Source of the DNA: a phage
Sequence record: PZ445511.1
Direction: 5' to 3' (one strand)
DNA: 64,000 nucleotides
In this document: piece by piece, positions 1 through 64,000 of the stretch
How positions within the stretch are numbered: position 1 is the stretch's first letter
Layout of the letters: each line of letters starts with the position of its first letter
Translations under genes and position numbers: made by a program
The notes under the pieces: generated by a model
What the model was told of the DNA's origin: nothing
Database searches by the model: none
What the model saw: the letters and a program-made list of their open reading frames with translations, nothing else

Positions 1-313
1 CAGTAGCATCCCACGTCCAGACTTTAACTTCATCAGTAAAAGGAACTGGAACCTTCAATTCACCCTTACCCCCACATAACAGATAGGAACAGAGAATAAA
101 TGGTAATCATACCGATTAGGTTGACAAACCGTACTAGACCTTTCCAGATACCCTTAAAAATCTTCTTCACCATATTCTCCCTCCTTAATAAGGAACTCTT
201 TCCATTCTGCTGTATCCTCATAGATAACGCAGAAATCATCACTCTTCCATGAGAAGTCATCAGTAGCAAATTCAAAACGGTAGCACCAACTACCGTCTGG
301 CCATACTAAAAGA

Positions 314-1165
314 TCACACATGCTTTTCTGGGACATAAATATTTCCCTCCATAAAAGCTTCAACTTGATCAATAAAGTGTTTATTACCAAAAACTTCGGC
401 AGCTCCAGCACGCCATACAGTAACACCACGTTTCTCATATTCAAGCTGTTCATCATAGCGAACTTGAGGGTTAACAACCATCATCTTAGTTCCACGACAT
501 ACAGCAGGGAATAGTTCCCAGTTGAAGTCAATCACTTGGTTGCTACAACCTACTACAATAACCATATCATTGCTAGTAAGTGTATCAAACAGGTTAATCT
601 GACCCATATACCACGGAGCCGTCTCACCAAAGAATGTTACGTTTGGTTTTACCCATTCGTAATCTTCAGGAACAATTGCAGTGTATCCAACATCTTCGAT
701 GATTTGATTGCGACCCCGACGATAGATCACCTCTTTCAAGTACCCGTGAGCGTGAATGATTTCATCACGAGGGATACCAGCACGTTCCAGAAGGTCATCA
801 ACGTTAGTAGTGAAGTTCTTCACGCTATCCGCACCATAACGCTGGAACCATTCTGCAATTCGCAGATGGGCAATGTTAGGCTCAACAGTCTGTAATTCCT
901 GACGACGCATGTTGTAGAACTCATGAGTCTTGAGATACAGATCGTTACCCTCTTCATCAATGCCAGGGAAACGAGCACTGAAGTAGTTAGGATCATCTTC
1001 ACCACAGAAGCGACGGAAGCCAGCTTCAAAGTTAGGCAAGCTACATACTTCCTCTAGATCGTACTCATCCCACAAAGATTTTCCACTAGCAGTATCAGTA
1101 CGGAAAGCACGAACACCACTATCAACACTTAAACCAGCACCACTAACAATGATTAGTCTACGCAT
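314..1165 (-). CDS. Sir2-family NAD-dependent protein (sirtuin-like)
   Basis: 283 aa ORF; sirtuin motifs GAGLSVDSGVRAFR, TTNVDDLLERAG, HAHG, FFGE, VVGCS. Confidence 0.6.
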   Translation of the reverse strand: MRRLIIVSGAGLSVDSGVRAFRTDTASGKSLWDEYDLEEVCSLPNFEAGFRRFCGEDDPNYFSARFPGIDEEGNDLYLKTHEFYNMRRQELQTVEPNIAHLRIAEWFQRYGADSVKNFTTNVDDLLERAGIPRDEIIHAHGYLKEVIYRRGRNQIIEDVGYTAIVPEDYEWVKPNVTFFGETAPWYMGQINLFDTLTSNDMVIVVGCSNQVIDFNWELFPAVCRGTKMMVVNPQVRYDEQLEYEKRGVTVWRAGAAEVFGNKHFIDQVEAFMEGNIYVPEKHV

Positions 1166-1359
1166 TATACGATTCCTTGCTTGAATCCTTCGATGATATT
1201 TTGGAGCAGAATTGCTTCTTCTGGGCGAACCTTCTCTTGCTTAATAAGCATATCCAAACCAGCAATACAGGTAGCTACTCCAGCATTATACCCAGCATTC
1301 CACTGCTCCATGAGCATATTTTCTAAATTACTTTTTAGATTCTGATTCAAGAAGTCCAT
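1165..1359 (-). CDS. hypothetical protein (64 aa; start chosen at ATG with GGAGGA RBS)
   Basis: ORF track 1165..1443; internal ATG at 1357-1359 preceded by RBS; start/stop overlap with neighbours. Confidence 0.35.
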   Translation of the reverse strand: MDFLNQNLKSNLENMLMEQWNAGYNAGVATCIAGLDMLIKQEKVRPEEAILLQNIIEGFKQGIV

Positions 1360-1531
1360 AAAGTTTTTCCTCCAATTCCATAATACGATTTTCGTAAGAA
1401 GCACGCAGCTTCTCGATGGACAAAGCACGAACTGTAACTTCATCTGAATTGATCGCTAGCTGAGCTAGATCTTCTGTTTCCATACGTCCGTTGTAAATTA
1501 AGCGATATTTAAGATGTTTTACGTTTTTCAT
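1328..1531 (-). CDS. hypothetical protein
   Basis: 67 aa ORF in minus-strand gene string. Confidence 0.4.
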   Translation of the reverse strand: MKNVKHLKYRLIYNGRMETEDLAQLAINSDEVTVRALSIEKLRASYENRIMELEEKLYGLLESESKK

Positions 1532-1540
1532 TCTTGTTCC

Positions 1541-1822
1541 TTAGTTCTGTACTGTAAATTCATTCTTATCACAGTGAGCATAATAATACCCATACATACG
1601 ATAAATTTTCACAGCCTTAGTAGACCCCTTCGATTCTTCATAATCAATCCAGAGCCACTTGTCTTTACCTACATAATGTACCCGAAACTTCTTAACTTTC
1701 TTATCATTCCATGTTGCAACAACACGACGATAATCAAATCCGCCCAACCAATCTAGAGCCTTACGTTCTTCACTAGGCTCTCCAAGATGGGAAACATCTA
1801 CTTTCGGAAGCAATTCGCTCAT
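1541..1822 (-). CDS. hypothetical protein
   Basis: 93 aa ORF. Confidence 0.5.
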   Translation of the reverse strand: MSELLPKVDVSHLGEPSEERKALDWLGGFDYRRVVATWNDKKVKKFRVHYVGKDKWLWIDYEESKGSTKAVKIYRMYGYYYAHCDKNEFTVQN

Positions 1823-1920
1823 AGCTTTCTCCTCTCAAATTTATAAATCAATTATACATAAGTTTTAGCTCGAAAGCAAATAAAATAAAAGCCAGGTCGA
1901 CTAGCAACCTGGCTGATTCA

Positions 1921-3795
1921 TTATTTAGCGCGAATGTCTTGATGTTTCACTCGACCCATAACCTCATGTTGTTTACCTGGGTTAAACGGACGAGCACCTG
2001 GATTTCCAAGATATCCACAAACTCGACGAGTTACCTCAAGAGTCTCAGGATCATGATTGCCACAAATTGGGCATTTGAAACCATCCTCAGAAGCTATAGT
2101 TTCACCCAAGAACCCACATTCCCCACAAGAGTCTACTGGAGTATTAATACCGAAGTAATGAACTTTACTTGCAGCATAGTTAATAACCCATTCCAGTGCA
2201 TCAGGGAATCGTTTCATATCAGGCAATTCCACATAGGAAATGCACCCACCAGAAGCAATTGGGGTAAAGTTAGACTCATAATCGAACTTCACGTTCGGAG
2301 CAACCTTACGCTCCACATCAAGGTGATGAGAGTTAGTGTAATATCCTTTAACCAGAATATCTTCATGCTCTGGGAAATACTCACGATCTAGACGACAGAA
2401 GCGATCACATAGAGATTCAGATGGTGTAGCATACAGACTATACCCTAATTGAGTCTCTTCCTTCTTCTGATCAGCACGATCACGCATGTATTGTAGCACA
2501 CGTTGAACGAACTTGATACAGGATTCAGACATTGTATCTACATCTTTACCAAACATGAACTGTAACATTTCGTGGCAGCCAATATATCCTAGAGATACAG
2601 AAGCACGCTTGTAGAAATGATCAAATACATATTCATCTGGCCCCAGACGTAATCCAAAGGCTCCTGACATATAGAGGATGGGCGCAGCTTTAGCTTGAAT
2701 GTACTTTAAGCGATCAACCCTCCACTCCAATGCTTTTAACGCGGTATCCACACGCAGCTCAAGCAGATCGAAGAATAGATCAATATTACCTTCCGCTTCG
2801 ATAGCAATTCGAGGTAGGTTTACAGAAACAACGCCTAAGTTGTTACGACCAGAAGTTTCACCATCTTCCGCAGCAGCCAGGAATGAACGACAGCCCATAG
2901 AGACTTTGTAGTCTCCCGTAACTTCTACAACCTTATCATAACTGATGTAGTCAGGATACATACGTTCAGCAGTACATTTCATAGCTAACTTCTTGATATC
3001 ATAGTTAACATCACCAGGTTTCATGTTTACGCCATCACGCAAAACAAATACCAGTTTAGGGAAGATAGCTGTACGTTTATTGATACCCAAACCATCCATA
3101 CGCACTTCTAGGATTGCTTTCTGTACAAGACGTGCTTCCCAAGAAGTTCCTAGACCAAACCCAAAGGTAATAAACGGACTTTGACCATTAGAGTTGAACA
3201 TCGTATTGATTTCATACTCCAGGCCCTGACAGGCATCGTAAACTTCTTTCTCAGTCATTTCCGTAGCCATTACAGATGCTTTAGCTTCATCCTTAGTCCA
3301 ACGCTTTGCAAACGCATGATTCTTATCATAAGACTTACGAACATAAGGAGCCAATACTTCATCTAATCGGTCTACAGAAGTACCCCCATATTGATGTGAA
3401 CTAACCTGAGTGATAATCTGAGCTGTGATAGCAGCCGCAGTAGTAATAGAGTTTGGTGTACTGATTTCAGCATTACCAACCTTCATACCATTCTTCAACA
3501 TATCTTCCAAAGCAACCAGGCAACAGTTAGTCATACCTAACGCAGCGTAATCAGCATCATGGAAGTGAATATCACCAATCATGTGAGCATTTCGAATCTG
3601 GATTGGCATTTCTTCCAGAATCAGATGTTTACTCAATTCCCCTGCAAGCATGTCCCTTTGTGTAGGGAAACGTTCGCTTGGTTTGTTCGCATTATTAAAG
3701 AGTAGCTCTTCATCTGCTGATCCTTCGATAATTTCTTTGCAGTTTCGAATTAAGGACTGCACTCCTTTATACTTTAGTTCTTCATTGAGATTCAT
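1921..3795 (-). CDS. nrdD: anaerobic ribonucleoside-triphosphate reductase
   Basis: 624 aa; C-terminal glycyl-radical motif RVCGY plus Cys4 cluster CGECG..CPICG; GGAGG RBS; consensus promoter upstream. Confidence 0.85.
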   Translation of the reverse strand: MNLNEELKYKGVQSLIRNCKEIIEGSADEELLFNNANKPSERFPTQRDMLAGELSKHLILEEMPIQIRNAHMIGDIHFHDADYAALGMTNCCLVALEDMLKNGMKVGNAEISTPNSITTAAAITAQIITQVSSHQYGGTSVDRLDEVLAPYVRKSYDKNHAFAKRWTKDEAKASVMATEMTEKEVYDACQGLEYEINTMFNSNGQSPFITFGFGLGTSWEARLVQKAILEVRMDGLGINKRTAIFPKLVFVLRDGVNMKPGDVNYDIKKLAMKCTAERMYPDYISYDKVVEVTGDYKVSMGCRSFLAAAEDGETSGRNNLGVVSVNLPRIAIEAEGNIDLFFDLLELRVDTALKALEWRVDRLKYIQAKAAPILYMSGAFGLRLGPDEYVFDHFYKRASVSLGYIGCHEMLQFMFGKDVDTMSESCIKFVQRVLQYMRDRADQKKEETQLGYSLYATPSESLCDRFCRLDREYFPEHEDILVKGYYTNSHHLDVERKVAPNVKFDYESNFTPIASGGCISYVELPDMKRFPDALEWVINYAASKVHYFGINTPVDSCGECGFLGETIASEDGFKCPICGNHDPETLEVTRRVCGYLGNPGARPFNPGKQHEVMGRVKHQDIRAK

Positions 3796-3824
3796 TACAC
3801 CCTCCTTCTCTAATTAAGACTACT

Positions 3825-3853
3825 ATTATAACTCATTCGAAGGCGGATGTCAA
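3825..3853 (-). promoter_or_regulatory. sigma70 promoter for nrdD (TTGACA-17-TATAAT)
   Basis: perfect consensus hexamers on minus strand, 17-bp spacer, about 30 nt upstream of nrdD start. Confidence 0.7.
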
Positions 3854-3904
3854 CAATATTTTACCATAAAGTTCTGTAACATGATCTGAGTCAAAAAATT
3901 TTAT

Positions 3905-3933
3905 TTGCCAACCTCTATTAAAAATAGTATAAT
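3905..3933 (+). promoter_or_regulatory. sigma70 promoter (TTGCCA-17-TATAAT)
   Basis: hexamers with 17-bp spacer in divergent nrdD/phoH intergenic region. Confidence 0.5.
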
Positions 3934-4045
3934 CACACGCCCGTGTACGCGATATAAAATGATTATCTAGTACCATACATCTCCCAATAAAAGCAAGTAA
4001 ATTTTTTATTTAAAAGCAATATCATGGGTTTATTTAAAATTATAC

Positions 4046-4074
4046 TTGCTTTTTGCTGTAAACCTTGTTATAAT
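4046..4074 (+). promoter_or_regulatory. early promoter (TTGCTT-17-TATAAT)
   Basis: member of repeated promoter family; upstream of phoH. Confidence 0.7.
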
Positions 4075-4150
4075 ATATTTGTAAGTTGATAAACAAGATC
4101 TCTTTGTTGATCCTCTGTTAGAAGCGAAGTACACTATAGGAGTGTTATTT

Positions 4151-4903
4151 ATGGGAAAAGCACGTCAAAAAAGAGAGAACCGCAATGGTTCAAGAAAGCG
4201 TGGCAACAAGTATGAGAGTAACGTAATTCAAGCAGATTTCTCTGGTGATTACGCCAATCCAGTTGCTAAATCCCTAGTTGGTAAAAACCGTGAGCAAAAA
4301 TCATATATCAATATGATCAAGAACAACACAGTGACTGTGGGTATTGGTGAACCAGGTACTGGTAAAACCTTTATTCCGTCCGTTCTTGCAGCTCAGGAAC
4401 TCGTAGACATTCACTCAGATATTGAGCAAGTGATCCTCGTGCGTCCGAACGAACCTCTAGGTAAATCTCTTGGTATGCTCCCAGGTGATCTGGCAGAAAA
4501 GCTAGAGCCTTGGTTGGAACCAATAGCCGATGGCATGAAATGGGCAATCGGTGATCACGCCTACAAAGGATATGTCGAACGTCAGAAAATTAAATTCCTG
4601 GCTATCGAACATGCCCGTGGCCGAACTTTCAACAACTCCTATGTAATTGTCGATGAAGCTCAGAATATCTCCGTTGAAGCAATGATCTGTCTCCTGACTC
4701 GTGTAGGACAAGATTGTCGTTTAATTATCTGTGGGGATATAGCGCAGAAAGACATCAAGGGTGATTCAGGTCTAGCACTTCTTATGGAAGTCTATGAGAA
4801 GTATGAAAACTCTCCTTTCTCTATGATCGAACTGATCGACAACGTTCGCTCACCAGAGTCTAAAGCATTCTACGATATCTTTAAGGATATGGGGAAGGTG
4901 TAA
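4151..4903 (+). CDS. phoH: PhoH-like ATPase
   Basis: Walker A GEPGTGKT; ORF track starts at GTG 4142, ATG 4151 has TAGGAG RBS. Confidence 0.8.
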   Translation: MGKARQKRENRNGSRKRGNKYESNVIQADFSGDYANPVAKSLVGKNREQKSYINMIKNNTVTVGIGEPGTGKTFIPSVLAAQELVDIHSDIEQVILVRPNEPLGKSLGMLPGDLAEKLEPWLEPIADGMKWAIGDHAYKGYVERQKIKFLAIEHARGRTFNNSYVIVDEAQNISVEAMICLLTRVGQDCRLIICGDIAQKDIKGDSGLALLMEVYEKYENSPFSMIELIDNVRSPESKAFYDIFKDMGKV

Positions 4904-4904
4904 T

Positions 4905-5147
4905 ATGGGAAACGTCGTACATCTGCACCGCAAAACTAAGATTCACCGTACTTCACTGAGTGCTGCTAATATGATTACACGTAAGGAAGGGGAAGAAAGT
5001 CCTAAGACTACCCTAGCGTGGAAAATTGTAGCCTCTAATCCAAATCGGCCTTTTAATTATAACGAATTGAGTACTTCTATAGACATTCTTATGGCTAAGG
5101 AAATACGACAGAAACTAACTGATATGACCGATAAACTTAAATGGTAA
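4905..5147 (+). CDS. hypothetical protein
   Basis: 80 aa ORF immediately after phoH. Confidence 0.45.
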   Translation: MGNVVHLHRKTKIHRTSLSAANMITRKEGEESPKTTLAWKIVASNPNRPFNYNELSTSIDILMAKEIRQKLTDMTDKLKW

Positions 5148-5155
5148 GACAGACG

Positions 5156-5188
5156 AGCCTGGGTATGAAAATATCCGGGCTCTTTTTA
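5156..5188 (+). terminator. rho-independent terminator
   Basis: 8-bp GC stem (gagcctgg/ccgggctc) followed by TTTTT. Confidence 0.55.
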
Positions 5189-5270
5189 TCTGTAAAATTG
5201 TACTTGCAAAATGACCCAAAACAAAGTAGAATATTTCCTAAATCCTGATAACTACAAAAAGGAAAGCCAA

Positions 5271-7601
5271 ATGAGCCATCGCATCGAAAAAGTAATTAAA
5301 CGTGACGGTACTGTTCAGGACTTTGCTCCTGAAAAACTCAATGATTGGGCTGCATGGGCATGTAAAGATACTGACGTAAGTTGGTCTGCCGTAGTTATGG
5401 CTGCCCTGAAAAATCTACCCAAAGGTGTTGTAGACTCCGATACACTCCAAGATGTGTTAATTAAAGCCGCTGAAGGTCTTATCAAAGACAACCCAGCATA
5501 TGATACTGTAGCAAAGGAATTACGTCTTGCGCAGATGCGTAAACGCCTATATGATTCCTTTGAACCTCCTTCTCTGCGTTTCTTCCACGATCATATGATT
5601 CGTGTTGGCGCCTGGGAAGACATGAGTGCATGGATTAGCGATGATCAGTTTGATGCTCTGAATCAAGTTATTGATCATGATCGCGATCGTTTATTCACCA
5701 GTGGTGGACTGAAACAGTTCTTCGACAAGTATTCCCGTCGTAATATTGCAACTGGTGAAATTTATGAAACCCCGCAGTTTGCCTACATGGGTATGGCAAT
5801 GGCGATGTTATCTCAACCTAACTGGACAATTCTCGATGCAATCGACCTCTACAACGCAATGTCACTCCATAAAATCAACGTGCCGACTCCACCTCTCGTG
5901 GGTCTTAGGAGCAGCGACCGCGGTTTTGCTTCTTGTTGTCTTGTTGATAGTACTGATACCCTCGATTCAATCGACACAGCCGAGCACATCGTCTTCAAAA
6001 TGGTCGCAGCCAGAGCGGGAATCGGGTATCATCTTGAAAGCCGATCAATTGCTGATCCGGTGCGAAATGGGGCATTCCCGCATTCCGGAAAACTGCCATA
6101 TTATCGACACATTGACCGATCAGTAAAAGCTAACACTCAGCAAACCCGTGGTGGTTCTGCTACTGTGTCTTACCCATACTTCGATCCTGAAATCATTCAG
6201 TTGATGCAGGTTAAGCAGCAACGTGCTACAGACGAGAATAAAATCGATAAGATGGATTACTCTCTGAGCTTTAACAACCTTCTGTTAAAACGTTACCTGA
6301 AAAATGAAGATATTACGCTAATGTCCTACTTCTACGCACCAGAAGTTCATGAAGCGTTTTATGGCGAAGATGAGGCTAAGTTTGAAGAAATCTACGTGGC
6401 AGCGGAGAAACGTGTGGCATCTCTTACAAAGATCGACCACGAAGGAAAAACAATTCCAGCAGCTCCTAGAATCTCTGCAAAAGAAATCCTAGATACTTGG
6501 TTACGTATCCGTATGGAAACAGGGCGTATGTATGCTCATCACATTGGTGAATCTAACCGTCATGGTAACTTCCTTGACCCGATTCGTATGACCAACCTTT
6601 GTGTTGAAATTACTCAGCCAACCCGTCCATTCCATCACATTACGGAGCTGTATAAGACCCAAGATCAGTTAGACGATATGCGTCCAGAAGATATTGGTGA
6701 AGTATCTCTGTGTAACTTAGGTGGTGTTGTACTAGGTCGTATGGAATCTCTGGCTGAATGGGAGAAAACTTGCTACATTCTTCTGAAATTCGTTGATACA
6801 ATCATCGAGATTCAGGATTACCCATTCCCAACTATGGAGTACACGGCTAAGAAACGTCGTAACGTTGGTATTGGTCTGATGAACGCAGCAGGTGCAATGG
6901 CAGCCGAAGGTTTGGCTTACGAAGGTGTTGAAGCCCGTAACTGGATTCACCGTGAAGCTGAAAAGCTGTCCTACTTCCTACATAAAGCCTCTGTACGTCT
7001 GGCTAAAGAACAAGGTGCATGTGACTGGTTTAATCGTACTAAACCATCCAAAGGAACTCTGGTAATCGACACGTACAAGAAAACTGTTGATGAACTGGTA
7101 ACTGTAGGTCTAGAAATGGATTGGGAATCTCTGCGTGCAGATATTCTGAAATATGGTATGCGCAACTCTGTTCTGACTGCTCAGATGCCGGGTGAAAGTT
7201 CCTCTGTACTGCTAGGTGTTACTAACTCTATCGAGCCGCCTCGTAAGATTGTATCTATCAAGGGTAGTGCAGTTAATAAAGTAATTGCAATTGCTCCAGG
7301 TGCAACCGATTGGGATACATTAATGAGTTATAAACTGGCTTATGATGTAGATCGTATCGAGTGGATCAAATGGGTAGCAACCATGCAGAAATTCTTCAGT
7401 CAGTCTATCAGTACGAATATGTACTATGACTACACCAAGTTTGAGAATGAAATCATTCCTGGTCCAGTAGTAGTTCGTGATTTCATGACTGCTGTTAAGT
7501 ACGGCTGGAAAACTTGGTACTACGCTAACTTCAACACTGAAAATGGTGGTGGAGCTGGTGAAGAAGCAGCAGGTTGTGCATCAGGTGGTTGTAACCTATA
7601 A
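5271..7601 (+). CDS. nrdA: ribonucleotide reductase class Ia large subunit
   Basis: ORF 5211..7601 (796 aa); ATP-cone-like N-terminus, C-terminal Cys pair; ATG 5271 has AAGGA RBS, 5211 has none. Confidence 0.85.
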   Translation: MSHRIEKVIKRDGTVQDFAPEKLNDWAAWACKDTDVSWSAVVMAALKNLPKGVVDSDTLQDVLIKAAEGLIKDNPAYDTVAKELRLAQMRKRLYDSFEPPSLRFFHDHMIRVGAWEDMSAWISDDQFDALNQVIDHDRDRLFTSGGLKQFFDKYSRRNIATGEIYETPQFAYMGMAMAMLSQPNWTILDAIDLYNAMSLHKINVPTPPLVGLRSSDRGFASCCLVDSTDTLDSIDTAEHIVFKMVAARAGIGYHLESRSIADPVRNGAFPHSGKLPYYRHIDRSVKANTQQTRGGSATVSYPYFDPEIIQLMQVKQQRATDENKIDKMDYSLSFNNLLLKRYLKNEDITLMSYFYAPEVHEAFYGEDEAKFEEIYVAAEKRVASLTKIDHEGKTIPAAPRISAKEILDTWLRIRMETGRMYAHHIGESNRHGNFLDPIRMTNLCVEITQPTRPFHHITELYKTQDQLDDMRPEDIGEVSLCNLGGVVLGRMESLAEWEKTCYILLKFVDTIIEIQDYPFPTMEYTAKKRRNVGIGLMNAAGAMAAEGLAYEGVEARNWIHREAEKLSYFLHKASVRLAKEQGACDWFNRTKPSKGTLVIDTYKKTVDELVTVGLEMDWESLRADILKYGMRNSVLTAQMPGESSSVLLGVTNSIEPPRKIVSIKGSAVNKVIAIAPGATDWDTLMSYKLAYDVDRIEWIKWVATMQKFFSQSISTNMYYDYTKFENEIIPGPVVVRDFMTAVKYGWKTWYYANFNTENGGGAGEEAAGCASGGCNL

Positions 7602-7609
7602 TAAAAACA

Positions 7610-7636
7610 AGGAGATCTTCGGGTCTCCTTTTTTCT
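7610..7636 (+). terminator. rho-independent terminator (UUCG tetraloop)
   Basis: stem aggagatc/ggtctcct, loop ttcg, followed by TTTTTT. Confidence 0.65.
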
Positions 7637-7648
7637 TTGAAATTTTAC

Positions 7649-7677
7649 TTGCTAATCGCTACCAGATTTGCTATAAT
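7649..7677 (+). promoter_or_regulatory. early promoter (TTGCTA-17-TATAAT)
   Basis: promoter family member upstream of nrdB. Confidence 0.7.
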
Positions 7678-7708
7678 ATTCCTGAAATAGTGAGAAAGAG
7701 GAAAATCA

Positions 7709-8854
7709 ATGACTACTTTACTAAACCTGAATTGGGATCATACTAACGCTGACCTTTTCCTGGGCGATTCTCTTGGTATCGCAGATTACGTTCGTGTAGC
7801 ACATCCTGAACTTGAGCGTCTAGCACTTCTGCAACGTTCTCAATTTTGGACTGAAACTGAAATCAGTCTGGAAGCTGATAAGAAACAATGGCCAAACCTC
7901 CCGCGTGATATCCAGGAAATTACTCTCCTGAACTTAGCATGGCAAACTCAAACAGATTCTTTCATTAGTCGTGCTCCTGAGGCAGCTATTATGCCACTTG
8001 TAAGCCGTCCTGAATTGGAAGGTATGCTCAAGCAGTGGAGCTACTTCGAAGATCTACATAGCCGTGCGTATAGTAACATTATTCGTAACGTTCTGACTGA
8101 CCCAGCAGAATTTATTGATTCTGTAACTAAAAACCAAGAAGCATTTGCACGTATCGCAGATTCTGTTGAACTGTTTGATGAATTGTATCTGTTAGGTCAG
8201 TATTTCCTTGCAGTACGTGATCATCAGGGTGATAATACTTATCCAGAAACTGAGTTCCCTGAAGTTAAACGTGAAACTCAGGCTAAACTGTTAGACGCTT
8301 ACTTTGCAATCTACGGTCTGGAAGCAATGCAGTTCTACGCATCCTTTGCATGTACCTTTGCTCTAGCAGAGAACGATATTCTGCAAGGTATTGCTAAGAA
8401 CCTGCAATTAATCGCTAAAGATGAAGCTCTACATACTCAAATGTCTAAAGCTATCATCCAGATTATGTTCCAGCAGTTTGATAAAGATCTGGTAGATGAA
8501 GCATTAGCTAAAGCACCAGCACAACTCCTAAAAACTCTGAAAACTGAGATTGAATGGGGCCACTTTATCTTTAAAGGCCGCAGTCTGATTGGTTTGAACG
8601 CAGAATTGCTTGAAGAATACCTTTACTTTGTAGGACGTAACGCATTTATGCACATTGGTGTAGAATGGCCAAGCCACTTACCTGTAATTACTAAGAACCC
8701 TATTCCGTGGATTATGAACTGGTTGGATACTACATCTTTACAACCTGCTCCACAAGAGATTCAGATTGGTGCAGCGTACCGTGTAGGTCAAGTAACTGAA
8801 ACCTCTGCTGATACTCTGAAAGATCTTGGCAACGAATTTGAGGATATGTTCTAA
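7709..8854 (+). CDS. nrdB: ribonucleotide reductase class Ia small subunit
   Basis: 381 aa; ferritin-like di-iron protein pattern; adjacent to nrdA. Confidence 0.8.
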   Translation: MTTLLNLNWDHTNADLFLGDSLGIADYVRVAHPELERLALLQRSQFWTETEISLEADKKQWPNLPRDIQEITLLNLAWQTQTDSFISRAPEAAIMPLVSRPELEGMLKQWSYFEDLHSRAYSNIIRNVLTDPAEFIDSVTKNQEAFARIADSVELFDELYLLGQYFLAVRDHQGDNTYPETEFPEVKRETQAKLLDAYFAIYGLEAMQFYASFACTFALAENDILQGIAKNLQLIAKDEALHTQMSKAIIQIMFQQFDKDLVDEALAKAPAQLLKTLKTEIEWGHFIFKGRSLIGLNAELLEEYLYFVGRNAFMHIGVEWPSHLPVITKNPIPWIMNWLDTTSLQPAPQEIQIGAAYRVGQVTETSADTLKDLGNEFEDMF

Positions 8855-9384
8855 TGATAGCAGCAATCTATGCAACTGGGCCGAATGGGGAGTTCGGCCT
8901 CAATGGTAAGCTCCCCTGGGGTTCTTTCAAAGAAGAACTAGATATCTTCTATGCTACATTGGATTCTCTGGCACCTGACAATATTATTGTAGGAGCAGGA
9001 ACTTGGTTAGCATTCCCTGAGACTCTGCAAAAAAGAATACTAGGAGATTCTGACCTATTTATTTATGCAAATAGACCACTACCGAACTCTATAAGATCAG
9101 CTACACGCATAAGCAACATTGGATACCGTCTGCCTGATTTTCTCAAGGAAGAGGTAACTGTAGTATTAGGGGGAGCAACTCTGCTTCTTGAAATGTATGT
9201 CAAAAATCATCTAGATATGGCGTATATCTCTACTGTTACTTCAGCCACACCATTATCTGCTGATGTACATCTGCATCATCATATTACTTTAACTAATTCA
9301 ATGGCAACTAGAATGGACTATGTGGCAGGACAGAATGCAGATAAAACGCTTTCATTCTTACAAGAATTGGTGATATTTAAATGA
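8854..9384 (+). CDS. frd: dihydrofolate reductase-like protein
   Basis: 176 aa; N-terminal IAAI..G..G.LPW motif typical of DHFR; sits between nrdB and thyA. Confidence 0.55.
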
Positions 9385-10235
9385 AGCAATATATTGAAAC
9401 TGGAAAACGTATTCTTGAAGAGGGTGTATGGGTAACGAATCCTAGAACAGGGGTTCGTTGCCTAACCATTATTGATGCAGACTTTACCTTTAACGTAGGA
9501 GCAGGAGAACTGCCGCTAGTAACTACTCGTAAAGCATTTGCTAAACAAGCAATAATGGAAATGATCGGATATCTACGTGGGTACGACTCAGCAGCACAAT
9601 TCCGCACTATTGGTGTTAATACATGGAATGCTAATGCAAATGAAAATATTGCCTGGCTAGGTAATCCATTCCGTAAAGGCGAGGATGATATGGGACGAGT
9701 CTATGGTGTTCAAGGACGTCATTGGACTAATTCTGATGGTATGGTATTTGATCAGTTAGCCAAAGTCTACCATAATTTGAAAAGAGGGATTGACGATCGT
9801 GGAGAAATTTTAACTTTTTGGAACCCTGGGGAATTTCGTAAAGGATGCCTACGTCCGTGTATGCATACCCATCAATTCTCTATTTTAGGTGATACACTAT
9901 ACCTAAACTCTTTCCAGAGGTCTAATGATTTCTTGCTGGGCCAAGTATTTAATATGGTGCAATGCTATGCACTTCTAGCTATTATGGCACAGATTACAGG
10001 TCTTAAGCCAGGTATTGCTCGTCAAAAGATTATTAATCTTCATATCTATGAAGATCAGTATAATGTTCTGATGGAGCACAAGCAATTCGATCGTGAACCT
10101 TTTGCACCTCCTACTTTAGAAATCAATCCAAATATTAGAACTTTGGATGATGTATTAACGTGGGTAAGTAAGGATGATTTTACTGTTCGTGGCTATGAAC
10201 ACCATCCTGCTATTGCATATCCATTTACGGTGTAA
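9381..10235 (+). CDS. thyA: thymidylate synthase
   Basis: 284 aa; N-terminus MKQY..G; catalytic region [11 protein letters not shown] resembles ThyA active-site Cys motif. Confidence 0.85.
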
Positions 10236-10238
10236 CAT

Positions 10239-10592
10239 ATGTTAATTATACTATTATTTGTCATATTCTTTCTAAAACATTTTATGGCCGATTATCCACT
10301 CCAAACACCATATATGCTAAGAAAGACGCATAAAATAGGGTGGAAACTTCCATTATTAACCCATTCGCTAGTACATGCTGGATTAACATTTGCAATTCTA
10401 ATCCTATTCACATCACCAGGAATGTCTATAGCTTTAGCTATTATGGAATTAATTCTACACTTTATTATAGATTATTGGAAAGCACAACGCTGTAAATACG
10501 CTATAAGCGATGCTAAGTTTTGGATAGCTTTAGGATTTGATCAGTTACTGCATTATCTGACATACGCCCTAATAATCTTGATTATAATCTAA
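10239..10592 (+). CDS. hypothetical membrane protein
   Basis: 117 aa, multiple hydrophobic segments. Confidence 0.5.
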   Translation: MLIILLFVIFFLKHFMADYPLQTPYMLRKTHKIGWKLPLLTHSLVHAGLTFAILILFTSPGMSIALAIMELILHFIIDYWKAQRCKYAISDAKFWIALGFDQLLHYLTYALIILIII

Positions 10593-10597
10593 TTCAA

Positions 10598-10622
10598 ATA
10601 GCCCTTCGGGGCTATTATATTT
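10598..10622 (+). terminator. hairpin terminator (UUCG loop)
   Basis: tagccc-ttcg-gggcta followed by T-rich tract. Confidence 0.5.
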
Positions 10623-10631
10623 AAATTTCAT

Positions 10632-10660
10632 TTGCTTACTGAGTGAAATTCAAATATAAT
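10632..10660 (+). promoter_or_regulatory. early promoter (TTGCTT-17-TATAAT)
   Basis: promoter family member. Confidence 0.7.
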
Positions 10661-10684
10661 ATATTTTATAAATTGGAGACACTT

Positions 10685-10939
10685 ATGGGACTCTTTAAAA
10701 AGAAAGTTTATTTAACACAAAGTCAAGAACGCAGGTTCTTAGCTCTGTCTCAGTATTACCATTTACCTTTCGATCATTTCATAGAACGGGCGTTAGAACA
10801 ATTCCTAGAAAAGGAATTAAGGGCAATTAGACCTGAACCGCCAAGAGCACCAAATGATGCACAGAGAGGTCATCCACATATCCCACCTATGCCGCCAGTT
10901 CCACCAGCGACTAGGGTCATTATAGAAGGTGAAAAATAA
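10685..10939 (+). CDS. hypothetical protein (Pro-rich C-terminus)
   Basis: ORF 10643..10939; ATG 10685 lies downstream of the promoter with GGAGAC RBS. Confidence 0.5.
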   Translation: MGLFKKKVYLTQSQERRFLALSQYYHLPFDHFIERALEQFLEKELRAIRPEPPRAPNDAQRGHPHIPPMPPVPPATRVIIEGEK

Positions 10940-11208
10940 TGTCTATTCTTTTATCTGCTTTAGAAGCAAAACAAAATACTATTGCTAGTATTAAAAAGGA
11001 AGTAATTGACTTAGAGTCACTTATTGCCGTAGAGATTGACAAAGCCATCAAAGATAAAGAATTTAACTGTCACATCCAGGGATTGACTGAATATTCAGAA
11101 AATGCTAGAAATAGCGTCATGCAAAAACTTAGCAAACTAGGTTATGTTGTGGAAGCTAAGTATGAGCAACGTGAAGGTTTTTGGCTTGAAATTGATTGGA
11201 GCAAATAA
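10939..11208 (+). CDS. hypothetical protein
   Basis: 89 aa ORF. Confidence 0.5.
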   Translation: MSILLSALEAKQNTIASIKKEVIDLESLIAVEIDKAIKDKEFNCHIQGLTEYSENARNSVMQKLSKLGYVVEAKYEQREGFWLEIDWSK

Positions 11209-11684
11209 TGTCGGTTTTCCACATATATACAGATGGTGCATGTAAGGGCAATCCTGGTTTAGGTGCGTGGGGATTCGTTGTCTATAATGATAATGATGAT
11301 CGTATTGGCTCTAAATCTGGCTTCAGCCATAAAACTACTAATAACGAAATGGAACTTACTGCAATTGTTGAAGTTCTTCGTTGGTCTACTAAGAAAGATA
11401 ATCGTCCAGTAATTATCTACACTGATTCTGCTTACTGCAAAAATGGTATGGAGAGTTGGGTATTTGCCTGGCAAAAGAAAGGATGGAAAAAAGCAGATGG
11501 TGAGGCCCCTCTTAATCTAGAACTATGGAAAGAGGCATTTTCTTTACTACAGAAATATATAAACTTCCATGACACTACGCCTACTTTTATAAAAGTCAAA
11601 GGTCACTCAGGGGACCCTAGAAATGATGAAGTAGATGCTCTATGTAACACAGTTATAACAGAGCAAGAATTAGCTGATATATAA
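11208..11684 (+). CDS. rnhA: ribonuclease H
   Basis: motifs IYTDGAC.GNPG, TNN.MEL, YTDS.Y, KGH.G; start placed at ATG overlapping upstream stop (TAATG). Confidence 0.8.
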   Translation: MSVFHIYTDGACKGNPGLGAWGFVVYNDNDDRIGSKSGFSHKTTNNEMELTAIVEVLRWSTKKDNRPVIIYTDSAYCKNGMESWVFAWQKKGWKKADGEAPLNLELWKEAFSLLQKYINFHDTTPTFIKVKGHSGDPRNDEVDALCNTVITEQELADI

Positions 11685-11686
11685 TT

Positions 11687-12199
11687 ATGCTAACACAAGA
11701 AATTCTCAAGCAATTGCTAGATTATGATCCACTATCCGGTATTTTTACATGGAAAACTAGAGATCCCGATAAGGGAGGATTTAATAAGCAATTTGCAGGT
11801 AAAGTAGCTGGAACCAAAAAATCTGGATATATCAGAATACAGATTAACGGAAAACCATACGATGCCCATAGACTAGCCTTCTTATTTATGGAGGGCTATA
11901 TACCAGAGCTGATAGACCATAAAGACAGAGTGGGAACAAACAACGCTTGGGACAATCTTAGAAAAGCTACTGATAGTCAAAATGCTGCAAACCAATCCGT
12001 CCGATCTACTAATATTTCTGGATATAAAAATGTATCCTGGGATAAGGCTAGAAATAAATGGTTAGTTAATATCATGAAGGATGGTAAAACTATATATGGT
12101 GGTAGATTCTCTGAATTAGAGGATGCAGTAAATGCTGCCAATACTCTACGTTTGTCTTTATTTGGTAGCTTTGCTCTTTACGAAGAATTTATAAAATAA
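11687..12199 (+). CDS. HNH homing endonuclease (HNH plus AP2-like domain)
   Basis: 170 aa; ..DHKD..N..N motif and GYKNVSW AP2-type motif. Confidence 0.75.
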   Translation: MLTQEILKQLLDYDPLSGIFTWKTRDPDKGGFNKQFAGKVAGTKKSGYIRIQINGKPYDAHRLAFLFMEGYIPELIDHKDRVGTNNAWDNLRKATDSQNAANQSVRSTNISGYKNVSWDKARNKWLVNIMKDGKTIYGGRFSELEDAVNAANTLRLSLFGSFALYEEFIK

Positions 12200-12212
12200 A
12201 TTAAAAATTCAC

Positions 12213-12241
12213 TTGCTTAAAGCCCTCGAATTTAGTATAAT
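12213..12241 (+). promoter_or_regulatory. early promoter (TTGCTT-17-TATAAT)
   Basis: promoter family member. Confidence 0.7.
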
Positions 12242-12268
12242 ATTCGTATTGAAAGTGAGGAGGGCTTT

Positions 12269-12547
12269 ATGCGAATTTACAACTCAAATTCATTAGGATT
12301 TAAACCTTTGAGAAAACGCGCACAATCTCCGCGTCAGATCAGAAAGGCAAATATTGGTGAGCCAGAAACTAGGCTTCCACCACCTCCGGAGCAACGTCTA
12401 GTTTACTTAGACGAAGAATTAGCCGAAAGGGAACGTAAAGCTCAAGAAGAAATTGAGCGCAAGAAACTGTGTACTGCTCCTGCATATAACAAGGGTGGTT
12501 ATCAGTACGTTTCCAGTGAGGAACAAGCTAAGATGATCGGCAGATAA
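12269..12547 (+). CDS. hypothetical protein
   Basis: 92 aa ORF with GAGGAGGG RBS. Confidence 0.55.
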   Translation: MRIYNSNSLGFKPLRKRAQSPRQIRKANIGEPETRLPPPPEQRLVYLDEELAERERKAQEEIERKKLCTAPAYNKGGYQYVSSEEQAKMIGR

Positions 12548-12563
12548 TTTTTAAAAAATTCAT

Positions 12564-12592
12564 TTGCTAAACGCTTCAAAATTTCGTATAAT
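12564..12592 (+). promoter_or_regulatory. early promoter (TTGCTA-17-TATAAT)
   Basis: promoter family member. Confidence 0.7.
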
Positions 12593-12630
12593 ATATCTCA
12601 TAAATTGATCAACAAAAAGGAAAACAAATA

Positions 12631-13146
12631 ATGGCTAAGCAGAAAAACGCAAAAACTCAGGCAGCTCCGGCAGTTAAAACTTTCGCTCAGACCGAAGCCA
12701 ATCGTAAGGCTCGTCTGGAACGTCATCTGCGTGAGCATCCTACTGATGCTCAGGCTCAGACTGCCCTGAAGTCTGCGGCTCCGGTTCGCCAGAAGCCGAA
12801 GGCCAAGAACTCTACTCGCGCAACTGCTAAGCAGGTTGTGTTCATCAAGGGTGAAGGTCATAAGTCTGTACCTGTAACTCTGAGCTTTAATGGCGGTGCT
12901 GAGATGTTCGCCCGCAACGGTATGGCTCTGAAAGACTACGAAAAAGCAGTCAATCAGAAGCGTAAGCCAATGGCTGACGTAATGCGTGAATCCCGTGGAC
13001 AGTTTGGCTCCGTTAAACCGAATATTTTCGGTGTAGAGTATAGCCGTGACAACGTTCGCGCTCTGTGCTACGGTATAGGTATTAAGTTTACTGGTGCTTC
13101 TGATCGTAAATCCGCTAAACCTACTCGTAAGCGTAAAGCGAAGTAA
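12631..13146 (+). CDS. basic Lys/Ala-rich protein, possible DNA-binding
   Basis: 171 aa; CGT/CTG-rich codon usage unlike neighbours; RBS AAAGGAAA. Confidence 0.6.
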   Translation: MAKQKNAKTQAAPAVKTFAQTEANRKARLERHLREHPTDAQAQTALKSAAPVRQKPKAKNSTRATAKQVVFIKGEGHKSVPVTLSFNGGAEMFARNGMALKDYEKAVNQKRKPMADVMRESRGQFGSVKPNIFGVEYSRDNVRALCYGIGIKFTGASDRKSAKPTRKRKAK

Positions 13147-13207
13147 TGATTGATGGGGCGAAAGCCCCATATACTAACTCTTTCTCTGACTAATCAAGGA
13201 TATTTTT

Positions 13208-13423
13208 ATGTTCTCTAAGAAACCACGTTCCGTTACTGAAATCGTTGCTTCCTTTACCACTATTACTGATGAACTTCAAGCTCGTATTGAAGCTGACCAG
13301 AAAACTGCTGCTGATATTCAGAAACAGCAGGAAGAACTCGCTCTGAAACTGGCTGAAACCAATAAGAGTGAAAAATCTGCTCAAACTATTAAGGAAAATA
13401 TCCTTAAACTGCTGGGCAAGTAA
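13208..13423 (+). CDS. hypothetical coiled-coil protein
   Basis: 71 aa; same optimised codon usage; followed by GNRA-loop hairpin. Confidence 0.5.
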   Translation: MFSKKPRSVTEIVASFTTITDELQARIEADQKTAADIQKQQEELALKLAETNKSEKSAQTIKENILKLLGK

Positions 13424-13464
13424 TTTAAATCAGGGGGCGAAAGCCCCTCTTATTTGGAGAAACT

Positions 13465-13677
13465 ATGCGTAACTTCGTTGCAAAGAATGATTTTAACCGT
13501 GCTAGCACTCACAAGTCTGCTAGAGACTACACTCGTCTTTCTAAACATGAGCTTCTAGAAGAAATCATGGAAGAAAACTGGGATGTTAGTGAAAATGGAA
13601 CAGACCTGTTTGAAGAAGAGGAACTTCCTCTGAAAGACCCCAAACAGTGGGAGTCTATTAAAGAGACAGCTCTTTAA
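13465..13677 (+). CDS. hypothetical acidic protein
   Basis: 70 aa ORF. Confidence 0.5.
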   Translation: MRNFVAKNDFNRASTHKSARDYTRLSKHELLEEIMEENWDVSENGTDLFEEEELPLKDPKQWESIKETAL

Positions 13678-13707
13678 TAGTTTTCTACAACAATAAAGGA
13701 CATAATT

Positions 13708-14409
13708 ATGAAATTCAAGCCCTTTGGTATGCTGGACATTGAATCTCTAGGTACTCCAGGAAATTGCGGTACTACTCATATTGCAATGCCTTCTTTCGCT
13801 TTTGTAGCGATGCACGGAATTGATAAAGATCCTGATCTGGTATTCGTTACTCTAGACGTTCAAGATCAGCTTAATGCGGGTGCTAAGGTAACTGCCTCTA
13901 CTATTGCATTCTGGATGGATCAAGCTAAAAACAGTCCATCTGCGCTCCATATTATGGAGGCTCTAAATGGTCGTAATCCTAAACTGATTGCCTTCCGTGA
14001 TGGTAAGCATCACTGCACTAATGACGTAGGCTCTAATTATGCTGCCTTCTCTATGGCTCAGAACATTATGGAATTGTCTCTAGGAGATAATGCTCTGTAT
14101 TATGGCAATGGCCCAGAGTTTGATATGACAATCTACTCTGCAAATACGTTCCATGCCGGAACCCATGAAGAAATAGTTCCGTGGAAATTCTGGAACTTAG
14201 GTAACGTTCGATCTTTCCGTAATCAGTGGATGCAAGCTGGTTATAGCTATAAAGATCTAGAAGCCGAAGGTGCTAGCTGGGCAAAAGCTAAAATGGAAAA
14301 GATGGACACCATTCGTTATGGAATCTATCCTGTGAAGCATGATCCAGCATTCGATGCTTTAGTTGAAAGTTATTGTGTAGCCGTCATGATCGAAAAAATC
14401 AAAATTTGA
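13708..14409 (+). CDS. DEDDh-type 3'-5' exonuclease-like protein
   Basis: 233 aa; N-terminal LDIESLG (Exo I-like D.E) and C-terminal H....D (HDPAFDAL) motifs. Confidence 0.45.
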   Translation: MKFKPFGMLDIESLGTPGNCGTTHIAMPSFAFVAMHGIDKDPDLVFVTLDVQDQLNAGAKVTASTIAFWMDQAKNSPSALHIMEALNGRNPKLIAFRDGKHHCTNDVGSNYAAFSMAQNIMELSLGDNALYYGNGPEFDMTIYSANTFHAGTHEEIVPWKFWNLGNVRSFRNQWMQAGYSYKDLEAEGASWAKAKMEKMDTIRYGIYPVKHDPAFDALVESYCVAVMIEKIKI

Positions 14410-14410
14410 T

Positions 14411-14439
14411 TTGCTTTCAGCTCCAAAATTCTGTATAAT
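14411..14439 (+). promoter_or_regulatory. early promoter (TTGCTT-17-TATAAT)
   Basis: promoter family member. Confidence 0.7.
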
Positions 14440-14479
14440 ATATTCATAAATTTGAGAGAACAACAAAAGGAAAATAATT

Positions 14480-14662
14480 ATGCCAGTATCTAAAAACGTC
14501 CGTAAAAATGGTAAAGTAGCAAAACGTAACCTGGGTCTGCGTCGTATGGCTGAGCGTCAGTCCGGCATCCAGAAAATCTTTAATGTGCTGAATCGCGCCA
14601 ACCCGAATATTGATAACAGTTCTGATACTGTTCTGCGCACTCTGCTAGCAATCGGTCTGTAA
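14480..14662 (+). CDS. hypothetical small basic protein
   Basis: 60 aa ORF with AAAGGAAAA RBS. Confidence 0.45.
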   Translation: MPVSKNVRKNGKVAKRNLGLRRMAERQSGIQKIFNVLNRANPNIDNSSDTVLRTLLAIGL

Positions 14663-14715
14663 TAGACCATTTTTAAAACAAATTCAAATCTCAAACTTCA
14701 TATAAGGAAGAAATA

Positions 14716-15354
14716 ATGACTACTCGTATCTCTAAAACTCGTGCTCTGGCAACTATCAAGTCTCTAGAAGCTAAAATCCGTAAAGCTACTGAACAACAGC
14801 TTTTGATTGCTGTTGGTGAAGGTAAGGATAAGAACCAAGTTGTAGTTGGCGCTGCAATCGAAGTAGATGCTCTGTCTACTCGTATTAAGACTGATTTCCA
14901 GTCTCTGTTGGATATGATGTCCCAGCGTGATCATCTGAAAGCAGCGCTGATCAAGAGCAATGCTGAAACTGTTGTAGAGATCGGTTCCCGATCTATGACT
15001 GTTGCGGAAGCAATCGAAGCTAAGCGTTCTATGGAACTCAAAGCTCAGTTGCTGGCTAACATGCGTAAGCAGTTCCATGCTGCTACTGTTAAGTTTAACA
15101 CTCAGAAGGCTCAGTTTGATAACAAGTATGAGCGTTTGCAGGATACCATGGCTACCCGCGACAAGAAGACTTCTGAGGATGAAGTTAAGATGCAGCTTAA
15201 CCTGCTGGAACTCAAGAACACTCCGTTCCTGATCGATCCGCTGGAGCTGGAAAAGCTGATCAAGCAACACGACGAAGAATACCAGGATTTTGCAACCAAC
15301 GTTGACTTTGTTCTGTCTGAGTCCAACGCCTCTACTTTTATCGAAGTAGAGTAA
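14716..15354 (+). CDS. hypothetical protein
   Basis: 212 aa; optimised codon usage. Confidence 0.6.
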   Translation: MTTRISKTRALATIKSLEAKIRKATEQQLLIAVGEGKDKNQVVVGAAIEVDALSTRIKTDFQSLLDMMSQRDHLKAALIKSNAETVVEIGSRSMTVAEAIEAKRSMELKAQLLANMRKQFHAATVKFNTQKAQFDNKYERLQDTMATRDKKTSEDEVKMQLNLLELKNTPFLIDPLELEKLIKQHDEEYQDFATNVDFVLSESNASTFIEVE

Positions 15355-15744
15355 TGATTTAAAAGACTAGTAAATCGGTAGACGAAAGCCCAAGCATCTT
15401 ACCTCGCAGCAGCGGTTGAAATACGAGGTTAAATAAGACCGCTGACCATACTATAAAGTATAATCTATTGGAGATTATCTTAATTTATTTTTCGGCAGAT
15501 GTTGCATCTGTCAAAATAAAACAAGACGTCGTTGGTAGTACCAACACAACTTCAAAGATCAACGCTCAAGTATGAAAGCTGAAAAGTTAAAAGCACTCAA
15601 ACTTCTAACCTTCTAAAGCTAAAAGATGCAAAGTATTCGTTGATGATTCAAACCCTAGATCAAAGGTACATGGCTCATAAGATATGGCCTGTGGCGCCTC
15701 TAGGCTGTTTATCGGTTTACTAGTTTCACAATTTAAAAATGTAT

Positions 15745-15773
15745 TTGCTAATTAGTTTAGTTTTCTGTATAAT
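15745..15773 (+). promoter_or_regulatory. early promoter (TTGCTA-17-TATAAT)
   Basis: promoter family member. Confidence 0.7.
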
Positions 15774-15803
15774 ATATTTTTAAATTGATGAGACGAGGCT
15801 ATT

Positions 15804-16067
15804 ATGATTTTTCATATTCTTATTGATGATGTGCGTAACCTTCATGGAATGGACATTATAATTCGAACCCCCGAAGCCGCTGTTGAGTTTCTGAATAAAA
15901 CCGATACCACAGGTCATTTCGTTTATATGGATAACGATCTGGCTGTAGATGATATGGAAGGTTATCAAATTCTTCGTTTACTCCTAGAATTTGGTCAGAG
16001 ACCCAAGAAAGTGGTACTAGTAACCTCGAACCCTTCGTCTAAGAGACCATGCGTAATGATCTCTTAG
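15804..16067 (+). CDS. hypothetical protein
   Basis: 87 aa ORF. Confidence 0.5.
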   Translation: MIFHILIDDVRNLHGMDIIIRTPEAAVEFLNKTDTTGHFVYMDNDLAVDDMEGYQILRLLLEFGQRPKKVVLVTSNPSSKRPCVMIS

Positions 16068-16125
16068 ACGAAGGGTATCAAGAAAGCCCTAATCGTATTG
16101 AGTACGATTGGCCGGAGTAAATAAA

Positions 16126-16575
16126 ATGAAGGCAGCTTTGCTTTTAATAGCTGCCCTAACCTATAGCTTCAATAGTCATGCTACCTACGACGCTAAACAG
16201 ATTGATTGCATTGCAAAAAATGTCTATTTTGAGAGCCGAGGTGAGGGCACGAAGGGAATGGTTGCAGTTGCACAGGTCACCAAAAACCGTGTTAACTCTG
16301 GTACATTCCCGGATTCTTACTGTAAAGTAGTATATCAGTCTAACCAGTTCTCTTGGGTATCTAAGAGACCAAAAGTTGATAAAACCGATGCGGCTTGGCA
16401 AACTGCTAAGAATGTAGCTAGAGTGATATACTACGTTGATTTACCCCATGATCCAACATATGGAGCGTTATACTTCCATAGTGGTAAAGAAAAGCCGTAC
16501 TGGACGAAAACGTTCAAGAAAACAACTAAAATTCAAGGCCACACGTTCTATAAGCCTGTGACTAAGAAAATTTAA
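16126..16575 (+). CDS. secreted cell-wall hydrolase (SleB/CwlJ-like)
   Basis: signal peptide; motifs NVYFESRGEG, VAQVTKNRV, QFSW; ORF track start 16108 is TTG. Confidence 0.6.
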   Translation: MKAALLLIAALTYSFNSHATYDAKQIDCIAKNVYFESRGEGTKGMVAVAQVTKNRVNSGTFPDSYCKVVYQSNQFSWVSKRPKVDKTDAAWQTAKNVARVIYYVDLPHDPTYGALYFHSGKEKPYWTKTFKKTTKIQGHTFYKPVTKKI

Positions 16576-16583
16576 AAATTCAA

Positions 16584-16612
16584 TTGCTTTAAGCCTTAAA
16601 ATTCTGTATAAT
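16584..16612 (+). promoter_or_regulatory. early promoter (TTGCTT-17-TATAAT)
   Basis: promoter family member. Confidence 0.7.
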
Positions 16613-16644
16613 AACTGTATAAATTGATGAGAGGAAAGCGAACA

Positions 16645-16815
16645 ATGAAAACCTTAGTAATTATTGGTGTTAATACTCATGGTATTCGTACTACGAAAAC
16701 AGTTAAAACTACTAACATTGCTGAAATTACTACAAATCCTAAGAAGTTTGATTTCGCCAAAGTCTCAGCAGTTATGACAGAACAATCTTTTAACCAAGCA
16801 CTGGGAATTAAATAA
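16645..16815 (+). CDS. hypothetical small protein
   Basis: ATG with GAGGAAA RBS inside ORF 16624..16815. Confidence 0.45.
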   Translation: MKTLVIIGVNTHGIRTTKTVKTTNIAEITTNPKKFDFAKVSAVMTEQSFNQALGIK

Positions 16816-17258
16816 TGGAAGAGAATATTCTAGATGTTTTGCGTAGGGCTTTGCAGGAATCCAAGTTTGATGGTTCTGATAAAGAAGTAGCTAAAAGCTA
16901 CCAGACCATAATCGGAGATCTTCAGCGTGTTGATAAAGACTTCATTACTTCTGAACAGTTTATATCTTATCTAAAAGCTCAACTGAAAAGCATTAATCAG
17001 ACGAAAGCTAAACTTCACAGTCAAGATCTTGATAATTATAGCTTGCAGTCTGCTCAGTATGAATATATACTGAACAAATGGTTACAGCAGTATTTGCCTC
17101 CTCAGCTATCTGATTCTGAGATTCGCAAATACTTCGCAGAATTAGTTAAGCTGAATCCTGGGATTACAAAGGGTATGCTGATGAAAGCGATTAAGGAAGA
17201 GTTTCCTGGTCGTTACGACGGTGGCATTGCTGCTCAGGTTGCTGGCGAATTTAATTAA
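16815..17258 (+). CDS. GatB/YqeY-domain-like protein
   Basis: 147 aa; C-terminal GMLMKAIKEEFPGRYDGG resembles YqeY domain. Confidence 0.45.
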   Translation: MEENILDVLRRALQESKFDGSDKEVAKSYQTIIGDLQRVDKDFITSEQFISYLKAQLKSINQTKAKLHSQDLDNYSLQSAQYEYILNKWLQQYLPPQLSDSEIRKYFAELVKLNPGITKGMLMKAIKEEFPGRYDGGIAAQVAGEFN

Positions 17259-17266
17259 AAATTAAT

Positions 17267-17295
17267 TTGCTAAACGCTTCAAAATTCTGTATAAT
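17267..17295 (+). promoter_or_regulatory. early promoter (TTGCTA-17-TATAAT)
   Basis: promoter family member; -10 ends 6 nt before ATG 17302. Confidence 0.7.
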
Positions 17296-17301
17296 ATATT
17301 C

Positions 17302-17784
17302 ATGAAAAGGAAAGAATACCCTACTAAAGAAATACTTGAAAAATATTTTGTAGCTGATCCTGATAATGGGATACTATATAGGAAAACAAAGAAAGGTTTG
17401 AAAGAGTGTTGTGCCAATAATAAGAAATCACATCCAGATGTGGGATTTCAGGGCGACACCTATCAACTGCATGTCTTATTATTTATTATGTACTATGGAT
17501 ATAGGCCTGAAGAAGTAGATCATAAGGATACTAATCCTAGAAATAATAGGAAAAATAATCTAAGGGACGCCTCTAGATCGCAAAATAATGCGAATAGAAA
17601 CCAACAATGCAATAATACTTCTGGGTACAAAGGAGTAAGTTGGGAAGGCTCTTCCTGGAGATACCAAGTAAGACATGAAGGAAAAAATTACAGTAAAAGA
17701 GGGTTTAAAACTGCGGAAGAGGCTTTCGAGGCCTCTAAGATATTAAGAGAATCCTTACATAAAGAATTTACTAACTTTGGTTAG
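17302..17784 (+). CDS. HNH homing endonuclease (HNH plus AP2)
   Basis: 160 aa; YGYRPEEVDHKD..N..N and GYKGVSW motifs. Confidence 0.7.
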   Translation: MKRKEYPTKEILEKYFVADPDNGILYRKTKKGLKECCANNKKSHPDVGFQGDTYQLHVLLFIMYYGYRPEEVDHKDTNPRNNRKNNLRDASRSQNNANRNQQCNNTSGYKGVSWEGSSWRYQVRHEGKNYSKRGFKTAEEAFEASKILRESLHKEFTNFG

Positions 17785-18414
17785 TAATAGTGGGGTGCCG
17801 AAACCACTTATGTAACAACACTGCCGTCCTAGTATAATAGGTATTATTAGGGCTTCACCGCCTGAAGATGTGGGTTCGAGTCCCACGGTCGGAAAGAGTT
17901 GGATAACTGGTGCTTCTAATGGCGAAGCAATCGCAGGCAGTTGCGCACTGCCAAAACCACGCGGTAGTTGGTTCCAGGCTAACCAACCACTCTTGAAAAG
18001 TATATACTACGGTTTTGCTTGTTCAGGAAGCTTCGCATCGAAAATCGGAGGTGCGATTTTATCAGACCGCGTGGAGGACGTCTCTCCGTTAAGTGACGAA
18101 AAGTGGGACGATTCAGGTAGAGCTGGATATGGAACACCTATACATATGCGGAGTGCGCACAAAGCATATTGCGGTGGTACTAAACGAAATTAGGAGTCAT
18201 GACCTGCACAAGTTTAGTATGTCATAACCGATGTACATTCAGTACAAAAACCACTGAAGCTAAGATAGATAGTCACCTTGACTTAAACTGGAAGATATTG
18301 TCTGACGGAAGGGCTGCAGAGCTTAATCTGAGGGGGCTGACCCTACCTACCGTCGGGTATCTTTAAGAGTTCTTACGAGAACTCTTAAAGATACCTAAAC
18401 ATTAAGGAATACTG
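17785..18414 (+). ncRNA. structured non-coding region (T-arm-like element and 17-bp perfect hairpin); identity unresolved
   Basis: 630 bp without convincing ORF or promoter; gtgggttcgagtcccac at 17870-17886; hairpin 18357-18394. Confidence 0.3.
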
Positions 18415-18924
18415 ATGAATCTAGGAACTACTTGTATATTTGATCACAGAGAAATGTGTTGCCCACATATTCTGTATGTAGTTCACTTTGCAGAACGTCT
18501 TACTCTGGATGAAGCTCGTGAGAAAATGGGTGGAATTACTGGATATGATTTCCGTGAAGGTGAATACTTTAGCATTGCTCTTGATTACATTGACAATACC
18601 CGTCTCTATCATCTAGTGCAGCTAGGGGAAGAAACTGATGAAGTGAAAATGGCGAAAGATACTCTACGTCGTTATCGTCCTCAGATTCTAGAACGTACAC
18701 TTCGTGGAGAACGTAGTGACCCATTGTTCTTGAAGTGCTATGACGCAGATGTTAATGAGTATCTAGGACAGCAACGGTTTTACACTGAAATCAAAGAGTT
18801 TGTTCGTGAAAAATACGACGCTCTACTAATTGATTCCAGAGCACGACGTGCAGCTAAAAATGCTGAGAAATCTGCTAAAGCAGCACTAGAAAGCCAAACC
18901 AAACTGAACGAAATCGTTAAGTGA
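18415..18924 (+). CDS. hypothetical protein
   Basis: 169 aa ORF with AAGGAA RBS. Confidence 0.6.
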   Translation: MNLGTTCIFDHREMCCPHILYVVHFAERLTLDEAREKMGGITGYDFREGEYFSIALDYIDNTRLYHLVQLGEETDEVKMAKDTLRRYRPQILERTLRGERSDPLFLKCYDADVNEYLGQQRFYTEIKEFVREKYDALLIDSRARRAAKNAEKSAKAALESQTKLNEIVK

Positions 18925-18932
18925 TCTAATTT

Positions 18933-19004
18933 CGGGGTGTAGTCTAAGGGATAGGCAGGAGTCTTCTAAATTCCTTTATGCAGGTTCGAATCCTGTCACC
19001 TCGG
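18933..19004 (+). tRNA. tRNA-Arg(UCU)
   Basis: hand-folded cloverleaf: acceptor cggggtg/cacctcg, anticodon loop cttctaa, T-loop ttcgaat, CCA encoded. Confidence 0.7.
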
Positions 19005-19033
19005 CCAATCTTATTACCTGTTAGGAAAATAAA

Positions 19034-19234
19034 ATGAAAACACGATATATAGTAAAAGTAGTAGGTGAACATTCGCAAGTAAATACCACGGATGTTACAG
19101 CACTAGCATTTGAGGTAGTCTCCGGTATAGTCATATTTCATAATGGGGATATCAAAGCTCCTGAATTTGCTGTGGATGCTGGCCTGTTTATTTCTGCAAC
19201 TAAAGTAACTGTAGTAGCTAACTCTTCTAAATAA
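19034..19234 (+). CDS. hypothetical protein
   Basis: 66 aa ORF. Confidence 0.4.
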   Translation: MKTRYIVKVVGEHSQVNTTDVTALAFEVVSGIVIFHNGDIKAPEFAVDAGLFISATKVTVVANSSK

Positions 19235-19245
19235 TAAGGAAATAT

Positions 19246-20190
19246 ATGTTTACTAAAAACACTAAAGAACTGACTTCTGAGCAAAAAGTAATTCGTACTA
19301 TTAAACGTTGGGGTGTTGGTGCTGCTATTAGTCTTGGTGCTCTTATTCTGGCTCTCAATTCCTATACAGTTGTTCAGGATGGTACTGTTAAGACCCAAAC
19401 CTTCCTGGGTAAAGTTAGCCCTAATCCTGTATTGCCAGGCTTCCATATTGTTAACCCATTTGCTTCTTTTGATACTTTTAGTACGAAAGATATTTCCATG
19501 AAACTGGATAAACTTCAGGTTCCTAGCCAGGATAAGTTTAAGTCCACTGTTGACATTACCGTTATGTTGCAGTTTGATGGTGCTAAAGCTCCTATGAACC
19601 GTGTTAACGCAGGTACTCAGGATCAAGCTCTGAACAAGTACGTTGAAGAGAAGATGCTGTCTACGATTCGTGAGTTTGGTAAGTCTGTACCAAAAGCACA
19701 AGATCTGTTCGACGCTAAGATTCAGGCTCAACTGCAAACCGCTATTCAGCAAGAAGTAGAAGAGTATGCGCGTCCTTATGGTTACACCGTTAAGCAAGTA
19801 TTCCTTCAGGATATTACTCTGCCACCGGTAATCATGGAACAGGTACAGAACACCAAAGTTCGTGAAGAACAAGTTAACGCTGCAAAAGCTGAACTGGCTC
19901 GTGTTGAACAAGAAGCACAGCAGAAAGTTAAGCAAGCTGAGGCGGATCGTTCCGCTCGTGAAAACATGGCAGTAGCTAACGAACGTGACGCAGATGCTAA
20001 ACTGTACGCAGCTAAGAAAGAAGCTGAAGCTAACGCCGCTCTGCAACGTACCATTACTCCTGAAATGATTCGTTGGAAGCAGCTGGAAGTTGAAATGCTT
20101 CGTGCTGAAAAATACCAAGGTGGTGTACCACAGACTGTTGTCGGTACTGGCTACGATGGTCAAATGATCATGGATATGCGTAACAAGTAA
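19246..20190 (+). CDS. SPFH/band-7 (prohibitin/HflC-like) membrane protein
   Basis: 314 aa; N-terminal TM; PGFHIVNPF motif; long Ala/Glu/Lys-rich coiled coil. Confidence 0.65.
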   Translation: MFTKNTKELTSEQKVIRTIKRWGVGAAISLGALILALNSYTVVQDGTVKTQTFLGKVSPNPVLPGFHIVNPFASFDTFSTKDISMKLDKLQVPSQDKFKSTVDITVMLQFDGAKAPMNRVNAGTQDQALNKYVEEKMLSTIREFGKSVPKAQDLFDAKIQAQLQTAIQQEVEEYARPYGYTVKQVFLQDITLPPVIMEQVQNTKVREEQVNAAKAELARVEQEAQQKVKQAEADRSARENMAVANERDADAKLYAAKKEAEANAALQRTITPEMIRWKQLEVEMLRAEKYQGGVPQTVVGTGYDGQMIMDMRNK

Positions 20191-20214
20191 TAGTTACACG
20201 TAATCTTCGAACCA

Positions 20215-20247
20215 AGCCCGCGTTTCCTTCGAGAGCGCGGGCTTTTC
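20215..20247 (+). terminator. rho-independent terminator
   Basis: agcccgcg...cgcgggct stem followed by TTTT. Confidence 0.6.
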
Positions 20248-20394
20248 TATATTTAAGGCAAAAGAAAAAGCCCATAAGTTATTCAACTAAGGTCTTTAGT
20301 ATTTAATTCTTTAGAATCATATACTATTATTGCAGCAACAACGTGCTAACCTTAAGTGCCCTGCGATTTTCCTCTAAAAAGTTAAAAAATTCGA

Positions 20395-20423
20395 TTGCTT
20401 GAATGCTAAATTCTCTGTATAAT
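20395..20423 (+). promoter_or_regulatory. early promoter (TTGCTT-17-TATAAT)
   Basis: promoter family member; 42-nt promoter-RBS cassette identical to 22256-22297. Confidence 0.7.
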
Positions 20424-20453
20424 ATATTTATAAATTTGAGAGAGGAATCAAAT

Positions 20454-21509
20454 ATGATTAAGACTGGTCTAGTAATTGGTAAGTTCGCACCATTAACGCG
20501 TGGTCATATTAACCTAATAAACACAGCAGCAACTATGTGTGAACGAGTTATTGTTGTAGTTAGTCATGATAATCGTTGGCTGGATAAGCAGAACACACGT
20601 GATAAGGAAGTATTACAGTTAAAGAATCGACTTCGTTGGTTAGAACAAACTTACGCGGATATTGAGCACATTTCGGTAGAGTACATTATTGAAGATGATA
20701 TTCCTGAATATCCGAATGGTTGGCCGGAATATGCTAGAATCCTTAATGAAAATTACGGACATTTGCCTGAGATCACCGTTTTCTCTAGCGAACTAGACTA
20801 TGATGCAGAATATAAGAAATATCTGCCGAAGTTTGGTCATTATATTGTAGATTCTGATCGGACTCGTGTTCCAATCTCAGCTACAATGATTCGTAATGAT
20901 CTTATGAAGTATTGGGAGTTTCTTCCTAGCGTAGTTCGTAAAGATTACGTGCGTAAGGTTGTAATCATTGGGACTGAAAGCTCGGGAAAGACTACTTTAA
21001 CAAAATACCTTGCGAAGCTATACAACACTTCGTGGGTAGAAGAATATGGTCGAACGTATTGTGAAGTTGATCTAGTTGGTAACGAAAATCTGCTTACCAG
21101 CGAAGATTATAGTAAAATTGCGTTCAGACACAAAGAGCTAGAGTTTGAAGCAGAACGTACTGCAAATAAGATCATGTTTGTGGATACAAATGCTTTTATT
21201 ACTGAGTTCTACCACAGACTTTATGAACATAGTAAGAATCCTGTGGTTACAGCAATTGCAAAAGAAGAACATTATGATTTAGTAATTGTTCTAGCGCCTA
21301 CTGTCAAGTGGGTAGATGATGGTTTACGTATTAACTCCGATCGTTCAATTACTTCTGAACTATTCGAGCAGATGAAGAAAGAATTTCCAAATCAGTTCCC
21401 TGAAGGGCGTACTGTTTACATCGACTCTCCGGACTACAAAGTTCGTATGGACGAAGCAGTAAACGCAGTAGACTGGCTGATTCATCACTTTAACGTTGGA
21501 GAGTTTTAA
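20454..21509 (+). CDS. nadR: bifunctional NMN adenylyltransferase / ribosylnicotinamide kinase (NadR-like)
   Basis: nucleotidyltransferase motif GKFAPLTRGH; P-loop GTESSGKTT in C-terminal half. Confidence 0.7.
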   Translation: MIKTGLVIGKFAPLTRGHINLINTAATMCERVIVVVSHDNRWLDKQNTRDKEVLQLKNRLRWLEQTYADIEHISVEYIIEDDIPEYPNGWPEYARILNENYGHLPEITVFSSELDYDAEYKKYLPKFGHYIVDSDRTRVPISATMIRNDLMKYWEFLPSVVRKDYVRKVVIIGTESSGKTTLTKYLAKLYNTSWVEEYGRTYCEVDLVGNENLLTSEDYSKIAFRHKELEFEAERTANKIMFVDTNAFITEFYHRLYEHSKNPVVTAIAKEEHYDLVIVLAPTVKWVDDGLRINSDRSITSELFEQMKKEFPNQFPEGRTVYIDSPDYKVRMDEAVNAVDWLIHHFNVGEF

Positions 21510-21510
21510 T

Positions 21511-22188
21511 ATGACTAACTATCTCGTAAATGACTTTAAAAACTGGAAACCTCTGGAATATCTGTGGCTGTTCATAGCGGTTGTCTTCATTAGTTTAGCA
21601 AACTATAATGGTACAGCTCTAGATTGGGCTACTGCAATAACCAATGTGGTTTGTGTTATTCTGGTTGCAAAAGGACGTATTTCCAACTATATTTGGGGCT
21701 TAGTGGGTGTTCTTACATATGGTATTACAGCTTTAAACGCAGATCTTTATGGTAACGCTGCACTAAACCTGCTATACTACGTTCCTATGCAGTTTTATGG
21801 AATGTACTTATGGCATAAAAATAAGCCAAGTAATCTGCCAGATGTTCCAACTAAGGTTCTGACTAAAGCCCAAGCTCTGCTGACTCTAGGGATTCTAGCA
21901 GTAGCCACGTTAGGGTATGGTAGTTTCTTAGCTACTACGGCTGATCCATTTCCAATGTTGGATGCATTTACTGCTGTAGGTAGTGTGATCGCTATGTGGC
22001 TTATGGTTAAGCAATATGCCGAGCAGTGGCTGATCTGGATTGCTATTAACATTGGTACTGTGTACATTTGGCTTGTAACTGCTCAATCTACAGGTGCATC
22101 TTATGCAATCCTAGCAATGTGGCTAGTATTCTTAGGTAACTCTATTATAGGAGCCTATAAAGGATACTTTGTACGCGTTAACAAATAA
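21511..22188 (+). CDS. pnuC: nicotinamide riboside transporter PnuC-like
   Basis: about 226 aa polytopic membrane protein directly downstream of nadR; GGAGAG RBS. Confidence 0.6.
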   Translation: MTNYLVNDFKNWKPLEYLWLFIAVVFISLANYNGTALDWATAITNVVCVILVAKGRISNYIWGLVGVLTYGITALNADLYGNAALNLLYYVPMQFYGMYLWHKNKPSNLPDVPTKVLTKAQALLTLGILAVATLGYGSFLATTADPFPMLDAFTAVGSVIAMWLMVKQYAEQWLIWIAINIGTVYIWLVTAQSTGASYAILAMWLVFLGNSIIGAYKGYFVRVNK

Positions 22189-22195
22189 AGTAGTT

Positions 22196-22218
22196 ATAGC
22201 CCTCGCTTAGAGGGCTAT
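22196..22218 (+). terminator. hairpin terminator
   Basis: atagccctc-gctta-gagggctat; weak T tract. Confidence 0.45.
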
Positions 22219-22235
22219 TATACAGAAATTTTCAC

Positions 22236-22264
22236 TTGCTTAATATAGAAAATTTCTGTATAAT
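22236..22264 (+). promoter_or_regulatory. early promoter (TTGCTT-17-TATAAT)
   Basis: promoter family member. Confidence 0.7.
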
Positions 22265-22294
22265 ATATTTATAAATTTGAGAGAGGAATCAAAT

Positions 22295-22591
22295 ATGAAA
22301 CGCATTGTACTTGCATTGACTCTAGTATCTACTTCTGTATTTGCTGCTCCACAACAGGAACTTTGTCAAGTTCAAGTTTGTAATAAGCTAGAACGATTTA
22401 CTCTAGACATTTGGTCCCACATTAAAGATAATATGGGTGAACAGTGTTTTGATATTGTTCTGCCAAAAGAACAAGCTGTTCCTGGGGCTGTTCTCAGCTC
22501 AGAATCACGTTGGTGGCAAGGTTCTTCTATCAACCCAACTAAGAAGTCAGTGACACGTATCAAACAAGTATATCAGTGCAACGTTCAGTAA
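22295..22591 (+). CDS. secreted small protein
   Basis: 98 aa with signal peptide MKRIVLALTLVSTSVFA. Confidence 0.55.
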   Translation: MKRIVLALTLVSTSVFAAPQQELCQVQVCNKLERFTLDIWSHIKDNMGEQCFDIVLPKEQAVPGAVLSSESRWWQGSSINPTKKSVTRIKQVYQCNVQ

Positions 22592-22599
22592 AATTTCAC

Positions 22600-22628
22600 T
22601 TGCTTAATGCCGAAATTTTCTGTATAAT
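22600..22628 (+). promoter_or_regulatory. early promoter (TTGCTT-17-TATAAT)
   Basis: promoter family member. Confidence 0.7.
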
Positions 22629-22661
22629 ATATTCATAAATTTGGAAGATTAGGAACTATTT

Positions 22662-23171
22662 ATGTTAGACTATGAGTCTATACTTTATAGATTCCGTTTA
22701 GAAGATGGTGTACTGGTGTGGAATCCGCTCTCCGGAAACTCCAGAGAGGAGAAGATATTTAATACTAAGTTTGCCAATAAACCTGCGGGATCTTTGCACA
22801 AAAGCTCTGGGTATATCAGAGTTAACGTTGATCACCAAGATTACTTAGCTCATATCATAGTATTTATACTATGATATGGGTATAGGCCGGAAATGGTTGA
22901 TCATAAAGACTGCAATAAGTTAAATATACATCCTTTAAATTTAAGAGCAGCGGATAGTACCACTAATACTCATAATGCTAGTAAATCTTCTAGGAATACT
23001 AGCGGATTTAAGGGAGTATCCTACCACAAAGCATCTGGTCAGTGGCAGGGTAGAATAATGTTTAAAGGTAAGTCATACTCCGCAGGGCTGCACAGTACTC
23101 CTGAAGCAGCAAATGAAGCTCTAATTCAACTGAGAGAGAAACTTCATGGGGAATATGCCCGAAATAATTAA
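22662..23171 (+). pseudogene. HNH endonuclease interrupted by in-frame TGA (22872-22874)
   Basis: ORFs 22662..22874 and 22893..23171 are in the same frame and together align with intact HNH genes at 11687 and 17302. Confidence 0.6.
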
Positions 23172-23257
23172 GGAAGAATAGCATAACGGTATTGCAGCAG
23201 ATTGCTAATCTGTCGGTTTGAAACATAGCCTTGTGGGTTCGATTCCCACTTCTTCCG
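23172..23257 (+). tRNA. tRNA-Ser(GCU)
   Basis: type II fold with long variable arm, discriminator G, anticodon loop ttgctaa, CCA encoded; starts 1 nt after HNH stop. Confidence 0.7.
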
Positions 23258-23265
23258 CCAAATTT

Positions 23266-23340
23266 GGTTCTCAAGCTCATTTGGTATGAGCCGTCGCCTC
23301 ATAAGCGAAAGGTAGGTAGGTTCGAATCCTCCGGGAGCCA
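23266..23340 (+). tRNA. tRNA-Met/Ile(CAU)
   Basis: acceptor ggttctc/gggagcc, anticodon loop ctcataa, T-loop ttcgaat; one T-stem mismatch. Confidence 0.5.
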
Positions 23341-23360
23341 CCAGATAACTAGGAGACTTT

Positions 23361-23435
23361 ATGTCACGCTTTCACGAAATTAAGCAAGAACTAGAAGAAT
23401 GTATGTGTACTGAATGTTGGGGTTCTGGCACTTAA
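23361..23435 (+). CDS. possible Cys-rich micro-protein (24 aa)
   Basis: AGGAGA RBS 5 nt upstream of ATG; CMCTECWG motif. Confidence 0.25.
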   Translation: MSRFHEIKQELEECMCTECWGSGT

Positions 23436-23492
23436 TGTTCCAGTGACTGGATTCCCTGATTGGCTGCAAGGTTACGAACTCTAACAAAATTT

Positions 23493-23575
23493 GGATCTGT
23501 GGTGGAATTGGCAATACACACCATGCTTAAAACGTGGCGCTTAAATGATTGAGGGTTCGAGCCCCTCCAGATCCA
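23493..23575 (+). tRNA. tRNA-Leu(UAA)
   Basis: acceptor ggatctg/cagatcc, anticodon loop cttaaaa, long variable arm, discriminator A, CCA encoded. Confidence 0.7.
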
Positions 23576-23594
23576 CCAAATTAAGGAAGTAAAA

Positions 23595-23717
23595 ATGAAA
23601 TCTATTAAGAAAGCTATTCGTGAACTTATCCGTTGTCGCTTCCATAACATCAAGGCTTCAACTAATGGTACTACTTACGATCGCTATGATCCTAAGTTTG
23701 GCTTACATTCTAAATAA
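23595..23717 (+). CDS. hypothetical small basic protein (40 aa)
   Basis: AAGGAAG RBS; separate frame from ORF track 23620..23937. Confidence 0.35.
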   Translation: MKSIKKAIRELIRCRFHNIKASTNGTTYDRYDPKFGLHSK

Positions 23718-23730
23718 CTGGAGAAAACAA

Positions 23731-23937
23731 ATGGCTAATCCTGAAATTACGGCACAACGTTTTATGCTGAAAGGAATTATTGCTGAAGCAGGCGTGACAC
23801 AAGAAGTGGAAGATTTCCATAAGCAGTTCCTAAATATTCTCACTCAAGCCAAAGAGCTAGGAGAGAAAGAACATGGCGCGGCTATTATGGCAATCACATT
23901 GGTTGGGCTTGATCTGGCAGAAGAATCAGGAGTTTAA
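23731..23937 (+). CDS. hypothetical protein (68 aa)
   Basis: in-frame ATG with GGAG RBS inside ORF 23620..23937. Confidence 0.5.
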   Translation: MANPEITAQRFMLKGIIAEAGVTQEVEDFHKQFLNILTQAKELGEKEHGAAIMAITLVGLDLAEESGV

Positions 23938-23967
23938 CTTCTCCAAGCAGAAATTTTAAAAATGTAC

Positions 23968-23997
23968 TTGCTTTTTACTTAAGATTTCTGCTATAAT
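23968..23997 (+). promoter_or_regulatory. early promoter (TTGCTT-18-TATAAT)
   Basis: promoter family member. Confidence 0.65.
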
Positions 23998-24026
23998 AGT
24001 TATATAAGTTGATGAGAGGAATCAGA

Positions 24027-24302
24027 ATGTTAAAACGTTTTGCAGCAACTGGTATTGAAAGCTCAGTATGTAAATCCTGGGGTGGTTGGGAAGGTGAGAT
24101 CGAGTGGCTTTATTTCTACAATGTAGAACTTCTTCCAGAGATCAAAGCTCAATGTATTGAGGCTGGTATGGCTCCTGATGCTACGGCTGATGTTGAAATC
24201 AGCATGAATAAGCTAGAGGGTCGAGTAGTCACTGTTACTGATGAAGGTGAAGAGGTATTCGAACTTCCATTCACTTTGAAAGTCACTCCTTCATTTGATT
24301 AA
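24027..24302 (+). CDS. hypothetical protein
   Basis: ORF 24009..24302 (TTG); ATG 24027 with GAGAGGAA RBS. Confidence 0.5.
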   Translation: MLKRFAATGIESSVCKSWGGWEGEIEWLYFYNVELLPEIKAQCIEAGMAPDATADVEISMNKLEGRVVTVTDEGEEVFELPFTLKVTPSFD

Positions 24303-24310
24303 CTGATACA

Positions 24311-24351
24311 GCACTTGAGCAAGTTCTTTAAAATTTGACTTGCTCAAGTGC
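24311..24351. repeat. 14-bp perfect inverted repeat overlapping promoter -35
   Basis: gcacttgagcaagt / acttgctcaagtgc separated by 13 bp. Confidence 0.8.
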
Positions 24352-24369
24352 CTTAAAACTTGATATAAT
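24340..24369 (+). promoter_or_regulatory. promoter (TTGCTC-18-TATAAT) ahead of a tRNA block
   Basis: hexamers with 18-bp spacer; no large ORF before tRNA-Tyr. Confidence 0.6.
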
Positions 24370-24493
24370 AGTTACCTAATTTGGAAACATATCTGAATGA
24401 GAAGTAATTAAGCGAGTTGCTTTGAGGGATAAAGTCAGGATAGCCGGAAATATTCCACCTTGAGTTTAACCGACTTACTTTTCATTCAAATAT

Positions 24494-24571
24494 GGGGGAT
24501 TGGCTCAGTGGCGACGGCGCCTGGCTGTAGACCGGGTATATCACGCGGAGGTTCGAGTCCTCCATCCCCCA
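24494..24571 (+). tRNA. tRNA-Tyr(GUA)
   Basis: acceptor gggggat/atccccc, anticodon loop ctgtaga, 10-nt variable region, discriminator A, CCA. Confidence 0.6.
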
Positions 24572-24582
24572 CCAAAATTAAT

Positions 24583-24654
24583 GCACCTATCGTCTAATGG
24601 TTAGGACATCAGGATTTCAATCTGAGAATTGAACTCCGATTCTCCGTGGGTGTG
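24583..24654 (+). tRNA. tRNA-like, probable tRNA-Glu(UUC) with degenerate T-arm
   Basis: acceptor gcaccta/tgggtgt with G-U pairs, good D and anticodon stems, loop atttcaa, CCA encoded. Confidence 0.4.
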
Positions 24655-24666
24655 CCAATTAATAAT

Positions 24667-24734
24667 TGGGGTACACATAGGTTGCTAGTGGGCCTCCAAA
24701 ACCCATGAAAAGGTTTCGAATACCTTTACCCCTG
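24667..24734 (+). tRNA. tRNA-Trp(CCA)-like with shortened D-arm
   Basis: 68 nt; anticodon loop ctccaaa, T-loop ttcgaat, 1-72 U-U mismatch; CCA encoded. Confidence 0.4.
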
Positions 24735-24743
24735 CCAATATTT

Positions 24744-24815
24744 GCACCTTTAGCTGAGATGGATTAGCGCTTGCCTGAAGAGCTTGAGAGGTTCGTTCAA
24801 TTCGAACAGGGTGCA
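24744..24815 (+). tRNA. tRNA-Phe(GAA)-like
   Basis: acceptor gcacctt/agggtgc, anticodon loop ctgaaga, two U-U mismatches in anticodon stem, CCA encoded. Confidence 0.5.
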
Positions 24816-24835
24816 CCAATTTGAAGGAGATGCTG

Positions 24836-25108
24836 ATGCATCCTGAAAACTTCTTTATATACTGTACTAGTCCTTTGCTTAAACGCCGGATTAATAAAGT
24901 ATATCACTACAGAGCTAGTCAACAGCCTTATGTTTATGATTCTAGTGGAGATCATATTCCACTTGAGCAACTAGGGACTGATTATATGGTTTTGAAGCAC
25001 TTTAATGAGGCGAAGATCTCTAGCGTTCATAACCGACAAAACTCTAAAACGTGGTGGCATAAGAAGCGTAAGAAAGGCATCAAATTTCTTAAAAATGTAG
25101 TTGCTTAA
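24836..25108 (+). CDS. hypothetical basic protein
   Basis: ORF 24821..25108 (TTG); ATG 24836 with AGGAG RBS. Confidence 0.5.
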   Translation: MHPENFFIYCTSPLLKRRINKVYHYRASQQPYVYDSSGDHIPLEQLGTDYMVLKHFNEAKISSVHNRQNSKTWWHKKRKKGIKFLKNVVA

Positions 25109-25129
25109 ATCCTTAAAGTTCTGTATAAT
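25101..25129 (+). promoter_or_regulatory. early promoter (TTGCTT-17-TATAAT)
   Basis: promoter family member, overlaps 3' end of upstream ORF. Confidence 0.7.
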
Positions 25130-25157
25130 TATTACATAAATTGAACTGGAGAACTAG

Positions 25158-25346
25158 ATGAAAGCACCTAAACCGAAATTAGTTAAGTTCGACTGCTGTG
25201 ATACTGAAATCTTATTTACTAAGTTTGGTGAATTTAAGATGTGTGAATGTGGAACATGTGGTTACGATCATGGTGATGGATATTATTGCAGAACCCTAGG
25301 GCCTTCTGAACTAATCCACTTCTCATGGCCGGAAAGTAAAGAATAA
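25158..25346 (+). CDS. Cys-rich small protein (putative zinc ribbon)
   Basis: 62 aa; CC..C.C..C..C pattern. Confidence 0.5.
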   Translation: MKAPKPKLVKFDCCDTEILFTKFGEFKMCECGTCGYDHGDGYYCRTLGPSELIHFSWPESKE

Positions 25347-25348
25347 TA

Positions 25349-25421
25349 CGACCGTTGGCTGAATGGCTTAGGCGGAGGCCTGCAAAACCTCCTTATGTGA
25401 GTTCGAATCTCATGCGGTCGT
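25349..25421 (+). tRNA. tRNA-Cys(GCA)
   Basis: acceptor cgaccgt/gcggtcg, anticodon loop ctgcaaa, T-loop ttcgaat, CCA encoded. Confidence 0.6.
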
Positions 25422-25426
25422 CCAAT

Positions 25427-25567
25427 TTGCTGAAAGAATTGTTAAATCAATTCAGGCACGCGTAGGAACACTGCCTCAGTAATTGAAAGATGAGGCACGG
25501 TTTGGAGAGGTATGCCGCTACACGCTACGGTGCTAACTCCGTCTAGGTGAAAATCCTAGTCAGCAAT
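25427..25567 (+). ncRNA. 141-nt tRNA-like RNA (acceptor-like stem plus T-arm-like hairpin around a long insert)
   Basis: ttgctga...tcagcaa terminal pairing; ctagg-tgaaaat-cctag hairpin; internal hairpins; not a canonical tRNA. Confidence 0.3.
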
Positions 25568-25576
25568 ATAAATTTA

Positions 25577-25656
25577 GGGTCGTTAGCCAAGCGGTTTGGC
25601 GGTGGACTGTTAATCCATGTCGAAAGACAACGTAGGTTCGAATCCTACACGGCCCG
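25577..25656 (+). tRNA. tRNA with GUU (Asn) anticodon on a type-II-like body
   Basis: acceptor gggtcgt/acggccc, 3-bp D stem, anticodon stem gtgga/tccat, loop ctgttaa, 13-nt variable arm, discriminator G, CCA. Confidence 0.5.
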
Positions 25657-25762
25657 CCATATTCTATGTAGGATTAAGTAAACCGGTAGCCAACCAGCTA
25701 TCATTACTGATATCGAATTCAGTCACAGATACCATTTTTCACTAACAACTGAGGAAATAGAT

Positions 25763-25948
25763 ATGACAACTCGTGCAATTGCTCGACTAGAAGCTGATCG
25801 TGATAATCTGATTAATAATATTAAGGTTCGTGGTAATATTATTAAGGCTCTGAAAGCTGAACTTCTTGAAGAACTTCAAGGTCAAGTAGAGCGTCGTGAA
25901 GCTCTAAAAGAGGTTGAGGAAGCTATCGAAAAACTCAAGGCTGAATAA
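25763..25948 (+). CDS. hypothetical coiled-coil protein
   Basis: 61 aa with GAGGAAA RBS. Confidence 0.45.
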   Translation: MTTRAIARLEADRDNLINNIKVRGNIIKALKAELLEELQGQVERREALKEVEEAIEKLKAE

Positions 25949-25951
25949 ATT

Positions 25952-26533
25952 ATGCACGGAATATCCTTACCCATTCCAGGGTTTGAGGAGTACTTAGTAA
26001 GTTTGGATGGGTTAGTATTTAGTATCAAATCAAACAAAATACTAACCCCAATAACCAGTAATTATGGATACTTATCTATACGTCTCCATAAAAATGGTCA
26101 ACAGAGAAATACCGGTGTACATAGGATTTTAGCATGTGCATTTAAGAAATTACCAAGTCTAGACTCTGAACTAGAAGTTGACCATATTAACACAGACATT
26201 ACTTATTGGGGTCTTAATAACTTACAAGTGCTCACAAAAGAGCAGCATCTAGAAAAGACTTTAAAAGATAAAGGATTTAGTAAACTAAATCATGATAATT
26301 GTTGTAAGGATTGTGGTAAAGCTATTTCTTTAAAAGCTGAAAAATGTCAGGAGTGCTCTTCACATAAACCAAAAGATATCTCTATAACTAAAGAAATAAT
26401 CGAGGTTACAGTAAGAGAGCTAGGCTGGTCAGGTGCAGGGAGAAAGTTAAATTATTCAGATAATGGGTTGCGTAAAAGATACACTTCTTTAGGAGGCAAT
26501 CCTAAAGAACTTAAAAAGTTAAAGGTACTATAG
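25952..26533 (+). CDS. HNH homing endonuclease with C-terminal Cys4 zinc ribbon
   Basis: 193 aa; EVDHIN..N motif; CKDCG...CQEC; 3' end overlaps tRNA-Asp by 10 nt. Confidence 0.7.
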   Translation: MHGISLPIPGFEEYLVSLDGLVFSIKSNKILTPITSNYGYLSIRLHKNGQQRNTGVHRILACAFKKLPSLDSELEVDHINTDITYWGLNNLQVLTKEQHLEKTLKDKGFSKLNHDNCCKDCGKAISLKAEKCQECSSHKPKDISITKEIIEVTVRELGWSGAGRKLNYSDNGLRKRYTSLGGNPKELKKLKVL

Positions 26534-26595
26534 TCTAACGGTTAGGATACTCCCCTGTCACGGGAGAGGTAGGGTTTCGATTACCCTTAGTACCG
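26524..26595 (+). tRNA. tRNA-Asp(GUC)
   Basis: acceptor ggtacta/tagtacc, anticodon stem ctccc/gggag, loop ctgtcac, T-loop ttcgatt, CCA. Confidence 0.75.
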
Positions 26596-26604
26596 CCAAA
26601 TTAT

Positions 26605-26678
26605 ACATCCATAGCTCAACTGGTCAGAGCTACCGCCTCTTAAGCGGAGGGTTGAAGGTTCAAGTCCTTCTGGGAGTA
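26605..26678 (+). tRNA. tRNA-Lys(CUU)
   Basis: D-stem gctc/gagc, anticodon loop ctcttaa, T-arm gaagg-ttcaagt-ccttc, CCA; one acceptor mismatch. Confidence 0.5.
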
Positions 26679-26686
26679 CCAAACAA

Positions 26687-26880
26687 ATAGAGTAAAGGCT
26701 ACAGTAGGTGCACCCTTACGGACTGCTACACCGGACTCTATTCATTAACAAACATTCTAGCGTGGTGGAGAGGGGACACCAGCTGTGCGAGGGTAGAAGC
26801 TTGTTCGATTCAAGTGAAAGAATGGTTCTCGTAAATCCGCAGCAGTGATAGTAGGTTCAAGTCCTACCTAGATTGACTTA
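26687..26880 (+). ncRNA. unresolved tRNA-like RNAs (two T-arm-like hairpins, one 66-nt acceptor-paired element)
   Basis: atagagt...actctat pairing; T-arm-like gcttg-ttcgatt-caagt and gtagg-ttcaagt-cctac without matching acceptors. Confidence 0.3.
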
Positions 26881-26884
26881 TTAT

Positions 26885-26955
26885 GCGTTCGTAGTTAAAA
26901 GGTATAATTTTTGGTTGCCAACCAGAAGTTGAGGGTTCGATTCCCTCCGACCGCA
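26885..26955 (+). tRNA. tRNA-Gly(GCC)
   Basis: anticodon stem tttgg/ccaga, loop ttgccaa, T-arm gaggg-ttcgatt-ccctc, CCA. Confidence 0.6.
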
Positions 26956-26959
26956 CCAA

Positions 26960-27180
26960 ATTTAGGGTTCTGCTTCCTAGAGAACGGACTCCTAGATAAA
27001 CAAGGCGATGAGTTTCCGGCCGGTTCTAGTCGCTGAAAATCCTCCCGACCAGGTAGGTGTAGGTAAACGAAAGTTTACTTATTGAGTAGGTTCCGATAGA
27101 TCGGCGGATCTATTCTGGCATTTAAGAGAAGTCTCGCAAACTTCTTTGTCAGCAGAGCGTTTGAAGCGTGAGGTGGCCTA
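26960..27180 (+). ncRNA. non-coding tRNA-cluster spacer with hairpins, candidate small RNA
   Basis: 220 nt, no ORF or canonical tRNA; gtcgctgaaaatcctcccgacc element resembles the T-arm-like hairpin of the 25427 element. Confidence 0.25.
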
Positions 27181-27209
27181 CACAATAAGTAAATTTATTA
27201 AAAACTCAT

Positions 27210-27238
27210 TTGCTATTTCACTTAATTCTCTTTATAAT
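27210..27238 (+). promoter_or_regulatory. early promoter (TTGCTA-17-TATAAT) for a tRNA block
   Basis: promoter family member directly upstream of tRNA-Pro. Confidence 0.7.
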
Positions 27239-27270
27239 ATATCTTATAAAGTGAGTTAACAAAGAATATT

Positions 27271-27345
27271 CTCCGTGTAGCTCAGTTTGGCCAGAGCGTT
27301 CCGTTTGGGGCGGTAGGGTCGGGGGTTCAAATCCTCCCACGGAGA
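27271..27345 (+). tRNA. tRNA-Pro(UGG)
   Basis: acceptor ctccgtg/cacggag perfect, anticodon loop tttgggg, T-loop ttcaaat, CCA. Confidence 0.65.
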
Positions 27346-27354
27346 CCAAACAAT

Positions 27355-27429
27355 TGCGGGTTAGATCTCTGGTAGAGATCGCTAGTCTCATAAGCTAGAA
27401 AGAGGTAGGTTCGATTCCTACACCCGCTT
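27355..27429 (+). tRNA. tRNA-Met/Ile(CAU), 1-72 unpaired
   Basis: anticodon stem ctagt/gctag, loop ctcataa, T-arm gtagg-ttcgatt-cctac, CCA; position 1-72 U-U. Confidence 0.5.
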
Positions 27430-27451
27430 CCAATTTAATAGAGGATACGAA

Positions 27452-27616
27452 ATGAAATTATTTCGATTGGTAGTAAGTGATAGACGGTCTAGCAAAGATC
27501 GTTCGAAGTATACCTTAGCCCATTATGGGAAAGATGAAAATGAAGTAATGGCTGAATTTGGTATTAATCATCGCTACTTAGAAGTTTACTCTATTAAGGA
27601 AGTTTATCCGTATTAA
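27452..27616 (+). CDS. hypothetical small protein (54 aa)
   Basis: GAGGA RBS 6 nt before ATG; stop abuts tRNA-Lys. Confidence 0.4.
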   Translation: MKLFRLVVSDRRSSKDRSKYTLAHYGKDENEVMAEFGINHRYLEVYSIKEVYPY

Positions 27617-27691
27617 GGGTCGTTAGCTCAATTGGTTAGTAGCACTTGCCTTTTAAGCAATAGGTTGAAGGTTCGAGTCCTTCACGACCCA
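27617..27691 (+). tRNA. tRNA-Lys(UUU)
   Basis: acceptor gggtcgt/acgaccc perfect, anticodon loop cttttaa, T-arm gaagg-ttcgagt-ccttc, CCA. Confidence 0.7.
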
Positions 27692-27703
27692 CCAAATTAC
27701 TTT

Positions 27704-27774
27704 GCTCGGTTAGTTTAATGGGAGAACCCCGTCTTTACACGGCGGTTGCGATAGTTCGATTCTATCACCGAGTA
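27704..27774 (+). tRNA. tRNA-Val(UAC)
   Basis: anticodon stem ccgtc/ggcgg, loop tttacac, T-arm gatag-ttcgatt-ctatc, CCA. Confidence 0.7.
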
Positions 27775-27802
27775 CCAATTAACTCAAAATAAGGAATTGC
27801 AA

Positions 27803-28156
27803 ATGCAATTATCAAGCAAGATTCAAGGCTATTTTGGTCATGTAACAATGGAGTTCGCTATCTCTAAAGGTTGGGATTTCGAGCAAGATCTAGCTGAGTT
27901 CTACAAAGATATTGATCTGAACGTACCATACATGGGACTCTCCACTGGTCAAGAGATCACAGAAGGCGATGTGTTCAAGGCAAGTCAAGGTGAGGTAACA
28001 CCTAATTTTGCCAAGTTCTGGTTAGGACTTACTTTGAAGGAAGATGCACCAGAGGATGGTGTGGTTATGCAGAGTATGCACTCTGGAAGCTCTGATTACC
28101 TTTTCGTTAGCGACGTTAAGGAACTACAAGAAATCGCTAAAAATGTACTTGCTTGA
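27803..28156 (+). CDS. hypothetical protein
   Basis: ORF 27797..28156; ATG 27803 with AAGGA RBS; stop overlaps next promoter -35. Confidence 0.55.
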   Translation: MQLSSKIQGYFGHVTMEFAISKGWDFEQDLAEFYKDIDLNVPYMGLSTGQEITEGDVFKASQGEVTPNFAKFWLGLTLKEDAPEDGVVMQSMHSGSSDYLFVSDVKELQEIAKNVLA

Positions 28157-28177
28157 TGCTTAATTTCTTGTTATAAT
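28149..28177 (+). promoter_or_regulatory. early promoter (TTGCTT-17-TATAAT) for a tRNA block
   Basis: promoter family member. Confidence 0.7.
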
Positions 28178-28179
28178 AT

Positions 28180-28439
28180 TTATATAAATTGATGAGGAGA
28201 AATCCTCATCAAAGTTCACTAAGGTATTAGCTCGACCTAGGGCTGGCTGCCAAAAAGCACAATTGCAATTAGACCCCTAATGGCGGGGGATACTTTGCAA
28301 TAAGTTCTAGATTAGTCCACTAGATTCAGTGGCAACTGAATAGTGTATCGGGTTTGTGAAGAGCGGTTATCCTCTACTGGCTAATGTCTGAGGGTAATAC
28401 GCACACCGAGCTAATAGCCTTAGTAAACTTAAAGATTTT
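28180..28439 (+). ncRNA. 260-nt structured leader or small RNA ahead of the tRNA-Ala pair
   Basis: hairpins gatgagga-gaaa-tcctcatc (28191-28210) and ccact-agattc-agtgg; no ORF. Confidence 0.3.
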
Positions 28440-28515
28440 GGGGAATGGGTCTGCTTGGAGTGGACACCTCGCTTGCACCGAGGATATCAGAAGAGTTCGA
28501 ATCTCTTATTCTCCA
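28440..28515 (+). tRNA. tRNA-Ala(UGC)-like
   Basis: G3-U70 pair, anticodon stem cctcg/cgagg, loop cttgcac, T-arm aagag-ttcgaat-ctctt, CCA; atypical D and variable lengths. Confidence 0.5.
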
Positions 28516-28523
28516 CCAAATTC

Positions 28524-28596
28524 GGGGTCATAGGTTATTTGGTTAAACTTACTGCCTTGCAAGCAGTGGAACTCAGTTCAATTCTGAGTGACTCCA
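28524..28596 (+). tRNA. tRNA-Ala(UGC)
   Basis: G3-U70 pair, anticodon stem actgc/gcagt, loop cttgcaa, T-arm ctcag-ttcaatt-ctgag, CCA. Confidence 0.65.
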
Positions 28597-28618
28597 CCAA
28601 ACAAATTAAGGAAATAAT

Positions 28619-28837
28619 ATGGTATTCTTAGCAGCCTCTGTAGTTCTTGCAGCTTTAGCACTAGCTATCTATTTTAGAACTATTAAAGATTTAGCTAAAG
28701 AAAAGAAAACTTTCTTTACTGATTATTCTTGGGGCGCTCCATATAACGTCCGCTTTATCAGCTTAGAAGCTATGCTGATAATGGTATTCAGTGGCATAGG
28801 TTCCATTGTTGCAGGGTTACTATTTATTTCTAACTAA
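28619..28837 (+). CDS. small membrane protein
   Basis: 72 aa with two hydrophobic helices. Confidence 0.5.
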   Translation: MVFLAASVVLAALALAIYFRTIKDLAKEKKTFFTDYSWGAPYNVRFISLEAMLIMVFSGIGSIVAGLLFISN

Positions 28838-28844
28838 ATAAAAT

Positions 28845-28922
28845 GGGGATGTGGCGAAATTGGCAGACGCGCTAGATTTAGGTTCTAGTCTTCGGGTGTG
28901 GGTTCGAGTCCCTCCATCCCTA
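28845..28922 (+). tRNA. tRNA-Leu(UAG)
   Basis: anticodon stem ctaga/tctag perfect, loop tttaggt, 9-nt variable region, discriminator A, CCA. Confidence 0.6.
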
Positions 28923-29099
28923 CCAAACATTGGATTAACTCATGATGAAAACTCCTATAACTGATATCTGGTTAGCTGTTAATACATCAACTAAAGAGTA
29001 TGTGTTTATAGAGTATGGTCAGAGGTATGACCAAAAGATGTATAATCTCATACTTCCAGTATCTGCTAATGAAGTTTATGATTTAATCCTGAGATCTAC

Positions 29100-29189
29100 G
29101 GAAGAGCAAATCGATTAGGTGACGAAAACCGCTTGGAAAGTGGCTGACTTGTTAAAGCAGGCTTGAGAGTTCGAATCTCTCTTCTTCCG
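29100..29189 (+). tRNA. tRNA-Ser(GGA)
   Basis: 90 nt, acceptor ggaagag/ttcttcc, anticodon loop ttggaaa, long variable arm, discriminator G, CCA. Confidence 0.55.
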
Positions 29190-29213
29190 CCAAACAACTA
29201 ATAGGGAATATAA

Positions 29214-29456
29214 ATGAAAGTCAAGATTATGATGTTGGATTTAGCTAATGATAAGTTTTTCTTGCGTCATACATTCCCTAGTAAGCAAGCTTTAGAGTTT
29301 CATATCAAGTACGCAATGGGCATGAAACTTCCTGAGCGAGAAATATTTGATAAAGCATGTGATACTGGAGTTATTTATGTATGGCAAACAACCTATCATG
29401 ATAATCCAGAAGATCTTCGAAAAGAAGTAGAACAAATACTAGAAGATAGTACGTAG
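29214..29456 (+). CDS. hypothetical protein
   Basis: 80 aa; 3' end overlaps tRNA-Ser(UGA) by 16 nt. Confidence 0.5.
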   Translation: MKVKIMMLDLANDKFFLRHTFPSKQALEFHIKYAMGMKLPEREIFDKACDTGVIYVWQTTYHDNPEDLRKEVEQILEDST

Positions 29457-29527
29457 TGGTATGTAACCGGTCTTGAAAACCGGCCCGCTGTAGTGATACG
29501 GTGATGGTTCGACTCCATTATCTTCTG
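29441..29527 (+). tRNA. tRNA-Ser(UGA)
   Basis: acceptor agaagat/atcttct perfect, anticodon stem ccggt/accgg, loop cttgaaa, long variable arm, discriminator G, CCA. Confidence 0.7.
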
Positions 29528-29530
29528 CCA

Positions 29531-29667
29531 AATCTTGAAGTATGCCGGAATCGGTAGACGGGGCTTCCTAAAGGGCGTAAGGGGAACATCCACTCCTCAT
29601 AAGATACCCGAAAACGAGGCTGAGATAACTGGTCTATCTCGTGAAGGTTCGAGTCCTTCTGCTTCTT
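29531..29667 (+). ncRNA. tRNA-like RNA with canonical T-arm but no clean cloverleaf
   Basis: T-arm gaagg-ttcgagt-ccttc at 29643-29659 preceded by hairpin gagata-actggtc-tatctc; best acceptor partner aggggaa at 29580 has a mismatch; no CCA. Confidence 0.3.
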
Positions 29668-29669
29668 GA

Positions 29670-29855
29670 TATTCATCAATGGCTCAAAGTGTAACGGTGC
29701 TATTTGATGCTCTTAGTAAGACTTTCCCGACATGCGTTCGGGAGTAAGCTGCTAAGGCTAGAGTAGAAGAGTTTCGGAGAGCCGCCACAATTGAAGTCTT
29801 TAGAATGGGTATCGCCCTTTAGCCCCTCCGAAAGGGATAACTAGAGATTTCAATT
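29670..29855 (+). ncRNA. structured non-coding segment bounded by 11-bp inverted repeat
   Basis: ccacaattgaa (29776-29786) and ttcaattgtgg (29849-29859) flank a GC hairpin ccctttagcccctccgaaaggg. Confidence 0.25.
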
Positions 29856-29929
29856 GTGGCTATATCATAATTGGTTAATGATCCTGATTGTGAATCAGGC
29901 CTATGTGGATTCGAATTCCACTAGCCACC
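29856..29929 (+). tRNA. tRNA-His(GUG)
   Basis: acceptor gtggcta/tagccac perfect, anticodon stem cctga/tcagg, loop ttgtgaa, T-arm gtgga-ttcgaat-tccac, CCA. Confidence 0.7.
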
Positions 29930-29938
29930 CCAAATATT

Positions 29939-30010
29939 GCGTCCTTATTTCAACGGAAAGAATGTAAAGCTACGAACTTTACGATCGGGGTTCGATTCCC
30001 TGAGGATGCA
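29939..30010 (+). tRNA. tRNA-Arg(ACG)
   Basis: anticodon stem taaag/cttta, loop ctacgaa, T-arm cgggg-ttcgatt-ccctg, CCA. Confidence 0.7.
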
Positions 30011-30037
30011 CCAATTAACTTAAACAGGAAATAAAAT

Positions 30038-30238
30038 ATGGCTGATTTCTGCAAAGAATGCTCTATTGATATGTGGGGCAGAGATACTGGTGATCTTTCT
30101 GGTCTGATTACAGAAGCCGAAGTTAAAGAAGGCTATGGTGCTGTTGTAATCTGTGAAGGTTGTGGCATTATCCGTGTTGATCATAATGGTAAACGTCTAG
30201 AAGAACCTGATCCAATCGCCACGGTTCCTGTAGAATAA
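30038..30238 (+). CDS. Cys-rich small protein (CxxC...CxxC)
   Basis: 66 aa; CKEC...CEGCG. Confidence 0.5.
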   Translation: MADFCKECSIDMWGRDTGDLSGLITEAEVKEGYGAVVICEGCGIIRVDHNGKRLEEPDPIATVPVE

Positions 30239-30245
30239 AAATTAT

Positions 30246-30318
30246 TGGGATGTAGATCAATTGGTAGATCGTCGGCCTCTGACTCCGAAGGTTCCACGTT
30301 CGATCCGTGGCATCCCAG
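30246..30318 (+). tRNA. tRNA-Gln(CUG)
   Basis: U1-A72, anticodon loop ctctgac, T-arm ccacg-ttcgatc-cgtgg, CCA. Confidence 0.65.
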
Positions 30319-30327
30319 CCAAACAAT

Positions 30328-30400
30328 TGGAGAGTAGTGTAACGGTTAGCACAACGGCCTTTGACTCCGTTAATGGTAGGTTCGATTCCTCCTTCTCCAG
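30328..30400 (+). tRNA. tRNA-Gln(UUG)
   Basis: paralog of previous; anticodon loop ctttgac; U1-A72; CCA. Confidence 0.65.
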
Positions 30401-30409
30401 CCAATTTAT

Positions 30410-30481
30410 GCGTGATTAGTTCAGTGGCTAGAATAACTGGCTTCCAACCAGTAGACACGAGTTCGACTCTCGTATCCCGCA
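30410..30481 (+). tRNA. tRNA-Gly(UCC)
   Basis: anticodon stem actgg/ccagt, loop cttccaa, T-arm acgag-ttcgact-ctcgt, CCA. Confidence 0.7.
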
Positions 30482-30500
30482 CCAAATATAAGGAAACGTT

Positions 30501-30722
30501 ATGGACGTTTTTGAGTTTCGTAATAAAAATCCTAATAGACGAGTTTTAATTATTGGTGAAACATACCGAGCTTATGAACAGGAAGACGGTTCGGTTTTAT
30601 TAAATGATGAAAAGCAAGGCTATAGCTTTCATCCAGAAGAAACATATGAAGAATTTCGTACTAAGTTTCTTTTACCAGACTGGCTAGCAATAGCTGAGCA
30701 AAGAGAACCCGAAGAGGGCTGA
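30501..30722 (+). CDS. hypothetical acidic protein
   Basis: 73 aa with AAGGAAA RBS. Confidence 0.5.
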   Translation: MDVFEFRNKNPNRRVLIIGETYRAYEQEDGSVLLNDEKQGYSFHPEETYEEFRTKFLLPDWLAIAEQREPEEG

Positions 30723-30750
30723 TAATCTAAAGCTAAAGGTTGATAAGCAA

Positions 30751-30879
30751 ATGAAGTGTGTTGAGGTTGAGTTGGGTGAAGAACGTTTAAAACTCTCATT
30801 CGAATTTCTACAGCAGTTGGCTATGACAGTAATGTCTGATAAGTCCCTTATATTTGAAAAAGAAATCCCGTTGAAATAA
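30751..30879 (+). CDS. possible small protein (42 aa)
   Basis: ATG with AAAGG upstream; below ORF-track length cutoff. Confidence 0.25.
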   Translation: MKCVEVELGEERLKLSFEFLQQLAMTVMSDKSLIFEKEIPLK

Positions 30880-30889
30880 TGGGTTTATT

Positions 30890-30961
30890 GCTCCTAAAGC
30901 ATTGCTGGCGATGCAGTTGCCTTGTAAGCATCTGAACCGGGTTCGATTCCAGGTGGGAGCA
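30890..30961 (+). tRNA. tRNA-Thr(UGU)
   Basis: acceptor gctccta/tgggagc, anticodon loop cttgtaa, T-loop ttcgatt, CCA; single mismatches in stems. Confidence 0.55.
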
Positions 30962-30980
30962 CCAAATTTAAAAAATTCAT

Positions 30981-31009
30981 TTGCCTTCTCTCTTATTTCT
31001 TGTTATAAT
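30981..31009 (+). promoter_or_regulatory. early promoter (TTGCCT-17-TATAAT)
   Basis: promoter family member. Confidence 0.65.
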
Positions 31010-31039
31010 ATTTATATAAATTAATTAGAGGGAAACCAA

Positions 31040-31333
31040 ATGAAACGTTATCTTTCTGTCGTGTTCCAAACTGGTGGTCAACGCTACACTTATGAATTTC
31101 CTGAGTCCTGGAAAATTAAAGAAGGTGATCAAGTTGTTGTATTAACACCTCGTGAAGGCTTCAAAGTAGTAACGGTTAAACAAGTATTTCCAAAAGATCA
31201 CGAACCATCTAAGTCTATTCAGTACAAGATGATTCACGGTCTGGTACGAAAAGTACCTAGAACAGAAGTCGAAGTAGATAAAACTGGGGGAGTTAAGTAT
31301 CAATATACATCCTACTTAGACGAGATGATGTAA
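31040..31333 (+). CDS. hypothetical protein
   Basis: 97 aa ORF. Confidence 0.55.
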   Translation: MKRYLSVVFQTGGQRYTYEFPESWKIKEGDQVVVLTPREGFKVVTVKQVFPKDHEPSKSIQYKMIHGLVRKVPRTEVEVDKTGGVKYQYTSYLDEMM

Positions 31334-31533
31334 TGAGAATTACTTTCACAGAAAAGATTATGTGTAATGGTGTTATGATCATTACAGCGTGGGACGGTAA
31401 ATTGTGGTGTAACGTATCTGGTCTAAAGCCAGAAGATCAAACACCTGAAAACATCCGCAAAGTAAAGCGAAAAATGGCGGAACGTGCCCAACTTCCAGGT
31501 GCTCCAAGAAATGGAGGCTATTTTTCAACCTAA
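31333..31533 (+). CDS. hypothetical protein
   Basis: 66 aa ORF, start overlaps upstream stop. Confidence 0.5.
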   Translation: MRITFTEKIMCNGVMIITAWDGKLWCNVSGLKPEDQTPENIRKVKRKMAERAQLPGAPRNGGYFST

Positions 31534-31534
31534 T

Positions 31535-31607
31535 GCTCCGATAGTTCAACAGGTTAGAACAGGCGACCGATAATCGTCAAATCTTGGTTCGATCCCAAGT
31601 CGGAGTA
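31535..31607 (+). tRNA. tRNA-Ile(GAU)
   Basis: D-stem gttc/gaac, anticodon stem ggcga/tcgtc, loop ccgataa, T-arm cttgg-ttcgatc-ccaag, CCA. Confidence 0.6.
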
Positions 31608-31616
31608 CCAAATTAT

Positions 31617-31689
31617 AGTTAGTTGGCAGAACGGTTATGCACCTCCTTCATACGGAGCGACTACAGTGGTTCAACTCCACTACTAACTA
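31617..31689 (+). tRNA. tRNA-Met/Ile(CAU)
   Basis: acceptor agttagt/actaact perfect, anticodon loop ttcatac, T-arm agtgg-ttcaact-ccact, CCA. Confidence 0.55.
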
Positions 31690-31875
31690 CCAAAGATAAG
31701 ATCAGGCCTTTGTGCCAGATCTCTGTGTTTATTAAACTGAATGGGACTATCAATCCACAAGCCGGACTACGAGCGATTATCGGGTATTCACTTAATAAAC
31801 AGCCTGCCTCCCAGTTTTTATCTTGCTTCTGGGTTAACAAAAAGCTGAGCCAAATTCTAACATCAGGGAGATCTA

Positions 31876-32244
31876 ATGAAAGCATATCAAAGTCTTAAGT
31901 CTGGCGTAATTAACATTGTTCATAACAATCAGATCATTCAACTATATTCTAAAGATGGTAAACTTAAACAGAAAGTTCTAGTCGAAGATCTAGAAGGTAT
32001 CACACCTCACTTTGACCCTGAGGCCTTTCGCATTGTAGATGTGGAAGTGGTTCCTCAAGTCGAGGGTGGTCAGCACCTAAATGTCAATGTGTTAAGCCGT
32101 GATCAGCTTTTGGATGCACAGAAACATCCTGAAAAATATCCTCAGTTGACCATCCGTGTCTCTGGCTATGCTGTTCGATTTAACGCATTGACGCGTGAAC
32201 AACAGAACGACGTTATTAGTCGTACATTTACTCAGGCGATATAA
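31876..32244 (+). CDS. grcA: autonomous glycyl-radical cofactor (GrcA/YfiD-like)
   Basis: 122 aa; C-terminal block GGQHLNVNV...[20 protein letters not shown] matches my recollection of E. coli GrcA including the RVSGY radical motif. Confidence 0.75.
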
Positions 32245-32325
32245 TGGGGTTTGGATACGATTTCTCCCAGCTACGCAAGGTAGTCGAGCAAACTCCATTT
32301 ATCTCCCAAGTTTTAGGAGAAATGT

Positions 32326-32625
32326 GTGGATCGAGCATTAAGACGCCATCACCGGCAACGTGTGAAAAACAATCGCAAAAAGTATTGGACAGTCTTCCCA
32401 CATGAAGAAAGTCCTAAGCGGTTAGGCATTATCACTACCACTCCTTGCATCTGTTCTTGTTGGATGTGTGGGAATCCTCGCAAATACTATAAGAATAGTA
32501 AAGCAGGTATGAAAATCTCGGAGATTAAAAAGATGGGTGCAATGATTATGGGCATCACCTTTACAGGCGGTATCTCTGATGAATTCGACGGTTTTGTAAC
32601 TCAGGATATTGTCGAAATTATCTAA
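32326..32625 (+). CDS. hypothetical basic, Cys-containing protein (GTG start)
   Basis: 99 aa; AGGAGA RBS 6 nt upstream of GTG; CICSCWMC cluster. Confidence 0.4.
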   Translation: MDRALRRHHRQRVKNNRKKYWTVFPHEESPKRLGIITTTPCICSCWMCGNPRKYYKNSKAGMKISEIKKMGAMIMGITFTGGISDEFDGFVTQDIVEII

Positions 32626-32689
32626 TTAATAATAAACCCCAGCTATTGAATAGGTAGTCTGGGGTTTTCTTGTATGTAGGATTTTCGAA

Positions 32690-32875
32690 ATGAAAATTTT
32701 TAAAGTGAACTATAGCGGCCTGTGGTTAGGTGGTAAAGCTATTGTCGTTGCAGAAACTGCAGAAGAAGCAATCGAACTGGCTAGAAACCATAGAAGTTCT
32801 ATAGAATTCGAGGATGTGACAGTAGAAGAACTCCCGAGCAGTGGGGTAGTATACAACGACAACGGAGATTACTGA
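32690..32875 (+). CDS. hypothetical protein
   Basis: 61 aa ORF. Confidence 0.45.
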   Translation: MKIFKVNYSGLWLGGKAIVVAETAEEAIELARNHRSSIEFEDVTVEELPSSGVVYNDNGDY

Positions 32876-32933
32876 TGTTATATTTTGAAGTTCGCCCACA
32901 TTAAGTTAATTTAAAAGACTTAATGGAGGTAAT

Positions 32934-33329
32934 ATGAGCCGTACATATCGTAAACAATCTGGTGATCGTCACTGGCGTGATGCACATCGTTCTACTTATA
33001 ATTTTCATAGCACTAATATCCGTATTCCGTATATCTACACGGATAGGGATGGTAAGCAGTGGAAGTATTATCAAGTTCGATCCAATGAAGCATGGGCTAA
33101 AACTTGGGATGAAATTGAGAAGGAGATTCAGGAAAATATCATCCGTAACGAGAAGAAAGATGGGCACTGGTGGGATTCTGTTAGTAGGAATGTTAAGTGG
33201 CATTCTAACAAAATGGTTCGTCATGGAAACCGTCGTGAACTTCACCGTGTGATGAAAGATCCAGAAAATTACGACTATAATCGTGATCATGACCTGCGTA
33301 AGCGTGGGTTATGGTGGGTTTACGACTAA
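32934..33329 (+). CDS. hypothetical basic protein
   Basis: 131 aa with GGAGG RBS. Confidence 0.55.
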   Translation: MSRTYRKQSGDRHWRDAHRSTYNFHSTNIRIPYIYTDRDGKQWKYYQVRSNEAWAKTWDEIEKEIQENIIRNEKKDGHWWDSVSRNVKWHSNKMVRHGNRRELHRVMKDPENYDYNRDHDLRKRGLWWVYD

Positions 33330-33346
33330 TTTCATAAATAATTCAT

Positions 33347-33375
33347 TTGCTAAAACCCTCTCCTTTTGATATAAT
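33347..33375 (+). promoter_or_regulatory. early promoter (TTGCTA-17-TATAAT)
   Basis: promoter family member. Confidence 0.7.
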
Positions 33376-33405
33376 ATTTATATAAATTGATGAGAGGGCT
33401 TTGAA

Positions 33406-33678
33406 ATGAAAGAAGCAGAAATTAATGAAATGGCTAGAATATTCATCGTTTCCTATATGCAAGGCAGTTGCAATAGTTTATTCGAGTCTGCTATAGTATT
33501 TCAGGAAATGTTAGCCGAGAAAGGCGTACATATGGAAGATACTGAAATTGAAGATCTTCTAATGGAAACTTGTAGTAGTGCTGAAGTCTTCCAGTGTGGT
33601 AACTGTAATTGGTGGTGTCCAGAGCATGATCGTTCTGAAGAAGGTTCCTACTGTTCCGATTGTGAAGGAGAAGAATAA
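33406..33678 (+). CDS. hypothetical protein with C-terminal Cys cluster
   Basis: 90 aa; CGNCNWWC...CSDC. Confidence 0.5.
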   Translation: MKEAEINEMARIFIVSYMQGSCNSLFESAIVFQEMLAEKGVHMEDTEIEDLLMETCSSAEVFQCGNCNWWCPEHDRSEEGSYCSDCEGEE

Positions 33679-33977
33679 TGAATAAGTTTATTATTGCTCT
33701 AGTAATTTCAGCAGTTAGTTTCGGTTCTCTGGCATCTACCAAAGTTTCTATGAAAAATGGTAATGTTAAAGTTCAGCAGAATGGCATTACCACCGAATAT
33801 GGTAAAGTACGTGATGTAAAAGAACGTAATGGCAAAGTAGAAATATATACTAATAAAAACTTCTCTACTCCGGCTGTTACTGTTAGTAAACGTGGTGAAA
33901 TCACTACTCAACGTACTAATAGTTCTGATTCTTTTACTTGCCGTTATGACTGCGGCTTTGAAGGTGAAGATGAGTAA
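33678..33977 (+). CDS. secreted small protein
   Basis: 99 aa with signal peptide. Confidence 0.5.
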   Translation: MNKFIIALVISAVSFGSLASTKVSMKNGNVKVQQNGITTEYGKVRDVKERNGKVEIYTNKNFSTPAVTVSKRGEITTQRTNSSDSFTCRYDCGFEGEDE

Positions 33978-34389
33978 TTTAGACCCTAGAATTAAACATG
34001 CAGTTGAAGAAATCCAAGATCAAATCGATGAGGATTTCACTGTTTGGTCAAGATTTGGTAATGGTGAAGGTTGTCAGCTTTATAACATGAAAATGGGTAT
34101 CTCGATTGAACTTAGTATCAATCCCGAGGGTAACGTAGAAGCCCAACCCATGTTCAGTGTTCCAGGCTTCTCTGGATTTGTTATGGGCATGAAACTATGT
34201 CTACCAAATAAACATCTTTACCGTGTTATCTGTCAGCTAGAAACAATTAAACATTTCTTGCCAGAAGATAACATTAATGACTACTATCATGAAGTTGTAG
34301 CAGCTTACATGATGAAAGAACGCAAACGTCGGAGAGCAGAACGTGAAAGAGCTAAATCTCAACAGTCTAGTACAGATTCCAGCAACTGA
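33970..34389 (+). CDS. hypothetical protein
   Basis: ATG 33970 in frame within ORF 33892..34389, overlapping upstream stop by 8 nt. Confidence 0.45.
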   Translation: MSNLDPRIKHAVEEIQDQIDEDFTVWSRFGNGEGCQLYNMKMGISIELSINPEGNVEAQPMFSVPGFSGFVMGMKLCLPNKHLYRVICQLETIKHFLPEDNINDYYHEVVAAYMMKERKRRRAERERAKSQQSSTDSSN

Positions 34390-34639
34390 TGCTGTACTAG
34401 ACTTCCCCAAGCAGGAACATATTAAGTTCTGGACTAACTATGCAGAACAGTACGAAGAAACTTCTAGTGCAATAACATTCGCGGATAAACGAATAGCTGA
34501 GTATACAGATCCTAGAGTTAAAAATGGTATGATTACCTTACCACTTTGGGATGTAATGGAAAAGTTTGGTAAAGATTTGTGCCCAGGTTGTATACCATTG
34601 TTTGTTACTATTCTAATTGACGAAAAGGATCTTAAATGA
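34343..34639 (+). CDS. hypothetical protein
   Basis: 98 aa; 47-nt overlap with upstream gene makes the start uncertain. Confidence 0.4.
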   Translation: MKELNLNSLVQIPATDAVLDFPKQEHIKFWTNYAEQYEETSSAITFADKRIAEYTDPRVKNGMITLPLWDVMEKFGKDLCPGCIPLFVTILIDEKDLK

Positions 34640-34920
34640 TTATCTCTCCATTTGCTTTGTGGTTTGTTATTGGTGCAGTTGTCGCGATTTACAGTCTGAT
34701 TGATGATCTGTATATCTCTAAAAATAAAGATGTTATTCTTTATGTTATAAACAAATATCGTCCGCCAGAATTAACAGAATTTGACGATGAAAAGATGTTC
34801 AAATTCATTATGTCAGGTATGCTTATTATGGACACCTTGTTCGGGCCAGTAGCTACTTATTTCTTCTTACGTAAAACTCGTAAGATGAAAAAGTTCCGTG
34901 CTGAAATGCAGAGCAAGTAA
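34636..34920 (+). CDS. small membrane protein
   Basis: 94 aa, two hydrophobic segments. Confidence 0.5.
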   Translation: MIISPFALWFVIGAVVAIYSLIDDLYISKNKDVILYVINKYRPPELTEFDDEKMFKFIMSGMLIMDTLFGPVATYFFLRKTRKMKKFRAEMQSK

Positions 34921-35036
34921 AGAACTCGCGTAGGACCGAGTTGCGTCACCTGCAACTGTTACGGATAAGGGAGTCGTGCCCCTTAGTGCGGTAAGTGGTG
35001 AGTTGGTCGCTGACCTCAACTTTAACTGGAGATATC

Positions 35037-35384
35037 ATGAGCTTTATTTTATTCATTGTAGCAGCATGGTTTATTATTGGTTTAGGCTATGCTATTGCAG
35101 TTATTCGTCATCTGGATGAATATTCTGCTGAATGGTTTATTAAGTACCTACGTTTAGACGATCAAGAACACGAGTTCGACAGTGCTGAGGAAAGACAGGC
35201 TGTCCAGTCAATGACTCCCAAAGAATGCTTGCTTTACATGCGTGTAATTGGTTTCTTTGGACTGTTGGTAGCGGGGCCGTTAGGTCTTACTATTGCTCCC
35301 TACAAAGAAGTTGTTGACGACATTAAACTATGGAGAACCGCTGGATCGCTACGTCGTGCTAGAGAATTAAGTAAACAAGAGTGA
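35037..35384 (+). CDS. small membrane protein
   Basis: ATG 35037 with GGAG RBS inside ORF 34995..35384. Confidence 0.5.
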   Translation: MSFILFIVAAWFIIGLGYAIAVIRHLDEYSAEWFIKYLRLDDQEHEFDSAEERQAVQSMTPKECLLYMRVIGFFGLLVAGPLGLTIAPYKEVVDDIKLWRTAGSLRRARELSKQE

Positions 35385-35419
35385 TGATAATCACCTCCTA
35401 GCAAGAATAATAATGACAA

Positions 35420-35455
35420 AGCCCAGCCTGCAATTTTGCGACTGGGCTATTTTTG
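35420..35455 (+). terminator. rho-independent terminator
   Basis: agcccag...ctgggct stem followed by TTTTT. Confidence 0.6.
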
Positions 35456-35469
35456 TAATAAAATTTCAG

Positions 35470-35498
35470 TTGCTCAGATGCCACAAGTATTGTATAAT
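35470..35498 (+). promoter_or_regulatory. early promoter (TTGCTC-17-TATAAT)
   Basis: promoter family member. Confidence 0.65.
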
Positions 35499-35529
35499 AT
35501 GTTTATAGATTGAGGCAAAAGGATAATTT

Positions 35530-36228
35530 ATGAGAATCATTTCAAAGTTCAATGATGTATACGATTTGCAGAATAGTTTATTTGATCCAGATCGTGTCTG
35601 GGAGCGTAAAACTGAAGAGCTGCTAGTAAAAGTAACTGACGATGTAGAAAAGAATATCGTTCATAATCGTCAGGTGTTTCGTGAGGGTTCCTTATCCTTC
35701 CGTGGTGACTTCGAATACTCAGTAAATCCACTGTTTATTGCAGGTGAAGTTTACTGGTTACATGAACTGTCCTGCTGGCATCCAGCATTCAGTTTCAAAA
35801 CGTTCAACATCGATGCTGTGTTCGATAAAATGGAAGAAATGGGATTACATGCCCGTTCTTACTTACTAGATAAGAATCGTGGTGATGTTCGTGAAACCAT
35901 GCGAGATATGTTGGTTGAAGCAAAACCTAAAGCAGAACGTATCTTATCTGAACTGCGCGTACCAATTGCATATGTGAAAGGTATTAAGAAGAACGATAAC
36001 GATGATGTTCGTAACTTCGTAATTCAGACAAACATTCGTTTCCATCAGTCAGGTATTCCGTGGCAGGAAATTGAAAGTAACTTATACCGTTTACACCAAG
36101 TTCTCGAACAGTATATTTTCGGTGTACTAGGAACTGGTGAGCCTGATATGATTACCGTATCAGATAAAGACAGGTTAGCAGCACATGGATTTGATACAAA
36201 AACTTCTTTCAGGAATATGGCAAGGTAA
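35530..36228 (+). CDS. hypothetical protein
   Basis: 232 aa ORF. Confidence 0.6.
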   Translation: MRIISKFNDVYDLQNSLFDPDRVWERKTEELLVKVTDDVEKNIVHNRQVFREGSLSFRGDFEYSVNPLFIAGEVYWLHELSCWHPAFSFKTFNIDAVFDKMEEMGLHARSYLLDKNRGDVRETMRDMLVEAKPKAERILSELRVPIAYVKGIKKNDNDDVRNFVIQTNIRFHQSGIPWQEIESNLYRLHQVLEQYIFGVLGTGEPDMITVSDKDRLAAHGFDTKTSFRNMAR

Positions 36229-36634
36229 GTGGTATATCCTGGGAGCTGGTCTTGCGATAGGTATCGGATTCGGTGCTTATCACTTAGTAAATAAGGTTGA
36301 AACTCTAGCTGGGGATCTTGCAGTTGCGGCTAAAAAGATCTCCACTCTAGAGACTTCCCTTAATAAGGTGAAAACTGAAAGTGAACTTCGGGAGACTCGA
36401 ATGAACCAGTATTTCACAATGAATAATATTTCGCAAGCAGATCTAGACAAAAAGATTAAGCAGTTAGATAAAGCTCTTAATCGTCAAGATGTTATCGCTG
36501 CAAAGCCTGGATTGGTAACATTAATTGCTAAAAAGCAGAATAAAGAGTTCGAGGAAAGATTAGCGTGTTTAACTGGAAACTTGGAGTACTGCTCGCAGCC
36601 GCAATCACAATCACAGGCTGTGCAGAAGAAATAA
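36185..36634 (+). CDS. membrane-anchored coiled-coil protein (i-spanin-like)
   Basis: N-terminal TM WYILGAGLAIGIGFGAY followed by coiled coil; overlaps next gene by 70 nt. Confidence 0.4.
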   Translation: MDLIQKLLSGIWQGKWYILGAGLAIGIGFGAYHLVNKVETLAGDLAVAAKKISTLETSLNKVKTESELRETRMNQYFTMNNISQADLDKKIKQLDKALNRQDVIAAKPGLVTLIAKKQNKEFEERLACLTGNLEYCSQPQSQSQAVQKK

Positions 36635-36918
36635 AACCAGAGCCATCCCATGAGTTAAAGCAAGCTCATATCGATTGGCCTAAAGGACTTCAGCCTTGTA
36701 GTTTTGATTTCAAATTCGAAAAGAAATTAGCTACAAATGGTGAAGATGGCGTAGTAGTTGTTGTACCTTACAAAGATTGGAATGCAAAAGCAAAATGCGA
36801 GGAAGCAGTTTACTCTTACATTTCACGACTGACCGGTATGGTTTGCTTCTATCGTCAGGATTTACAAGAAAAACGTTGCTTAGTTTATTATCCACCCATT
36901 ACAAATAGGAAAGATTAA
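36565..36918 (+). CDS. lipoprotein (o-spanin-like)
   Basis: signal peptide with lipobox ITGC; gene embedded in 3' end of preceding ORF. Confidence 0.45.
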   Translation: MFNWKLGVLLAAAITITGCAEEIKPEPSHELKQAHIDWPKGLQPCSFDFKFEKKLATNGEDGVVVVVPYKDWNAKAKCEEAVYSYISRLTGMVCFYRQDLQEKRCLVYYPPITNRKD

Positions 36919-37670
36919 TGTCAGTATTAGTCGGTTTACATGGTGAGGCTGGTGCGGGAAAAGATACTGTTGCAAAATTAATGATTGACTGGTGTAATGA
37001 CACGTTCCCAACGTGTTTATCCCGTCGTTATAGTTTTGCTAAACCCGTTTACGAACTTGCATCCGTAATCCTCGGGGTAACTCCAGAGTTTCTGGGAGAG
37101 CGCAGGGGAAAAGAGATTGACCAATGGTTTACGATCACACAATCTCAATTGGAGCGAGCTAGAGACGTATGGTTTAAGTATGGTATCGATAAGTTTGAGG
37201 ACTTCTCGTACGTTTGGCCGATTTTTGAAGGAAAATACCTTGATCCTCAGCAGTTAATTGGGCAAGCTGATGATGCGCTGTATAGCGTGTTTATCTCCCC
37301 AAGAAAAATGCTACAGCTTGTAGGTACTGAGTTAGGAAGGCAGCTGGTGCATGAACGCATTTGGCTCATAATTCTGGAGCAATCCATCGATAAAGACGAC
37401 CCAGACGTCGCAATCGTTACCGATGTGCGTTTCCCCAATGAGGGAGAGCTAATCATGGAAACCAATACTCTAGATATGGATTCCATGCTTATTAAGGTTG
37501 AATCTGGTATTACTAATAAGTATCGCATCGAGACAGATCATCCGTCTGAAAGCGGTATTCCTGAAAAATACATTTCTCATAAATTTGAGAATACCTTCAA
37601 CGGACTTGATGCACTTCGTACCGATGTGTACCACTTCTGTGACTTAGAGCTAGAACCACTAGTTGGATAA
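36918..37670 (+). CDS. dnk: deoxynucleoside monophosphate kinase
   Basis: 250 aa; P-loop GEAGAGKDT at N-terminus. Confidence 0.65.
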   Translation: MSVLVGLHGEAGAGKDTVAKLMIDWCNDTFPTCLSRRYSFAKPVYELASVILGVTPEFLGERRGKEIDQWFTITQSQLERARDVWFKYGIDKFEDFSYVWPIFEGKYLDPQQLIGQADDALYSVFISPRKMLQLVGTELGRQLVHERIWLIILEQSIDKDDPDVAIVTDVRFPNEGELIMETNTLDMDSMLIKVESGITNKYRIETDHPSESGIPEKYISHKFENTFNGLDALRTDVYHFCDLELEPLVG

Positions 37671-37682
37671 TTAAGGATCACT

Positions 37683-38282
37683 ATGACTAATAAGAAAGAA
37701 GAAAAGACTAACTTGTTTCACACTGTTCGCCAATCTAACGAATATACCTTTTTCTTTGATGAAGAATTAGGCTCACCGGATGAGTATCGTGACCTATCCA
37801 TGATACTTATGCAGGCTGGTGAAGAAGATGAAATTAATCTGATGATTAATGGGCCTGGTGGTTACGTTGATACTGCTGCACAACTATCTAACCTAATCGC
37901 TAACTGTCGTGGAACGGTTATTGGACACCTGCTCGGTCCTAGTGCTTCTGCTTACTGTACAATCTTCCTGTCTTGCCACGGTTGGGTTGTACATCCACAT
38001 GCTACGCTTATGGGACATACGTTCTCTGGCGGATTCTGCGAGAAAGGTCAAGAAATCAAGAAAGCCTATGAATCCTACAACCAGTTTGTAGAAGATATGA
38101 TGCTAGATATTTACTTTCCGTTCTTCTCTGTCGACGAAATCGAGGATATGGTAAAAGAGAATAAGAATATCTATCTCAACAGCAAAGAAATCAATAAGCG
38201 TATTGAAATTTTGGCGAATTATCGTAAAGAGCAGTGTAGTAAAGCTCAAGCCCCGCATCCAGAAGAACATGGAGAAGTGTAA
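37683..38282 (+). CDS. ClpP-like serine protease
   Basis: 199 aa; INGPGGYV and GPSASAY motifs. Confidence 0.5.
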   Translation: MTNKKEEKTNLFHTVRQSNEYTFFFDEELGSPDEYRDLSMILMQAGEEDEINLMINGPGGYVDTAAQLSNLIANCRGTVIGHLLGPSASAYCTIFLSCHGWVVHPHATLMGHTFSGGFCEKGQEIKKAYESYNQFVEDMMLDIYFPFFSVDEIEDMVKENKNIYLNSKEINKRIEILANYRKEQCSKAQAPHPEEHGEV

Positions 38283-38291
38283 GTAGTTTTA

Positions 38292-38320
38292 AGCCAGAGT
38301 TTAACGACTCTGGCTTTTCT
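38292..38320 (+). terminator. rho-independent terminator
   Basis: agccagagt-ttaacg-actctggct followed by TTTT. Confidence 0.65.
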
Positions 38321-38385
38321 TTTGCCTAAAATTCTTCTTGACAACGACAAAAAATTGTGCTCCAGAAGTGATCTTAAAAAACACA

Positions 38386-38414
38386 TTGTAATTTTACTCT
38401 AGAATTAGTATAAT
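38386..38414 (+). promoter_or_regulatory. promoter (TTGTAA-17-TATAAT) for lysis genes
   Basis: hexamers with 17-bp spacer upstream of holin; TTGACA hexamer at 38338 has no matching -10. Confidence 0.5.
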
Positions 38415-38438
38415 GGTAGTGGTTAGAGGAGGTTACAA

Positions 38439-39095
38439 GTGGAAAAGTTTATACAACTATTAACGATACTGCTACAAGAAGCGAAAGATCCAGCTTCGCT
38501 ACTAAAACGTCTGCTAACTATCTTAGTTGCTGTCATTATTTTCTTGTTTATAAGTAACACTAGCGAGGTGATGTCATTTTTAAAGACTTTCTCCACGTCT
38601 TCGGTTTTACAGGATGTTCAAACCCAAAGGATAGATAACTTTCCTAATGTAGCACGAGAAAAGAGTATGGTTCTTTTCTCCCAGACTGGTGCGGATGCCG
38701 TTTTTGTAGTAAAGTATAAACCAGATGCTATAAATGATTATTCAAACATTATTGCATGGGAAAGCAATGCGCAATTGGATAGGGCTGACTTGGCCGATAA
38801 AGCAGTAAACAAGACGTCTGAACTTTATAGACGTCACCTGGAAGGCTTTAACTATGCTGCGGATTTAAGTGTAAAAGTAAATAAATATACGGGGTCAAAT
38901 ATACCAGCGTTTAAGAACATTACTTTTAATTACGTCTACACTTGTCCATATTTCAACCTAAATAATATCTATGCTGGATACATAGGTATTGCATGGAAGG
39001 ATAAACCCGTAGATACAGCTGATTCGGAACAATTTAATGAGTACTTAGCAAAGCTCTGTTCCCCACAACGGAGATCATTAGGTAGATCTATATGA
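38439..39095 (+). CDS. holin-like membrane protein
   Basis: 218 aa, GTG start with GAGGAGG RBS, N-terminal TM, directly upstream of and overlapping endolysin. Confidence 0.55.
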   Translation: MEKFIQLLTILLQEAKDPASLLKRLLTILVAVIIFLFISNTSEVMSFLKTFSTSSVLQDVQTQRIDNFPNVAREKSMVLFSQTGADAVFVVKYKPDAINDYSNIIAWESNAQLDRADLADKAVNKTSELYRRHLEGFNYAADLSVKVNKYTGSNIPAFKNITFNYVYTCPYFNLNNIYAGYIGIAWKDKPVDTADSEQFNEYLAKLCSPQRRSLGRSI

Positions 39096-39505
39096 GTTTT
39101 AAATTTGGTAAAAATAGCGAAAAACAATTAGCAACTGTTAAGCCCGAGCTACAGAAGGTAGCTCGTAGGGCTTTAGAATTATCTCCATATGATTTCACAA
39201 TCGTACAGGGTATTCGTACAGTAGCACAAAGTGCCCAAAACATTGCTAATGGTACTTCATTTTTGAAAGACCCTAGCAAAAGTAAGCATGTAACTGGAGA
39301 CGCTATCGATTTTGCACCATATATTAATGGTAAGATTGATTGGAAAGATCTGGAAGCATTTTGGGCTGTTAAGAAGGCTTTTGAACAAGCTGGTAAGGAA
39401 CTTGGTGTCAAACTTCGTTTTGGTGCCGACTGGAATAGTTCTGGTGATTATCATGATGAGATCGATCGTGGTACTTACGACGGTGGTCACGTAGAATTAG
39501 TCTGA
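39092..39505 (+). CDS. endolysin, L-alanyl-D-glutamate peptidase type
   Basis: 137 aa; size and sequence fit my recollection of T5-type Zn peptidase endolysin. Confidence 0.7.
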   Translation: MSFKFGKNSEKQLATVKPELQKVARRALELSPYDFTIVQGIRTVAQSAQNIANGTSFLKDPSKSKHVTGDAIDFAPYINGKIDWKDLEAFWAVKKAFEQAGKELGVKLRFGADWNSSGDYHDEIDRGTYDGGHVELV

Positions 39506-39516
39506 TAATAAATCAA

Positions 39517-39539
39517 GGCGGGGTAATTCCCGCCTTTTA
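39517..39539 (+). terminator. rho-independent terminator
   Basis: aggcggg-gtaatt-cccgcct followed by TTTT. Confidence 0.6.
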
Positions 39540-39580
39540 AAGCAAAGGGGGCTTTAAAAACTTAATGATAGGAGAAAGCC

Positions 39581-39997
39581 ATGTTTGCAGAACTATTCAC
39601 CATGATATTACTAGGAATATGGAAAATAAGCCTAGTAGTTTTCATCTTAATGATAATTCTCACTGTTGTCGCACTAGTTACCCAAAATGATACATTAAAG
39701 AAAGTCGTTCATGGGCTAGAGTATATAATTATGGGCACATTCGGCGTTTGCAAATGCAACTGCCAGAGGAATACGAAATATTGTTGGCTTTGGATGGAGT
39801 TAGAGAACTGCATCACAGTAGCCTTGGCTGTCTCATTCGGTATGATTCTTATGGCCCTTACTCTAGCATTGATACCACTAATGTTAGCTGGGGGAGTCAC
39901 GGCTTATTTCACCCTTTTCTCCCCTATACTTATGTATTCAATATACCCAATAACTATGTACTTAGTTAGGAAGAGATTCCCACATCAAGCACACTAA
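39581..39997 (+). CDS. polytopic membrane protein
   Basis: 138 aa, several hydrophobic helices. Confidence 0.5.
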   Translation: MFAELFTMILLGIWKISLVVFILMIILTVVALVTQNDTLKKVVHGLEYIIMGTFGVCKCNCQRNTKYCWLWMELENCITVALAVSFGMILMALTLALIPLMLAGGVTAYFTLFSPILMYSIYPITMYLVRKRFPHQAH

Positions 39998-40010
39998 TAT
40001 AAAAAAGTAG

Positions 40011-40039
40011 TTGACTTTCCGCTGAAATTTTTATATAAT
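40011..40039 (+). promoter_or_regulatory. early promoter (TTGACT-17-TATAAT)
   Basis: 17-bp spacer. Confidence 0.7.
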
Positions 40040-40072
40040 ATTTGTATAAATTGAATCAGAGGAGTTTCACAA

Positions 40073-40483
40073 ATGTCAGATCGTTACTATACTCAGATGG
40101 CTAACCATTACAATATGGCTCCGTATGAATTGAACATCGCATTACGTGACCTCGATTCACCAGAGCGTGCAAAACTTGAGAAAAAGGCGGGAATTCGTAT
40201 GTCTAGCAAGGGCAAGAAACTTACTCGTATTGACTTAAATACCATGCTAATGGAAGAGCTTGGCGTGAATATTGAAGGTCAGAAGTTGCCTCTCAATGTT
40301 CTTGAAACGATGCTGGATAAAGTCAAGAAGAAAACCTATAAGAAAGTACAAGTACCGGAAGGCAGGCTAAAAGCCCCTTATCAAGCTGCTGTATCCGAGT
40401 GCTTAGGTGCTACCTTAGATCTTAGCACTGCAACTGTCAAGGTAATGAAAGGCTTTTTGGAGGCCATTAATAAACATGAGTAA
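40073..40483 (+). CDS. hypothetical protein
   Basis: 136 aa with GAGGAG RBS. Confidence 0.55.
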   Translation: MSDRYYTQMANHYNMAPYELNIALRDLDSPERAKLEKKAGIRMSSKGKKLTRIDLNTMLMEELGVNIEGQKLPLNVLETMLDKVKKKTYKKVQVPEGRLKAPYQAAVSECLGATLDLSTATVKVMKGFLEAINKHE

Positions 40484-40766
40484 ATTAATATATCTATTAA
40501 AAGGTTCCACTTGCAACCCATGTAAACTTTTCGAGCCTGTATTCGATAAAGTAGTACAGGGCTACAGTCTAGAAGTTCATAAAGAGACTGATAATACAGA
40601 ACTTATGCAGAAGTTCGGTGTTAGACAAGTTCCTGTAGTAGTTCTAGCAGATCGTCTACCGAATGGTCGTGTGGAAGCCAACCACATTCTGATTGGTCGT
40701 CAGCTTCGTAAGGAAACTATGCACGATGCAATCAAAAACTTCCTGGAAGATAATCCAGAAGATTAA
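40476..40766 (+). CDS. thioredoxin/glutaredoxin-like redoxin (CNPC active site)
   Basis: 96 aa; CxxC near N-terminus in thioredoxin-fold context; likely RNR reductant. Confidence 0.55.
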   Translation: MSKLIYLLKGSTCNPCKLFEPVFDKVVQGYSLEVHKETDNTELMQKFGVRQVPVVVLADRLPNGRVEANHILIGRQLRKETMHDAIKNFLEDNPED

Positions 40767-40773
40767 TAAATCC

Positions 40774-40805
40774 AACCCAGATCTTAGCTGATCTGGGTTT
40801 TTCTT
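40774..40805 (+). terminator. rho-independent terminator
   Basis: aacccagatc-ttagct-gatctgggtt followed by TTTTTC. Confidence 0.65.
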
Positions 40806-40808
40806 TAT

Positions 40809-40837
40809 TTGCTAAACGCTTAAAATTTTGATATAAT
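40809..40837 (+). promoter_or_regulatory. early promoter (TTGCTA-17-TATAAT)
   Basis: promoter family member. Confidence 0.7.
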
Positions 40838-40868
40838 ATACCTATAAACTTGAGAAAGGAACCAGATA

Positions 40869-41732
40869 ATGAAAAAAGAATTTAACCTGCATGAAATGTT
40901 AGTAGTACCAGACGATGTTAACCTGTTCTTCGTAGGAGATATTCACGGCTGTAATGATATGCTGGAAGATGCTCTTAAACTAGCAGGATATAAAGAGAAG
41001 CGTGACTATGTTGTCTGTGTTGGCGACTTAATTGACCGTGGCCCGCAGAACTTACAGGTTCTAGCCAAATTCTTATATAACCCACGCTTCCGCAGCGTTC
41101 GTGGCAACCATGATCAGTTTATGATTGCTGGTGACTACGCCAACTGGATGTATAATGGTGGAATGTGGGCAATGAATGATCTGGATACCGATACAATTAA
41201 AGGTATCGCAGAAGATATGGCAGTTAAAATGCCAGTATTCATGACTGTACTCCATCGTGGCAAGAAATACGGTGTTGTTCATGGTGGAATACCATTCCAA
41301 TATAAAGATGCGGGATTCGATGTACATACACCTAATTGGGACGATATTATTGATCATATCGCTGCAAGTGAAAATGATCCTAATGACCATCCTAGTTATT
41401 ATATTGAACCATATTTGTGGGATCGTGATGTAATTCAGGAAATTGGTTTTCATCTATCTAAGCAAGGTGCAGAACATCCTTATTTCCAGCGTTATACAGG
41501 CTTTAAAGATGAATTGACGGTGGAAGTACCAGAAGTTGAAAGTGTGGATTTCGTATTCCACGGCCACACTGGTGTTCCTTACCCGATTCTATATAAGAAC
41601 CGTGTTTATCTTGATACTGGCGGTGTTTTCAACGGGCAGTTGACGGTTGCGCAAGTTAATGATGAAGCCGGTAAAATCATGACATTTACCACAGATAAAA
41701 ATGATAGCTGTGGTGTACAGAGGATTCTATAA
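40869..41732 (+). CDS. Ser/Thr protein phosphatase (calcineurin-like metallophosphoesterase)
   Basis: motifs GDIHG, GDLIDRG, GNHD. Confidence 0.75.
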   Translation: MKKEFNLHEMLVVPDDVNLFFVGDIHGCNDMLEDALKLAGYKEKRDYVVCVGDLIDRGPQNLQVLAKFLYNPRFRSVRGNHDQFMIAGDYANWMYNGGMWAMNDLDTDTIKGIAEDMAVKMPVFMTVLHRGKKYGVVHGGIPFQYKDAGFDVHTPNWDDIIDHIAASENDPNDHPSYYIEPYLWDRDVIQEIGFHLSKQGAEHPYFQRYTGFKDELTVEVPEVESVDFVFHGHTGVPYPILYKNRVYLDTGGVFNGQLTVAQVNDEAGKIMTFTTDKNDSCGVQRIL

Positions 41733-42100
41733 TGGAACGTGAAGAACGTTATGTAGTAATAAAGTTGTCTGATATTGAGAAAGCCCTAGAATTAGGGCAT
41801 ATCACTCAAAGCAACTTTACCACTTTGGAACATATCTTATCCAAACTGTGGTATAGTCGAGCACAACGTGGAAAAGAGGATCTCAAAACCGTTGTGGTAG
41901 AGCATGACTGGCCAGAGTATGAAGAAGTCTGGAAAATGCTAGAGAATCGTGTTGATTTTGAGCAAGCACGACAAGAAGAACTTGACAAAGGATATCAAGA
42001 AGCAAAAGAACATCATGAGATTCATGATGAAATATTCAAACTTCGTGGTATTAGTAGTTATTGTCAGGGTTGGAATAAATATGCGGAGGAAGTTCTGTAA
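41732..42100 (+). CDS. hypothetical protein
   Basis: 122 aa. Confidence 0.5.
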   Translation: MEREERYVVIKLSDIEKALELGHITQSNFTTLEHILSKLWYSRAQRGKEDLKTVVVEHDWPEYEEVWKMLENRVDFEQARQEELDKGYQEAKEHHEIHDEIFKLRGISSYCQGWNKYAEEVL

Positions 42101-42618
42101 TGAAAGTTTATTTTTGGAGCGACCTACACTTAGGGCATGTTAATATCCCTAAGTTTCGAACTATGTTCTCTAGTATGGAAGAGCACGACGAATTTATCAT
42201 GGATACTATTACGTCTATGAAGGATAAACGTACTGTATTTTTCATTTTAGGGGACGCATTTGTATCTAGAAAGGGTCTGGAGAAGTTTGAAAAACTATTT
42301 AGCAATGTTAGGACTACTTTAGTTCTGGGGAACCACGATTTGGAACGAGAAGGCTTATCTTTTACAGACTTAGTAGGTGTAGTAGATAATGTGCAGTCTT
42401 TAGTTAAATATAAGAACTTCTGGCTTTCTCATGCCCCCGTGCACCCAGGAGAGTTAAGGGGTAAAAAGAATTTACATGGGCATACTCACTTTGAATTAAT
42501 GGGAGATCCACGTTACATTAACGTTTGTGTTGAGTATGCAAAGTCGCCTGTACGATTAGAAGATATTATGAGTGGTAAGTATACTTCTCATGATAAAACT
42601 AGCTGGATGTTGGAATGA
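42100..42618 (+). CDS. metallophosphoesterase
   Basis: motifs SDLHLGH, GD, GNHD. Confidence 0.6.
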   Translation: MKVYFWSDLHLGHVNIPKFRTMFSSMEEHDEFIMDTITSMKDKRTVFFILGDAFVSRKGLEKFEKLFSNVRTTLVLGNHDLEREGLSFTDLVGVVDNVQSLVKYKNFWLSHAPVHPGELRGKKNLHGHTHFELMGDPRYINVCVEYAKSPVRLEDIMSGKYTSHDKTSWMLE

Positions 42619-43082
42619 TATGGATACAAATTACAGAATATCCTAACTATGCTGTATCAGAAGATGGTGAAGTTAAGAATATATCACGAGGTAGACTTTT
42701 AACTCCCCATATAGATAGAGATGGATATGTTATTTATACACTATATAACAAGGGTAAACCTAAAAAGTTAAAAGCCCATAGATTAGTCGCGCAATACCAT
42801 CTAGATTTACCAGATAACTGGGAAAACCTACCTGTTAATCACAAGGATGGGGATAAGCAGAATAACCATAAATCTAATGTAGAATGGTCTACTATACTGG
42901 AAAATAATAGACATGCTAGAATTAATGGGTTAACTACAGATGCGCTTACAGTAGAACAAGTATGGGAAATTAGAAGTCTGCTTATACAAGGCAGATCTAA
43001 TACCGAAATTGCCAAAATCTATAAAGTAGATCAGTCTACTATCAGTAATATAAAGACAGGAAGAACGTGGAATTATGTTTGA
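42615..43082 (+). CDS. HNH homing endonuclease with C-terminal HTH
   Basis: 155 aa; VNHKDGDKQNNHKSN motif. Confidence 0.7.
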   Translation: MIWIQITEYPNYAVSEDGEVKNISRGRLLTPHIDRDGYVIYTLYNKGKPKKLKAHRLVAQYHLDLPDNWENLPVNHKDGDKQNNHKSNVEWSTILENNRHARINGLTTDALTVEQVWEIRSLLIQGRSNTEIAKIYKVDQSTISNIKTGRTWNYV

Positions 43083-43148
43083 TTTTGATGGCATGGCTCG
43101 TGAGATATTTATAGCAATAGGGATAGTAGTTCTTATCTCTTTCTTTAC

Positions 43149-43170
43149 GGGCCTAGGCTTAGGCCTTTTA
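43149..43170 (+). terminator. rho-independent terminator
   Basis: ggcct-aggctt-aggcc followed by TTTT. Confidence 0.55.
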
Positions 43171-43184
43171 TTTTAAAACTTCAT

Positions 43185-43213
43185 TTGCTAAAATGCTTAG
43201 TTTTCTGTATAAT
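43185..43213 (+). promoter_or_regulatory. early promoter (TTGCTA-17-TATAAT)
   Basis: promoter family member. Confidence 0.7.
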
Positions 43214-43244
43214 TACTTTATAAATTGATGAGAAGGAATCAAAA

Positions 43245-43676
43245 ATGCAAAAGATTGATAAAGCACTTTTAATCGCAACAGCAGATAAGTTTGAGCAAGT
43301 TAAAACTACTTTTAAGGCAGTCTTTCAGTCCTATGTTCAAGACAAATCGAACCCGATTTCTGAGCGTTTGATGATGTGGGAATGTTTTACTTGCAATGCT
43401 CTGCTAATTTCCGATTATAGGGGAGAAGTATCTGAGGAATTGCAGGAGATCTTTATTAATGAAGATACTCCACGCTATCAGTTAGTGAACTTCCAGGATC
43501 TAGCCGAGCAAGTTATTCCAGATGATCTTTGGGACAAGTATTACGGTGATCCTGAAGAAGATGGTATGGAACCTGAGAAGTGCATCGAACTGATCTGTAA
43601 GGATTATCCTGAAATTGCTGAGAAATTTGAGTTAGTATTTGCTTCGGAGTTCTCAGGTTTCGTTAACGATTGGTAA
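43245..43676 (+). CDS. hypothetical protein
   Basis: 143 aa. Confidence 0.55.
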   Translation: MQKIDKALLIATADKFEQVKTTFKAVFQSYVQDKSNPISERLMMWECFTCNALLISDYRGEVSEELQEIFINEDTPRYQLVNFQDLAEQVIPDDLWDKYYGDPEEDGMEPEKCIELICKDYPEIAEKFELVFASEFSGFVNDW

Positions 43677-43689
43677 ATAAATAATTTAC

Positions 43690-43718
43690 TTGCTAAATGT
43701 CCAGAAATCTTATATAAT
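43690..43718 (+). promoter_or_regulatory. early promoter (TTGCTA-17-TATAAT)
   Basis: promoter family member; last in window. Confidence 0.7.
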
Positions 43719-43750
43719 ATATTTATAAATTAATGAGAGAGGAAGTTCAA

Positions 43751-44011
43751 ATGGAAAACATGACTAAAACTGAAATGGCAAACGTATTGGCTATCCTGCT
43801 GGACATGCAAGGGTTTGAAGGTCAGCTCATGAAGATGTCTATTCCGGCAATGAAAAAGATGTATGATTCTCTGAACAAGAATGCTATGGCATTCAACCTA
43901 GCAAAACAGGAAGCACGTTTTGCGAAAGAGCATCAGGCAACTGCCGAACGTCGTGCAGCATCTTTTGAGCGTGAAGTTAAGCAACTGAAAGGTAAGAAAA
44001 ATGGAAGCTAA
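43751..44011 (+). CDS. hypothetical protein
   Basis: ATG 43751 with GAGAGAGGAAG RBS inside ORF 43733..44011. Confidence 0.5.
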   Translation: MENMTKTEMANVLAILLDMQGFEGQLMKMSIPAMKKMYDSLNKNAMAFNLAKQEARFAKEHQATAERRAASFEREVKQLKGKKNGS

Positions 44012-44143
44012 ACTAGCTATATTAGTAGTATTAGCTTTCCAAGCAATGGTATTAGGATTTATTCATGGTAAAGTGTCCCATTTAGAGAATTCAGTGAAGG
44101 AATTAAAAGTAGAAATGTGCAAAAATATCCCAGATAATGAAAA

Positions 44144-44440
44144 ATGCAGGAGCACTTAATGATTACAGAAATTTTAATTGGATTGCTGGTTCTTACTACT
44201 TTAGCAGCAATTGGAGGAATCATTGGCATTCTTAATGCTAGTAAAAATATGGAAGCAATGAAGGCTACCAACAATGCGCTTTGGGAAAAATATATAGCTG
44301 CGGAAAAAGATATCGAGGACACACAAAGACGTTCAGATCTTCTTAAAGAAAAGCTAAAGAATGTTGAAACTCTTGTTGGTAACACTAAACTTCCTATTAA
44401 AGTCCTGCGCGCTCAGGTAATCACGGAGATTAAGAAATGA
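44144..44440 (+). CDS. membrane-anchored coiled-coil protein
   Basis: 98 aa. Confidence 0.5.
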   Translation: MQEHLMITEILIGLLVLTTLAAIGGIIGILNASKNMEAMKATNNALWEKYIAAEKDIEDTQRRSDLLKEKLKNVETLVGNTKLPIKVLRAQVITEIKK

Positions 44441-44682
44441 TGTTAATTATCTTAGCTTTTTATCTGGTTATTGTTGGTGTTCTGGTTACTAAGTATCACA
44501 CCTGGACTCCGAAGAACGTTGGTAAAGTAGCACTGTTTGTTCTGCCAGTTCCTATCATCATCGTTGCAATGCTGTTCACGATGTTGGCCGGTAAAGTGAC
44601 AAAAACTGACGTTAAACGCATTGTAGACGAACTACAGCAATCTTCTGACATGATCGAGGATATTCTGAAAGATGAAGCTTAA
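44437..44682 (+). CDS. small membrane protein
   Basis: 81 aa. Confidence 0.5.
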   Translation: MMLIILAFYLVIVGVLVTKYHTWTPKNVGKVALFVLPVPIIIVAMLFTMLAGKVTKTDVKRIVDELQQSSDMIEDILKDEA

Positions 44683-45004
44683 TTTTAGTGAATTAACCCT
44701 GCTGGACGAGTTTCTAGGTTTTGTTACTGAACGTGGGTTTATTAACGTAGACCACCAGACACTAGAAGTCCTTCAATCTATCCAGAATAAAACTAAAACA
44801 GATCTGGAAGACTTATGGCGACCGCTTTCTGAGTTAACTCCTCTTAATATGAAAGTGATTGTTAAAAATATTGAAACTGGTGAAGAACGTGAGATGGTTC
44901 GTAAAGAACTGGCTAATAGTTATTCTCCAGAGTCCCTAGTGATGCATCATGACGATGAACCAGAAACACTTTGGACAGCCCATTATATTTGGCGTCTGCC
45001 TTGA
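44672..45004 (+). CDS. hypothetical protein
   Basis: 110 aa. Confidence 0.5.
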   Translation: MKLNFSELTLLDEFLGFVTERGFINVDHQTLEVLQSIQNKTKTDLEDLWRPLSELTPLNMKVIVKNIETGEEREMVRKELANSYSPESLVMHHDDEPETLWTAHYIWRLP

Positions 45005-45103
45005 TTGATTTAACAACTGTTACGGCAATCTTAATCTTCGGTTTAGTGGTTGCAGTTTTCATAATCGTTGAGCAGGCCAAAGTAATACGGAGACTTAAAA
45101 ACA

Positions 45104-45304
45104 ATGCTAAGACTTCTTAGTTCCAAGCTCTCCCAATCCATTTGGGAGTATTTTATAATTCTACCAGCTTTTATGTTAAGTTGTGCAATCATTAACATTA
45201 TGTATCAAGAAGCTGGTTGGACAGTCCAAGATTTCCACATTTCACAAGTTCTTCCCTTCATGTATGAAGGCGTTATCGCAGCAATAAATGGAGTTCGTAA
45301 ATGA
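45104..45304 (+). CDS. small membrane protein
   Basis: 66 aa. Confidence 0.4.
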   Translation: MLRLLSSKLSQSIWEYFIILPAFMLSCAIINIMYQEAGWTVQDFHISQVLPFMYEGVIAAINGVRK

Positions 45305-45768
45305 CAGCACTGCAAAGATTACAAAATTACTGGTTTGATGGCCAATTTAATGATTTATTCATCCAGTTGTTTGTCGAAACGAATGGACGCTTTAACTACC
45401 GCTTCTTTAATACCTTCCATGAAACGAAGTTCTCACATACAGAGATTAATGCGGCGATTCAAGATCTCACCGGTTCTAAGGTAGTTCCTTATCGTGATGT
45501 AGATTTTGCACCTGACTGTTTTGGTTTTGAACTGTTCAAGAAAGCATATAAGTTCGGTAAGTTTGAAAATGCACGACATTGGGTTCATGACTTCTGGTAT
45601 AATACCGATATCGTTCCTAGCCGTGTACTGATCCTCAACTGGATTGCTAAACAACATCCGCCGAAAGCACAATCGGCATTCCTTCCAACTGATACAGGAA
45701 ACCTTTACCATGACACAAAAGAAAAATCCAGTGCTAGAGCAGATGAAGCAGTTGGAGAAGCAGATTGA
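45301..45768 (+). CDS. hypothetical protein
   Basis: 155 aa. Confidence 0.55.
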   Translation: MTALQRLQNYWFDGQFNDLFIQLFVETNGRFNYRFFNTFHETKFSHTEINAAIQDLTGSKVVPYRDVDFAPDCFGFELFKKAYKFGKFENARHWVHDFWYNTDIVPSRVLILNWIAKQHPPKAQSAFLPTDTGNLYHDTKEKSSARADEAVGEAD

Positions 45769-46093
45769 GGAAGGAAGCGTTGATGGGCAGTCAATTGTCA
45801 ATCATGCTTTCGATCTTACAGTAGGATGTGCTAATCCGCTGGTGGCAGGTGAAACAACAGATATTCTTGGGCTTTTAATGGCTGTTGGCCAGTTAATTGA
45901 GATTACCAAAGAAGAGTTAGACAAGGATGAAGAAGTAACTGTTCATGATGTTCTTGGTGCTCTAGATCTGATTGTTAATGCTTATGCCTATAAACGCCGC
46001 CACTCAATTGATGAATATCTAGTTTCTCGAGAGATTACCGAATCTCTTCTGGAAACTGCTGATATGGCCTTAAACGGCAAGCAACTTCACTAA
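45710..46093 (+). CDS. hypothetical protein
   Basis: ATG 45710 in frame within ORF 45644..46093; start uncertain. Confidence 0.4.
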   Translation: MTQKKNPVLEQMKQLEKQIEEGSVDGQSIVNHAFDLTVGCANPLVAGETTDILGLLMAVGQLIEITKEELDKDEEVTVHDVLGALDLIVNAYAYKRRHSIDEYLVSREITESLLETADMALNGKQLH

Positions 46094-46147
46094 TCCTAGA
46101 GGCCAGGACTTAATTGTTCTGGCCTTTCGTGTATACAGGAATATAAC

Positions 46148-46345
46148 ATGAAATCACTAGATAATTACTTAAAGGCTAAATACAGTCCTATAGAAGATCA
46201 ATCTGCTGTAACTTGTGAAATAAGTCGAAATAATACATTACGATTAGCTCAAAAAGGTGGAGGAGCATCCGCCAGCATTATTTGGCTATCCGAAGAACAA
46301 GCAAAAGACTTGTACCATAAGCTAGACAAGTTATTTAATAAGTAA
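46148..46345 (+). CDS. hypothetical protein
   Basis: 65 aa. Confidence 0.45.
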   Translation: MKSLDNYLKAKYSPIEDQSAVTCEISRNNTLRLAQKGGGASASIIWLSEEQAKDLYHKLDKLFNK

Positions 46346-46346
46346 T

Positions 46347-46865
46347 ATGAGAGATAAAATAAACGAATTACTTTATGAGGAAGCACTACAATTCCCCATA
46401 AATAGATTCACTAAATCAGATGGATCTATTAATAGAACTAAACTCAAACAACTTCATCCAGACTTCCAGCAAGATGCACTTAATCTAATCTTTATTAGAA
46501 GATCTGTAGAAGCACATGGCAAGTTCTTTGGGTATGAAAGAGTTAAGTATAGAACTATGCAACAGCAGGTTGAGATCTATTGTCCAGATCATGACGGTTA
46601 CTTCCTGCAAACTGCACGATCTCACTTAGAAGGACATGGTTGCCGATTATGTGCTCATAAAGTTGTGACACGCTTAACAGAATATGGAGTGTACACCGTA
46701 CCAGCACCTTTCCACAAATTTGTAGTTGACGGTGAGCATATAATTTGGTATAATAAAGATCAAAAGTTAAAACAGGAGTTAAAGAAAGATGGAGTACGTA
46801 GTCTGGTCAAACCCATTAGCTCTACTCTCCCACAAACTGTTCAAGACGACGTGGGGAAGGCATGA
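46347..46865 (+). CDS. hypothetical protein
   Basis: 172 aa. Confidence 0.55.
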   Translation: MRDKINELLYEEALQFPINRFTKSDGSINRTKLKQLHPDFQQDALNLIFIRRSVEAHGKFFGYERVKYRTMQQQVEIYCPDHDGYFLQTARSHLEGHGCRLCAHKVVTRLTEYGVYTVPAPFHKFVVDGEHIIWYNKDQKLKQELKKDGVRSLVKPISSTLPQTVQDDVGKA

Positions 46866-47073
46866 AGTCTTTATAGATACAAATCCTTATCCAAATAGCC
46901 CTCCATTAGTTCCTACATTATTTAAGGTAAAAATTGATGGTAAAGAATATTTACTAGATTCTTTTGGGCATGAGTTTGTAATAGAAGCTGTAGAAAATAA
47001 TAGTATCTCTATGCGTGAAGTAATTAATAGAGCAGCCACCTTTGATAAGAGTTGGATGTTAATCTGGGGTTAA
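46789..47073 (+). CDS. hypothetical protein (start uncertain)
   Basis: 94 aa ORF overlapping upstream gene by 77 nt. Confidence 0.3.
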   Translation: MEYVVWSNPLALLSHKLFKTTWGRHEVFIDTNPYPNSPPLVPTLFKVKIDGKEYLLDSFGHEFVIEAVENNSISMREVINRAATFDKSWMLIWG

Positions 47074-47074
47074 T

Positions 47075-47308
47075 ATGGAAATTATAGTAAGTGTCTTAGT
47101 AGTTATGTTATTCATCGTAATACTCGTATCTTTCGCTATTATGCGTAGAGCTAGAGAACTAGCAGCAGATCTAACAAAGTTACGTGGCGAAGTAGCTGGT
47201 TTTAAACTACAACGTGAAGCTCTCAAGTTATTCGTGGCTCAAGGTAGCCTAGAACATAAAGCGGAAGACTTTATCGTATATCTTAAACATTACATGGGAA
47301 TCAAATAA
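47075..47308 (+). CDS. small membrane protein
   Basis: 77 aa. Confidence 0.45.
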   Translation: MEIIVSVLVVMLFIVILVSFAIMRRARELAADLTKLRGEVAGFKLQREALKLFVAQGSLEHKAEDFIVYLKHYMGIK

Positions 47309-47493
47309 TGGAAACATTACTTCTTGTATTACTAGGCGGCTCACTCTTAACCATCCTAGGCTTGATAATTGTGTGCAGTCGCCTCAATACTAAGAATCTA
47401 GAGTTAATCTGTGAGAATGAAATTCTCAATAATGAACTCTTTCAATATAACATCGCAGCTCATAAACTGTTAGACAAACTGGAGAATATATAA
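47308..47493 (+). CDS. small membrane protein
   Basis: 61 aa. Confidence 0.45.
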   Translation: METLLLVLLGGSLLTILGLIIVCSRLNTKNLELICENEILNNELFQYNIAAHKLLDKLENI

Positions 47494-48098
47494 TGTTTAC
47501 ACAACAACCTATTCAAGTAGTACCGGATCATGAACTGAACACATGGGATTATAGCTTTAAAGATTTAACTGCTACTGTACAATTCAAATCTATGAAGCTA
47601 ACATTTGCACACAATGACCTTAGAGCATGTAAAGATCTTGAGGGTAAGCTCGAAGATGCTCGCAAGATTTTTGGTAAGGCTCGCATCCCGGCGGATAATC
47701 TGATTAATGCACTGATCGATGCAGGATACAAACTCGTGAAGACTGAGGTGAACCGCCCGAGTACTACAACTATTCCTCGTAATGACCCTTGGCATATTAC
47801 TGCACTGACTAATTCTGATAAAAGATTAATGTCGGATATGCACAATGTTCCTTGTGGTGGCGTGGTAAGCAATACGCAATCATATAAGTTTGGGGAGGAT
47901 TGCAGTCCTTCTGTACAATTGAAACATACTCAAGAAGCTCTTGAATCTGATATGCGAAGCGTAGCACCAGCGGATACTGGAGTTTCTAGGAACTCATACA
48001 CCATTCATCTGAGTACACCATCTAGTAGAAATGAGAGCTTTGCTGATGCAGTTATGGAAGCTCTTGTTGATCTGACTAATAGTAAGGGTTTTAATTAA
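47493..48098 (+). CDS. hypothetical protein
   Basis: 201 aa. Confidence 0.55.
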   Translation: MFTQQPIQVVPDHELNTWDYSFKDLTATVQFKSMKLTFAHNDLRACKDLEGKLEDARKIFGKARIPADNLINALIDAGYKLVKTEVNRPSTTTIPRNDPWHITALTNSDKRLMSDMHNVPCGGVVSNTQSYKFGEDCSPSVQLKHTQEALESDMRSVAPADTGVSRNSYTIHLSTPSSRNESFADAVMEALVDLTNSKGFN

Positions 48099-48448
48099 TG
48101 GAACTAGTTACTGAATTTACTATAGGCCACTGCAAGGTGGCTTTTCTTAATGAAAAGTCTTTTAATAACGAAGAAACTATTGGGATCTTTGAAATTAAGG
48201 AGGATGAATATGAACGTGTGGAAAGGCTAGCGTATTTATTCTTTGCTGATGGTCATTTAATGAATGATCTCAAAGAGCTAGTATTTAGGCTGCCAAAAGA
48301 TATACCTTTCACAGCTAGAAACATGTCTCATATTGTTGCTCAACTAAATCTAATATGGATTAAATTAGATCCCGCTATAGATAGAGTCATAACATTAAAA
48401 GAAAGACCAGTTAAAAAATTTACAGGTGATCAAGCCTGTGATATCTAG
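48098..48448 (+). CDS. hypothetical protein
   Basis: 116 aa. Confidence 0.5.
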   Translation: MELVTEFTIGHCKVAFLNEKSFNNEETIGIFEIKEDEYERVERLAYLFFADGHLMNDLKELVFRLPKDIPFTARNMSHIVAQLNLIWIKLDPAIDRVITLKERPVKKFTGDQACDI

Positions 48449-48524
48449 TAATAAAGCATGAGCCTCTACGGAGGCTCTAAAATAAAAAGAAGGTCACAAT
48501 GACCTTAAAAACGAGATATAACTA

Positions 48525-49406
48525 ATGTATAACTTTAAAGATAAACTAAGACAAAATGCTGGTAAAGGAAAAGCTAAAGAGAACAATAATATTCCTAGTG
48601 CTAAAATATTATCTTTTCCTGAACTAACACAGGAAGAAAAAGATAAACTAGCATTTATGTTCGATGCACTTATAGGATTAAGTGGACGCCTATATTCCAC
48701 TCTTAGTATTAATGAGAAACGTCTAGTAGAGATGTTCTGCAAACGTTATCAAGTTACTTCAAAAGGTAACTCTTATAAAGAAGGTGAAAAAGCATTCACA
48801 GTCTTAAAAATCAGTGCGTATGCACATCGTTTCTTAGTTTATGGATTACAGATGGAATACTTCACCCTCCCACCATTTAAATCATTCCATATCTTTGAAG
48901 ATGAACGAATGAATATTGATGATCTTTATGGAGATACGTACAAATATTCAGGAAGCCCATTCCATGATGCATTAAGAAGCTACCCTACTAGTTACCTACC
49001 AGTTAGAGCATCACAAGGCAAAGCTAGCATCTTTGCTGTATACTCAGGATCTAAAGCATCTGATCTAGAAACTTATATATTTAAAGAGCGTAAATCTGCA
49101 ATTCCAGATGAAGCATTATATAATAATCCACTTCTTCCAGAAGAACCGGAGAAAATTGATGTAACTCCCCCAATCCCATCCGAATCTCAATATTTAGTCT
49201 ATGAAAAACAAGTTAAGTTGTCTCTAGACATTGGGTTGGTTACACCGCTTGCTGCAGCATTCATAAATAAGTATCTAGAAATTCCTGACGAGTTCCATGC
49301 ACGTTATAACACGAATATTCAGATCACAGATGAACTAGTTGCATTAGCAAAAGATACACCTACTGACACTGAGGCGTATCAAAAAGCATACCAAGAGTTA
49401 CTGTAA
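48525..49406 (+). CDS. hypothetical protein
   Basis: 293 aa; last gene before the repeat region. Confidence 0.6.
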   Translation: MYNFKDKLRQNAGKGKAKENNNIPSAKILSFPELTQEEKDKLAFMFDALIGLSGRLYSTLSINEKRLVEMFCKRYQVTSKGNSYKEGEKAFTVLKISAYAHRFLVYGLQMEYFTLPPFKSFHIFEDERMNIDDLYGDTYKYSGSPFHDALRSYPTSYLPVRASQGKASIFAVYSGSKASDLETYIFKERKSAIPDEALYNNPLLPEEPEKIDVTPPIPSESQYLVYEKQVKLSLDIGLVTPLAAAFINKYLEIPDEFHARYNTNIQITDELVALAKDTPTDTEAYQKAYQELL

Positions 49407-49789
49407 GATCCTGCAAGTCTCGGTGCACAATACCTGTACCGAGACTCAAATACAAACTCTCGTTGACAGATAACTAAATGTATGTTATCATAACTCTATG
49501 AGTTAATAAAATTAACCATTTAGAGTTGCCACACAGAAGGTGTGGTGGTTCAGGAATCTTAAATTACTGACTTGTAGCGTAGGTTACGGAGCGACAGGAC
49601 AAGTCAACAGGTAATTTAATAAAGATTACTAGAAACATCACGAGACCTTCTGGCGGGGGCAAAGCTCTATATGAGAACCCTGGGGGGATCTTATACTTAT
49701 ATAAAAACTAATACTGTTGAATAGATAAATTAACGTTCAAGATGATACACTCGGTTGCCGCTCATCTGCTAGGATGGCACAACACTTTC

Positions 49790-50110
49790 TTCTAGACTCC
49801 TAAGTTTCTAGGAAAACTCTCGTCAACTCAGGCGGTTTTCATTGTTCCTAGAAACTCTAGCAATAGGCGGTTAATACAGGGCGGTTATAGGGAGGGCGGT
49901 TATTTCTAGGAGTCATTTTTTGAAAACACATTTCTGGAGATTGCTATCGGATTTGCACATTATGTTTCTAGAAATTTATGGTCGGATTTGCACAATTGCC
50001 TAAGTTTTTAGGAACATATAATCTCCCGAAAATAGCAGCATTATTTCGGGCCGAAGGCCCATGATTGCCTGAGTTTTTAGAGCCACAGGAATTTTCACTT
50101 GTCAAGCTAT
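49790..50110 (+). repeat. short direct repeats (GGCGGTT x4; CT[AG]AGTTT[CT]TAG[AG] x5)
   Basis: seen directly in gene-free region upstream of the iteron array. Confidence 0.6.
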
Positions 50111-50546
50111 TTTGCCCCATTTTGCTAATAAAATTTCGCTTTATCTCCCCCAATCTCAATTCTAGCCAAAACATCCCGCATTATCCCCAAAAACGCAGCA
50201 AACCGGTGCTAAAGCACCATCACCGCTGCTCCTTCCGTAGTTACTCCCAAAATCTCATCGGATTCGCACTTCTCCCCAAACTCACACAATCACACACCCT
50301 CCAATCGAAGTCACAAAAATCTTGTCGGATTCGCACACCTTAACACTTGTCGGTTTTGCACATATTCTAGTAAATCCAGCTGGATTGCATCGCAGTTGCG
50401 GATTGCTGGAGTTTTTAGGAAAATTCATTGTCGGATTCGCACACTATAAAAATATTTGCCATCGGATTTGCACACTACCAAAAATTGTCGGATTCGCACA
50501 TGCACGCTGGCACGTAATCCGTGGGGGCAAATGTCGGATTTGCACA
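49947..50546 (+). repeat. iteron-like array: 9 direct copies of 13-bp TCGG(A/T)TT(T/C)GCACA
   Basis: copies start at 49947, 49982, 50258, 50325, 50350, 50431, 50462, 50488, 50534; irregular spacing; no ORF. Confidence 0.85.
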
Positions 50547-50569
50547 AAAGCGCAGGGCAATTTGCCCTG

Positions 50570-50720
50570 CCTGCCGAAATGCGAATGATAATGAGAATGA
50601 TTCTCTTTTGGGAAGTTGAATGATAATGATTCGCATTTGAGAAGTTGAATGCGAATGAGAACAGTTATCATTTGACTACCGGAATACGAATGAGTCGCAT
50701 AATGAGAATGATTTGCATTT
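50570..50720. repeat. AT-rich GAATGA(G/T)AATGA repeat block with partial palindromes
   Basis: gcgaatgataatgagaatgattc, gaatgataatgattcgcattt, cgaatgagtcgcataatgagaatgatttgcattt. Confidence 0.7.
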
Positions 50721-50752
50721 AGAAAGCGAAGTGAGAAACACTGTTATTTAAG

Positions 50753-50761
50753 TTATCCACA
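50753..50761 (+). promoter_or_regulatory. DnaA box (TTATCCACA, perfect)
   Basis: exact 9-mer; two TTATCAACA variants at 50815-50834. Confidence 0.6.
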
Positions 50762-50844
50762 GGTTTATTAACAGCACGATCTGACTTGACAAAATCCTAG
50801 TGATTTTGAGGCGTTATCAACAGACTTATCAACAGGTTATTCTA

Positions 50845-50860
50845 CTGTATATTTATACAG
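50845..50860. repeat. 16-bp palindrome CTGTATATTTATACAG (copy 1)
   Basis: identical copy at 54516-54531. Confidence 0.8.
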
Positions 50861-50893
50861 TATTACTGCGTAGTGAATAACTCTAATATAGCC

Positions 50894-50922
50894 CTAAAAC
50901 GCTCTGTAACTCATTCTAAGCG
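50894..50922 (+). repeat. 29-bp direct repeat CTAAAACGCTCTGTAAC..TTCTAAGCG (copy 1)
   Basis: 27/29 identical to 54943-54971. Confidence 0.8.
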
Positions 50923-51232
50923 ATTTAATTTTGGAGGAGGTATTTTAATAAGGGGAAATTTGAGGAAGGCCAGAAAAAGCGGGGCGCAACTATCGGCCCC
51001 GTTATTATTAGTCTGGTAGTCGATGTGTGATCTTTTCGCTTTCGCCGTAGGAGTCTACCAAATGTTGATAGTAACCATCGTTATCATAAATCACTTTATC
51101 ATAACGCCATCGCTCCTAGAATGAGAATGATTATCAATATCATTGTAAAGCCATTACCAAATCGTAAACGCTGGGAATGTTTCCCAGCGGTATTATTAGA
51201 TTTATGGCTTTGTGTTTTTCGCCACCAGCTAT

Positions 51233-51445
51233 TCACGGTTTTAAATTCTCTATAGTTAATTTTGCGCGAATAGTGATTCCATATAATTCGCCTCCCTTGT
51301 TTCTTACATCAGGTAGCCAGTCCCACAATTCAGGGTATCCGCTTAAAATTCCTAGCGATGCAAGATTAGCAATAAAACCGGCTATAGTAACCGCTTCCAG
51401 TGAAATAGTTACACGATTATTAATAACTAAAGTAAACTTTTTCAT
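51233..51445 (-). CDS. hypothetical protein (cassette gene 8)
   Basis: 70 aa; start overlaps upstream stop (ATGA). Confidence 0.4.
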   Translation of the reverse strand: MKKFTLVINNRVTISLEAVTIAGFIANLASLGILSGYPELWDWLPDVRNKGGELYGITIRAKLTIENLKP

Positions 51446-51786
51446 TGCGACACCTTTCGAAACGCTGTTTCGATACTTTCAGCGGTTGATTGAATATACG
51501 CGCCTTTCATAATCAGGCGCTCTGTACACACTTTGCGGAAAATGTCAATAAATTCATTTTCATTTTCCGCTATTAACGCTTCCCCCATAACCTGAACATC
51601 ACAAGACCCAAAAGTTAAAAATTGAAATGCTAGTTCACGGGCGACAACGGCAGAAATTTTATAATGTGCTTTGCCCTCATAGATATTAACCACGCCTTTA
51701 TAAACTGGTGAAAGCTGATTTAAATAGTTTGCTAATAATGCCGGACGGCAATTAGTTACAAATCGGTTGCCCTCGTAAATTACCAT
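51442..51786 (-). CDS. hypothetical protein (cassette gene 7)
   Basis: 114 aa. Confidence 0.5.
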   Translation of the reverse strand: MVIYEGNRFVTNCRPALLANYLNQLSPVYKGVVNIYEGKAHYKISAVVARELAFQFLTFGSCDVQVMGEALIAENENEFIDIFRKVCTERLIMKGAYIQSTAESIETAFRKVSQ

Positions 51787-51913
51787 CTGCCAACCTCCCT
51801 AGCAAATAGCCAAAACAAATCGAATAAACGCCTAACAGTGCAGGATCACTTTTAAAGTAGGTAGCAATAAAGCCACCAGCAGCACCGAGCAAAATAGAAA
51901 ATAAAGTTTTCAT
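51752..51913 (-). CDS. small membrane protein, 53 aa (cassette gene 6)
   Basis: hand-translated MKTLFSILLGAAGGFIATYF...; below ORF-track cutoff. Confidence 0.35.
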   Translation of the reverse strand: MKTLFSILLGAAGGFIATYFKSDPALLGVYSICFGYLLGRLADGNLRGQPICN

Positions 51914-52122
51914 AATACCCCACGAAACGCAGCGTAAAAGGTGGCAAAGTGTTTAACCGTTTCGGCTACCAAATTGCCGCGCTTGTCAAATTTCTTATCT
52001 GTAACACGGAAAGCGTTTTTGTTGCGTGCTACATATTCGATTTTACAATCTGGACGCTCGAACGTGTTAACATCCACCAGCTTAAAACCTTTGGAACGGG
52101 CAAGGGAAACATTCTTTAACAT
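51910..52122 (-). CDS. hypothetical basic protein (cassette gene 5)
   Basis: 70 aa. Confidence 0.45.
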   Translation of the reverse strand: MLKNVSLARSKGFKLVDVNTFERPDCKIEYVARNKNAFRVTDKKFDKRGNLVAETVKHFATFYAAFRGVL

Positions 52123-52124
52123 TT

Positions 52125-52274
52125 TTATTCCCCTTTACCAGTCATACAGCCTAACAAGTAAGAAAACCCCGCGATACCTGCTCCGATAATAACCACGTGA
52201 ACGCCGAAAGCTATTACAAACAGCGATAAAATAGCGCCCAAGATACTAGCCAGAATAGATCGAAAAATAACCAT
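52125..52274 (-). CDS. small membrane protein, 49 aa (cassette gene 4)
   Basis: hand-translated MVIFRSILASILGAILSLFVIAFGVHVVIIGAGIAGF...; TAGGAGG RBS. Confidence 0.4.
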   Translation of the reverse strand: MVIFRSILASILGAILSLFVIAFGVHVVIIGAGIAGFSYLLGCMTGKGE

Positions 52275-52381
52275 TTTAACGCCTCCTAGAAATTAGGGAA
52301 AATTTTCAGTCCACCGTTTCGGTGTAAAGGCATTATAACAAAAAAGGCCGCCGATTAGGGCGACCTTTACAAAACTTTACA

Positions 52382-52876
52382 TTAGACTATTTCTAATGCT
52401 TCCACACCGAAACAGCGTTTTAGTTCTTTCTGTAAAACGGCATATTCATCCCAACGGGAATTATCAGGAATATAAACAAGCTGTTTTAATCGATTTGCAT
52501 ATAATAACGCCTTGTTACCAATTATTTCCGCGCCACCGTGTTTAATAATTAATTTCATAACGGTATTAATAGGATCGCCGCCATTTACATAAATACCGGA
52601 TTTACTCAATTGATAATGATAAATACTCGCATAAACATTATCATTTTCAATCCATTCCCCTGTTTCTTCATCTTCTTCCCCATCACTACCGAAACGAGAA
52701 GCATTATCATATGCGTGTTCGTTTGCGAAAGCGTCCAGATCACAGCCAGCGGGAACAAAATGTTCCTCCGTCCAGCCTTCCCCACAATAGCCAGTGTGAC
52801 AATCAACTAAAACGATCATATCGTGTTTAGCTTCATTCACACTTTCTAGAGAAAAGCCATATTTTTCTTCTGACAT
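52382..52876 (-). CDS. hypothetical acidic protein (cassette gene 3)
   Basis: 164 aa, Asp/Glu-rich central segment. Confidence 0.55.
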   Translation of the reverse strand: MSEEKYGFSLESVNEAKHDMIVLVDCHTGYCGEGWTEEHFVPAGCDLDAFANEHAYDNASRFGSDGEEDEETGEWIENDNVYASIYHYQLSKSGIYVNGGDPINTVMKLIIKHGGAEIIGNKALLYANRLKQLVYIPDNSRWDEYAVLQKELKRCFGVEALEIV

Positions 52877-52889
52877 AACTAGACTCCTA

Positions 52890-53198
52890 TTAATTAGCAG
52901 GGAAATAAAGAGAATTTGCTACACTGTAAAATACTTTATTTAAGAAAATTACGTCATCACGGACTATTTCATCCATTCCATAATCCAGCAAAGTTTCGTC
53001 TACAAAAATACATAGCCAGCCATAACCACGATCAAAGAAAGCATGATAATTATTAGCGCTTTCTACATGTTCCCATAAAAAGGGACGGCCTTGTTTTTCC
53101 CATATAGGAATATTGCTTTGATCGTCCGAATAATTAACATGGGGGCTATTCGGCATTTTTTCGGCTAATTGCGTCAACATGATTTGATTCAGTTGCAT
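52890..53198 (-). CDS. hypothetical protein (cassette gene 2)
   Basis: 102 aa. Confidence 0.5.
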   Translation of the reverse strand: MQLNQIMLTQLAEKMPNSPHVNYSDDQSNIPIWEKQGRPFLWEHVESANNYHAFFDRGYGWLCIFVDETLLDYGMDEIVRDDVIFLNKVFYSVANSLYFPAN

Positions 53199-53264
53199 AA
53201 TAAGTAGTCTCCTAACAATTAACAGGGAAATAGTAAAGCGGGAAATAATCCCCGCTAGTAATTA

Positions 53265-54266
53265 TTACTCTGTTTCGGCGCTTTGGGTAAAGGTAGAAAT
53301 GTCAATGCCTTTTACCATTTCATCGATCATTTCAGCAATATTGAAACTCTGTACCATTTCCAGCATTGCCGCTTCCATTGCCGCGCCTGCTACCGCTTTC
53401 GCTTTCTGATTAGTCGGGGCGTACTGGTCAACCGCTACGCTTAACAGGTTAGCGATCACTACGCGACCAATCGGAGTATCAATATAACCTTTAATCATAA
53501 ACGGCGCTTTTTTCGCCGCTACTTTTGTGATTTGAGTCAGTGCAATTTTACCCGCTTCCAGTTTTGCAGCATTTACAACAGCGGATTTATTAGCAGCAAC
53601 GATAGAAGATACTTTAGTCATGATATTTCCTTTATTTTCAGTAGTTTGCGCATTTGCGCTTGAAGTTTGAGAGTTTACAGCCTGTTTTGTTACGTTGTCA
53701 ACTGGTTTTAGTGTAAATCCAGCATTTGCAACGTTTGATTCATTCCCATAACATAAATAATCGTCAGGGATCAACATGTTACCGCTAGCGCGTTCAAAAC
53801 ATAATACGCCAGTTGTTTCGATTGCGTCACTATCCGCACCTTTATAGCTTGACGATAATTCCCGCCAGATACTATTTAATAACGATCCGACACTATCCAG
53901 TCTGATATTATTTATTTTTGTTGCTGTTACCTGCTCTTTTTCTTGCACGTTATATAATCGCGCAATGTAACCACTATGAGACTCACTATAACCAACAATG
54001 ATAAAATCAATATCAGTTCCCCGACTATTACGGAAAATGTGATAATCACGGTTGAAAATTACTAGCGCCCTTGTCTGGTCTAGTAATAGCGTGAAATCAT
54101 CGACTGAATAATGAGTATCATTATTATCTAAAATTTCATCGTGAATCTTTTCAACCATTGCCGCCGTATGTTGTACGCTTGCCGCACTACTACCATCTAG
54201 CAGGTTGCGCAAACTACCCTTAATAATAGTGGCGTTTGCTGGTACTGCAATTCTTACAGTAGACAT
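53265..54266 (-). CDS. hypothetical protein (cassette gene 1)
   Basis: 333 aa; Ala/Lys-rich C-terminal third; no recognisable motif. Confidence 0.6.
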   Translation of the reverse strand: MSTVRIAVPANATIIKGSLRNLLDGSSAASVQHTAAMVEKIHDEILDNNDTHYSVDDFTLLLDQTRALVIFNRDYHIFRNSRGTDIDFIIVGYSESHSGYIARLYNVQEKEQVTATKINNIRLDSVGSLLNSIWRELSSSYKGADSDAIETTGVLCFERASGNMLIPDDYLCYGNESNVANAGFTLKPVDNVTKQAVNSQTSSANAQTTENKGNIMTKVSSIVAANKSAVVNAAKLEAGKIALTQITKVAAKKAPFMIKGYIDTPIGRVVIANLLSVAVDQYAPTNQKAKAVAGAAMEAAMLEMVQSFNIAEMIDEMVKGIDISTFTQSAETE

Positions 54267-54454
54267 TTCTTTGTCTCCCTCGTTAATCAGTGAGTGAATG
54301 ATATAGATAATTGTTCGCTAGGGGCAAGAAAAAAGAAAAGGTTTTTTATTCCTTGCCTACTGCCCGTTTTTATGATAATCGCGCGTTTTCTATTTCTAGC
54401 TCTCTGTAAGCGTACACAAGGCTTTATTATAATAAGGGTCACACTGAGAAAACC

Positions 54455-54474
54455 GTCTAGAATCGATTCTAGAC
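54455..54474. promoter_or_regulatory. 20-bp perfect palindrome GTCTAGAATCGATTCTAGAC (operator-like)
   Basis: exact inverted repeat in divergent control region. Confidence 0.7.
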
Positions 54475-54515
54475 GCCTTAAAATCGACATCCTTATAATA
54501 TGCTACCAGTTTACC

Positions 54516-54531
54516 CTGTATATTTATACAG
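54516..54531. repeat. 16-bp palindrome CTGTATATTTATACAG (copy 2)
   Basis: identical to 50845-50860. Confidence 0.8.
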
Positions 54532-54553
54532 TAGGATAACCTGTATATAAGTC

Positions 54554-54611
54554 TGTGGATAAGTCCTCATATAGTCGCCTATTACGTCAAGTTATTTTGT
54601 GCTGTGGATAA
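54554..54611 (-). promoter_or_regulatory. two perfect DnaA boxes (TGTGGATAA at 54554-54562 and 54603-54611)
   Basis: exact reverse-complement 9-mers 41 bp apart; third 8/9 box at 54888-54896. Confidence 0.6.
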
Positions 54612-54942
54612 CTTTGGGGATAAGTTAAATGATAGTGGTTCTCACTTAGCCCGATAGTTTCTCATAGTTATTATTTCCCATTAATTTATGTGTATATTAT
54701 ATATTATGAAATAGTTAGTTGGCTAATAGGATTTTCCGTGATTAATAGTCTGCTAATGATAACGCATGTTTCAATCCACCAGCGTGATTATCATCCTAGC
54801 AACTATTAGAGTGCTAATGACCTGATACACGTCCAGACTTATTTGTCAATGAAAAATAACAGCAGAAAATACTTTTTTGAAAAATCAAGTGGATAACTCA
54901 TTAAATTTCATTTTTGCTTTTTGTATAAGTTATTAACAGGGT

Positions 54943-54971
54943 CTAAAACGCTCTGTAACGCGTTCTAAGCG
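54943..54971 (+). repeat. 29-bp direct repeat (copy 2)
   Basis: 27/29 identical to 50894-50922. Confidence 0.8.
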
Positions 54972-55374
54972 CCTTTGATGAAAAGCTATCCCATCATAAG
55001 GGGAGGTGTCCGAAAACCTCACCACGAGGATTTTAGATTTTGTCAAGTAGGCAAGAGCAGAAATAAATGAAAAAATTACTTGCTAAACTGCTTATTTGTG
55101 TGTTATTCGTGCGCCCGTTTCATTAAATTTAGTGCGCCGCTGGACGTGGTGCGGTGGCGTTTGTCTTTACGTTTCTTTACAAAAATAAGGTTGCGCCCTT
55201 CTCGGTATTCTCCTATTATTTATCACGTAGGGCGGCAATGACGAACTACACGGCGGGGATAACAGCGATTGACAGTCTGTTTGACCTTTCAAAACCCTGC
55301 CATGCTCTTTAAAAATTAGGGAACATCTTAAAGCCTATCGGCGGTAAACTTAGATATTATAAGGAATCGACGAT

Positions 55375-55584
55375 ATGAAACAAACGCTTTTGATCACTGG
55401 CAAGCCTATCAAGTCACTTGATAGCAGAACAAAAAATTTGTTGACAGTAGCGCAACGATCTGTAAAATACAGATTCAAGCAATACAAGAAAGGCAAGCAA
55501 CAAGGGCTGGAAATGGTGTGGCGTAATATAATGATTGATTTATATAACTCATATCAAATAGAAAAAAGTTTAAAAAACGCTTGA
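55375..55584 (+). CDS. hypothetical small basic protein (may be spurious)
   Basis: 69 aa; contains internal TTGACA-16-TAAAAT promoter-like motif. Confidence 0.3.
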   Translation: MKQTLLITGKPIKSLDSRTKNLLTVAQRSVKYRFKQYKKGKQQGLEMVWRNIMIDLYNSYQIEKSLKNA

Positions 55585-55609
55585 CACGCTAGCCGATAGG
55601 TTTTAAGAT
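55581..55609 (+). promoter_or_regulatory. putative promoter (TTGACA-17-TAAGAT)
   Basis: consensus -35 with weaker -10. Confidence 0.35.
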
Positions 55610-55815
55610 GTTCCCTAGTTTTTAAAGAGTGATAACTTGATAAAATTTGACGGTCGGCACTTACCATAATGTGCCCCGCCCCCTAACTGGGATATAGCGG
55701 CCCGCGTGGAGTTCTTTAAATTTATTATATTGGCTAGCGGATTATAATCTAATAGCGTTTCAAAGTATCGAGGCGCTATTGTGGAATAATCCCCCAATAA
55801 ACCGGAGTATTAAAA

Positions 55816-56067
55816 ATGCAAAACGTTATCACCGCACCGAAAGTAGGTCAATCCGTTTTTATTCCTTTCGTTACTAAAACGGATGAATTAACTGGAAAAG
55901 CTGAACGTATTAAAGGTGCGGCGCTTGATCCCTTTGATAAAATTGAAGCGGTATACGCGGAAACGGAACGCAGTAACAACGGCAAGCCAATTTATAACGT
56001 TCGCGTTAAATCTGGCGACGTTGTAAAAATCATTCAGAAAGATGATAAATGGCAAGCTATTAGCTAA
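55816..56067 (+). CDS. hypothetical protein
   Basis: 83 aa. Confidence 0.5.
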   Translation: MQNVITAPKVGQSVFIPFVTKTDELTGKAERIKGAALDPFDKIEAVYAETERSNNGKPIYNVRVKSGDVVKIIQKDDKWQAIS

Positions 56068-56166
56068 TTAGTGTTACTTTTATATTCCCCTGAAATATGG
56101 GGAATATATGGATTAACATTAGTTAATCATAATCCCTTAATTAATAATTGAATGGAGTATTAAATT

Positions 56167-56583
56167 ATGTCTAACGTTAAAACCGAAAAAACCGCAAAAT
56201 TCTCTTGGAACGAAGAAAACACCGAAAAGGCTGTTTCTATGTATTCTGAAATGGTCGCTAAAAGCGGAATTGAATTTGCTAACAGTGACGGCTTGAAAGA
56301 AATCGCCGCCGCCGTTGGTGCTGCTAGTCCGGTGTCTGTACGTTCTAAATTGACCAGTGCAAAAGCCTACCAGAAAAGCGACAAGCCGCGTAAAGTTGGC
56401 GGCGGTAGCTCTGTCCGTAAAGCTCACTATGTGCGCGTCATTGCTAAACATGCCATTGATAGCGGCATTGTAAAAGACGCTGACGATCTGGCAAGTCTGG
56501 AAAGTGCTAAACTGGAAACACTGGACGCCGTAGCGCAATTATTAGGCGTAGCGGAGGAAGTAAAACAGGCCGCAGGTGAATAA
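56167..56583 (+). CDS. A2: pre-early A2-like protein
   Basis: 138 aa immediately upstream of A1-like gene; assignment by size and position only. Confidence 0.4.
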   Translation: MSNVKTEKTAKFSWNEENTEKAVSMYSEMVAKSGIEFANSDGLKEIAAAVGAASPVSVRSKLTSAKAYQKSDKPRKVGGGSSVRKAHYVRVIAKHAIDSGIVKDADDLASLESAKLETLDAVAQLLGVAEEVKQAAGE

Positions 56584-56633
56584 ATTTTAATTAGCGGGGA
56601 ATATTCCCCGCTAACCCTTAAAGGAGAATAATC

Positions 56634-56861
56634 TTGATCTTTTATCCTAGCGAAGCGTTTATTTTAGGTTTATTTATTATTGCCGCTATATTTATATTTA
56701 ATTACGGCAAATATATAATTTCTATTATCGGCATTAATTCAGCTTATGCCGCTGATATGTTTAAACGTCAAGCTAATAAACAAAAATATCTGGCGATTAT
56801 ATTTTTAACGCTGGCTATTAGTTGCGGTTTTAGTTCTAGTCTTATGCCAATTCTAGAATAA
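56634..56861 (+). CDS. small membrane protein
   Basis: 75 aa. Confidence 0.4.
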   Translation: MIFYPSEAFILGLFIIAAIFIFNYGKYIISIIGINSAYAADMFKRQANKQKYLAIIFLTLAISCGFSSSLMPILE

Positions 56862-56969
56862 TATTGCAAATTATAACGCCTTTTAAATTGTCCTCACTTC
56901 AGGCAAGGCGTTATATTTGGCAATATTGCCAGTATTAATATTTATCCCTTTAATGGAGTTAATTAACTT

Positions 56970-58634
56970 ATGAATATTTCCGCAGAAAAACAAGCTCAAA
57001 TTTTGAAAATGGCCGCAGATTTTAACTTCTACGGTAAGCGTTTACGCGCTACTAAATTGGAAGTTTGCGACGATATTTCAAAAGCTGTTTATGATACGCC
57101 GAAACATTCAACCGCAATTTGTGATTGGCTGGAAGCAAACAAGCCAGCGAAACCGAAAGCGGCAAAAGCTGAAAAGGCGATTAAAAATGATGATCGCCCC
57201 GAAGCGGCGGGAATTGTTTCTAGTACCGTTGAACAATGGGAAGTTAAATCCGGTCGCCGTTTTATTCTAACGTCGATTCAAAATAATACTTTCCCTCATA
57301 AAAACTTTTTAGCAAGTCTAGAAAAATTCGCTGAATATTGCGGCGCTGAATTGCTGATTAGTAAATTCATTTATAATAAAAATGGATTCCAGAACGGGGA
57401 AGGGGCAAACGGTATTAAATACGATCCCGCATTTGATAAATATGTTTGTGATAAAAACGTATTTTTAAATAACCGCCGCTTTGCTTTCATGGCTGAAATT
57501 AACGTTTTGCCAACGGCAGATTATCCGCTTTCAGGATTCGCAGAAACTGCCACCGCTTTAAATATTGAAGGTCTGGCAATTGGTCACGCAAAAATTACCG
57601 CCGAAAGCGTGCCAGCTTTAAAAGGTGAAGTAGTGCGCCGTATGTATTCAACCGGAACGGCTACACTTAAAAACTATATTCAGCAGAAAGCAGGTCAAAA
57701 AGCTGAGGCTTTACATAATTACGGCGCTTTGCTGGTAGAATTTGACGACGACGGCGAATTTTTCGTGCGCCAGCTTGAAACAATGGACGAAAGCGGAATG
57801 TTCTATGATCTGAATATTTGCGCCACTCCTAGCGGTTGCAAAGAAATTACCGGACACATTTTAGGCTTACAATATGGCGATATTCACGCCGAAAAATTAG
57901 ATGATGAATGCGCCGTCGCTTCATGGGCTAGTGAAAATTCATTGCTTGATATTCTTAAACCGAAATATCAGTTTATTCATGATGTGCATGATTTTACATC
58001 GCGTAACCATCACAACCGCGCTAGTGGTGTATTCCTTGCTAAACAGTACGCCGCAGGACGTGATAAAGTTATTGATGATCTCATTGATACCGGTCGCGTG
58101 TTGGAATCTATGGAACGTGAATTTAGTCAAACAATCATTGTGGAATCCAACCATGATTTAGCTCTTTCACGCTGGCTTGATGATCGTAACGCAAACATTA
58201 AGGACGATCCCGCAAACGCCGAGCTATACCACAGCCTAAACGCTGCGATTTACGCCGCAATTGCAAAACAAGATGATACCTTTAACGTATTGGATTACGC
58301 GCTTAGAAACGTTGCAGGTTGCGAATTTAACGCTATTTTCCTGACTACTGACCAGTCATTTAAAATCGCTGGCATTGAATGTGGCGTACATGGTCACAAC
58401 GGCATTAATGGCAGTCGGGGCAATCCTAAACAGTTTAAAAAGTTGGGACGCCTTAACACTGGTCACACTCACACGGCTAGCATATACGGCGGCGTTTATA
58501 CCGCTGGCGTTGCTGGTAGTCTCGATATGGGTTACAACGTGGGCGCGTCAAGCTGGACGCAAACGCATTTAATTACCTATGCAAACGGGCAACGTACTTT
58601 GATTGATTTCAAAAACGGTAAATTCTTTGCATAA
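56970..58634 (+). CDS. A1: pre-early A1-like metallophosphoesterase
   Basis: 554 aa; phosphoesterase motifs GDIHAE, HDVHD, HTHT; size fits my recollection of T5 A1. Confidence 0.6.
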   Translation: MNISAEKQAQILKMAADFNFYGKRLRATKLEVCDDISKAVYDTPKHSTAICDWLEANKPAKPKAAKAEKAIKNDDRPEAAGIVSSTVEQWEVKSGRRFILTSIQNNTFPHKNFLASLEKFAEYCGAELLISKFIYNKNGFQNGEGANGIKYDPAFDKYVCDKNVFLNNRRFAFMAEINVLPTADYPLSGFAETATALNIEGLAIGHAKITAESVPALKGEVVRRMYSTGTATLKNYIQQKAGQKAEALHNYGALLVEFDDDGEFFVRQLETMDESGMFYDLNICATPSGCKEITGHILGLQYGDIHAEKLDDECAVASWASENSLLDILKPKYQFIHDVHDFTSRNHHNRASGVFLAKQYAAGRDKVIDDLIDTGRVLESMEREFSQTIIVESNHDLALSRWLDDRNANIKDDPANAELYHSLNAAIYAAIAKQDDTFNVLDYALRNVAGCEFNAIFLTTDQSFKIAGIECGVHGHNGINGSRGNPKQFKKLGRLNTGHTHTASIYGGVYTAGVAGSLDMGYNVGASSWTQTHLITYANGQRTLIDFKNGKFFA

Positions 58635-58686
58635 TTAAATTTAATCGGCGGTTGAAATATACCGCCATTAATAAAAGGTTTATTAA

Positions 58687-58965
58687 ATGGCTAGTAAAAT
58701 TAATATATCTATCCCTGATAGCAATTGTTTAGAAGATATTGCATGGTCTGAAATGTCTTTTGATAGTTGCGTTTATTTAGTTACCCGTGGAATGTACGCG
58801 GGAATGTACGCCGTATGGGATAGTAATATTGGCGAAAATATGATCTTTTTCGGAAAAGATTCTATTCAGGTAATGACAGGCGATTACCTTAATCAAGAAA
58901 GGAAAGACGGCGACGAAACATATTTTCGTAAAACTGATTTATCTTTAAATGTATTTTTTCAATAA
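58687..58965 (+). CDS. hypothetical protein
   Basis: 92 aa. Confidence 0.5.
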   Translation: MASKINISIPDSNCLEDIAWSEMSFDSCVYLVTRGMYAGMYAVWDSNIGENMIFFGKDSIQVMTGDYLNQERKDGDETYFRKTDLSLNVFFQ

Positions 58966-58997
58966 ATCCCGTAATTAAATAATCTGGAGTCATAAAC

Positions 58998-59390
58998 ATG
59001 AAAAACCAAAACATTCCTTTTGATCGTGCTACTTCTTCCATCGTTCTAGTTTATTCTAATGGCGAACGTTATCACGTCGAAGCGGGGCAAGTTAATTTCG
59101 ATTTGCTGAATTATAACGACGCTTTGCAGGTTACTACCTTTGCTTATGATACCGGCAAAGTGGCAAGCCATACGAAAGCAAAAGGCGTTTACGCTGATAC
59201 TTTGACAGTGCAAACAATCATTATTGATGCGCTTAAATCCGGTCTAGCGTTTGCGGTTGTTAAGCCGTGTCCGGTCTGCAATCCCGAAGCTAGCGCAATG
59301 GTTTATACTTGCGCGGGTATCCGTTCTAGCGTACATGGTGAAGATCTTTCCTTTATCGGTGACGCGCTAGCGTATGGCCTCACTAACTAA
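58998..59390 (+). CDS. hypothetical protein
   Basis: 130 aa. Confidence 0.5.
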   Translation: MKNQNIPFDRATSSIVLVYSNGERYHVEAGQVNFDLLNYNDALQVTTFAYDTGKVASHTKAKGVYADTLTVQTIIIDALKSGLAFAVVKPCPVCNPEASAMVYTCAGIRSSVHGEDLSFIGDALAYGLTN

Positions 59391-59477
59391 TAGTTAATTG
59401 AACATTGCCAGCTAATCTAATATAATTAGCTGGCAAGATTGAATTAACCTAAATCCCTTAAATGGAGAATGTAACAA

Positions 59478-60212
59478 ATGAATCAAGTCAACATGAATAT
59501 TACCCGCACTTTCCCGCATATTTCCCGCGTTATGATTTGGGATTTAGACGGGACAATCATTAATTCATTCCATCGTGTAGCGCCTTGCTTTGATGATAAC
59601 GGGAATTTAGATTTAAATAAGTATTCCCGCGAAGCCTGCAAACATGAATTAATTATGCAGGATTCCTTATTACCATTGGTTGAATATATGCGCCAATGTA
59701 TGAATGATCCCAATACCTTAAACCTTATTTGTACCGCTCGCTTAATGGGTAAATCTGATTATTATTTCTTGCGTAAACAAAGTCTAAGAGGGCGCGGAAA
59801 TAGTAATATTCGCGTATTTTCCCGCGATACATTACATAAATACTTTGATGCAAATAAGGTTAGTGAAATATATCACAGCAAAGACGCAGTATATAAAAGC
59901 TATTACTTTGAACTGTTTAAACAGCTATATCCTAACGCTGATTTTACGATGATTGATGATCATAAAGGCGTATTATCAGCAGCAGCAAACGCAGGATTTA
60001 AAACGCTGGACGCTCAAGCTGTTAACGATATCCTATCAATTGGGGTAACATTGATTGGTGAAACCTTTATTGATGAATCGCTTGATGATGATAACGATTA
60101 TCAATTCCTAGCCGAACGTTTAAAAATGTGTTGGGAAGGTATGACCGAGGAAGAACGCGCAGAATATAGTACCACTCCGCAACAGTTCATCGACAAATTA
60201 AAAGTTGCCTAA
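59478..60212 (+). CDS. dmp: HAD-superfamily phosphatase, 5'-deoxyribonucleotidase-like
   Basis: 244 aa; HAD motif IWDLDGTI; size fits T5 Dmp. Confidence 0.6.
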   Translation: MNQVNMNITRTFPHISRVMIWDLDGTIINSFHRVAPCFDDNGNLDLNKYSREACKHELIMQDSLLPLVEYMRQCMNDPNTLNLICTARLMGKSDYYFLRKQSLRGRGNSNIRVFSRDTLHKYFDANKVSEIYHSKDAVYKSYYFELFKQLYPNADFTMIDDHKGVLSAAANAGFKTLDAQAVNDILSIGVTLIGETFIDESLDDDNDYQFLAERLKMCWEGMTEEERAEYSTTPQQFIDKLKVA

Positions 60213-60375
60213 CAATTAAAAATAAAATAGTCACACTGTGTAATGATAACATGGTGTGACTATTAGCTTGCTAAGTACCGGGGCGGTAATGAGACTCATT
60301 CTCATCTGTGGAACCTCTGGGCACACCTTCATGTGTAATCTTATGAAATTTCGAGAATTGGTAATTAGCGCTAAC

Positions 60376-60621
60376 TTAGGAAGAACACCGGTCTACTGGC
60401 TTGTCTCCTGATTCTGACATACGAAATCTCCTCCGCGACGCCCGAGATCCATCCGACCACTCTCGCTCAAACTCCGCACGTTTCTCCGCAAACTTCCGCT
60501 CCCTTTCCGAAAGCTCCCGCGATACTCCCGCAATATATTCACGATGCTTATTAATCGCCCCGAGTGTTCCGAAGATTCCCGCAAGTACCCCGATAATGAA
60601 GATAGCTACAAAGCTAAACAT
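60376..60621 (-). CDS. small membrane protein
   Basis: 81 aa with N-terminal TM. Confidence 0.45.
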   Translation of the reverse strand: MFSFVAIFIIGVLAGIFGTLGAINKHREYIAGVSRELSERERKFAEKRAEFEREWSDGSRASRRRFRMSESGDKPVDRCSS

Positions 60622-60808
60622 CTAATTCCCTCTCAAGTTGGTGAATACGTGCCCGATCATTACGTTGGGAGTCCAGTAACTTATCCATATTAATGTTTAG
60701 TTGGGTGACTTTATCCTCTAGCCGCTGTATACGATTACGATGTGACGTCATATATCCAACAATCCAGACAAGCCATACTACAAGTGTAATAAGTCCTAGC
60801 CAATCCAT
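60614..60808 (-). CDS. small membrane protein
   Basis: 64 aa with N-terminal TM. Confidence 0.45.
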   Translation of the reverse strand: MDWLGLITLVVWLVWIVGYMTSHRNRIQRLEDKVTQLNINMDKLLDSQRNDRARIHQLERELDV

Positions 60809-60912
60809 TATTTATCTCCCCGCAGCTTACGTTCGATATGAGCTAAGTGGTTATCTAAAATGCACTGCCCGATAATTACCACAACTAGTAAAGCAATAAT
60901 TACTACTTCCAT
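60809..60912 (-). CDS. small membrane protein (34 aa)
   Basis: hand-translated MEVVIIALLVVVIIGQ...; abuts downstream gene. Confidence 0.3.
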
Positions 60913-61376
60913 TATAACCACCCCGCCATAGCTGCTAACCAAAAGAGTACAAAGATAAAGAATAACACAGTCCCGAATCCGAAACTATTTATCCAACTTT
61001 CGTACACTTCCCCGCGTCTGTTCTTTCTTCTGTTGTCGCCTGACATCTCTTTGCTTCTCCTGTAAGTCCGGTATTTGGAATACCCTAGCAAATTGCACGA
61101 ACCATTATGACTGTCCCGATAAGATCCATTACTTCGTCGAAGCCGGATTCTTCTAGTAAGAAGGATGTTCCCATCACGTCTTCTATTGTATCTTCTATGA
61201 CGTCTTGAATGATTTCATCAATTGCATCATGTATTGCTTTTTAGTCCTGGGATCTATTTCAAAGTTAACAGGTTCCTGAAAGGACTTTTCTTCATCTTGC
61301 ATTGTGTTTGCTACCTGTACCTCATCCCAGAAATAAAAATTTTTGTTTACTTCGAGATCTTTTTACTTTATACTAA

Positions 61377-61643
61377 TTACAAGTGACCAGATTGTTCTAG
61401 TTTAAATTTGCAATCGCCATATTTGAGATCAAACTGTGACAGATCCCACCACCCAAACTTAGTGCGTAACTGAGTTTTAGGGAATCGATAGCCCACAGTA
61501 CGTGCTTCTCGAATATCTAAAGCATAGTGTTCTTCACCAACATGACCATAAGACTTCACGTATGCCTTACAGAACGGCTTAGGAGCTGGTACACAACCAG
61601 TCAACACTACTGCTGCAACTACGATAGCTAGTAACTTTTTCAT
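61377..61643 (-). CDS. llp: Llp-like lipoprotein (candidate receptor-blocking superinfection-exclusion protein)
   Basis: 88 aa; signal peptide with lipobox LTGC; divergent from and adjacent to RBP gene. Confidence 0.55.
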   Translation of the reverse strand: MKKLLAIVVAAVVLTGCVPAPKPFCKAYVKSYGHVGEEHYALDIREARTVGYRFPKTQLRTKFGWWDLSQFDLKYGDCKFKLEQSGHL

Positions 61644-61726
61644 AATCGTTCCTCTGTTTAATTTATAAATATATTATAGCAAAATAGAGGGATCTAAGCA
61701 AATACATTTTTAAAGAAGGAGATTGT

Positions 61727-63508
61727 ATGAGTTTTTTCGCAGGAAAATTTAGTGATGGTAAAACTGTATTATCTCTAAACGCTGCTAATGGTGGTGATAT
61801 AAATCAGCACTACTCTCCAAATACTAATAGTATCTTCCACTCAGATATGCCATTTGTCCTAGTTGATGGGACTTACGAGGCTGCTCTAGGTGATGCAGGT
61901 AATGGGTATTTTGTTACTCAGATGCCTTGGGATATTATAAACATTAAATCCAATGATCCTGGTAGAGTTATATTAACTGCTATTGAGATAAATGGTACTC
62001 ATAGGGGTTTCCTTAATGGTACACAATCTCAGGTTGGCCAGTTCTTATCATTCTTTGAAGACCAACCACGTGCTGGTGCTGAATTATCTGTAACATCTGC
62101 TTTTGCTATCGGTGATAGTTTAGCTCATGGTACCTATATCTATAATGGTGGTCTTGGCCATGAGGAATCTATTGCTCGGCAAGGTTCTGGAGGCAGTTTA
62201 CTACAGTCCTCTGGTTTCCAGATCTTTAGACCTGGTGGTGTTTCTGCTGGTGAAGCCATTGCCAGAGCCTGGAGTCTTATGGGTTTTCCAACTGGTGTCT
62301 CTACTGTTCCTTTAGATGGTGGTAACGCAGATTATTGGGATCCTAACTGGCAGGCGCCTATTGGTTCTGCTGGTAGAGGCCATGATTGGTTTTATGTTTG
62401 TAGTTCTAATATTCGTGGCTTCGCAGGTAAAAAAGGCGTACTACCAGATAACGTAAACATTAACTACCAATCCCCCTCCTTTCCTACTAAAGTATACGTT
62501 TGTAGGGGTTCTACAACTAATATGGCTGCGCAAGCCACTAGAAAGGTGTATGTACAGGACTGGTACAACGTTACGCCAACTAAGGTTATTTGGTATGTAC
62601 TAAATCTGCGCTATTCTAATGGTAGTATGGGAGTTTCTGGTAATCCATTTACCGGTTCAGATATCCTAATATCTCCATCTAACTTTACTATTAAAGGTGT
62701 TAGCCTACCAAATACAGGCTATAAATTTATCAACCAGAATGCTTTCGGAAACTTAGGCTATCGCCCTGATATGGAGTATGTTGGTAATAACGCTGCGTAT
62801 ACCGGAGTTTTTGGTGATAATACTGCACGATGTGAATTTATCGGCTCTAGTAATGGTGGGTTGTGGTCGCCCGTTAACTATGGGGGTGCAGCTTCCCAAA
62901 TTAGCCTATATAAATTTGGTGTAGGTAAACAATGGTATGTAGATACTAATACCAACTCCATCGGTAATGAACATGGACCTGTGTGGAGTCCTAGTACTGT
63001 ACCCCTCAGGTTATTTCCAGGCAACGTTGCAAGTACTTATGTTGGTGATGATATAACTCCTTCCTACCCTGGTGCTGGTGACTTCTATACACCTTTGGCC
63101 ACTGTTTGGTTAGGATTACCTAATGCTCACTCTACCGTTATATTAACTACTGAAGTTATTATGGGTAATCTTAATACTGCTGGAATGCCTGTGCGTACTT
63201 ACGGCGGTAGCGCTTGGCAGGTACAAGGTAGACGTCAACAAAGTTATACAGCTGGTGATGGTGTATTCCATCAGATTCTTACTCTGCCACCTGGATATCT
63301 AGTACCTTATCACAGTACAACTTCCTATAGTTATACACAAACTTGGGCTAGTAGGCCAGATGAGTTTGCTTTCCGTAGGAACGGATATATTTATACTATT
63401 AAAAACCTTGGTAATGGCAACGTTGAATTGGGTGTTATCATTCACGCTGCGGAAGCGGCGGCTGTTTTCTTGCCAAGACTACGTGTAACAGTTCAACGCC
63501 TAACCTAA
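61727..63508 (+). CDS. oad: receptor-binding tail protein, pb5-like
   Basis: 593 aa; N-terminus MSFFAGK and C-terminus QRLT match my recollection of T5 pb5; Gly/Asn-rich. Confidence 0.6.
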
Positions 63509-63518
63509 AGGAGGATAT

Positions 63519-64000
63519 ATGGCAAATGATGTATTAGTTCCCGATCTCATGTCTCCTGAGGGCATGGATGTTATTGAAGCCTATTTACAGTGCGGTAGTG
63601 ATGTTCCTGCCGCCGCTCGTAGTCTTGGAATGTCCGAGATTGCATTTCGTGATATAATGAATCGTGGGGAAGTTAAAAACTATCTCAACGATATCTTTAT
63701 GGAAAGCGGCTTCCGTAATCGTGACCGCTTATTCGGAGTTCTTGACGAAGTTATCAAGCGTAAGCTGGAAGAACTTGAAGAAACTGGCATGGGTTCTGAC
63801 CAGGATATCATGGATATTCTCTGGAAGGCGCACAAGATGAAAATGGAAGAAATGAAAATGATGGTAGAACTGGAGAAAGTGAAGGCAGCAGCCCGTACTC
63901 CGGCTAACCAGACTAACATTCAGAATAATATTATTGCTGGAAGTGGTGACGAAAACTATATGAATCTTATTACCGCTCTAGCAGGAGGAGGTAAGAGATA
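63519..64000 (+). CDS. HTH-containing protein, 3'-truncated by window end
   Basis: ATG 63519 with AGGAGGA RBS; open to window edge; N-terminal helix-turn-helix-like segment. Confidence 0.5.

What the first reader, a model, noticed from the sequence alone, without database searches (positions are those of the whole stretch)
12631..15354. Block of genes with high-expression-style codon usage and GNRA-loop hairpins
The genes between 12.6 and 15.4 kb are visibly richer in CGT, CTG, GCT and AAC codons than their AT-rich neighbours. Several are followed by tight hairpins with GAAA loops (13156-13169, 13432-13447) rather than U-tract terminators. This fits abundant early proteins with stabilised mRNAs, or a block acquired from another source.
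Basis: seen in the sequence. Interest (0 to 1): 0.4.

Follow-up and report, generated by a model that had tools for sequence, protein, structure and literature searches.

The report
Highly expressed early T5-phage gene units
The block is two short, very strongly transcribed early gene units of a T5-like phage; four of its six genes use the phage's own high-expression codon style and one unit ends at a stable hairpin, so it is ordinary phage gene-expression architecture, not imported DNA.

Summary
The window is a T5-like Salmonella phage (Epseptimavirus). The block corresponds to T5 genes T5.089–T5.085.

**Codon claim:** true for four of six genes (171, 71, 60 and 212 aa). They have the four highest CAI values of 109 window ORFs and rank 5th–8th genome-wide, after major head, D5, SSB and D3. 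The 70-aa and 233-aa genes are ordinary.

**Not imported DNA:** the bias runs the same way as in the phage's own abundant genes (r=0.69). GC3 is barely raised. Orthologues in distant relatives keep the bias.

**Promoters:** the T5 record annotates the known strong promoter P-H207 before the 171-aa gene, and a second T5-type promoter precedes the 60/212-aa pair.

**Expression:** published RNA-seq of the related phage Bas33 puts the 212-aa and 171-aa orthologues 4th and 6th among the roughly 150 phage genes I read. RNA falls about 70-fold directly after the GAAA hairpin.

**Hairpins:** both are real. The second has a U-rich tail and is most likely a terminator. Relatives conserve the stem but not the GNRA loop.

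**Extra:** a conserved, unannotated structured RNA region with a co-varying pseudoknot lies just downstream (15385–15730).

The parts
12564..12592 (+). Early sigma-70 promoter, orthologue of T5 P-H207 (TTGCTA-17-TATAAT)
   Evidence: Promoter scan gives 10/12. The sequence is nearly identical to the stretch annotated 'promoter P-H 207' upstream of T5.089 in NC_005859.
12631..13146 (+). 171-aa basic protein, DUF7022 (T5.089 orthologue), high CAI 0.557
   Evidence: Pfam PF22887 E=3e-79. CAI. The family is found only in Demerecviridae-type sequences. Bas33 orthologue TPM is 7677/6658. The AF2 model is low confidence, pLDDT 63.
13153..13170 (+). Hairpin 1: AUGGGGC-GAAA-GCCCCAU, with no U tract after it
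   Evidence: The stem is conserved in relatives; the loop varies among GAAA, GAGA, AGAA, UUCU and UUUA.
13208..13423 (+). 71-aa coiled-coil-like protein (phrog_2380), CAI 0.561; an indel-polymorphic gene lying between the two hairpin copies
   Evidence: Absent from T5, Bas33 and 8 of 31 IMG/VR Markadamsvirinae loci. Present in 381 phage records, at >=95% identity in 361 of them.
13433..13456 (+). Hairpin 2: GGGGGC-GAAA-GCCCCU plus U-rich tail CUUAUUUG; a likely (leaky) intrinsic terminator or 3' boundary of the high-expression unit
   Evidence: Terminator scan hit. Fold -17.3 kcal/mol, z=-3.9. At the orthologous hairpin in Bas33 the TPM falls from 7677 to 102.
13465..13677 (+). 70-aa protein, DUF7230 N-terminus (T5.088 orthologue), ordinary CAI 0.373
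   Evidence: Bas33 orthologue TPM is about 100. No paralogue exists that could explain this by multi-mapping.
13655..13680 (+). 11-bp A/U-rich hairpin (loop ACAG) overlapping the stop codon, followed by UUUUCU
   Evidence: Terminator scan. Fold -19.5 kcal/mol, z=-5.4. Conserved in T5 and Bas33.
13708..14409 (+). 233-aa Rv2179c-like DEDD 3'-5' exonuclease (T5.087 orthologue), ordinary CAI 0.340
   Evidence: Pfam PF16473 E=1e-7; phrog_255 'exonuclease'. Bas33 TPM 3569/3043.
14411..14439 (+). Second T5-type early promoter (TTGCTT-17-TATAAT)
   Evidence: Pattern match. Orthologous to an annotated, unnamed promoter upstream of T5.086.
14480..14662 (+). 60-aa basic protein (T5.086 orthologue), CAI 0.512
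   Evidence: Bas33 TPM 3368/3035.
14716..15354 (+). 212-aa helical protein (T5.085 orthologue; the 'tail fiber' label looks wrong), CAI 0.575, the highest in the window
   Evidence: AF2 pLDDT 88.5. More than 240 homologues, none with a Pfam domain. Fold matches are only to uncharacterised proteins. Bas33 TPM 8541/6881.
15385..15730 (+). Adjacent ORF-free, unannotated conserved region with co-varying RNA structure; H-type pseudoknot at 15402-15444
   Evidence: No Rfam hit. 'None' annotated under most matches listed, with 437 records covering >=80% of the query. 20 of 49 RNAalifold pairs carry compensatory changes, against 3.4 +/- 1.3 in shuffles and 2-6 in slid controls. All 12 pseudoknot pairs are canonical in 4 lineages.

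Best explanation
The block is two short, very highly expressed early transcription units of a T5-like phage.

Unit 1 starts at the orthologue of the known strong T5 promoter P-H207. It encodes the 171-aa DUF7022 protein and, in this genome, a 71-aa protein. It ends at a GC-rich tetraloop hairpin with a U-rich tail (13433-13456). That hairpin terminates most transcription and/or protects the 3' end of the upstream mRNA.

Unit 2 starts at a second T5-type promoter (14411-14439) and encodes the 60-aa and 212-aa proteins.

The four genes in these units have been selected for host-preferred (E. coli/Salmonella 'optimal') codons because they are translated in large amounts early in infection. They avoid the codons that the bulk of phage genes use and that phage-encoded tRNAs serve (TTA, CTA, AGA, ACA, GGA, CAA, ATA). 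The 70-aa and exonuclease genes lie downstream of the terminator, are expressed less, and have ordinary codon usage.

Shown: the codon ranks, the promoter orthology, the hairpins, their conservation, and RNA levels in an orthologous phage. Inferred: that the hairpin acts as a terminator or stabiliser in this genome, that protein levels follow RNA levels, and that selection for translation efficiency is the cause. The biochemical roles of the four proteins remain unknown.
For: Identity and synteny: 99.9% identical to Salmonella phage PMBT36. Gene-for-gene match to T5.089-T5.085.

Codon bias: four genes are ranks 1-4 of 109 window ORFs with two independent weight sets.

Positive control in the near-identical genome rokbiter: major head 0.715, D5 0.700, SSB 0.660, D3 0.633, then the four block genes at 0.51-0.58, then major tail 0.486.

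The direction of bias correlates with that of the phage's own top genes, Pearson 0.69 and Spearman 0.75 over 59 codons.

The bias is kept in orthologues. T5 has 0.495, 0.429 and 0.526. UTK0009 has 0.55-0.63. DUF7022 genes score 0.46-0.60 in 34 of 36 loci, including the distant KKP_3711 and Sugarlandvirus; the two Pectobacterium phages score 0.32 and 0.40.

Promoters: P-H207 is annotated in T5 and aligned here. T5 core promoters including Ph207 are used as strong promoters, citing Gentz & Bujard 1985 (PMC6146998).

RNA-seq of Bas33 at 20 min (PMC13250531 Dataset S1):
- bas33_0070: 734 TPM
- 0071 (DUF7022): 7677
- 0072, directly after the GAAA hairpin: 102
- 0073: 3569
- 0074: 3368
- 0075 (212 aa): 8541
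- for comparison, major capsid 5136 and D5 22868

The hairpin in Bas33 was verified in sequence. Hairpin 2 passes the terminator scan.

A different-sequence stable tetraloop hairpin, GGAGGC-UUCG-GCCUCC plus a U-rich tail, sits at the same position in the distant phage KKP_3711.
Against: - No expression data exist for this genome, or for any genome carrying the 71-aa gene with two hairpins.
- The 60-aa orthologue is only moderately abundant in Bas33.
- Across 17 neighbouring Bas33 genes the CAI-TPM correlation is weak (rho 0.41, p 0.11).
- Exonuclease RNA in Bas33 is high again after the trough, with no consensus promoter in between. Simple termination therefore does not explain the whole profile; processing and differential decay may contribute.
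- Consensus T5 promoters are frequent (23 in the window) and most drive ordinary-CAI genes, so the promoter alone does not explain the bias.
Confidence: 0.8

Rival explanations
1. The block, or its high-bias genes, was acquired horizontally from a donor with different codon usage, such as the host or another phage.
For: Three of the genes have a somewhat higher GC (0.45-0.50) than their neighbours. The 71-aa gene is an indel polymorphism bounded by repeated hairpins. An HNH homing endonuclease gene lies just upstream at 11687-12199. The 212-aa family occurs in unrelated phages.
Against: - The bias is synonymous and runs the same way as in the phage's own major head, D5, SSB and D3 genes.
- GC3 is 0.32-0.47 against 0.34 for the rest, far from a host-like shift.
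- Preferred codons are largely T-ending optimal codons (GCT, CGT, ACT, TCT, GGT, GTT), the signature of translational selection.
- Synteny and bias are conserved in T5, Epseptimavirus, KKP_3711 and, for DUF7022, Sugarlandvirus.
- DUF7022 is confined to Demerecviridae.
- The two genes in the middle of the block lack the bias.
Confidence: 0.04
2. The hairpins are mainly mRNA-decay barriers or processing signals. They protect the 3' end of the upstream cistron from 3'-5' exonucleases after read-through and cleavage, so they set differential stability within one long transcript and do not terminate transcription.
For: Hairpin 1 has no U tract. In Bas33 the RNA profile is high, then a trough, then high again (7677, 102, 3569) with no consensus promoter before the exonuclease gene. 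That profile fits segmental decay of one transcript. Another strong hairpin lies immediately 5' of the exonuclease gene. Other intergenic extra-stable tetraloop hairpins (UUCG, UACG, GAAA) occur in the window.
Against: Hairpin 2 and the single hairpin of T5 and Bas33 have the U-rich tail expected of an intrinsic terminator. Steady-state RNA-seq cannot distinguish termination from decay. The two mechanisms are not exclusive.
Confidence: 0.3
3. The repeated 14-nt palindrome is primarily a DNA-level element, such as a recombination or cassette boundary or a protein-binding site. The RNA hairpin would then be incidental.
For: The two copies flank exactly the polymorphic 71-aa gene. T5 and Bas33 have one copy and no gene. 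Extra genes in UTK0009 and L018 are also inserted between the copies. Loop variants UUUC and UUCU are exact reverse complements of GAAA and AGAA, as expected from DNA-level inversion or strand switching at a palindrome.
Against: The RNA abundance step sits at the hairpin. The hairpin is always located just after a stop codon with a U-rich tail and the next ribosome-binding site. In KKP_3711 the same position holds a hairpin of different sequence but equal stability, which argues for selection on structure and not on a DNA sequence motif. Recombination between copies may simply be a by-product.
Confidence: 0.15
4. The codon bias is a by-product of local mutational bias or amino-acid composition and does not reflect expression.
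For: The genes are short, so CAI is noisy. The 171-aa protein has an unusual basic, Ala-rich composition.
Against: CAI is computed within synonymous families. Interleaved genes on the same strand and in the same transcript have ordinary values. The bias tracks measured RNA abundance in Bas33 for the two largest genes. It also tracks known abundant proteins genome-wide.
Confidence: 0.03

Closest known systems
Bacteriophage T5 early promoter P-H207 and the T5.089-T5.085 region (NC_005859; Gentz & Bujard 1985 promoter set)
   Same: The region is orthologous. The promoter sequence is almost identical, the gene order is the same, the GGGGCGAAAGCCCC hairpin follows the DUF7022 gene, and a second promoter precedes the 60/212-aa pair.
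   Different: This genome carries an extra 71-aa gene and a second hairpin copy between T5.089 and T5.088. None of the five or six proteins has a described function. No paper held in the library mentions these locus tags.
Translational selection on codon usage in highly expressed genes (Sharp & Li CAI), as seen for abundant phage proteins
   Same: The genes prefer host-optimal codons, the same set as in this phage's major head, D5, SSB and D3 genes. RNA abundance of orthologues is high.
   Different: Lys AAG is preferred (58% against 34-38%), although AAA is the E. coli optimum. The phage encodes a tRNA-Lys(CUU). The genes are small early genes of unknown function and not structural genes.
Intrinsic (Rho-independent) terminators and extra-stable tetraloop hairpins in phage intercistronic regions (the GNRA/UNCG hairpins described for T4 mRNAs; own knowledge)
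   Same: A GC-rich 5-7-bp stem with a GAAA tetraloop sits directly after a stop codon. Hairpin 2 has a U-rich tail. A sharp RNA drop occurs at the orthologous site.
   Different: Hairpin 1 lacks a U tract. The U tract of hairpin 2 is interrupted (CUUAUUUG). The GNRA loop is not conserved in relatives; AGAA, UUCU, UUUA, UUUC and UUCG also occur.
Promoter/stem-loop-bounded gene cassettes in T4-type phages (PeSL modular shuffling; own knowledge)
   Same: Repeated regulatory hairpins flank a small gene that is present or absent among close relatives. Further small genes are inserted at the same spot.
   Different: Here the repeat is a 14-nt terminator-like stem-loop without an associated promoter copy. 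Mobility has not been shown.

Membership tests
Highly expressed genes under translational codon selection | Codon adaptation clearly above the genome background | tested here: met
   Four of six genes are ranks 1-4 of 109 window ORFs, z = 3.0-3.8. The same ranks result with self-derived weights. The 70-aa and 233-aa genes do not meet the criterion.
Highly expressed genes under translational codon selection | Bias in the same direction as in known abundant genes of the same genome | tested here: met
   Pearson 0.69 and Spearman 0.75 against major head, SSB, D5 and D3 over 59 codons.
Highly expressed genes under translational codon selection | Measured high expression | tested here: inconclusive
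   No data exist for this genome. The Bas33 orthologues of the 171-aa and 212-aa genes are 6th and 4th of about 150 genes by TPM. The 60-aa gene is moderate, and the 71-aa gene is absent from Bas33. No protein-level data were obtained.
Highly expressed genes under translational codon selection | Bias conserved in orthologues | tested here: met
   T5, UTK0009, 31 IMG/VR loci, KKP_3711 and Sugarlandvirus.
Intrinsic (Rho-independent) terminator | GC-rich stem-loop | tested here: met
   Both hairpins have 5-7 bp stems with 5 G-C pairs.
Intrinsic (Rho-independent) terminator | U tract immediately 3' of the stem | tested here: inconclusive
   Hairpin 2 has the tail CUUAUUUG (5 U in 8) and passes the scan. 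Hairpin 1 has the tail AUAUACUA and does not meet the criterion.
Intrinsic (Rho-independent) terminator | Transcript 3' ends or an RNA drop at the site | tested here: inconclusive
   A ~70-fold TPM drop occurs at the orthologous hairpin in Bas33. This is steady-state RNA from another phage, and 3' ends were not mapped.
GNRA tetraloop hairpin as a conserved motif | Loop fits GNRA and is kept in relatives | tested here: not met
   The loop is GAAA at both sites in this window. In relatives, hairpin 1 loops include AGAA, UUCU and UUUA. Hairpin 2 is mostly GAAA or GUAA but UUUC in two loci. KKP_3711 has UUCG. The stem is conserved; the GNRA loop is not.
Horizontally acquired island | Composition atypical for the genome and unlike its own highly expressed genes; patchy presence in relatives | tested here: not met
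   GC3 lies within about 2 sd of the rest. The bias equals that of the phage's own top genes. The block is syntenic in all Markadamsvirinae examined. Only the 71-aa gene is patchy.
T5 promoter P-H207 | Sequence and position orthologous to the annotated T5 promoter | tested here: met
   The alignment to NC_005859 45985-46059 is nearly identical from -50 to the start codon. Promoter strength in this phage was not tested.

The most novel reading that the evidence does not exclude
The strongly transcribed 60/212-aa unit may run, without a terminator in the T5/EPS7 group, into a conserved and so far unannotated structured RNA of about 340 nt (window 15385-15730). This RNA begins with an H-type pseudoknot in which an SD-like GGAGG/CGAGG pairs with an anti-SD-like CCUC. 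It continues with A-rich AAAG repeats and a 3' multi-stem domain with an invariant CAUAAGAUAU loop.

On this reading the RNA would be a new phage non-coding RNA class. The four abundant proteins (DUF7022, 71 aa, 60 aa and the widespread 212-aa helical family) would be major uncharacterised players of early T5-type infection.
Probability: 0.35. Interest if true: 0.55.

Novelty: new member of a known kind. Interest (0 to 1): 0.3.

Why it matters
The finding flags which of the many unknown early genes of T5-like phages are made in the largest amounts. These are DUF7022/T5.089, T5.085, T5.086 and the 71-aa gene, and they are the obvious candidates for host-takeover or anti-defence functions.

It also gives a compact natural expression cassette: a very strong promoter, optimised codons and a tetraloop terminator.

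It corrects misleading database labels on these genes ('tail fiber', 'tape measure', 'metallopeptidase').

The mechanism itself (strong promoter, codon adaptation, terminator hairpin) is textbook.

Tried and rejected
- Biopython's built-in E. coli index was absent.
- Greedy ORF picking chose a spurious 190-aa antisense ORF (12598-13170) over the real 171-aa gene. I corrected this by hand.
- I suspected the 14411 promoter was P-N25. From memory it is similar but not identical, and I could not verify it, so I did not claim it. The Gentz & Bujard paper is not held.
- A literature search for T5.085-T5.089 found nothing. No T5 3'-end mapping study was found. The phiR2-01 proteomics supplement is not held.
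- Rfam gave no hit in 10-20 kb other than tRNAs.
- The 171-aa structure model was too poor for a fold search (pLDDT 63). The afdb50 library was unavailable.
- PDB and BFVD fold and profile searches for the 212-aa protein returned only uncharacterised proteins. PDB sequence searches for both proteins gave nothing.
- Genomic contexts of distant 212-aa homologues were uninformative and showed no conserved small partner gene.
- One viral-contig scan was wasted on a wrong gap length. The corrected scan found only T5-like genomes plus chance hits.
- The local CAI-TPM correlation in Bas33 was not significant.
- Multi-mapping as the cause of the bas33_0072 trough was rejected.
Full report
**What the window is.** The 3.2-kb stretch around the finding is 99.9% identical to Salmonella phage PMBT36 and 99.6% identical to rokbiter. 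It has matches at 80% identity or more in 442 T5-like phage records. The window is therefore part of an Epseptimavirus genome (Demerecviridae). It carries the nucleotide-metabolism genes, 28 tRNA genes and, further along, the pre-early region. In T5 itself (NC_005859) the block corresponds to T5.089, T5.088, T5.087, T5.086 and T5.085. The T5 record annotates 'promoter P-H 207' directly upstream of T5.089 and another, unnamed promoter upstream of T5.086. Both promoter regions align almost base for base with the window at 12564-12592 and 14411-14439. Ph207 belongs to the set of 'highly efficient' T5 promoters of Gentz & Bujard 1985, which are still used as strong core promoters (PMC6146998).

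**Checking the codon observation.** I computed CAI with E. coli weights for 109 non-overlapping ORFs in the window. I first replaced a spurious antisense ORF with the real 171-aa gene.
- The 171-aa (0.557), 71-aa (0.561), 60-aa (0.512) and 212-aa (0.575) genes are the four highest values. The remaining ORFs have mean 0.258, sd 0.084 and maximum 0.494.
- The 70-aa (0.373) and 233-aa (0.340) genes are unremarkable.
CTG is 69% of Leu against 17%, CGT 76% of Arg against 44%, GCT 63% against 40%, and AAC 59% against 40%.
The same four genes are ranks 1-4.
- GC3 is only slightly raised, 0.32-0.47 against 0.34 +/- 0.07. The shift is towards T-ending optimal codons plus CTG, CAG and CCG. It is not a general GC shift.

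**Does CAI mean anything in this phage?** I ran a positive control on the annotated genes of the near-identical genome rokbiter. The highest values belong to the major head protein (0.715), D5 (0.700), the SSB (0.660) and D3 (0.633). The four block genes follow, and then the A2-like protein (0.49) and the major tail protein (0.486). The index therefore ranks known abundant products at the top, and the four block genes are 5th-8th of the phage's annotated protein genes. Their codon shift relative to the rest of the genome correlates with the shift in those top genes (Pearson 0.69, Spearman 0.75). This is the phage's own high-expression dialect and not a foreign signature.

The top genes, including the block, almost completely avoid TTA, CTA, AGA, ACA, GGA, ATA and CAA. 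These codons are common in ordinary phage genes and match phage-encoded tRNAs.

**Conservation of the bias.**
- T5 orthologues keep it: T5.089 at 0.495, T5.086 at 0.429 and T5.085 at 0.526, against 0.20-0.38 for neighbours.
- So does phage UTK0009, at 0.55-0.63.
- DUF7022 genes score 0.46-0.60 in 34 of 36 loci examined. These include the distant Enterobacter phage KKP_3711 (34% protein identity) and Klebsiella Sugarlandviruses. The two Pectobacterium phages score 0.32 and 0.40.
- Together with conserved synteny, this rules out recent acquisition of the block.

**Direct expression evidence from a relative.** A 2026 PNAS paper (PMC13250531) provides TPM values for every gene of the Tequintavirus Bas33 (HildyBeyeler) 20 min after infection. 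I matched its coordinates to GenBank MZ501074. In order along the region, replicate 1 / replicate 2:

| Element | TPM |
|---|---|
| bas33_0070 | 734 / 810 |
| P-H207-type promoter | - |
| bas33_0071 (DUF7022) | 7677 / 6658 |
| GAAA hairpin | - |
| bas33_0072 (T5.088-like) | 102 / 92 |
| A/U-rich hairpin | - |
| bas33_0073 (exonuclease) | 3569 / 3043 |
| promoter | - |
| bas33_0074 (60 aa) | 3368 / 3035 |
| bas33_0075 (212 aa) | 8541 / 6881 |
| bas33_0076 | 1826 / 1267 |

For scale, D5 is 22868, D3 10586, the major capsid protein 5136, RNase H 785 and thymidylate synthase 1812. Among the roughly 150 early and late genes listed in the parts I read, the 212-aa and 171-aa orthologues rank 4th and 6th. 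This supports 'abundant early products' at the RNA level. Over just the 17 neighbouring genes the CAI-TPM correlation is weak (rho 0.41, p 0.11), although the two highest-CAI genes are the two highest in TPM.

**The hairpins.**
- GGGGCGAAAGCCCC occurs exactly twice in the window, at 13155-13168 and 13434-13447. With up to two mismatches allowed, 0.11 matches are expected by chance.
- With flanking pairs the stems are 13153-13170 (7 bp) and 13433-13448. The predicted folds are dominated by these hairpins; the second region has z = -3.9.
- Hairpin 1 is followed by AUAUACUA, with no U tract. Hairpin 2 is followed by CUUAUUUG and then the ribosome-binding site of the 70-aa gene, and it passes the terminator scan.
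- T5 and Bas33 have a single copy, followed by UCAUAUUUUGG, directly after the DUF7022 gene. In Bas33 this is exactly where RNA abundance falls about 70-fold.
- The low value of bas33_0072 is not a mapping artefact, because the gene has no paralogue at nucleotide level.
- In this window the drop in CAI from 0.56 to 0.37/0.34 occurs across hairpin 2, not hairpin 1. That fits read-through of hairpin 1 and termination, or a 3'-end boundary, at hairpin 2.

**What relatives say about the hairpin.** I compared 36 loci. The GGGGC/GCCCC stem is invariant throughout Tequintavirus and Epseptimavirus and in the DU_PP_V-like phage L036. The loop is not.
- Hairpin 1 has GAAA, GAGA, AGAA, UUCU or UUUA.
- Hairpin 2 is mostly GAAA, once GUAA and twice UUUC.
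- UUUC and UUCU are the exact reverse complements of GAAA and AGAA, which suggests inversion of the loop at the DNA level.
- The distant phage KKP_3711 has a different hairpin at the same place, GGAGGC-UUCG-GCCUCC plus UAUCUUUUGG.
- Sugarlandviruses have no comparable hairpin.

Selection therefore acts on a stable stem-loop just after this gene, and not on a GNRA loop as such.

**The 71-aa gene.** The two hairpin copies flank the 71-aa gene. That gene is missing in T5, Bas33 and 8 of 31 IMG/VR loci. It is otherwise very conserved: at least 95% identity in 361 of 381 records. Extra small genes in UTK0009 and L018 are inserted in the same interval. Recombination between the repeated stem-loops is a simple explanation for this indel pattern.

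**The proteins.**
- The 171-aa protein is DUF7022. It is basic, mostly predicted as disordered (pLDDT 63) and restricted to Demerecviridae.
- The 233-aa protein is an Rv2179c-like DEDD 3'-5' exonuclease.
- The 212-aa protein gives a confident model (pLDDT 88.5) of long helices with a small sheet. It has more than 240 homologues of similar length in diverse phages and a few bacteria, with no Pfam domain. It matches only uncharacterised structures: PDB 3kdq and several BFVD entries. Its gene neighbourhoods elsewhere are uninformative.
- The database labels 'tail fiber', 'tape measure' and 'metallopeptidase' on these early genes have no support.
- The functions remain unknown. The mechanism I commit to concerns how the genes are expressed, not what the proteins do.

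**Unexplained.** In Bas33 the exonuclease RNA is abundant again after the trough, yet no consensus sigma-70 promoter lies between the hairpin and that gene. Either a non-consensus promoter exists, or a long transcript is processed and the T5.088 segment is selectively degraded. The strong A/U-rich hairpin at 13655-13680 (z = -5.4) may take part in this.

**Noticed next door.** The 450-nt gap after the 212-aa gene has no ORF. Nothing is annotated under most of the matches listed, and 437 phage records cover at least 80% of the query. It has no Rfam match. It is nevertheless conserved from T5 to My1, DU_PP_V and KKP_3711.
- It starts with an H-type pseudoknot at window 15402-15444. All 12 pairs are canonical in four lineages. 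Five of the seven stem-2 pairs and two of the five stem-1 pairs change on both sides.
- RNAalifold on 21 distinct sequences predicts 49 pairs. Twenty have compensatory changes, against 3.4 +/- 1.3 in column shuffles (0 of 500) and 2-6 when partners are slid. One caveat applies: the structure was derived from the same alignment, and most of the variation comes from three distant sequences.
- In the distant phages a GAAA/GAGA-loop terminator separates the 212-aa gene from this element. In the T5/EPS7 group no terminator is visible, so the strong promoter may read into it.

**Verdict.** The 'abundant early genes' reading is supported. The 'foreign block' reading is not. The emphasis on GNRA loops is not borne out by relatives. 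The architecture is a known kind: strong promoter, codon-adapted genes and a hairpin terminator or stabiliser. Here it is applied to genes nobody has characterised.

Noticed in passing
window 15385-15730 (pseudoknot 15402-15444); also L002, L005 6224-6535, L036, L039: An ORF-free, unannotated, conserved region sits after the 212-aa gene and has co-varying RNA structure. It has an H-type pseudoknot (CCUCG/CGAGG interleaved with CAGCGGU/ACCGCUG), AAAG-rich repeats, and a 3' multi-stem domain with an invariant CAUAAGAUAU loop. Twenty of 49 predicted pairs are compensated, against about 3 in shuffles. There is no Rfam family.
   Followed up: partly
window 13153-13448; T5 L002 15140-15520; L069 3848-3890: The 71-aa gene lies exactly between two copies of the 14-nt stem-loop. 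It is absent, with a single stem-loop, in T5, Bas33 and 8 of 31 other loci. UTK0009 and L018 carry a further small gene in the same interval. This looks like a hairpin-bounded indel hotspot.
   Followed up: partly
L013, L018, L022-L032, L006 (hairpin after the DUF7022 gene): The hairpin loop varies among GAAA, GAGA, AGAA, UUCU, UUUA and UUUC, while the stem is invariant. UUUC and UUCU are exact reverse complements of GAAA and AGAA, which suggests loop inversion at the DNA level.
   Followed up: partly
L069 3889-4855 (bas33_0072/0073); window 13465-14409: In published Bas33 RNA-seq the T5.088-like gene has about 100 TPM. Both neighbours on the same strand have 3000-7700 TPM. No consensus promoter precedes the exonuclease gene, so the source of its RNA is unexplained.
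   Followed up: partly
window 12598-13170 (- strand): A 190-aa antisense ORF spans and exceeds the real 171-aa gene. It is a by-product of the strong codon bias and misleads longest-ORF gene calling.
   Followed up: yes
window 12631-15354 and tRNA-Lys(CUU) at 26605-26681: The high-CAI block genes prefer Lys AAG (58% against 34-38% elsewhere), against the E. coli optimum AAA. The phage encodes a tRNA-Lys with anticodon CUU as well as UUU.
   Followed up: no
window 17822-17895: ARAGORN calls a tRNA with anticodon UCA (reported as tRNA-SeC). It is 'tRNA-OTHER' in rokbiter and scores only 33 bits in Rfam. It may be a UGA-reading or degenerate tRNA.
   Followed up: no
window 15804-16067: The 87-aa gene after the gap has a cREC_REC 'cyclic-phosphate processing receiver' domain (PF20274, E=3e-12). 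In Bas33 the orthologous gene is annotated as intein-containing.
   Followed up: no
window 12564, 17267, 40809 and 20 other sites: The T5 early promoter consensus TTGCT-N17-TATAAT occurs 23 times, against 0.37 expected. Three copies share an almost identical 29-nt core (TTGCTAAACGCTTCAAAATT..), which makes them possible recombination substrates.
   Followed up: no
window 10597-10616, 18356-18395, 28189-28212, 48460-48477: Other intergenic perfect hairpins have extra-stable tetraloops (UUCG, UACG, GAAA, UACG), one with an 18-bp stem. Such hairpins are a general feature of this genome's intercistronic regions.
   Followed up: no

What the first reader, a model, noticed from the sequence alone, without database searches (positions are those of the whole stretch)
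17785..18414. 630-bp structured non-coding region ending in a 17-bp perfect hairpin
The stretch between the HNH gene and the next CDS has no promoter-family member and no credible ORF (the 107-aa ORF-track entry runs through GC-rich structure). It contains a T-arm-like GTGGGTTCGAGTCCCAC and a perfect 17-bp stem GTATCTTTAAGAGTTCT/AGAACTCTTAAAGATAC (18357-18394) with no U tract. This suggests a stable RNA or a protein-binding palindrome.
Basis: seen in the sequence. Interest (0 to 1): 0.45.

Follow-up and report, generated by a model that had tools for sequence, protein, structure and literature searches.

The report
Phage T5-family large structured RNA (RNAX)
The 630-bp "empty" stretch is a roughly 610-nucleotide, elaborately folded non-coding RNA gene, a homologue of phage T5's little-studied "RNAX", which is conserved across T5-like phages at the head of their tRNA gene cluster and whose function is still unknown.

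Summary
Window 17785-18414 has no conserved ORF. It contains a tRNA-like cloverleaf (17823-17894) and ends in a perfect hairpin, which is 18 bp rather than 17 (18356-18395).

The window is a T5-like Salmonella phage, 100% identical to phage bux. The stretch is the homologue of rnaX, annotated in the T5 reference genome as "stable RNA with unknown functions". It lies between promoter P16-17 and tRNA-Arg(UCU).

I collected 45 distinct homologues (587-889 nt), plus divergent copies in Pectobacterium, Pantoea and Proteus phages. Invariant sequence islands alternate with variable hairpins.

Covariation supports:
- a 12-bp long-range helix that encloses the tRNA-like domain;
- the cloverleaf arms;
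- a hairpin whose invariant loop carries the palindrome GUCAUGAC;
- a multi-helix 3' junction;
- the terminal hairpin, whose G-U pairs put the RNA on the + strand.

Rfam has no family for it; only the tRNA model matches. The T5 st0 deletion removes it and BF23 has a truncated copy, so it is dispensable in the laboratory.

Best reading: a trans-acting structured RNA cut out of the early tRNA-operon transcript. It resembles ROOL and GOLLD RNAs in size, setting and organisation, but it is not a member of either family. It is a known but neglected element, and its function is open.

The parts
17267..17295 (+). Sigma-70-type early promoter (TTGCTA-17-TATAAT), the counterpart of T5 promoter P16-17. 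Here it is separated from the RNA by the inserted HNH ORF.
   Evidence: Promoter scan, 10 of 12 matches. The same promoter lies directly upstream of rnaX in T5 and L025.
17302..17784 (+). HNH homing-endonuclease ORF inserted between the promoter and the RNAX core. Context only, not part of the RNA family.
   Evidence: PF13392 at 1.2e-11 and phrog_99. It is absent at this position in T5, DT57C and L025.
17786..17802 (+). Conserved 5' segment AAUAGUGGGGUG..GAA. Its pairing partner is not established.
   Evidence: Invariant columns G5-G12 in 45 homologues.
17803..17816 (+). P1 helix, 5' strand (ACCACUUAUGUAAC).
   Evidence: Pairs with 17898-17911. 100% of cells are paired in 33 distinct sequences and 98.9% with distant phages added, with 7 of 12 pairs changed on both sides.
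17823..17894 (+). tRNA-like cloverleaf. Acceptor-like stem 17823-29/17887-93; D stem 17832-35/17844-47; short anticodon-like stem 17850-53/17860-63; T arm 17870-74/17882-86.
   Evidence: ARAGORN and Rfam tRNA at 33 bits. All four arms covary. The domain is replaced by a plain hairpin in L006/L007 and in Proteus phage 2.
17898..17911 (+). P1 helix, 3' strand (GUUGGAUAACUGGU).
   Evidence: The helix also appears in the single-sequence MFE fold.
17912..17928 (+). Hairpin H2 (GCUUC-UAAUGGC-GAAGC).
   Evidence: 95.5% paired on A2, where the stem variants GCUUC/GAAGC, GCUUUU/AAAAGC, GCUUAU/AUAAGC and GGUUC/GAACC are seen. 94.1% paired on A7, with 5 of 6 pairs changed on both sides.
17929..18177 (+). 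Variable central region. Conserved islands (AAACCAC, AUCGGAG, AGUGGGA) are separated by hairpins that differ in sequence and length between phage types. Examples: helix GGCAG/CUGCC at 17936-52, and helix CCGC/GUGG at 18067-70/18103-06 closing an insert of 3 to about 120 nt.
   Evidence: Read by eye from the alignments. GGCAG/CUGCC becomes GCUG/CAGC around an 80-nt insert in the L006 and Klebsiella types. Not formally counted.
18178..18219 (+). Hairpin E1. Outer stem 18178-85/18212-19, inner stem 18191-94/18203-06, and an 8-nt loop AGUCAUGA (18195-18202) carrying the invariant palindrome GUCAUGAC.
   Evidence: The loop is invariant in all 45 homologues and is also present in DU_PP_V, AAS21 and Proteus phage 2. 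The stem covaries: 94.5% paired, 9 of 12 pairs changed on both sides, 0 of 500 shuffles as high. The window copy was not matched by model R3; its fold comes from the MFE predictions.
18217..18236 (+). Hairpin E2 (GUAUGU-CAUAACCG-AUGUAC).
   Evidence: In relatives, 98.9% paired with all 5 pairs changed on both sides. The window form is from alignment and MFE.
18271..18291 (+). Most conserved island: hairpin AGUCA-CCU-UGACU followed by UAAACUGG.
   Evidence: 99.2% paired and near invariant. The same 21-mer recurs in unrelated viral contigs.
18292..18363 (+). 3' junction. Helix a-b 18292-97/18358-63; Pa 18302-08/18350-56; Pb 18313-15/18320-22; conserved CUUAAU; Pc 18331-34/18341-44.
   Evidence: Alignment A5, made with model R1: 95% of cells paired. 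Helix a-b is 100% paired, with G-C exchanged for A-U in 10 sequences. Pb is 96% paired. 0 of 500 shuffles reach the paired percentage or the covariation score. In DU_PP_V, Pa is fully rewritten as UUGACUAG/CUAGUCAG.
18356..18395 (+). Terminal hairpin: 18 perfect pairs in this phage, loop UACG. Its lower part (18358-63) can pair instead with 18292-97.
   Evidence: Perfect 18-nt inverted repeat. 98.4% paired across homologues with G-U wobbles, but a C.A mismatch at one column in 7 of 26 sequences, whereas a-b is never mismatched. The hairpin sequence is at least 90% identical (mostly 93-100%) in the T5-like records listed, out of 457 records with a match.
18933..19007 (+). tRNA-Arg(UCU). In most relatives it follows the terminal hairpin after only 5-6 nt; here a 169-aa ORF (18415-18924) is inserted between them.

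Best explanation
The stretch is the bux-phage copy of rnaX, a large structured non-coding RNA gene of the T5 family (Demerecviridae), read from the + strand.

**Shown here**
- It is homologous and syntenic with T5 rnaX, lying between promoter P16-17 and tRNA-Arg(UCU).
- It has no conserved reading frame.
- Its fold is conserved through compensatory changes: a 12-bp helix (P1) encloses a tRNA-like cloverleaf; hairpin H2 follows; then a variable central region; hairpin E1 displays the invariant palindrome GUCAUGAC in its loop; hairpin E2 follows; and a 3' multi-helix junction ends in a long hairpin.

**Inferred**
- The RNA is made early from the sigma-70 promoter. In this phage it is the 3' part of the HNH endonuclease transcript.
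- In most relatives its 3' end is set by RNase P cutting at the adjoining tRNA-Arg.
- The compact fold then persists as a stable trans-acting RNA.

**Most likely mode of action (inference by analogy)**
It acts as an RNA scaffold of the ROOL/GOLLD kind, meaning a large phage RNA from a tRNA island that acts through its architecture. It could self-associate through the palindromic E1 loop. In most lineages the tRNA-like elbow would be an optional adaptor for tRNA-binding factors. The cellular target is unknown. The RNA is dispensable for growth on laboratory hosts.
For: **Identity and homology**
- The window is 100% identical to Salmonella phage bux.
- The homologous stretch is annotated rnaX, 'stable RNA with unknown functions', in T5 and DT57C.
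- 45 distinct homologues of 587-889 nt occur at the same locus.
- The family extends to Sugarlandvirus, Pectobacterium phage DU_PP_V, Pantoea phage AAS21 and Proteus phage 2.

**Non-coding**
- No ORF is conserved.

**Structure**
- 5' domain: 91.9% of cells paired, 27 of 38 pairs changed on both sides, 0 of 500 shuffles as high on any measure, and 30-44% paired when partners are slid.
- 3' domain: 95% paired.
- E1 and E2: 94.5% paired, 9 of 12 pairs changed on both sides.
- Frequent G-U pairs fix the strand as +.

**Transcription and processing context**
- The promoter lies directly upstream in T5 and L025.
- tRNA-Arg abuts the terminal hairpin in most relatives.

**Analogy with ROOL and GOLLD**
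- Those RNAs are encoded in phages and prophages, often near tRNA islands. tRNAs sometimes sit in the GOLLD linker. Conserved symmetric palindromic kissing loops hold the multimers together (PMC12286853, read).
Against: - No expression data could be examined. 'Stable RNA' rests on a GenBank note whose underlying experiment I could not read.
- Rfam models of ROOL, GOLLD and every other family give no match, even at E up to 10. The ROOL/GOLLD comparison is therefore only an analogy.
- The palindromic loop never varies, so self-pairing cannot be tested by covariation. The loop is also complementary to the arms of the conserved 18271-83 hairpin, which allows an intramolecular alternative.
- The central 250 nt is not solved, and the partner of the invariant 5' AGUGGGGUG is unknown.
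- The element is deleted in viable T5 st0 and truncated in BF23, so any function is conditional.
- Alignments made with the covariance models lean towards the modelled structure.
Confidence: 0.6

Rival explanations
1. tRNA mimic or decoy. The functional part would be the tRNA-like cloverleaf, either as a sponge for host tRNA-targeting nucleases or tRNA-binding proteins, or as a genuine opal-suppressor or 'Sec' tRNA as some pipelines annotate it. The remaining 500 nt would be accessory.
For: - Rfam tRNA scores 33 bits and ARAGORN reports anticodon UCA.
- The T arm and D arm are conserved and covary.
- The element sits in the tRNA cluster of a phage family whose tRNAs are reported to counter tRNA-cleaving defences (BF23 paper PMC10644984, citing Azam 2023 and van den Berg 2023; read).
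- The upstream neighbour is a YqeY-like, 'tRNA amidotransferase'-type protein (phrog_1460; Pfam YqeY at 25.2 bits, just below its 27-bit cut-off).
Against: - The acceptor-like stem has G.A and U.U mismatches in this phage. It is buried inside helix P1, with no free ends and no CCA.
- The anticodon-like arm is a 3-4 bp stem with a 6-nt loop whose sequence differs between phages. In Klebsiella types it is replaced by a long hairpin.
- Annotation pipelines call it Sec, Ser, Pro, Arg, OTHER or pseudo in different records.
- The whole cloverleaf is replaced by a plain hairpin in L006/L007 and in Proteus phage 2, while P1 and H2 are kept.
- The most conserved parts of the RNA lie elsewhere: the E1 loop, the 21-mer and the terminal hairpin.
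Confidence: 0.15
2. Cis-acting leader of the tRNA operon. RNAX would control processing or yield of the downstream tRNA-Arg(UCU), for example through the mutually exclusive pairings a-b (18292-97/18358-63) and b-c (18358-63/18388-93) next to the RNase P site.
For: - RNAX precedes tRNA-Arg(UCU) in T5-like, Sugarlandvirus, Hongcheonvirus, Novosibvirus and AAS21 genomes.
- Three-way covariation among segments a, b and c fits two alternative conformers.
- BF23 lacks both the 3' part of RNAX and tRNA-Arg.
Against: - In this window, in 26175V and L031, and in Sugarlandvirus and AAS21, one or two ORFs separate RNAX from tRNA-Arg, yet the RNA is not degraded.
- Six hundred conserved nucleotides with an invariant palindromic loop are far more than a processing signal needs.
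- The T5 annotators list it as a separate stable RNA species.
Confidence: 0.12
3. A ribozyme, such as a relative of group I introns or lariat-capping ribozymes, or a new self-cleaving or processing RNA.
For: - Size, conserved single-stranded islands and multi-helix junctions are ribozyme-like.
- The 21-nt island AGUCACCYUGACUWWAACUGG lies just upstream of sub-threshold GIR1-like matches in two RNA-virus contigs (L083 at E 7e-9, L096 at E 1e-4).
Against: - No Rfam ribozyme or intron model matches RNAX or five homologues at E up to 10.
- RNAX lacks the P7/P3/P8 core sequences seen in those virus contigs.
- No split host gene flanks it, so there are no exons.
Confidence: 0.05
4. A DNA-level element: the palindromes would be protein-binding, homing-endonuclease or replication sites rather than RNA structure.
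For: - A perfect 18-bp inverted repeat and the GTCATGAC palindrome are present.
- The locus is a hot spot for HNH endonuclease insertions.
- The minus strand also folds well.
Against: - Most homologues keep the terminal stem through G-U pairs, so the DNA is an imperfect palindrome.
- Long-range helices such as P1 covary over 80-95 nt, which a DNA site would not require.
Confidence: 0.03
5. Protein-coding: the 107-aa ORF (17870-18193) and the 55-aa ORF (18199-18366), as annotated in some GenBank records such as PMBT36.
For: - The ORFs exist in the window and are annotated as hypothetical proteins in PP926504.
- Residues 2-41 of the 107-aa ORF match phrog_19105.
Against: - The ORFs are not conserved. 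Frames are broken by indels, and stop-free runs are mostly 40-60 codons in relatives, in varying frames.
- There is no Pfam hit.
- The GTG start lies inside the T arm.
- The PHROG match covers only the nucleotide-conserved 5' domain and is best explained as a family of spurious ORF calls.
Confidence: 0.02

Closest known systems
Bacteriophage T5 rnaX (RNAX): misc_RNA in NC_005859/AY543070, AY734508 and DT57C NC_027356
   Same: - Same locus: after the yqeY-like gene and promoter P16-17, and before tRNA-Arg(UCU).
- About 80% identity over the first 243 nt and about 72% over the last 130 nt.
- Same islands, the same P1 helix, E1 loop and terminal hairpin.
   Different: - The middle third is too diverged for BLAST, and individual hairpins have been swapped.
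- T5 carries an extra 83-nt duplication in the 3' domain.
- In the window an HNH ORF separates the promoter from the RNA, and a 169-aa ORF separates the RNA from tRNA-Arg.
ROOL RNA (Rfam RF03087)
   Same: - About 600 nt and highly structured.
- Encoded by phages and prophages, often near tRNA islands.
- No known protein partner.
- Reported as non-essential (PMC12286853).
   Different: - No covariance-model match.
- Different sequence and helices.
- Different hosts: Gram-negative enterobacterial T5-like phages.
- Multimer formation has not been tested for RNAX.
GOLLD RNA (Rfam RF01998)
   Same: - A large phage RNA near tRNA genes.
- A conserved 3' region with a more variable remainder.
- tRNAs sometimes embedded in the RNA.
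- Conserved symmetric palindromic kissing loops.
   Different: - No covariance-model match.
- RNAX is smaller (about 600-900 nt).
- Its embedded element is a degenerate tRNA-like domain closed by a helix, not a functional tRNA.
tRNA (Rfam RF00005) and tRNA-like domains of other RNAs, such as the tmRNA TLD and YrlA (comparison from general knowledge)
   Same: A cloverleaf with a canonical T loop (GGUUCGAnUCC) and a GG-containing D loop. It scores above the Rfam tRNA gathering threshold.
   Different: - The acceptor stem is not terminal.
- The anticodon arm is degenerate and variable.
- There is no CCA.
- The domain is dispensable in two lineages.
- ARAGORN finds no tmRNA, and Rfam reports no YrlA match.

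Membership tests
T5 rnaX (RNAX) family | Position between the yqeY-like gene with promoter P16-17 and tRNA-Arg(UCU), on the same strand | tested here: met
   An HNH ORF and a 169-aa ORF are inserted in this phage.
T5 rnaX (RNAX) family | Sequence and structure homology to the T5 and DT57C rnaX annotations | tested here: met
   BLAST: 79-80% identity over query positions 3-243 and 72% over 485-616. Covariance models R2 and R1 match the window and T5/DT57C end to end.
T5 rnaX (RNAX) family | Accumulates as a discrete stable RNA during infection | not testable with these tools
   Only the GenBank note 'stable RNA with unknown functions' is available. No transcriptome of a T5-like phage was found in the paper library.
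tRNA (RF00005) | Cloverleaf scoring above the Rfam gathering threshold | tested here: met
   33 bits against 29. Relatives range from 26.6 to 39 bits.
tRNA (RF00005) | Seven-nucleotide anticodon loop with a conserved anticodon identity | tested here: not met
   A 6-nt loop closed by 3-4 bp. The loop reads UUCACC here, GUAACU in T5 types, and is a long hairpin in Klebsiella types. Pipelines assign six different identities.
tRNA (RF00005) | Free acceptor end that can be matured (5' leader cut, 3' CCA) | tested here: not met
   The acceptor-like stem is continued by the covarying helix P1 on both sides. There is no CCA, and the stem has two mismatches in the window.
ROOL / GOLLD | Match to the family covariance model | tested here: not met
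   No hit at E up to 10 in the window, and none in five homologues.
ROOL / GOLLD | RNA-only homo-oligomer held by kissing loops | not testable with these tools
   Only the invariant palindromic loop GUCAUGAC is seen.
Group I intron / GIR1 lariat-capping ribozyme | Covariance-model match and a P3-P7-P8 core | tested here: not met
   No hit. The core sequences seen in the virus contigs L083 and L096 are absent from RNAX.
tmRNA | tRNA-like domain formed by the two ends, plus a tag reading frame | tested here: not met
   ARAGORN reports no tmRNA in the window, and Rfam finds none.
Intrinsic terminator | GC-rich hairpin followed by a U tract | tested here: not met
   The stem is AU-rich (28% GC) and no T run follows. 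The terminator scan finds none here.
Protein-coding gene | Reading frame conserved among homologues | tested here: not met

The most novel reading that the evidence does not exclude
RNAX would be a third, independent family of giant 'ornate' phage RNAs alongside GOLLD and ROOL. On this reading it assembles into RNA-only dimers or higher multimers through the invariant GUCAUGAC kissing loop, uses its tRNA-like elbow to engage the tRNA or translation machinery during T5 infection, and can toggle its 3' end between two conformers. The shared 21-nt module found in RNA viruses would be a mobile RNA building block.
Probability: 0.2. Interest if true: 0.8.

Novelty: new member of a known kind. Interest (0 to 1): 0.55.

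Why it matters
T5 is a classic model phage, and T5-like phages are common therapy and biocontrol candidates. Nearly all of them carry this 600-900-nt RNA at the head of their tRNA cluster, and hundreds of records hold it.

It is absent from Rfam. In most GenBank records it is unannotated or misannotated, as 'tRNA-Sec', 'tRNA-OTHER' or a string of hypothetical proteins. It has no assigned function.

The structural map given here covers the P1-enclosed tRNA-like domain, the invariant palindromic loop, the 3' junction and a possible switch. It makes RNAX directly testable in a genetically tractable E. coli/Salmonella system.

That system could also serve as an experimental handle on an open question: what large structured RNAs in phage tRNA islands, such as ROOL and GOLLD, are for.

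There is an immediate practical gain as well. Recognising RNAX would remove spurious ORFs and false suppressor or selenocysteine tRNA calls from phage annotations.

Tried and rejected
- **Rfam.** Searches of the window, five homologues and 30 motif-bearing contigs found only tRNA in RNAX.
- **Coding.** Rejected because no frame is conserved and there is no Pfam hit.
- **Automated covariation scans.** Scanning all column pairs gave thousands of spurious pairs, because the sequences fall into only a few phylogenetic types. These were abandoned in favour of helix-by-helix inspection followed by formal counts.
- **Structure-aware MAFFT.** MAFFT Q-INS-i was not available.
- **Averaged base-pair probabilities.** These recovered only local hairpins.
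- **An 8-bp pairing in the window.** CCACGCGG (17957-64) with CCGCGUGG (18067-74) pairs perfectly in the window, but relatives have one strand without the other. I treat it as unproven.
- **5' leader hairpin.** A GUG..CAC hairpin in the leader was considered and replaced by the long-range helix P1, which covaries.
- **E1 loop pairing in cis with the 21-mer hairpin.** This is possible in most types. It is not conserved in AAS21, where the palindrome persists.
- **Co-occurrence test.** The palindrome does not co-occur with the 21-mer in other contigs.
- **More distant homologues.** Pattern scans of viral, metagenome and genome collections returned T5-like phages plus unrelated carriers of the 21-mer.
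- **Literature.** Searches for RNAX, T5 transcriptomes and the motif sequence found nothing relevant.
- **Model R3.** It did not reach threshold on the window's own E1/E2 copy or on DU_PP_V and Proteus phage 2.
Full report
**1.

The region 17000-19200 is 100% identical to Salmonella phage bux (Epseptimavirus, Demerecviridae), and more than 440 T5-like phage records match it. The window carries 28 tRNA-type genes, all on the + strand.

The finding's stretch runs from the stop of an HNH endonuclease ORF (17302-17784; PF13392) to the start of a 169-aa ORF at 18415. That ORF has no family match.

- The quoted T-arm string is at 17870-17886. It belongs to a full tRNA-like cloverleaf, called by ARAGORN ('tRNA-SeC', tca) and by Rfam tRNA at 33 bits, just above the gathering score of 29.
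- The terminal inverted repeat is perfect and is 18 bp, not 17 (18356-18373 with 18378-18395, loop UACG). It is one of two perfect 18-nt inverted repeats in the 64-kb window.
- No T run follows the hairpin, and the terminator scan finds nothing.
- No promoter-like site lies inside the stretch. The nearest is TTGCTA-17-TATAAT at 17267-17295.

**2. It is not coding**

The 107-aa ORF exists only in the bux-type sequence. Across 17 representative homologues the longest + strand stop-free runs are mostly 40-60 codons. They sit in different frames and places, and the alignments are full of indels that are not multiples of three. There is no Pfam hit. The only PHROG hit is phrog_19105, a 45-aa family of unknown function. 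It covers residues 2-41, which is exactly the nucleotide-conserved 5' domain. It is best read as a family built from spurious ORF calls.

**3. It is the homologue of T5 rnaX**

- The T5 reference genome (NC_005859/AY543070) and the 8.2-kb T5 fragment AY734508 annotate the syntenic stretch as misc_RNA rnaX, 'stable RNA with unknown functions'. It is 719 nt, starts at promoter P16-17 and ends at tRNA-Arg.
- DT57C carries the same annotation at 636 nt.
- Another T5 record (AY587007) marks only a pseudo-tRNA there.
- Most other records show 'tRNA-OTHER', 'tRNA-Sec', 'tRNA-Ser', 'tRNA-Pro', 'tRNA-Arg', hypothetical proteins, or nothing.
- An alignment of promoter regions shows that in the window the HNH ORF sits exactly between the P16-17-type promoter and the conserved RNA core, replacing T5's short 5' leader.
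- At the other end, most relatives run from the terminal hairpin into tRNA-Arg after 5-6 nt (..AUACUUAAA|CGGGGUGUAG). The window, 26175V and L031 have the 169-aa ORF inserted there.
- AY734508 records that the viable st0 deletion (33667-41891) removes rnaX.
- In BF23 the element is cut off inside the T arm by the hegA endonuclease gene. BF23 also lacks tRNA-Arg (PMC10644984).

The RNA is therefore dispensable on laboratory hosts.

**4. Family and architecture**

From IMG/VR, GenBank phage records and metagenomes I extracted 45 distinct copies of 587-889 nt.

- BLAST sees only the first 243 nt or so (about 80% identity) and the last 44-130 nt. The middle is conserved in a different subset of phages.
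- Aligned, the copies show invariant islands: AGUGGGGUG, CACUUAUGU, AACACUGCC, GGAAAGA, GAUAACU, AAACCAC, UCGGAG, GGAGUCAUGACC, AUAACCAC, AGUCACCYUGACUWWAACUGGA, CUUAA and the terminal hairpin.
- Between the islands are hairpins that differ in sequence and length. Whole modules are swapped between lineages; for example, L072 has a T5-type 5' half and a Sugarlandvirus-type 3' junction.
- More distant members occur in Klebsiella Sugarlandvirus (about 840-890 nt), Pectobacterium phage DU_PP_V (Mccorquodalevirinae), Pantoea phage AAS21 and, in rearranged form, Proteus phage 2 (Novosibvirus). In each case the element lies ahead of tRNA-Arg.
- The terminal hairpin sequence alone is at least 90% identical (mostly 93-100%) in the records listed, out of 457 with a match.

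**5. Secondary structure supported by covariation**

*5' domain (alignments A2 and A7).* A 12-bp long-range helix P1 (17803-17816 with 17898-17911) has two conserved mismatches, C.C and G.G. It encloses the tRNA-like domain, and hairpin H2 (17912-17928) follows.
- On the MAFFT alignment, P1 is paired in 100% of cells in 33 distinct sequences, with 5 pairs changed on both sides.
- With DU_PP_V, AAS21, Proteus phage 2 and BF23 added, the whole 38-pair structure is 91.9% paired and 27 pairs change on both sides. No shuffle out of 500 reaches any of the five measures. Sliding the partners by 1-3 columns drops pairing to 30-44%.
- The acceptor-like, D, anticodon-like and T stems all covary. The anticodon-like arm is only 3-4 bp with a 6-nt loop of variable sequence, and it becomes a long hairpin in some Klebsiella phages.
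- In L006/L007 and Proteus phage 2 the entire cloverleaf is replaced by a simple hairpin while P1 and H2 persist.
- The tRNA-like unit is therefore an internal, optional cap on a long helix. It is not a decoding tRNA.

*E1 and E2 (model R3, alignment A10).* A hairpin with an invariant 8-nt loop AGUCAUGA (window 18195-18202) and a second hairpin are 94.5% paired, with 9 of 12 pairs changed on both sides and 0 of 500 shuffles as high. The window's own copy fell below R3's threshold. Both its MFE and its partition function show the same hairpin with the loop unpaired.

*3' domain (model R1, alignment A5).* It contains:
- the hairpin AGUCA-CCU-UGACU (18271-83);
- helix a-b (18292-97/18358-63), 100% paired, with G-C exchanged for A-U in 10 sequences;
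- Pa (18302-08/18350-56);
- Pb (18313-15/18320-22);
- Pc (18331-34/18341-44);
- the upper terminal hairpin (18364-73/18378-87), 100% paired.

Overall it is 95% paired, and 0 of 500 shuffles reach the paired percentage or the covariation score. In DU_PP_V, Pa is entirely rewritten as UUGACUAG/CUAGUCAG.

*Central region.* Two further helices are visible by eye and were not formally counted. GGCAG/CUGCC becomes GCUG/CAGC around an 80-nt insert. CCGC/GUGG closes inserts of 3 to about 120 nt.

**6. Strand, and RNA versus DNA**

Folding energy is significant on both strands. The conserved helices, however, are full of G-U pairs. Examples are U-G in 17-25 sequences at two P1 positions, and G-U or U-G in 19-24 of 26 sequences in the terminal hairpin. 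These would be C.A mismatches in the opposite strand and imperfect palindromes in DNA. All neighbouring genes and tRNAs are also on the + strand. This rules out the 'protein-binding palindrome' alternative.

**7. A possible switch at the 3' end**

The lower half of the 5' arm of the hairpin (segment b) can pair with the 3' arm (segment c), giving the full 17-18-bp hairpin, or with upstream segment a, extending Pa.
- At the discriminating column, a-b is a standard pair in 26 of 26 distinct sequences (G-C 15, A-U 10, G-U 1).
- At the same column, b-c is a standard pair in 19 of 26; the other 7 have C.A.

In the window both pairings are perfect. I cannot say whether this reflects two functional conformers or a single a-b state.

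**8. What it is not**

Rfam 15 gives only the tRNA hit, even with permissive filters at E up to 10 on the window and on five homologues. There is no match to ROOL, GOLLD, group I intron, GIR1, RNase P, tmRNA, YrlA, T-box or any small ribozyme. The paper library holds no description of RNAX or of T5-like transcriptomes.

**9. Most likely mode of action**

*Shown:* a conserved, non-coding, + strand fold placed between an early promoter and a tRNA.

*Inferred from the anatomy:* the RNA is transcribed early. In bux it is the 3' part of the HNH mRNA, so its 5' end must come from processing. Its 3' end is set by RNase P at tRNA-Arg where the two abut. The compact fold survives as a stable species, as the T5 annotators state.

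The closest functional analogues are ROOL and GOLLD. These are large RNAs of phages and prophages, often found near tRNA islands, sometimes with tRNAs embedded, reported as non-essential (ROOL), and held in RNA-only multimers by conserved symmetric palindromic kissing loops (PMC12286853). RNAX shares the size, the setting, the embedded tRNA-like unit, the variable linker regions and an invariant palindromic loop. I therefore favour a trans-acting architectural RNA that may self-associate. This is an analogy and has not been tested.

The rivals are less well supported, for the reasons listed under each: a tRNA-mimic decoy, a cis-acting leader for tRNA-Arg, a ribozyme, a DNA site, or a coding gene.

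**10. Side observation**

The most conserved 21-mer of RNAX (18271-18291) was used as a loose pattern against JGI metagenomes.
- Besides T5-like phages, about 16 unrelated contig families carry it with the same restricted choices at the free positions (AGUCACC[CU]UGACU[AU][AU]AACUGG). If those positions were random, only about 10% of chance hits would show these choices.
- Several carriers are RNA viruses: RdRP_4, RdRP_3, a tenui-like nucleocapsid and an S-domain coat protein. The motif sits just 3' of a stop codon.
- The same pattern occurs once in 596 Gb of prokaryote genomes, which is about the chance expectation.
- In two RNA-virus contigs it is followed by a sub-threshold match to the GIR1 lariat-capping ribozyme. 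In L083 that match ends at the start codon of the next ORF, which has a basic N-terminus like a capsid protein.
- RNAX itself has no GIR1-like core.

The meaning of this shared module is unexplained.

**11. Verdict**

The finding is real and the 'stable RNA' reading is right. The element is not new in kind, because T5's rnaX has been in GenBank for two decades. It is, however, uncharacterised, absent from Rfam and widely misannotated. The structural map here is, as far as the searchable sources show, new. Interest is moderate to good. It would be high if the ROOL/GOLLD-like behaviour were confirmed.

Noticed in passing
window 18271-18291; loci L064, L069, L070, L074, L083/L088, L085/L101, L086/L105, L090, L093, L096, L104, L106, L107, L110, L112, L113: The 21-nt RNAX island AGUCACCYUGACUWWAACUGG recurs in about 16 unrelated metagenomic contig families, including RNA viruses (RdRp and coat or nucleocapsid ORFs). 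In the contigs where an upstream ORF was identified, it lies just 3' of the stop codon. It occurs only once in 596 Gb of prokaryote genomes. It may be a mobile RNA module; its function is unknown.
   Followed up: partly
L083 2920-3096; L096 2675-2839: Sub-threshold matches to the GIR1 lariat-capping ribozyme (44 bits at E 7e-9; 35 bits at E 1e-4; gathering score 100). They lie between the RdRp ORF and the next ORF of two unrelated RNA-virus contigs, directly after the 21-mer. In L083 the match ends at the start codon of a downstream ORF with a basic N-terminus, possibly the coat protein. This could be ribozyme-made capped subgenomic RNAs in RNA viruses.
   Followed up: partly
window 17302-17784 with promoter 17267-17295: The HNH homing-endonuclease ORF starts only about 7 nt after the -10 box, so it would be a leaderless or near-leaderless mRNA. 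It is inserted exactly between the rnaX promoter and the RNAX core. JLBYU43 has the same insertion, and BF23 has a different HNH gene (hegA) inserted inside the RNAX T arm.
   Followed up: partly
L025 3982-4166; also L121 4235-4362 and L119 4760-5130: In phages without the HNH insertion, a further 130-370 nt of GC-richer sequence lies between the promoter and the RNAX core. It ends in a conserved ..(C)GUAAACUCUUCU.. motif. It may be an additional 5' domain of the RNA.
   Followed up: no
window 17870-18193 (107-aa ORF): phrog_19105 (unknown function, 45-aa profile) matches residues 2-41 of this non-conserved ORF. The PHROG is probably built from spurious ORF calls over the RNAX 5' domain.
   Followed up: partly
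L004/L030 (T5) and L091, within the 3' domain: T5 and one metagenomic relative carry an insertion of about 83 nt that duplicates the AGUCACCUUGAC..AAACUGGAA island. This accounts for T5's longer rnaX.
   Followed up: no
L120 (Proteus phage 2) 4650-5224: The order of RNAX-like modules appears rearranged. A GUCAUGAC-loop hairpin (about 4955-4975) and a T-arm-like element (about 4757-4775) lie upstream of the P1/H2 domain (5016-5126), which directly precedes tRNA-Arg. This may be a circular permutation of the RNA.
   Followed up: no
window 22216-22265 and 16030-16076: A second perfect 18-nt inverted repeat (TATTATACAGAAATTTTC, 14-nt spacer) lies in the tRNA region. A 21-nt, 95% complementary hairpin lies just upstream of the cell-wall hydrolase gene.
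   Followed up: no
window 18415-18924: The 169-aa ORF inserted between RNAX and tRNA-Arg has no Pfam or PHROG match. It is present in only some lineages (bux, 26175V, L031, L007).
   Followed up: no
phage records OR848805, OR847704 ('Listeria phage') and MG065692 ('Campylobacter phage C13'): These records carry near-identical T5-type RNAX sequence. The host labels look like contamination or mislabelling of T5-like coliphage or Salmonella phage DNA.
   Followed up: no
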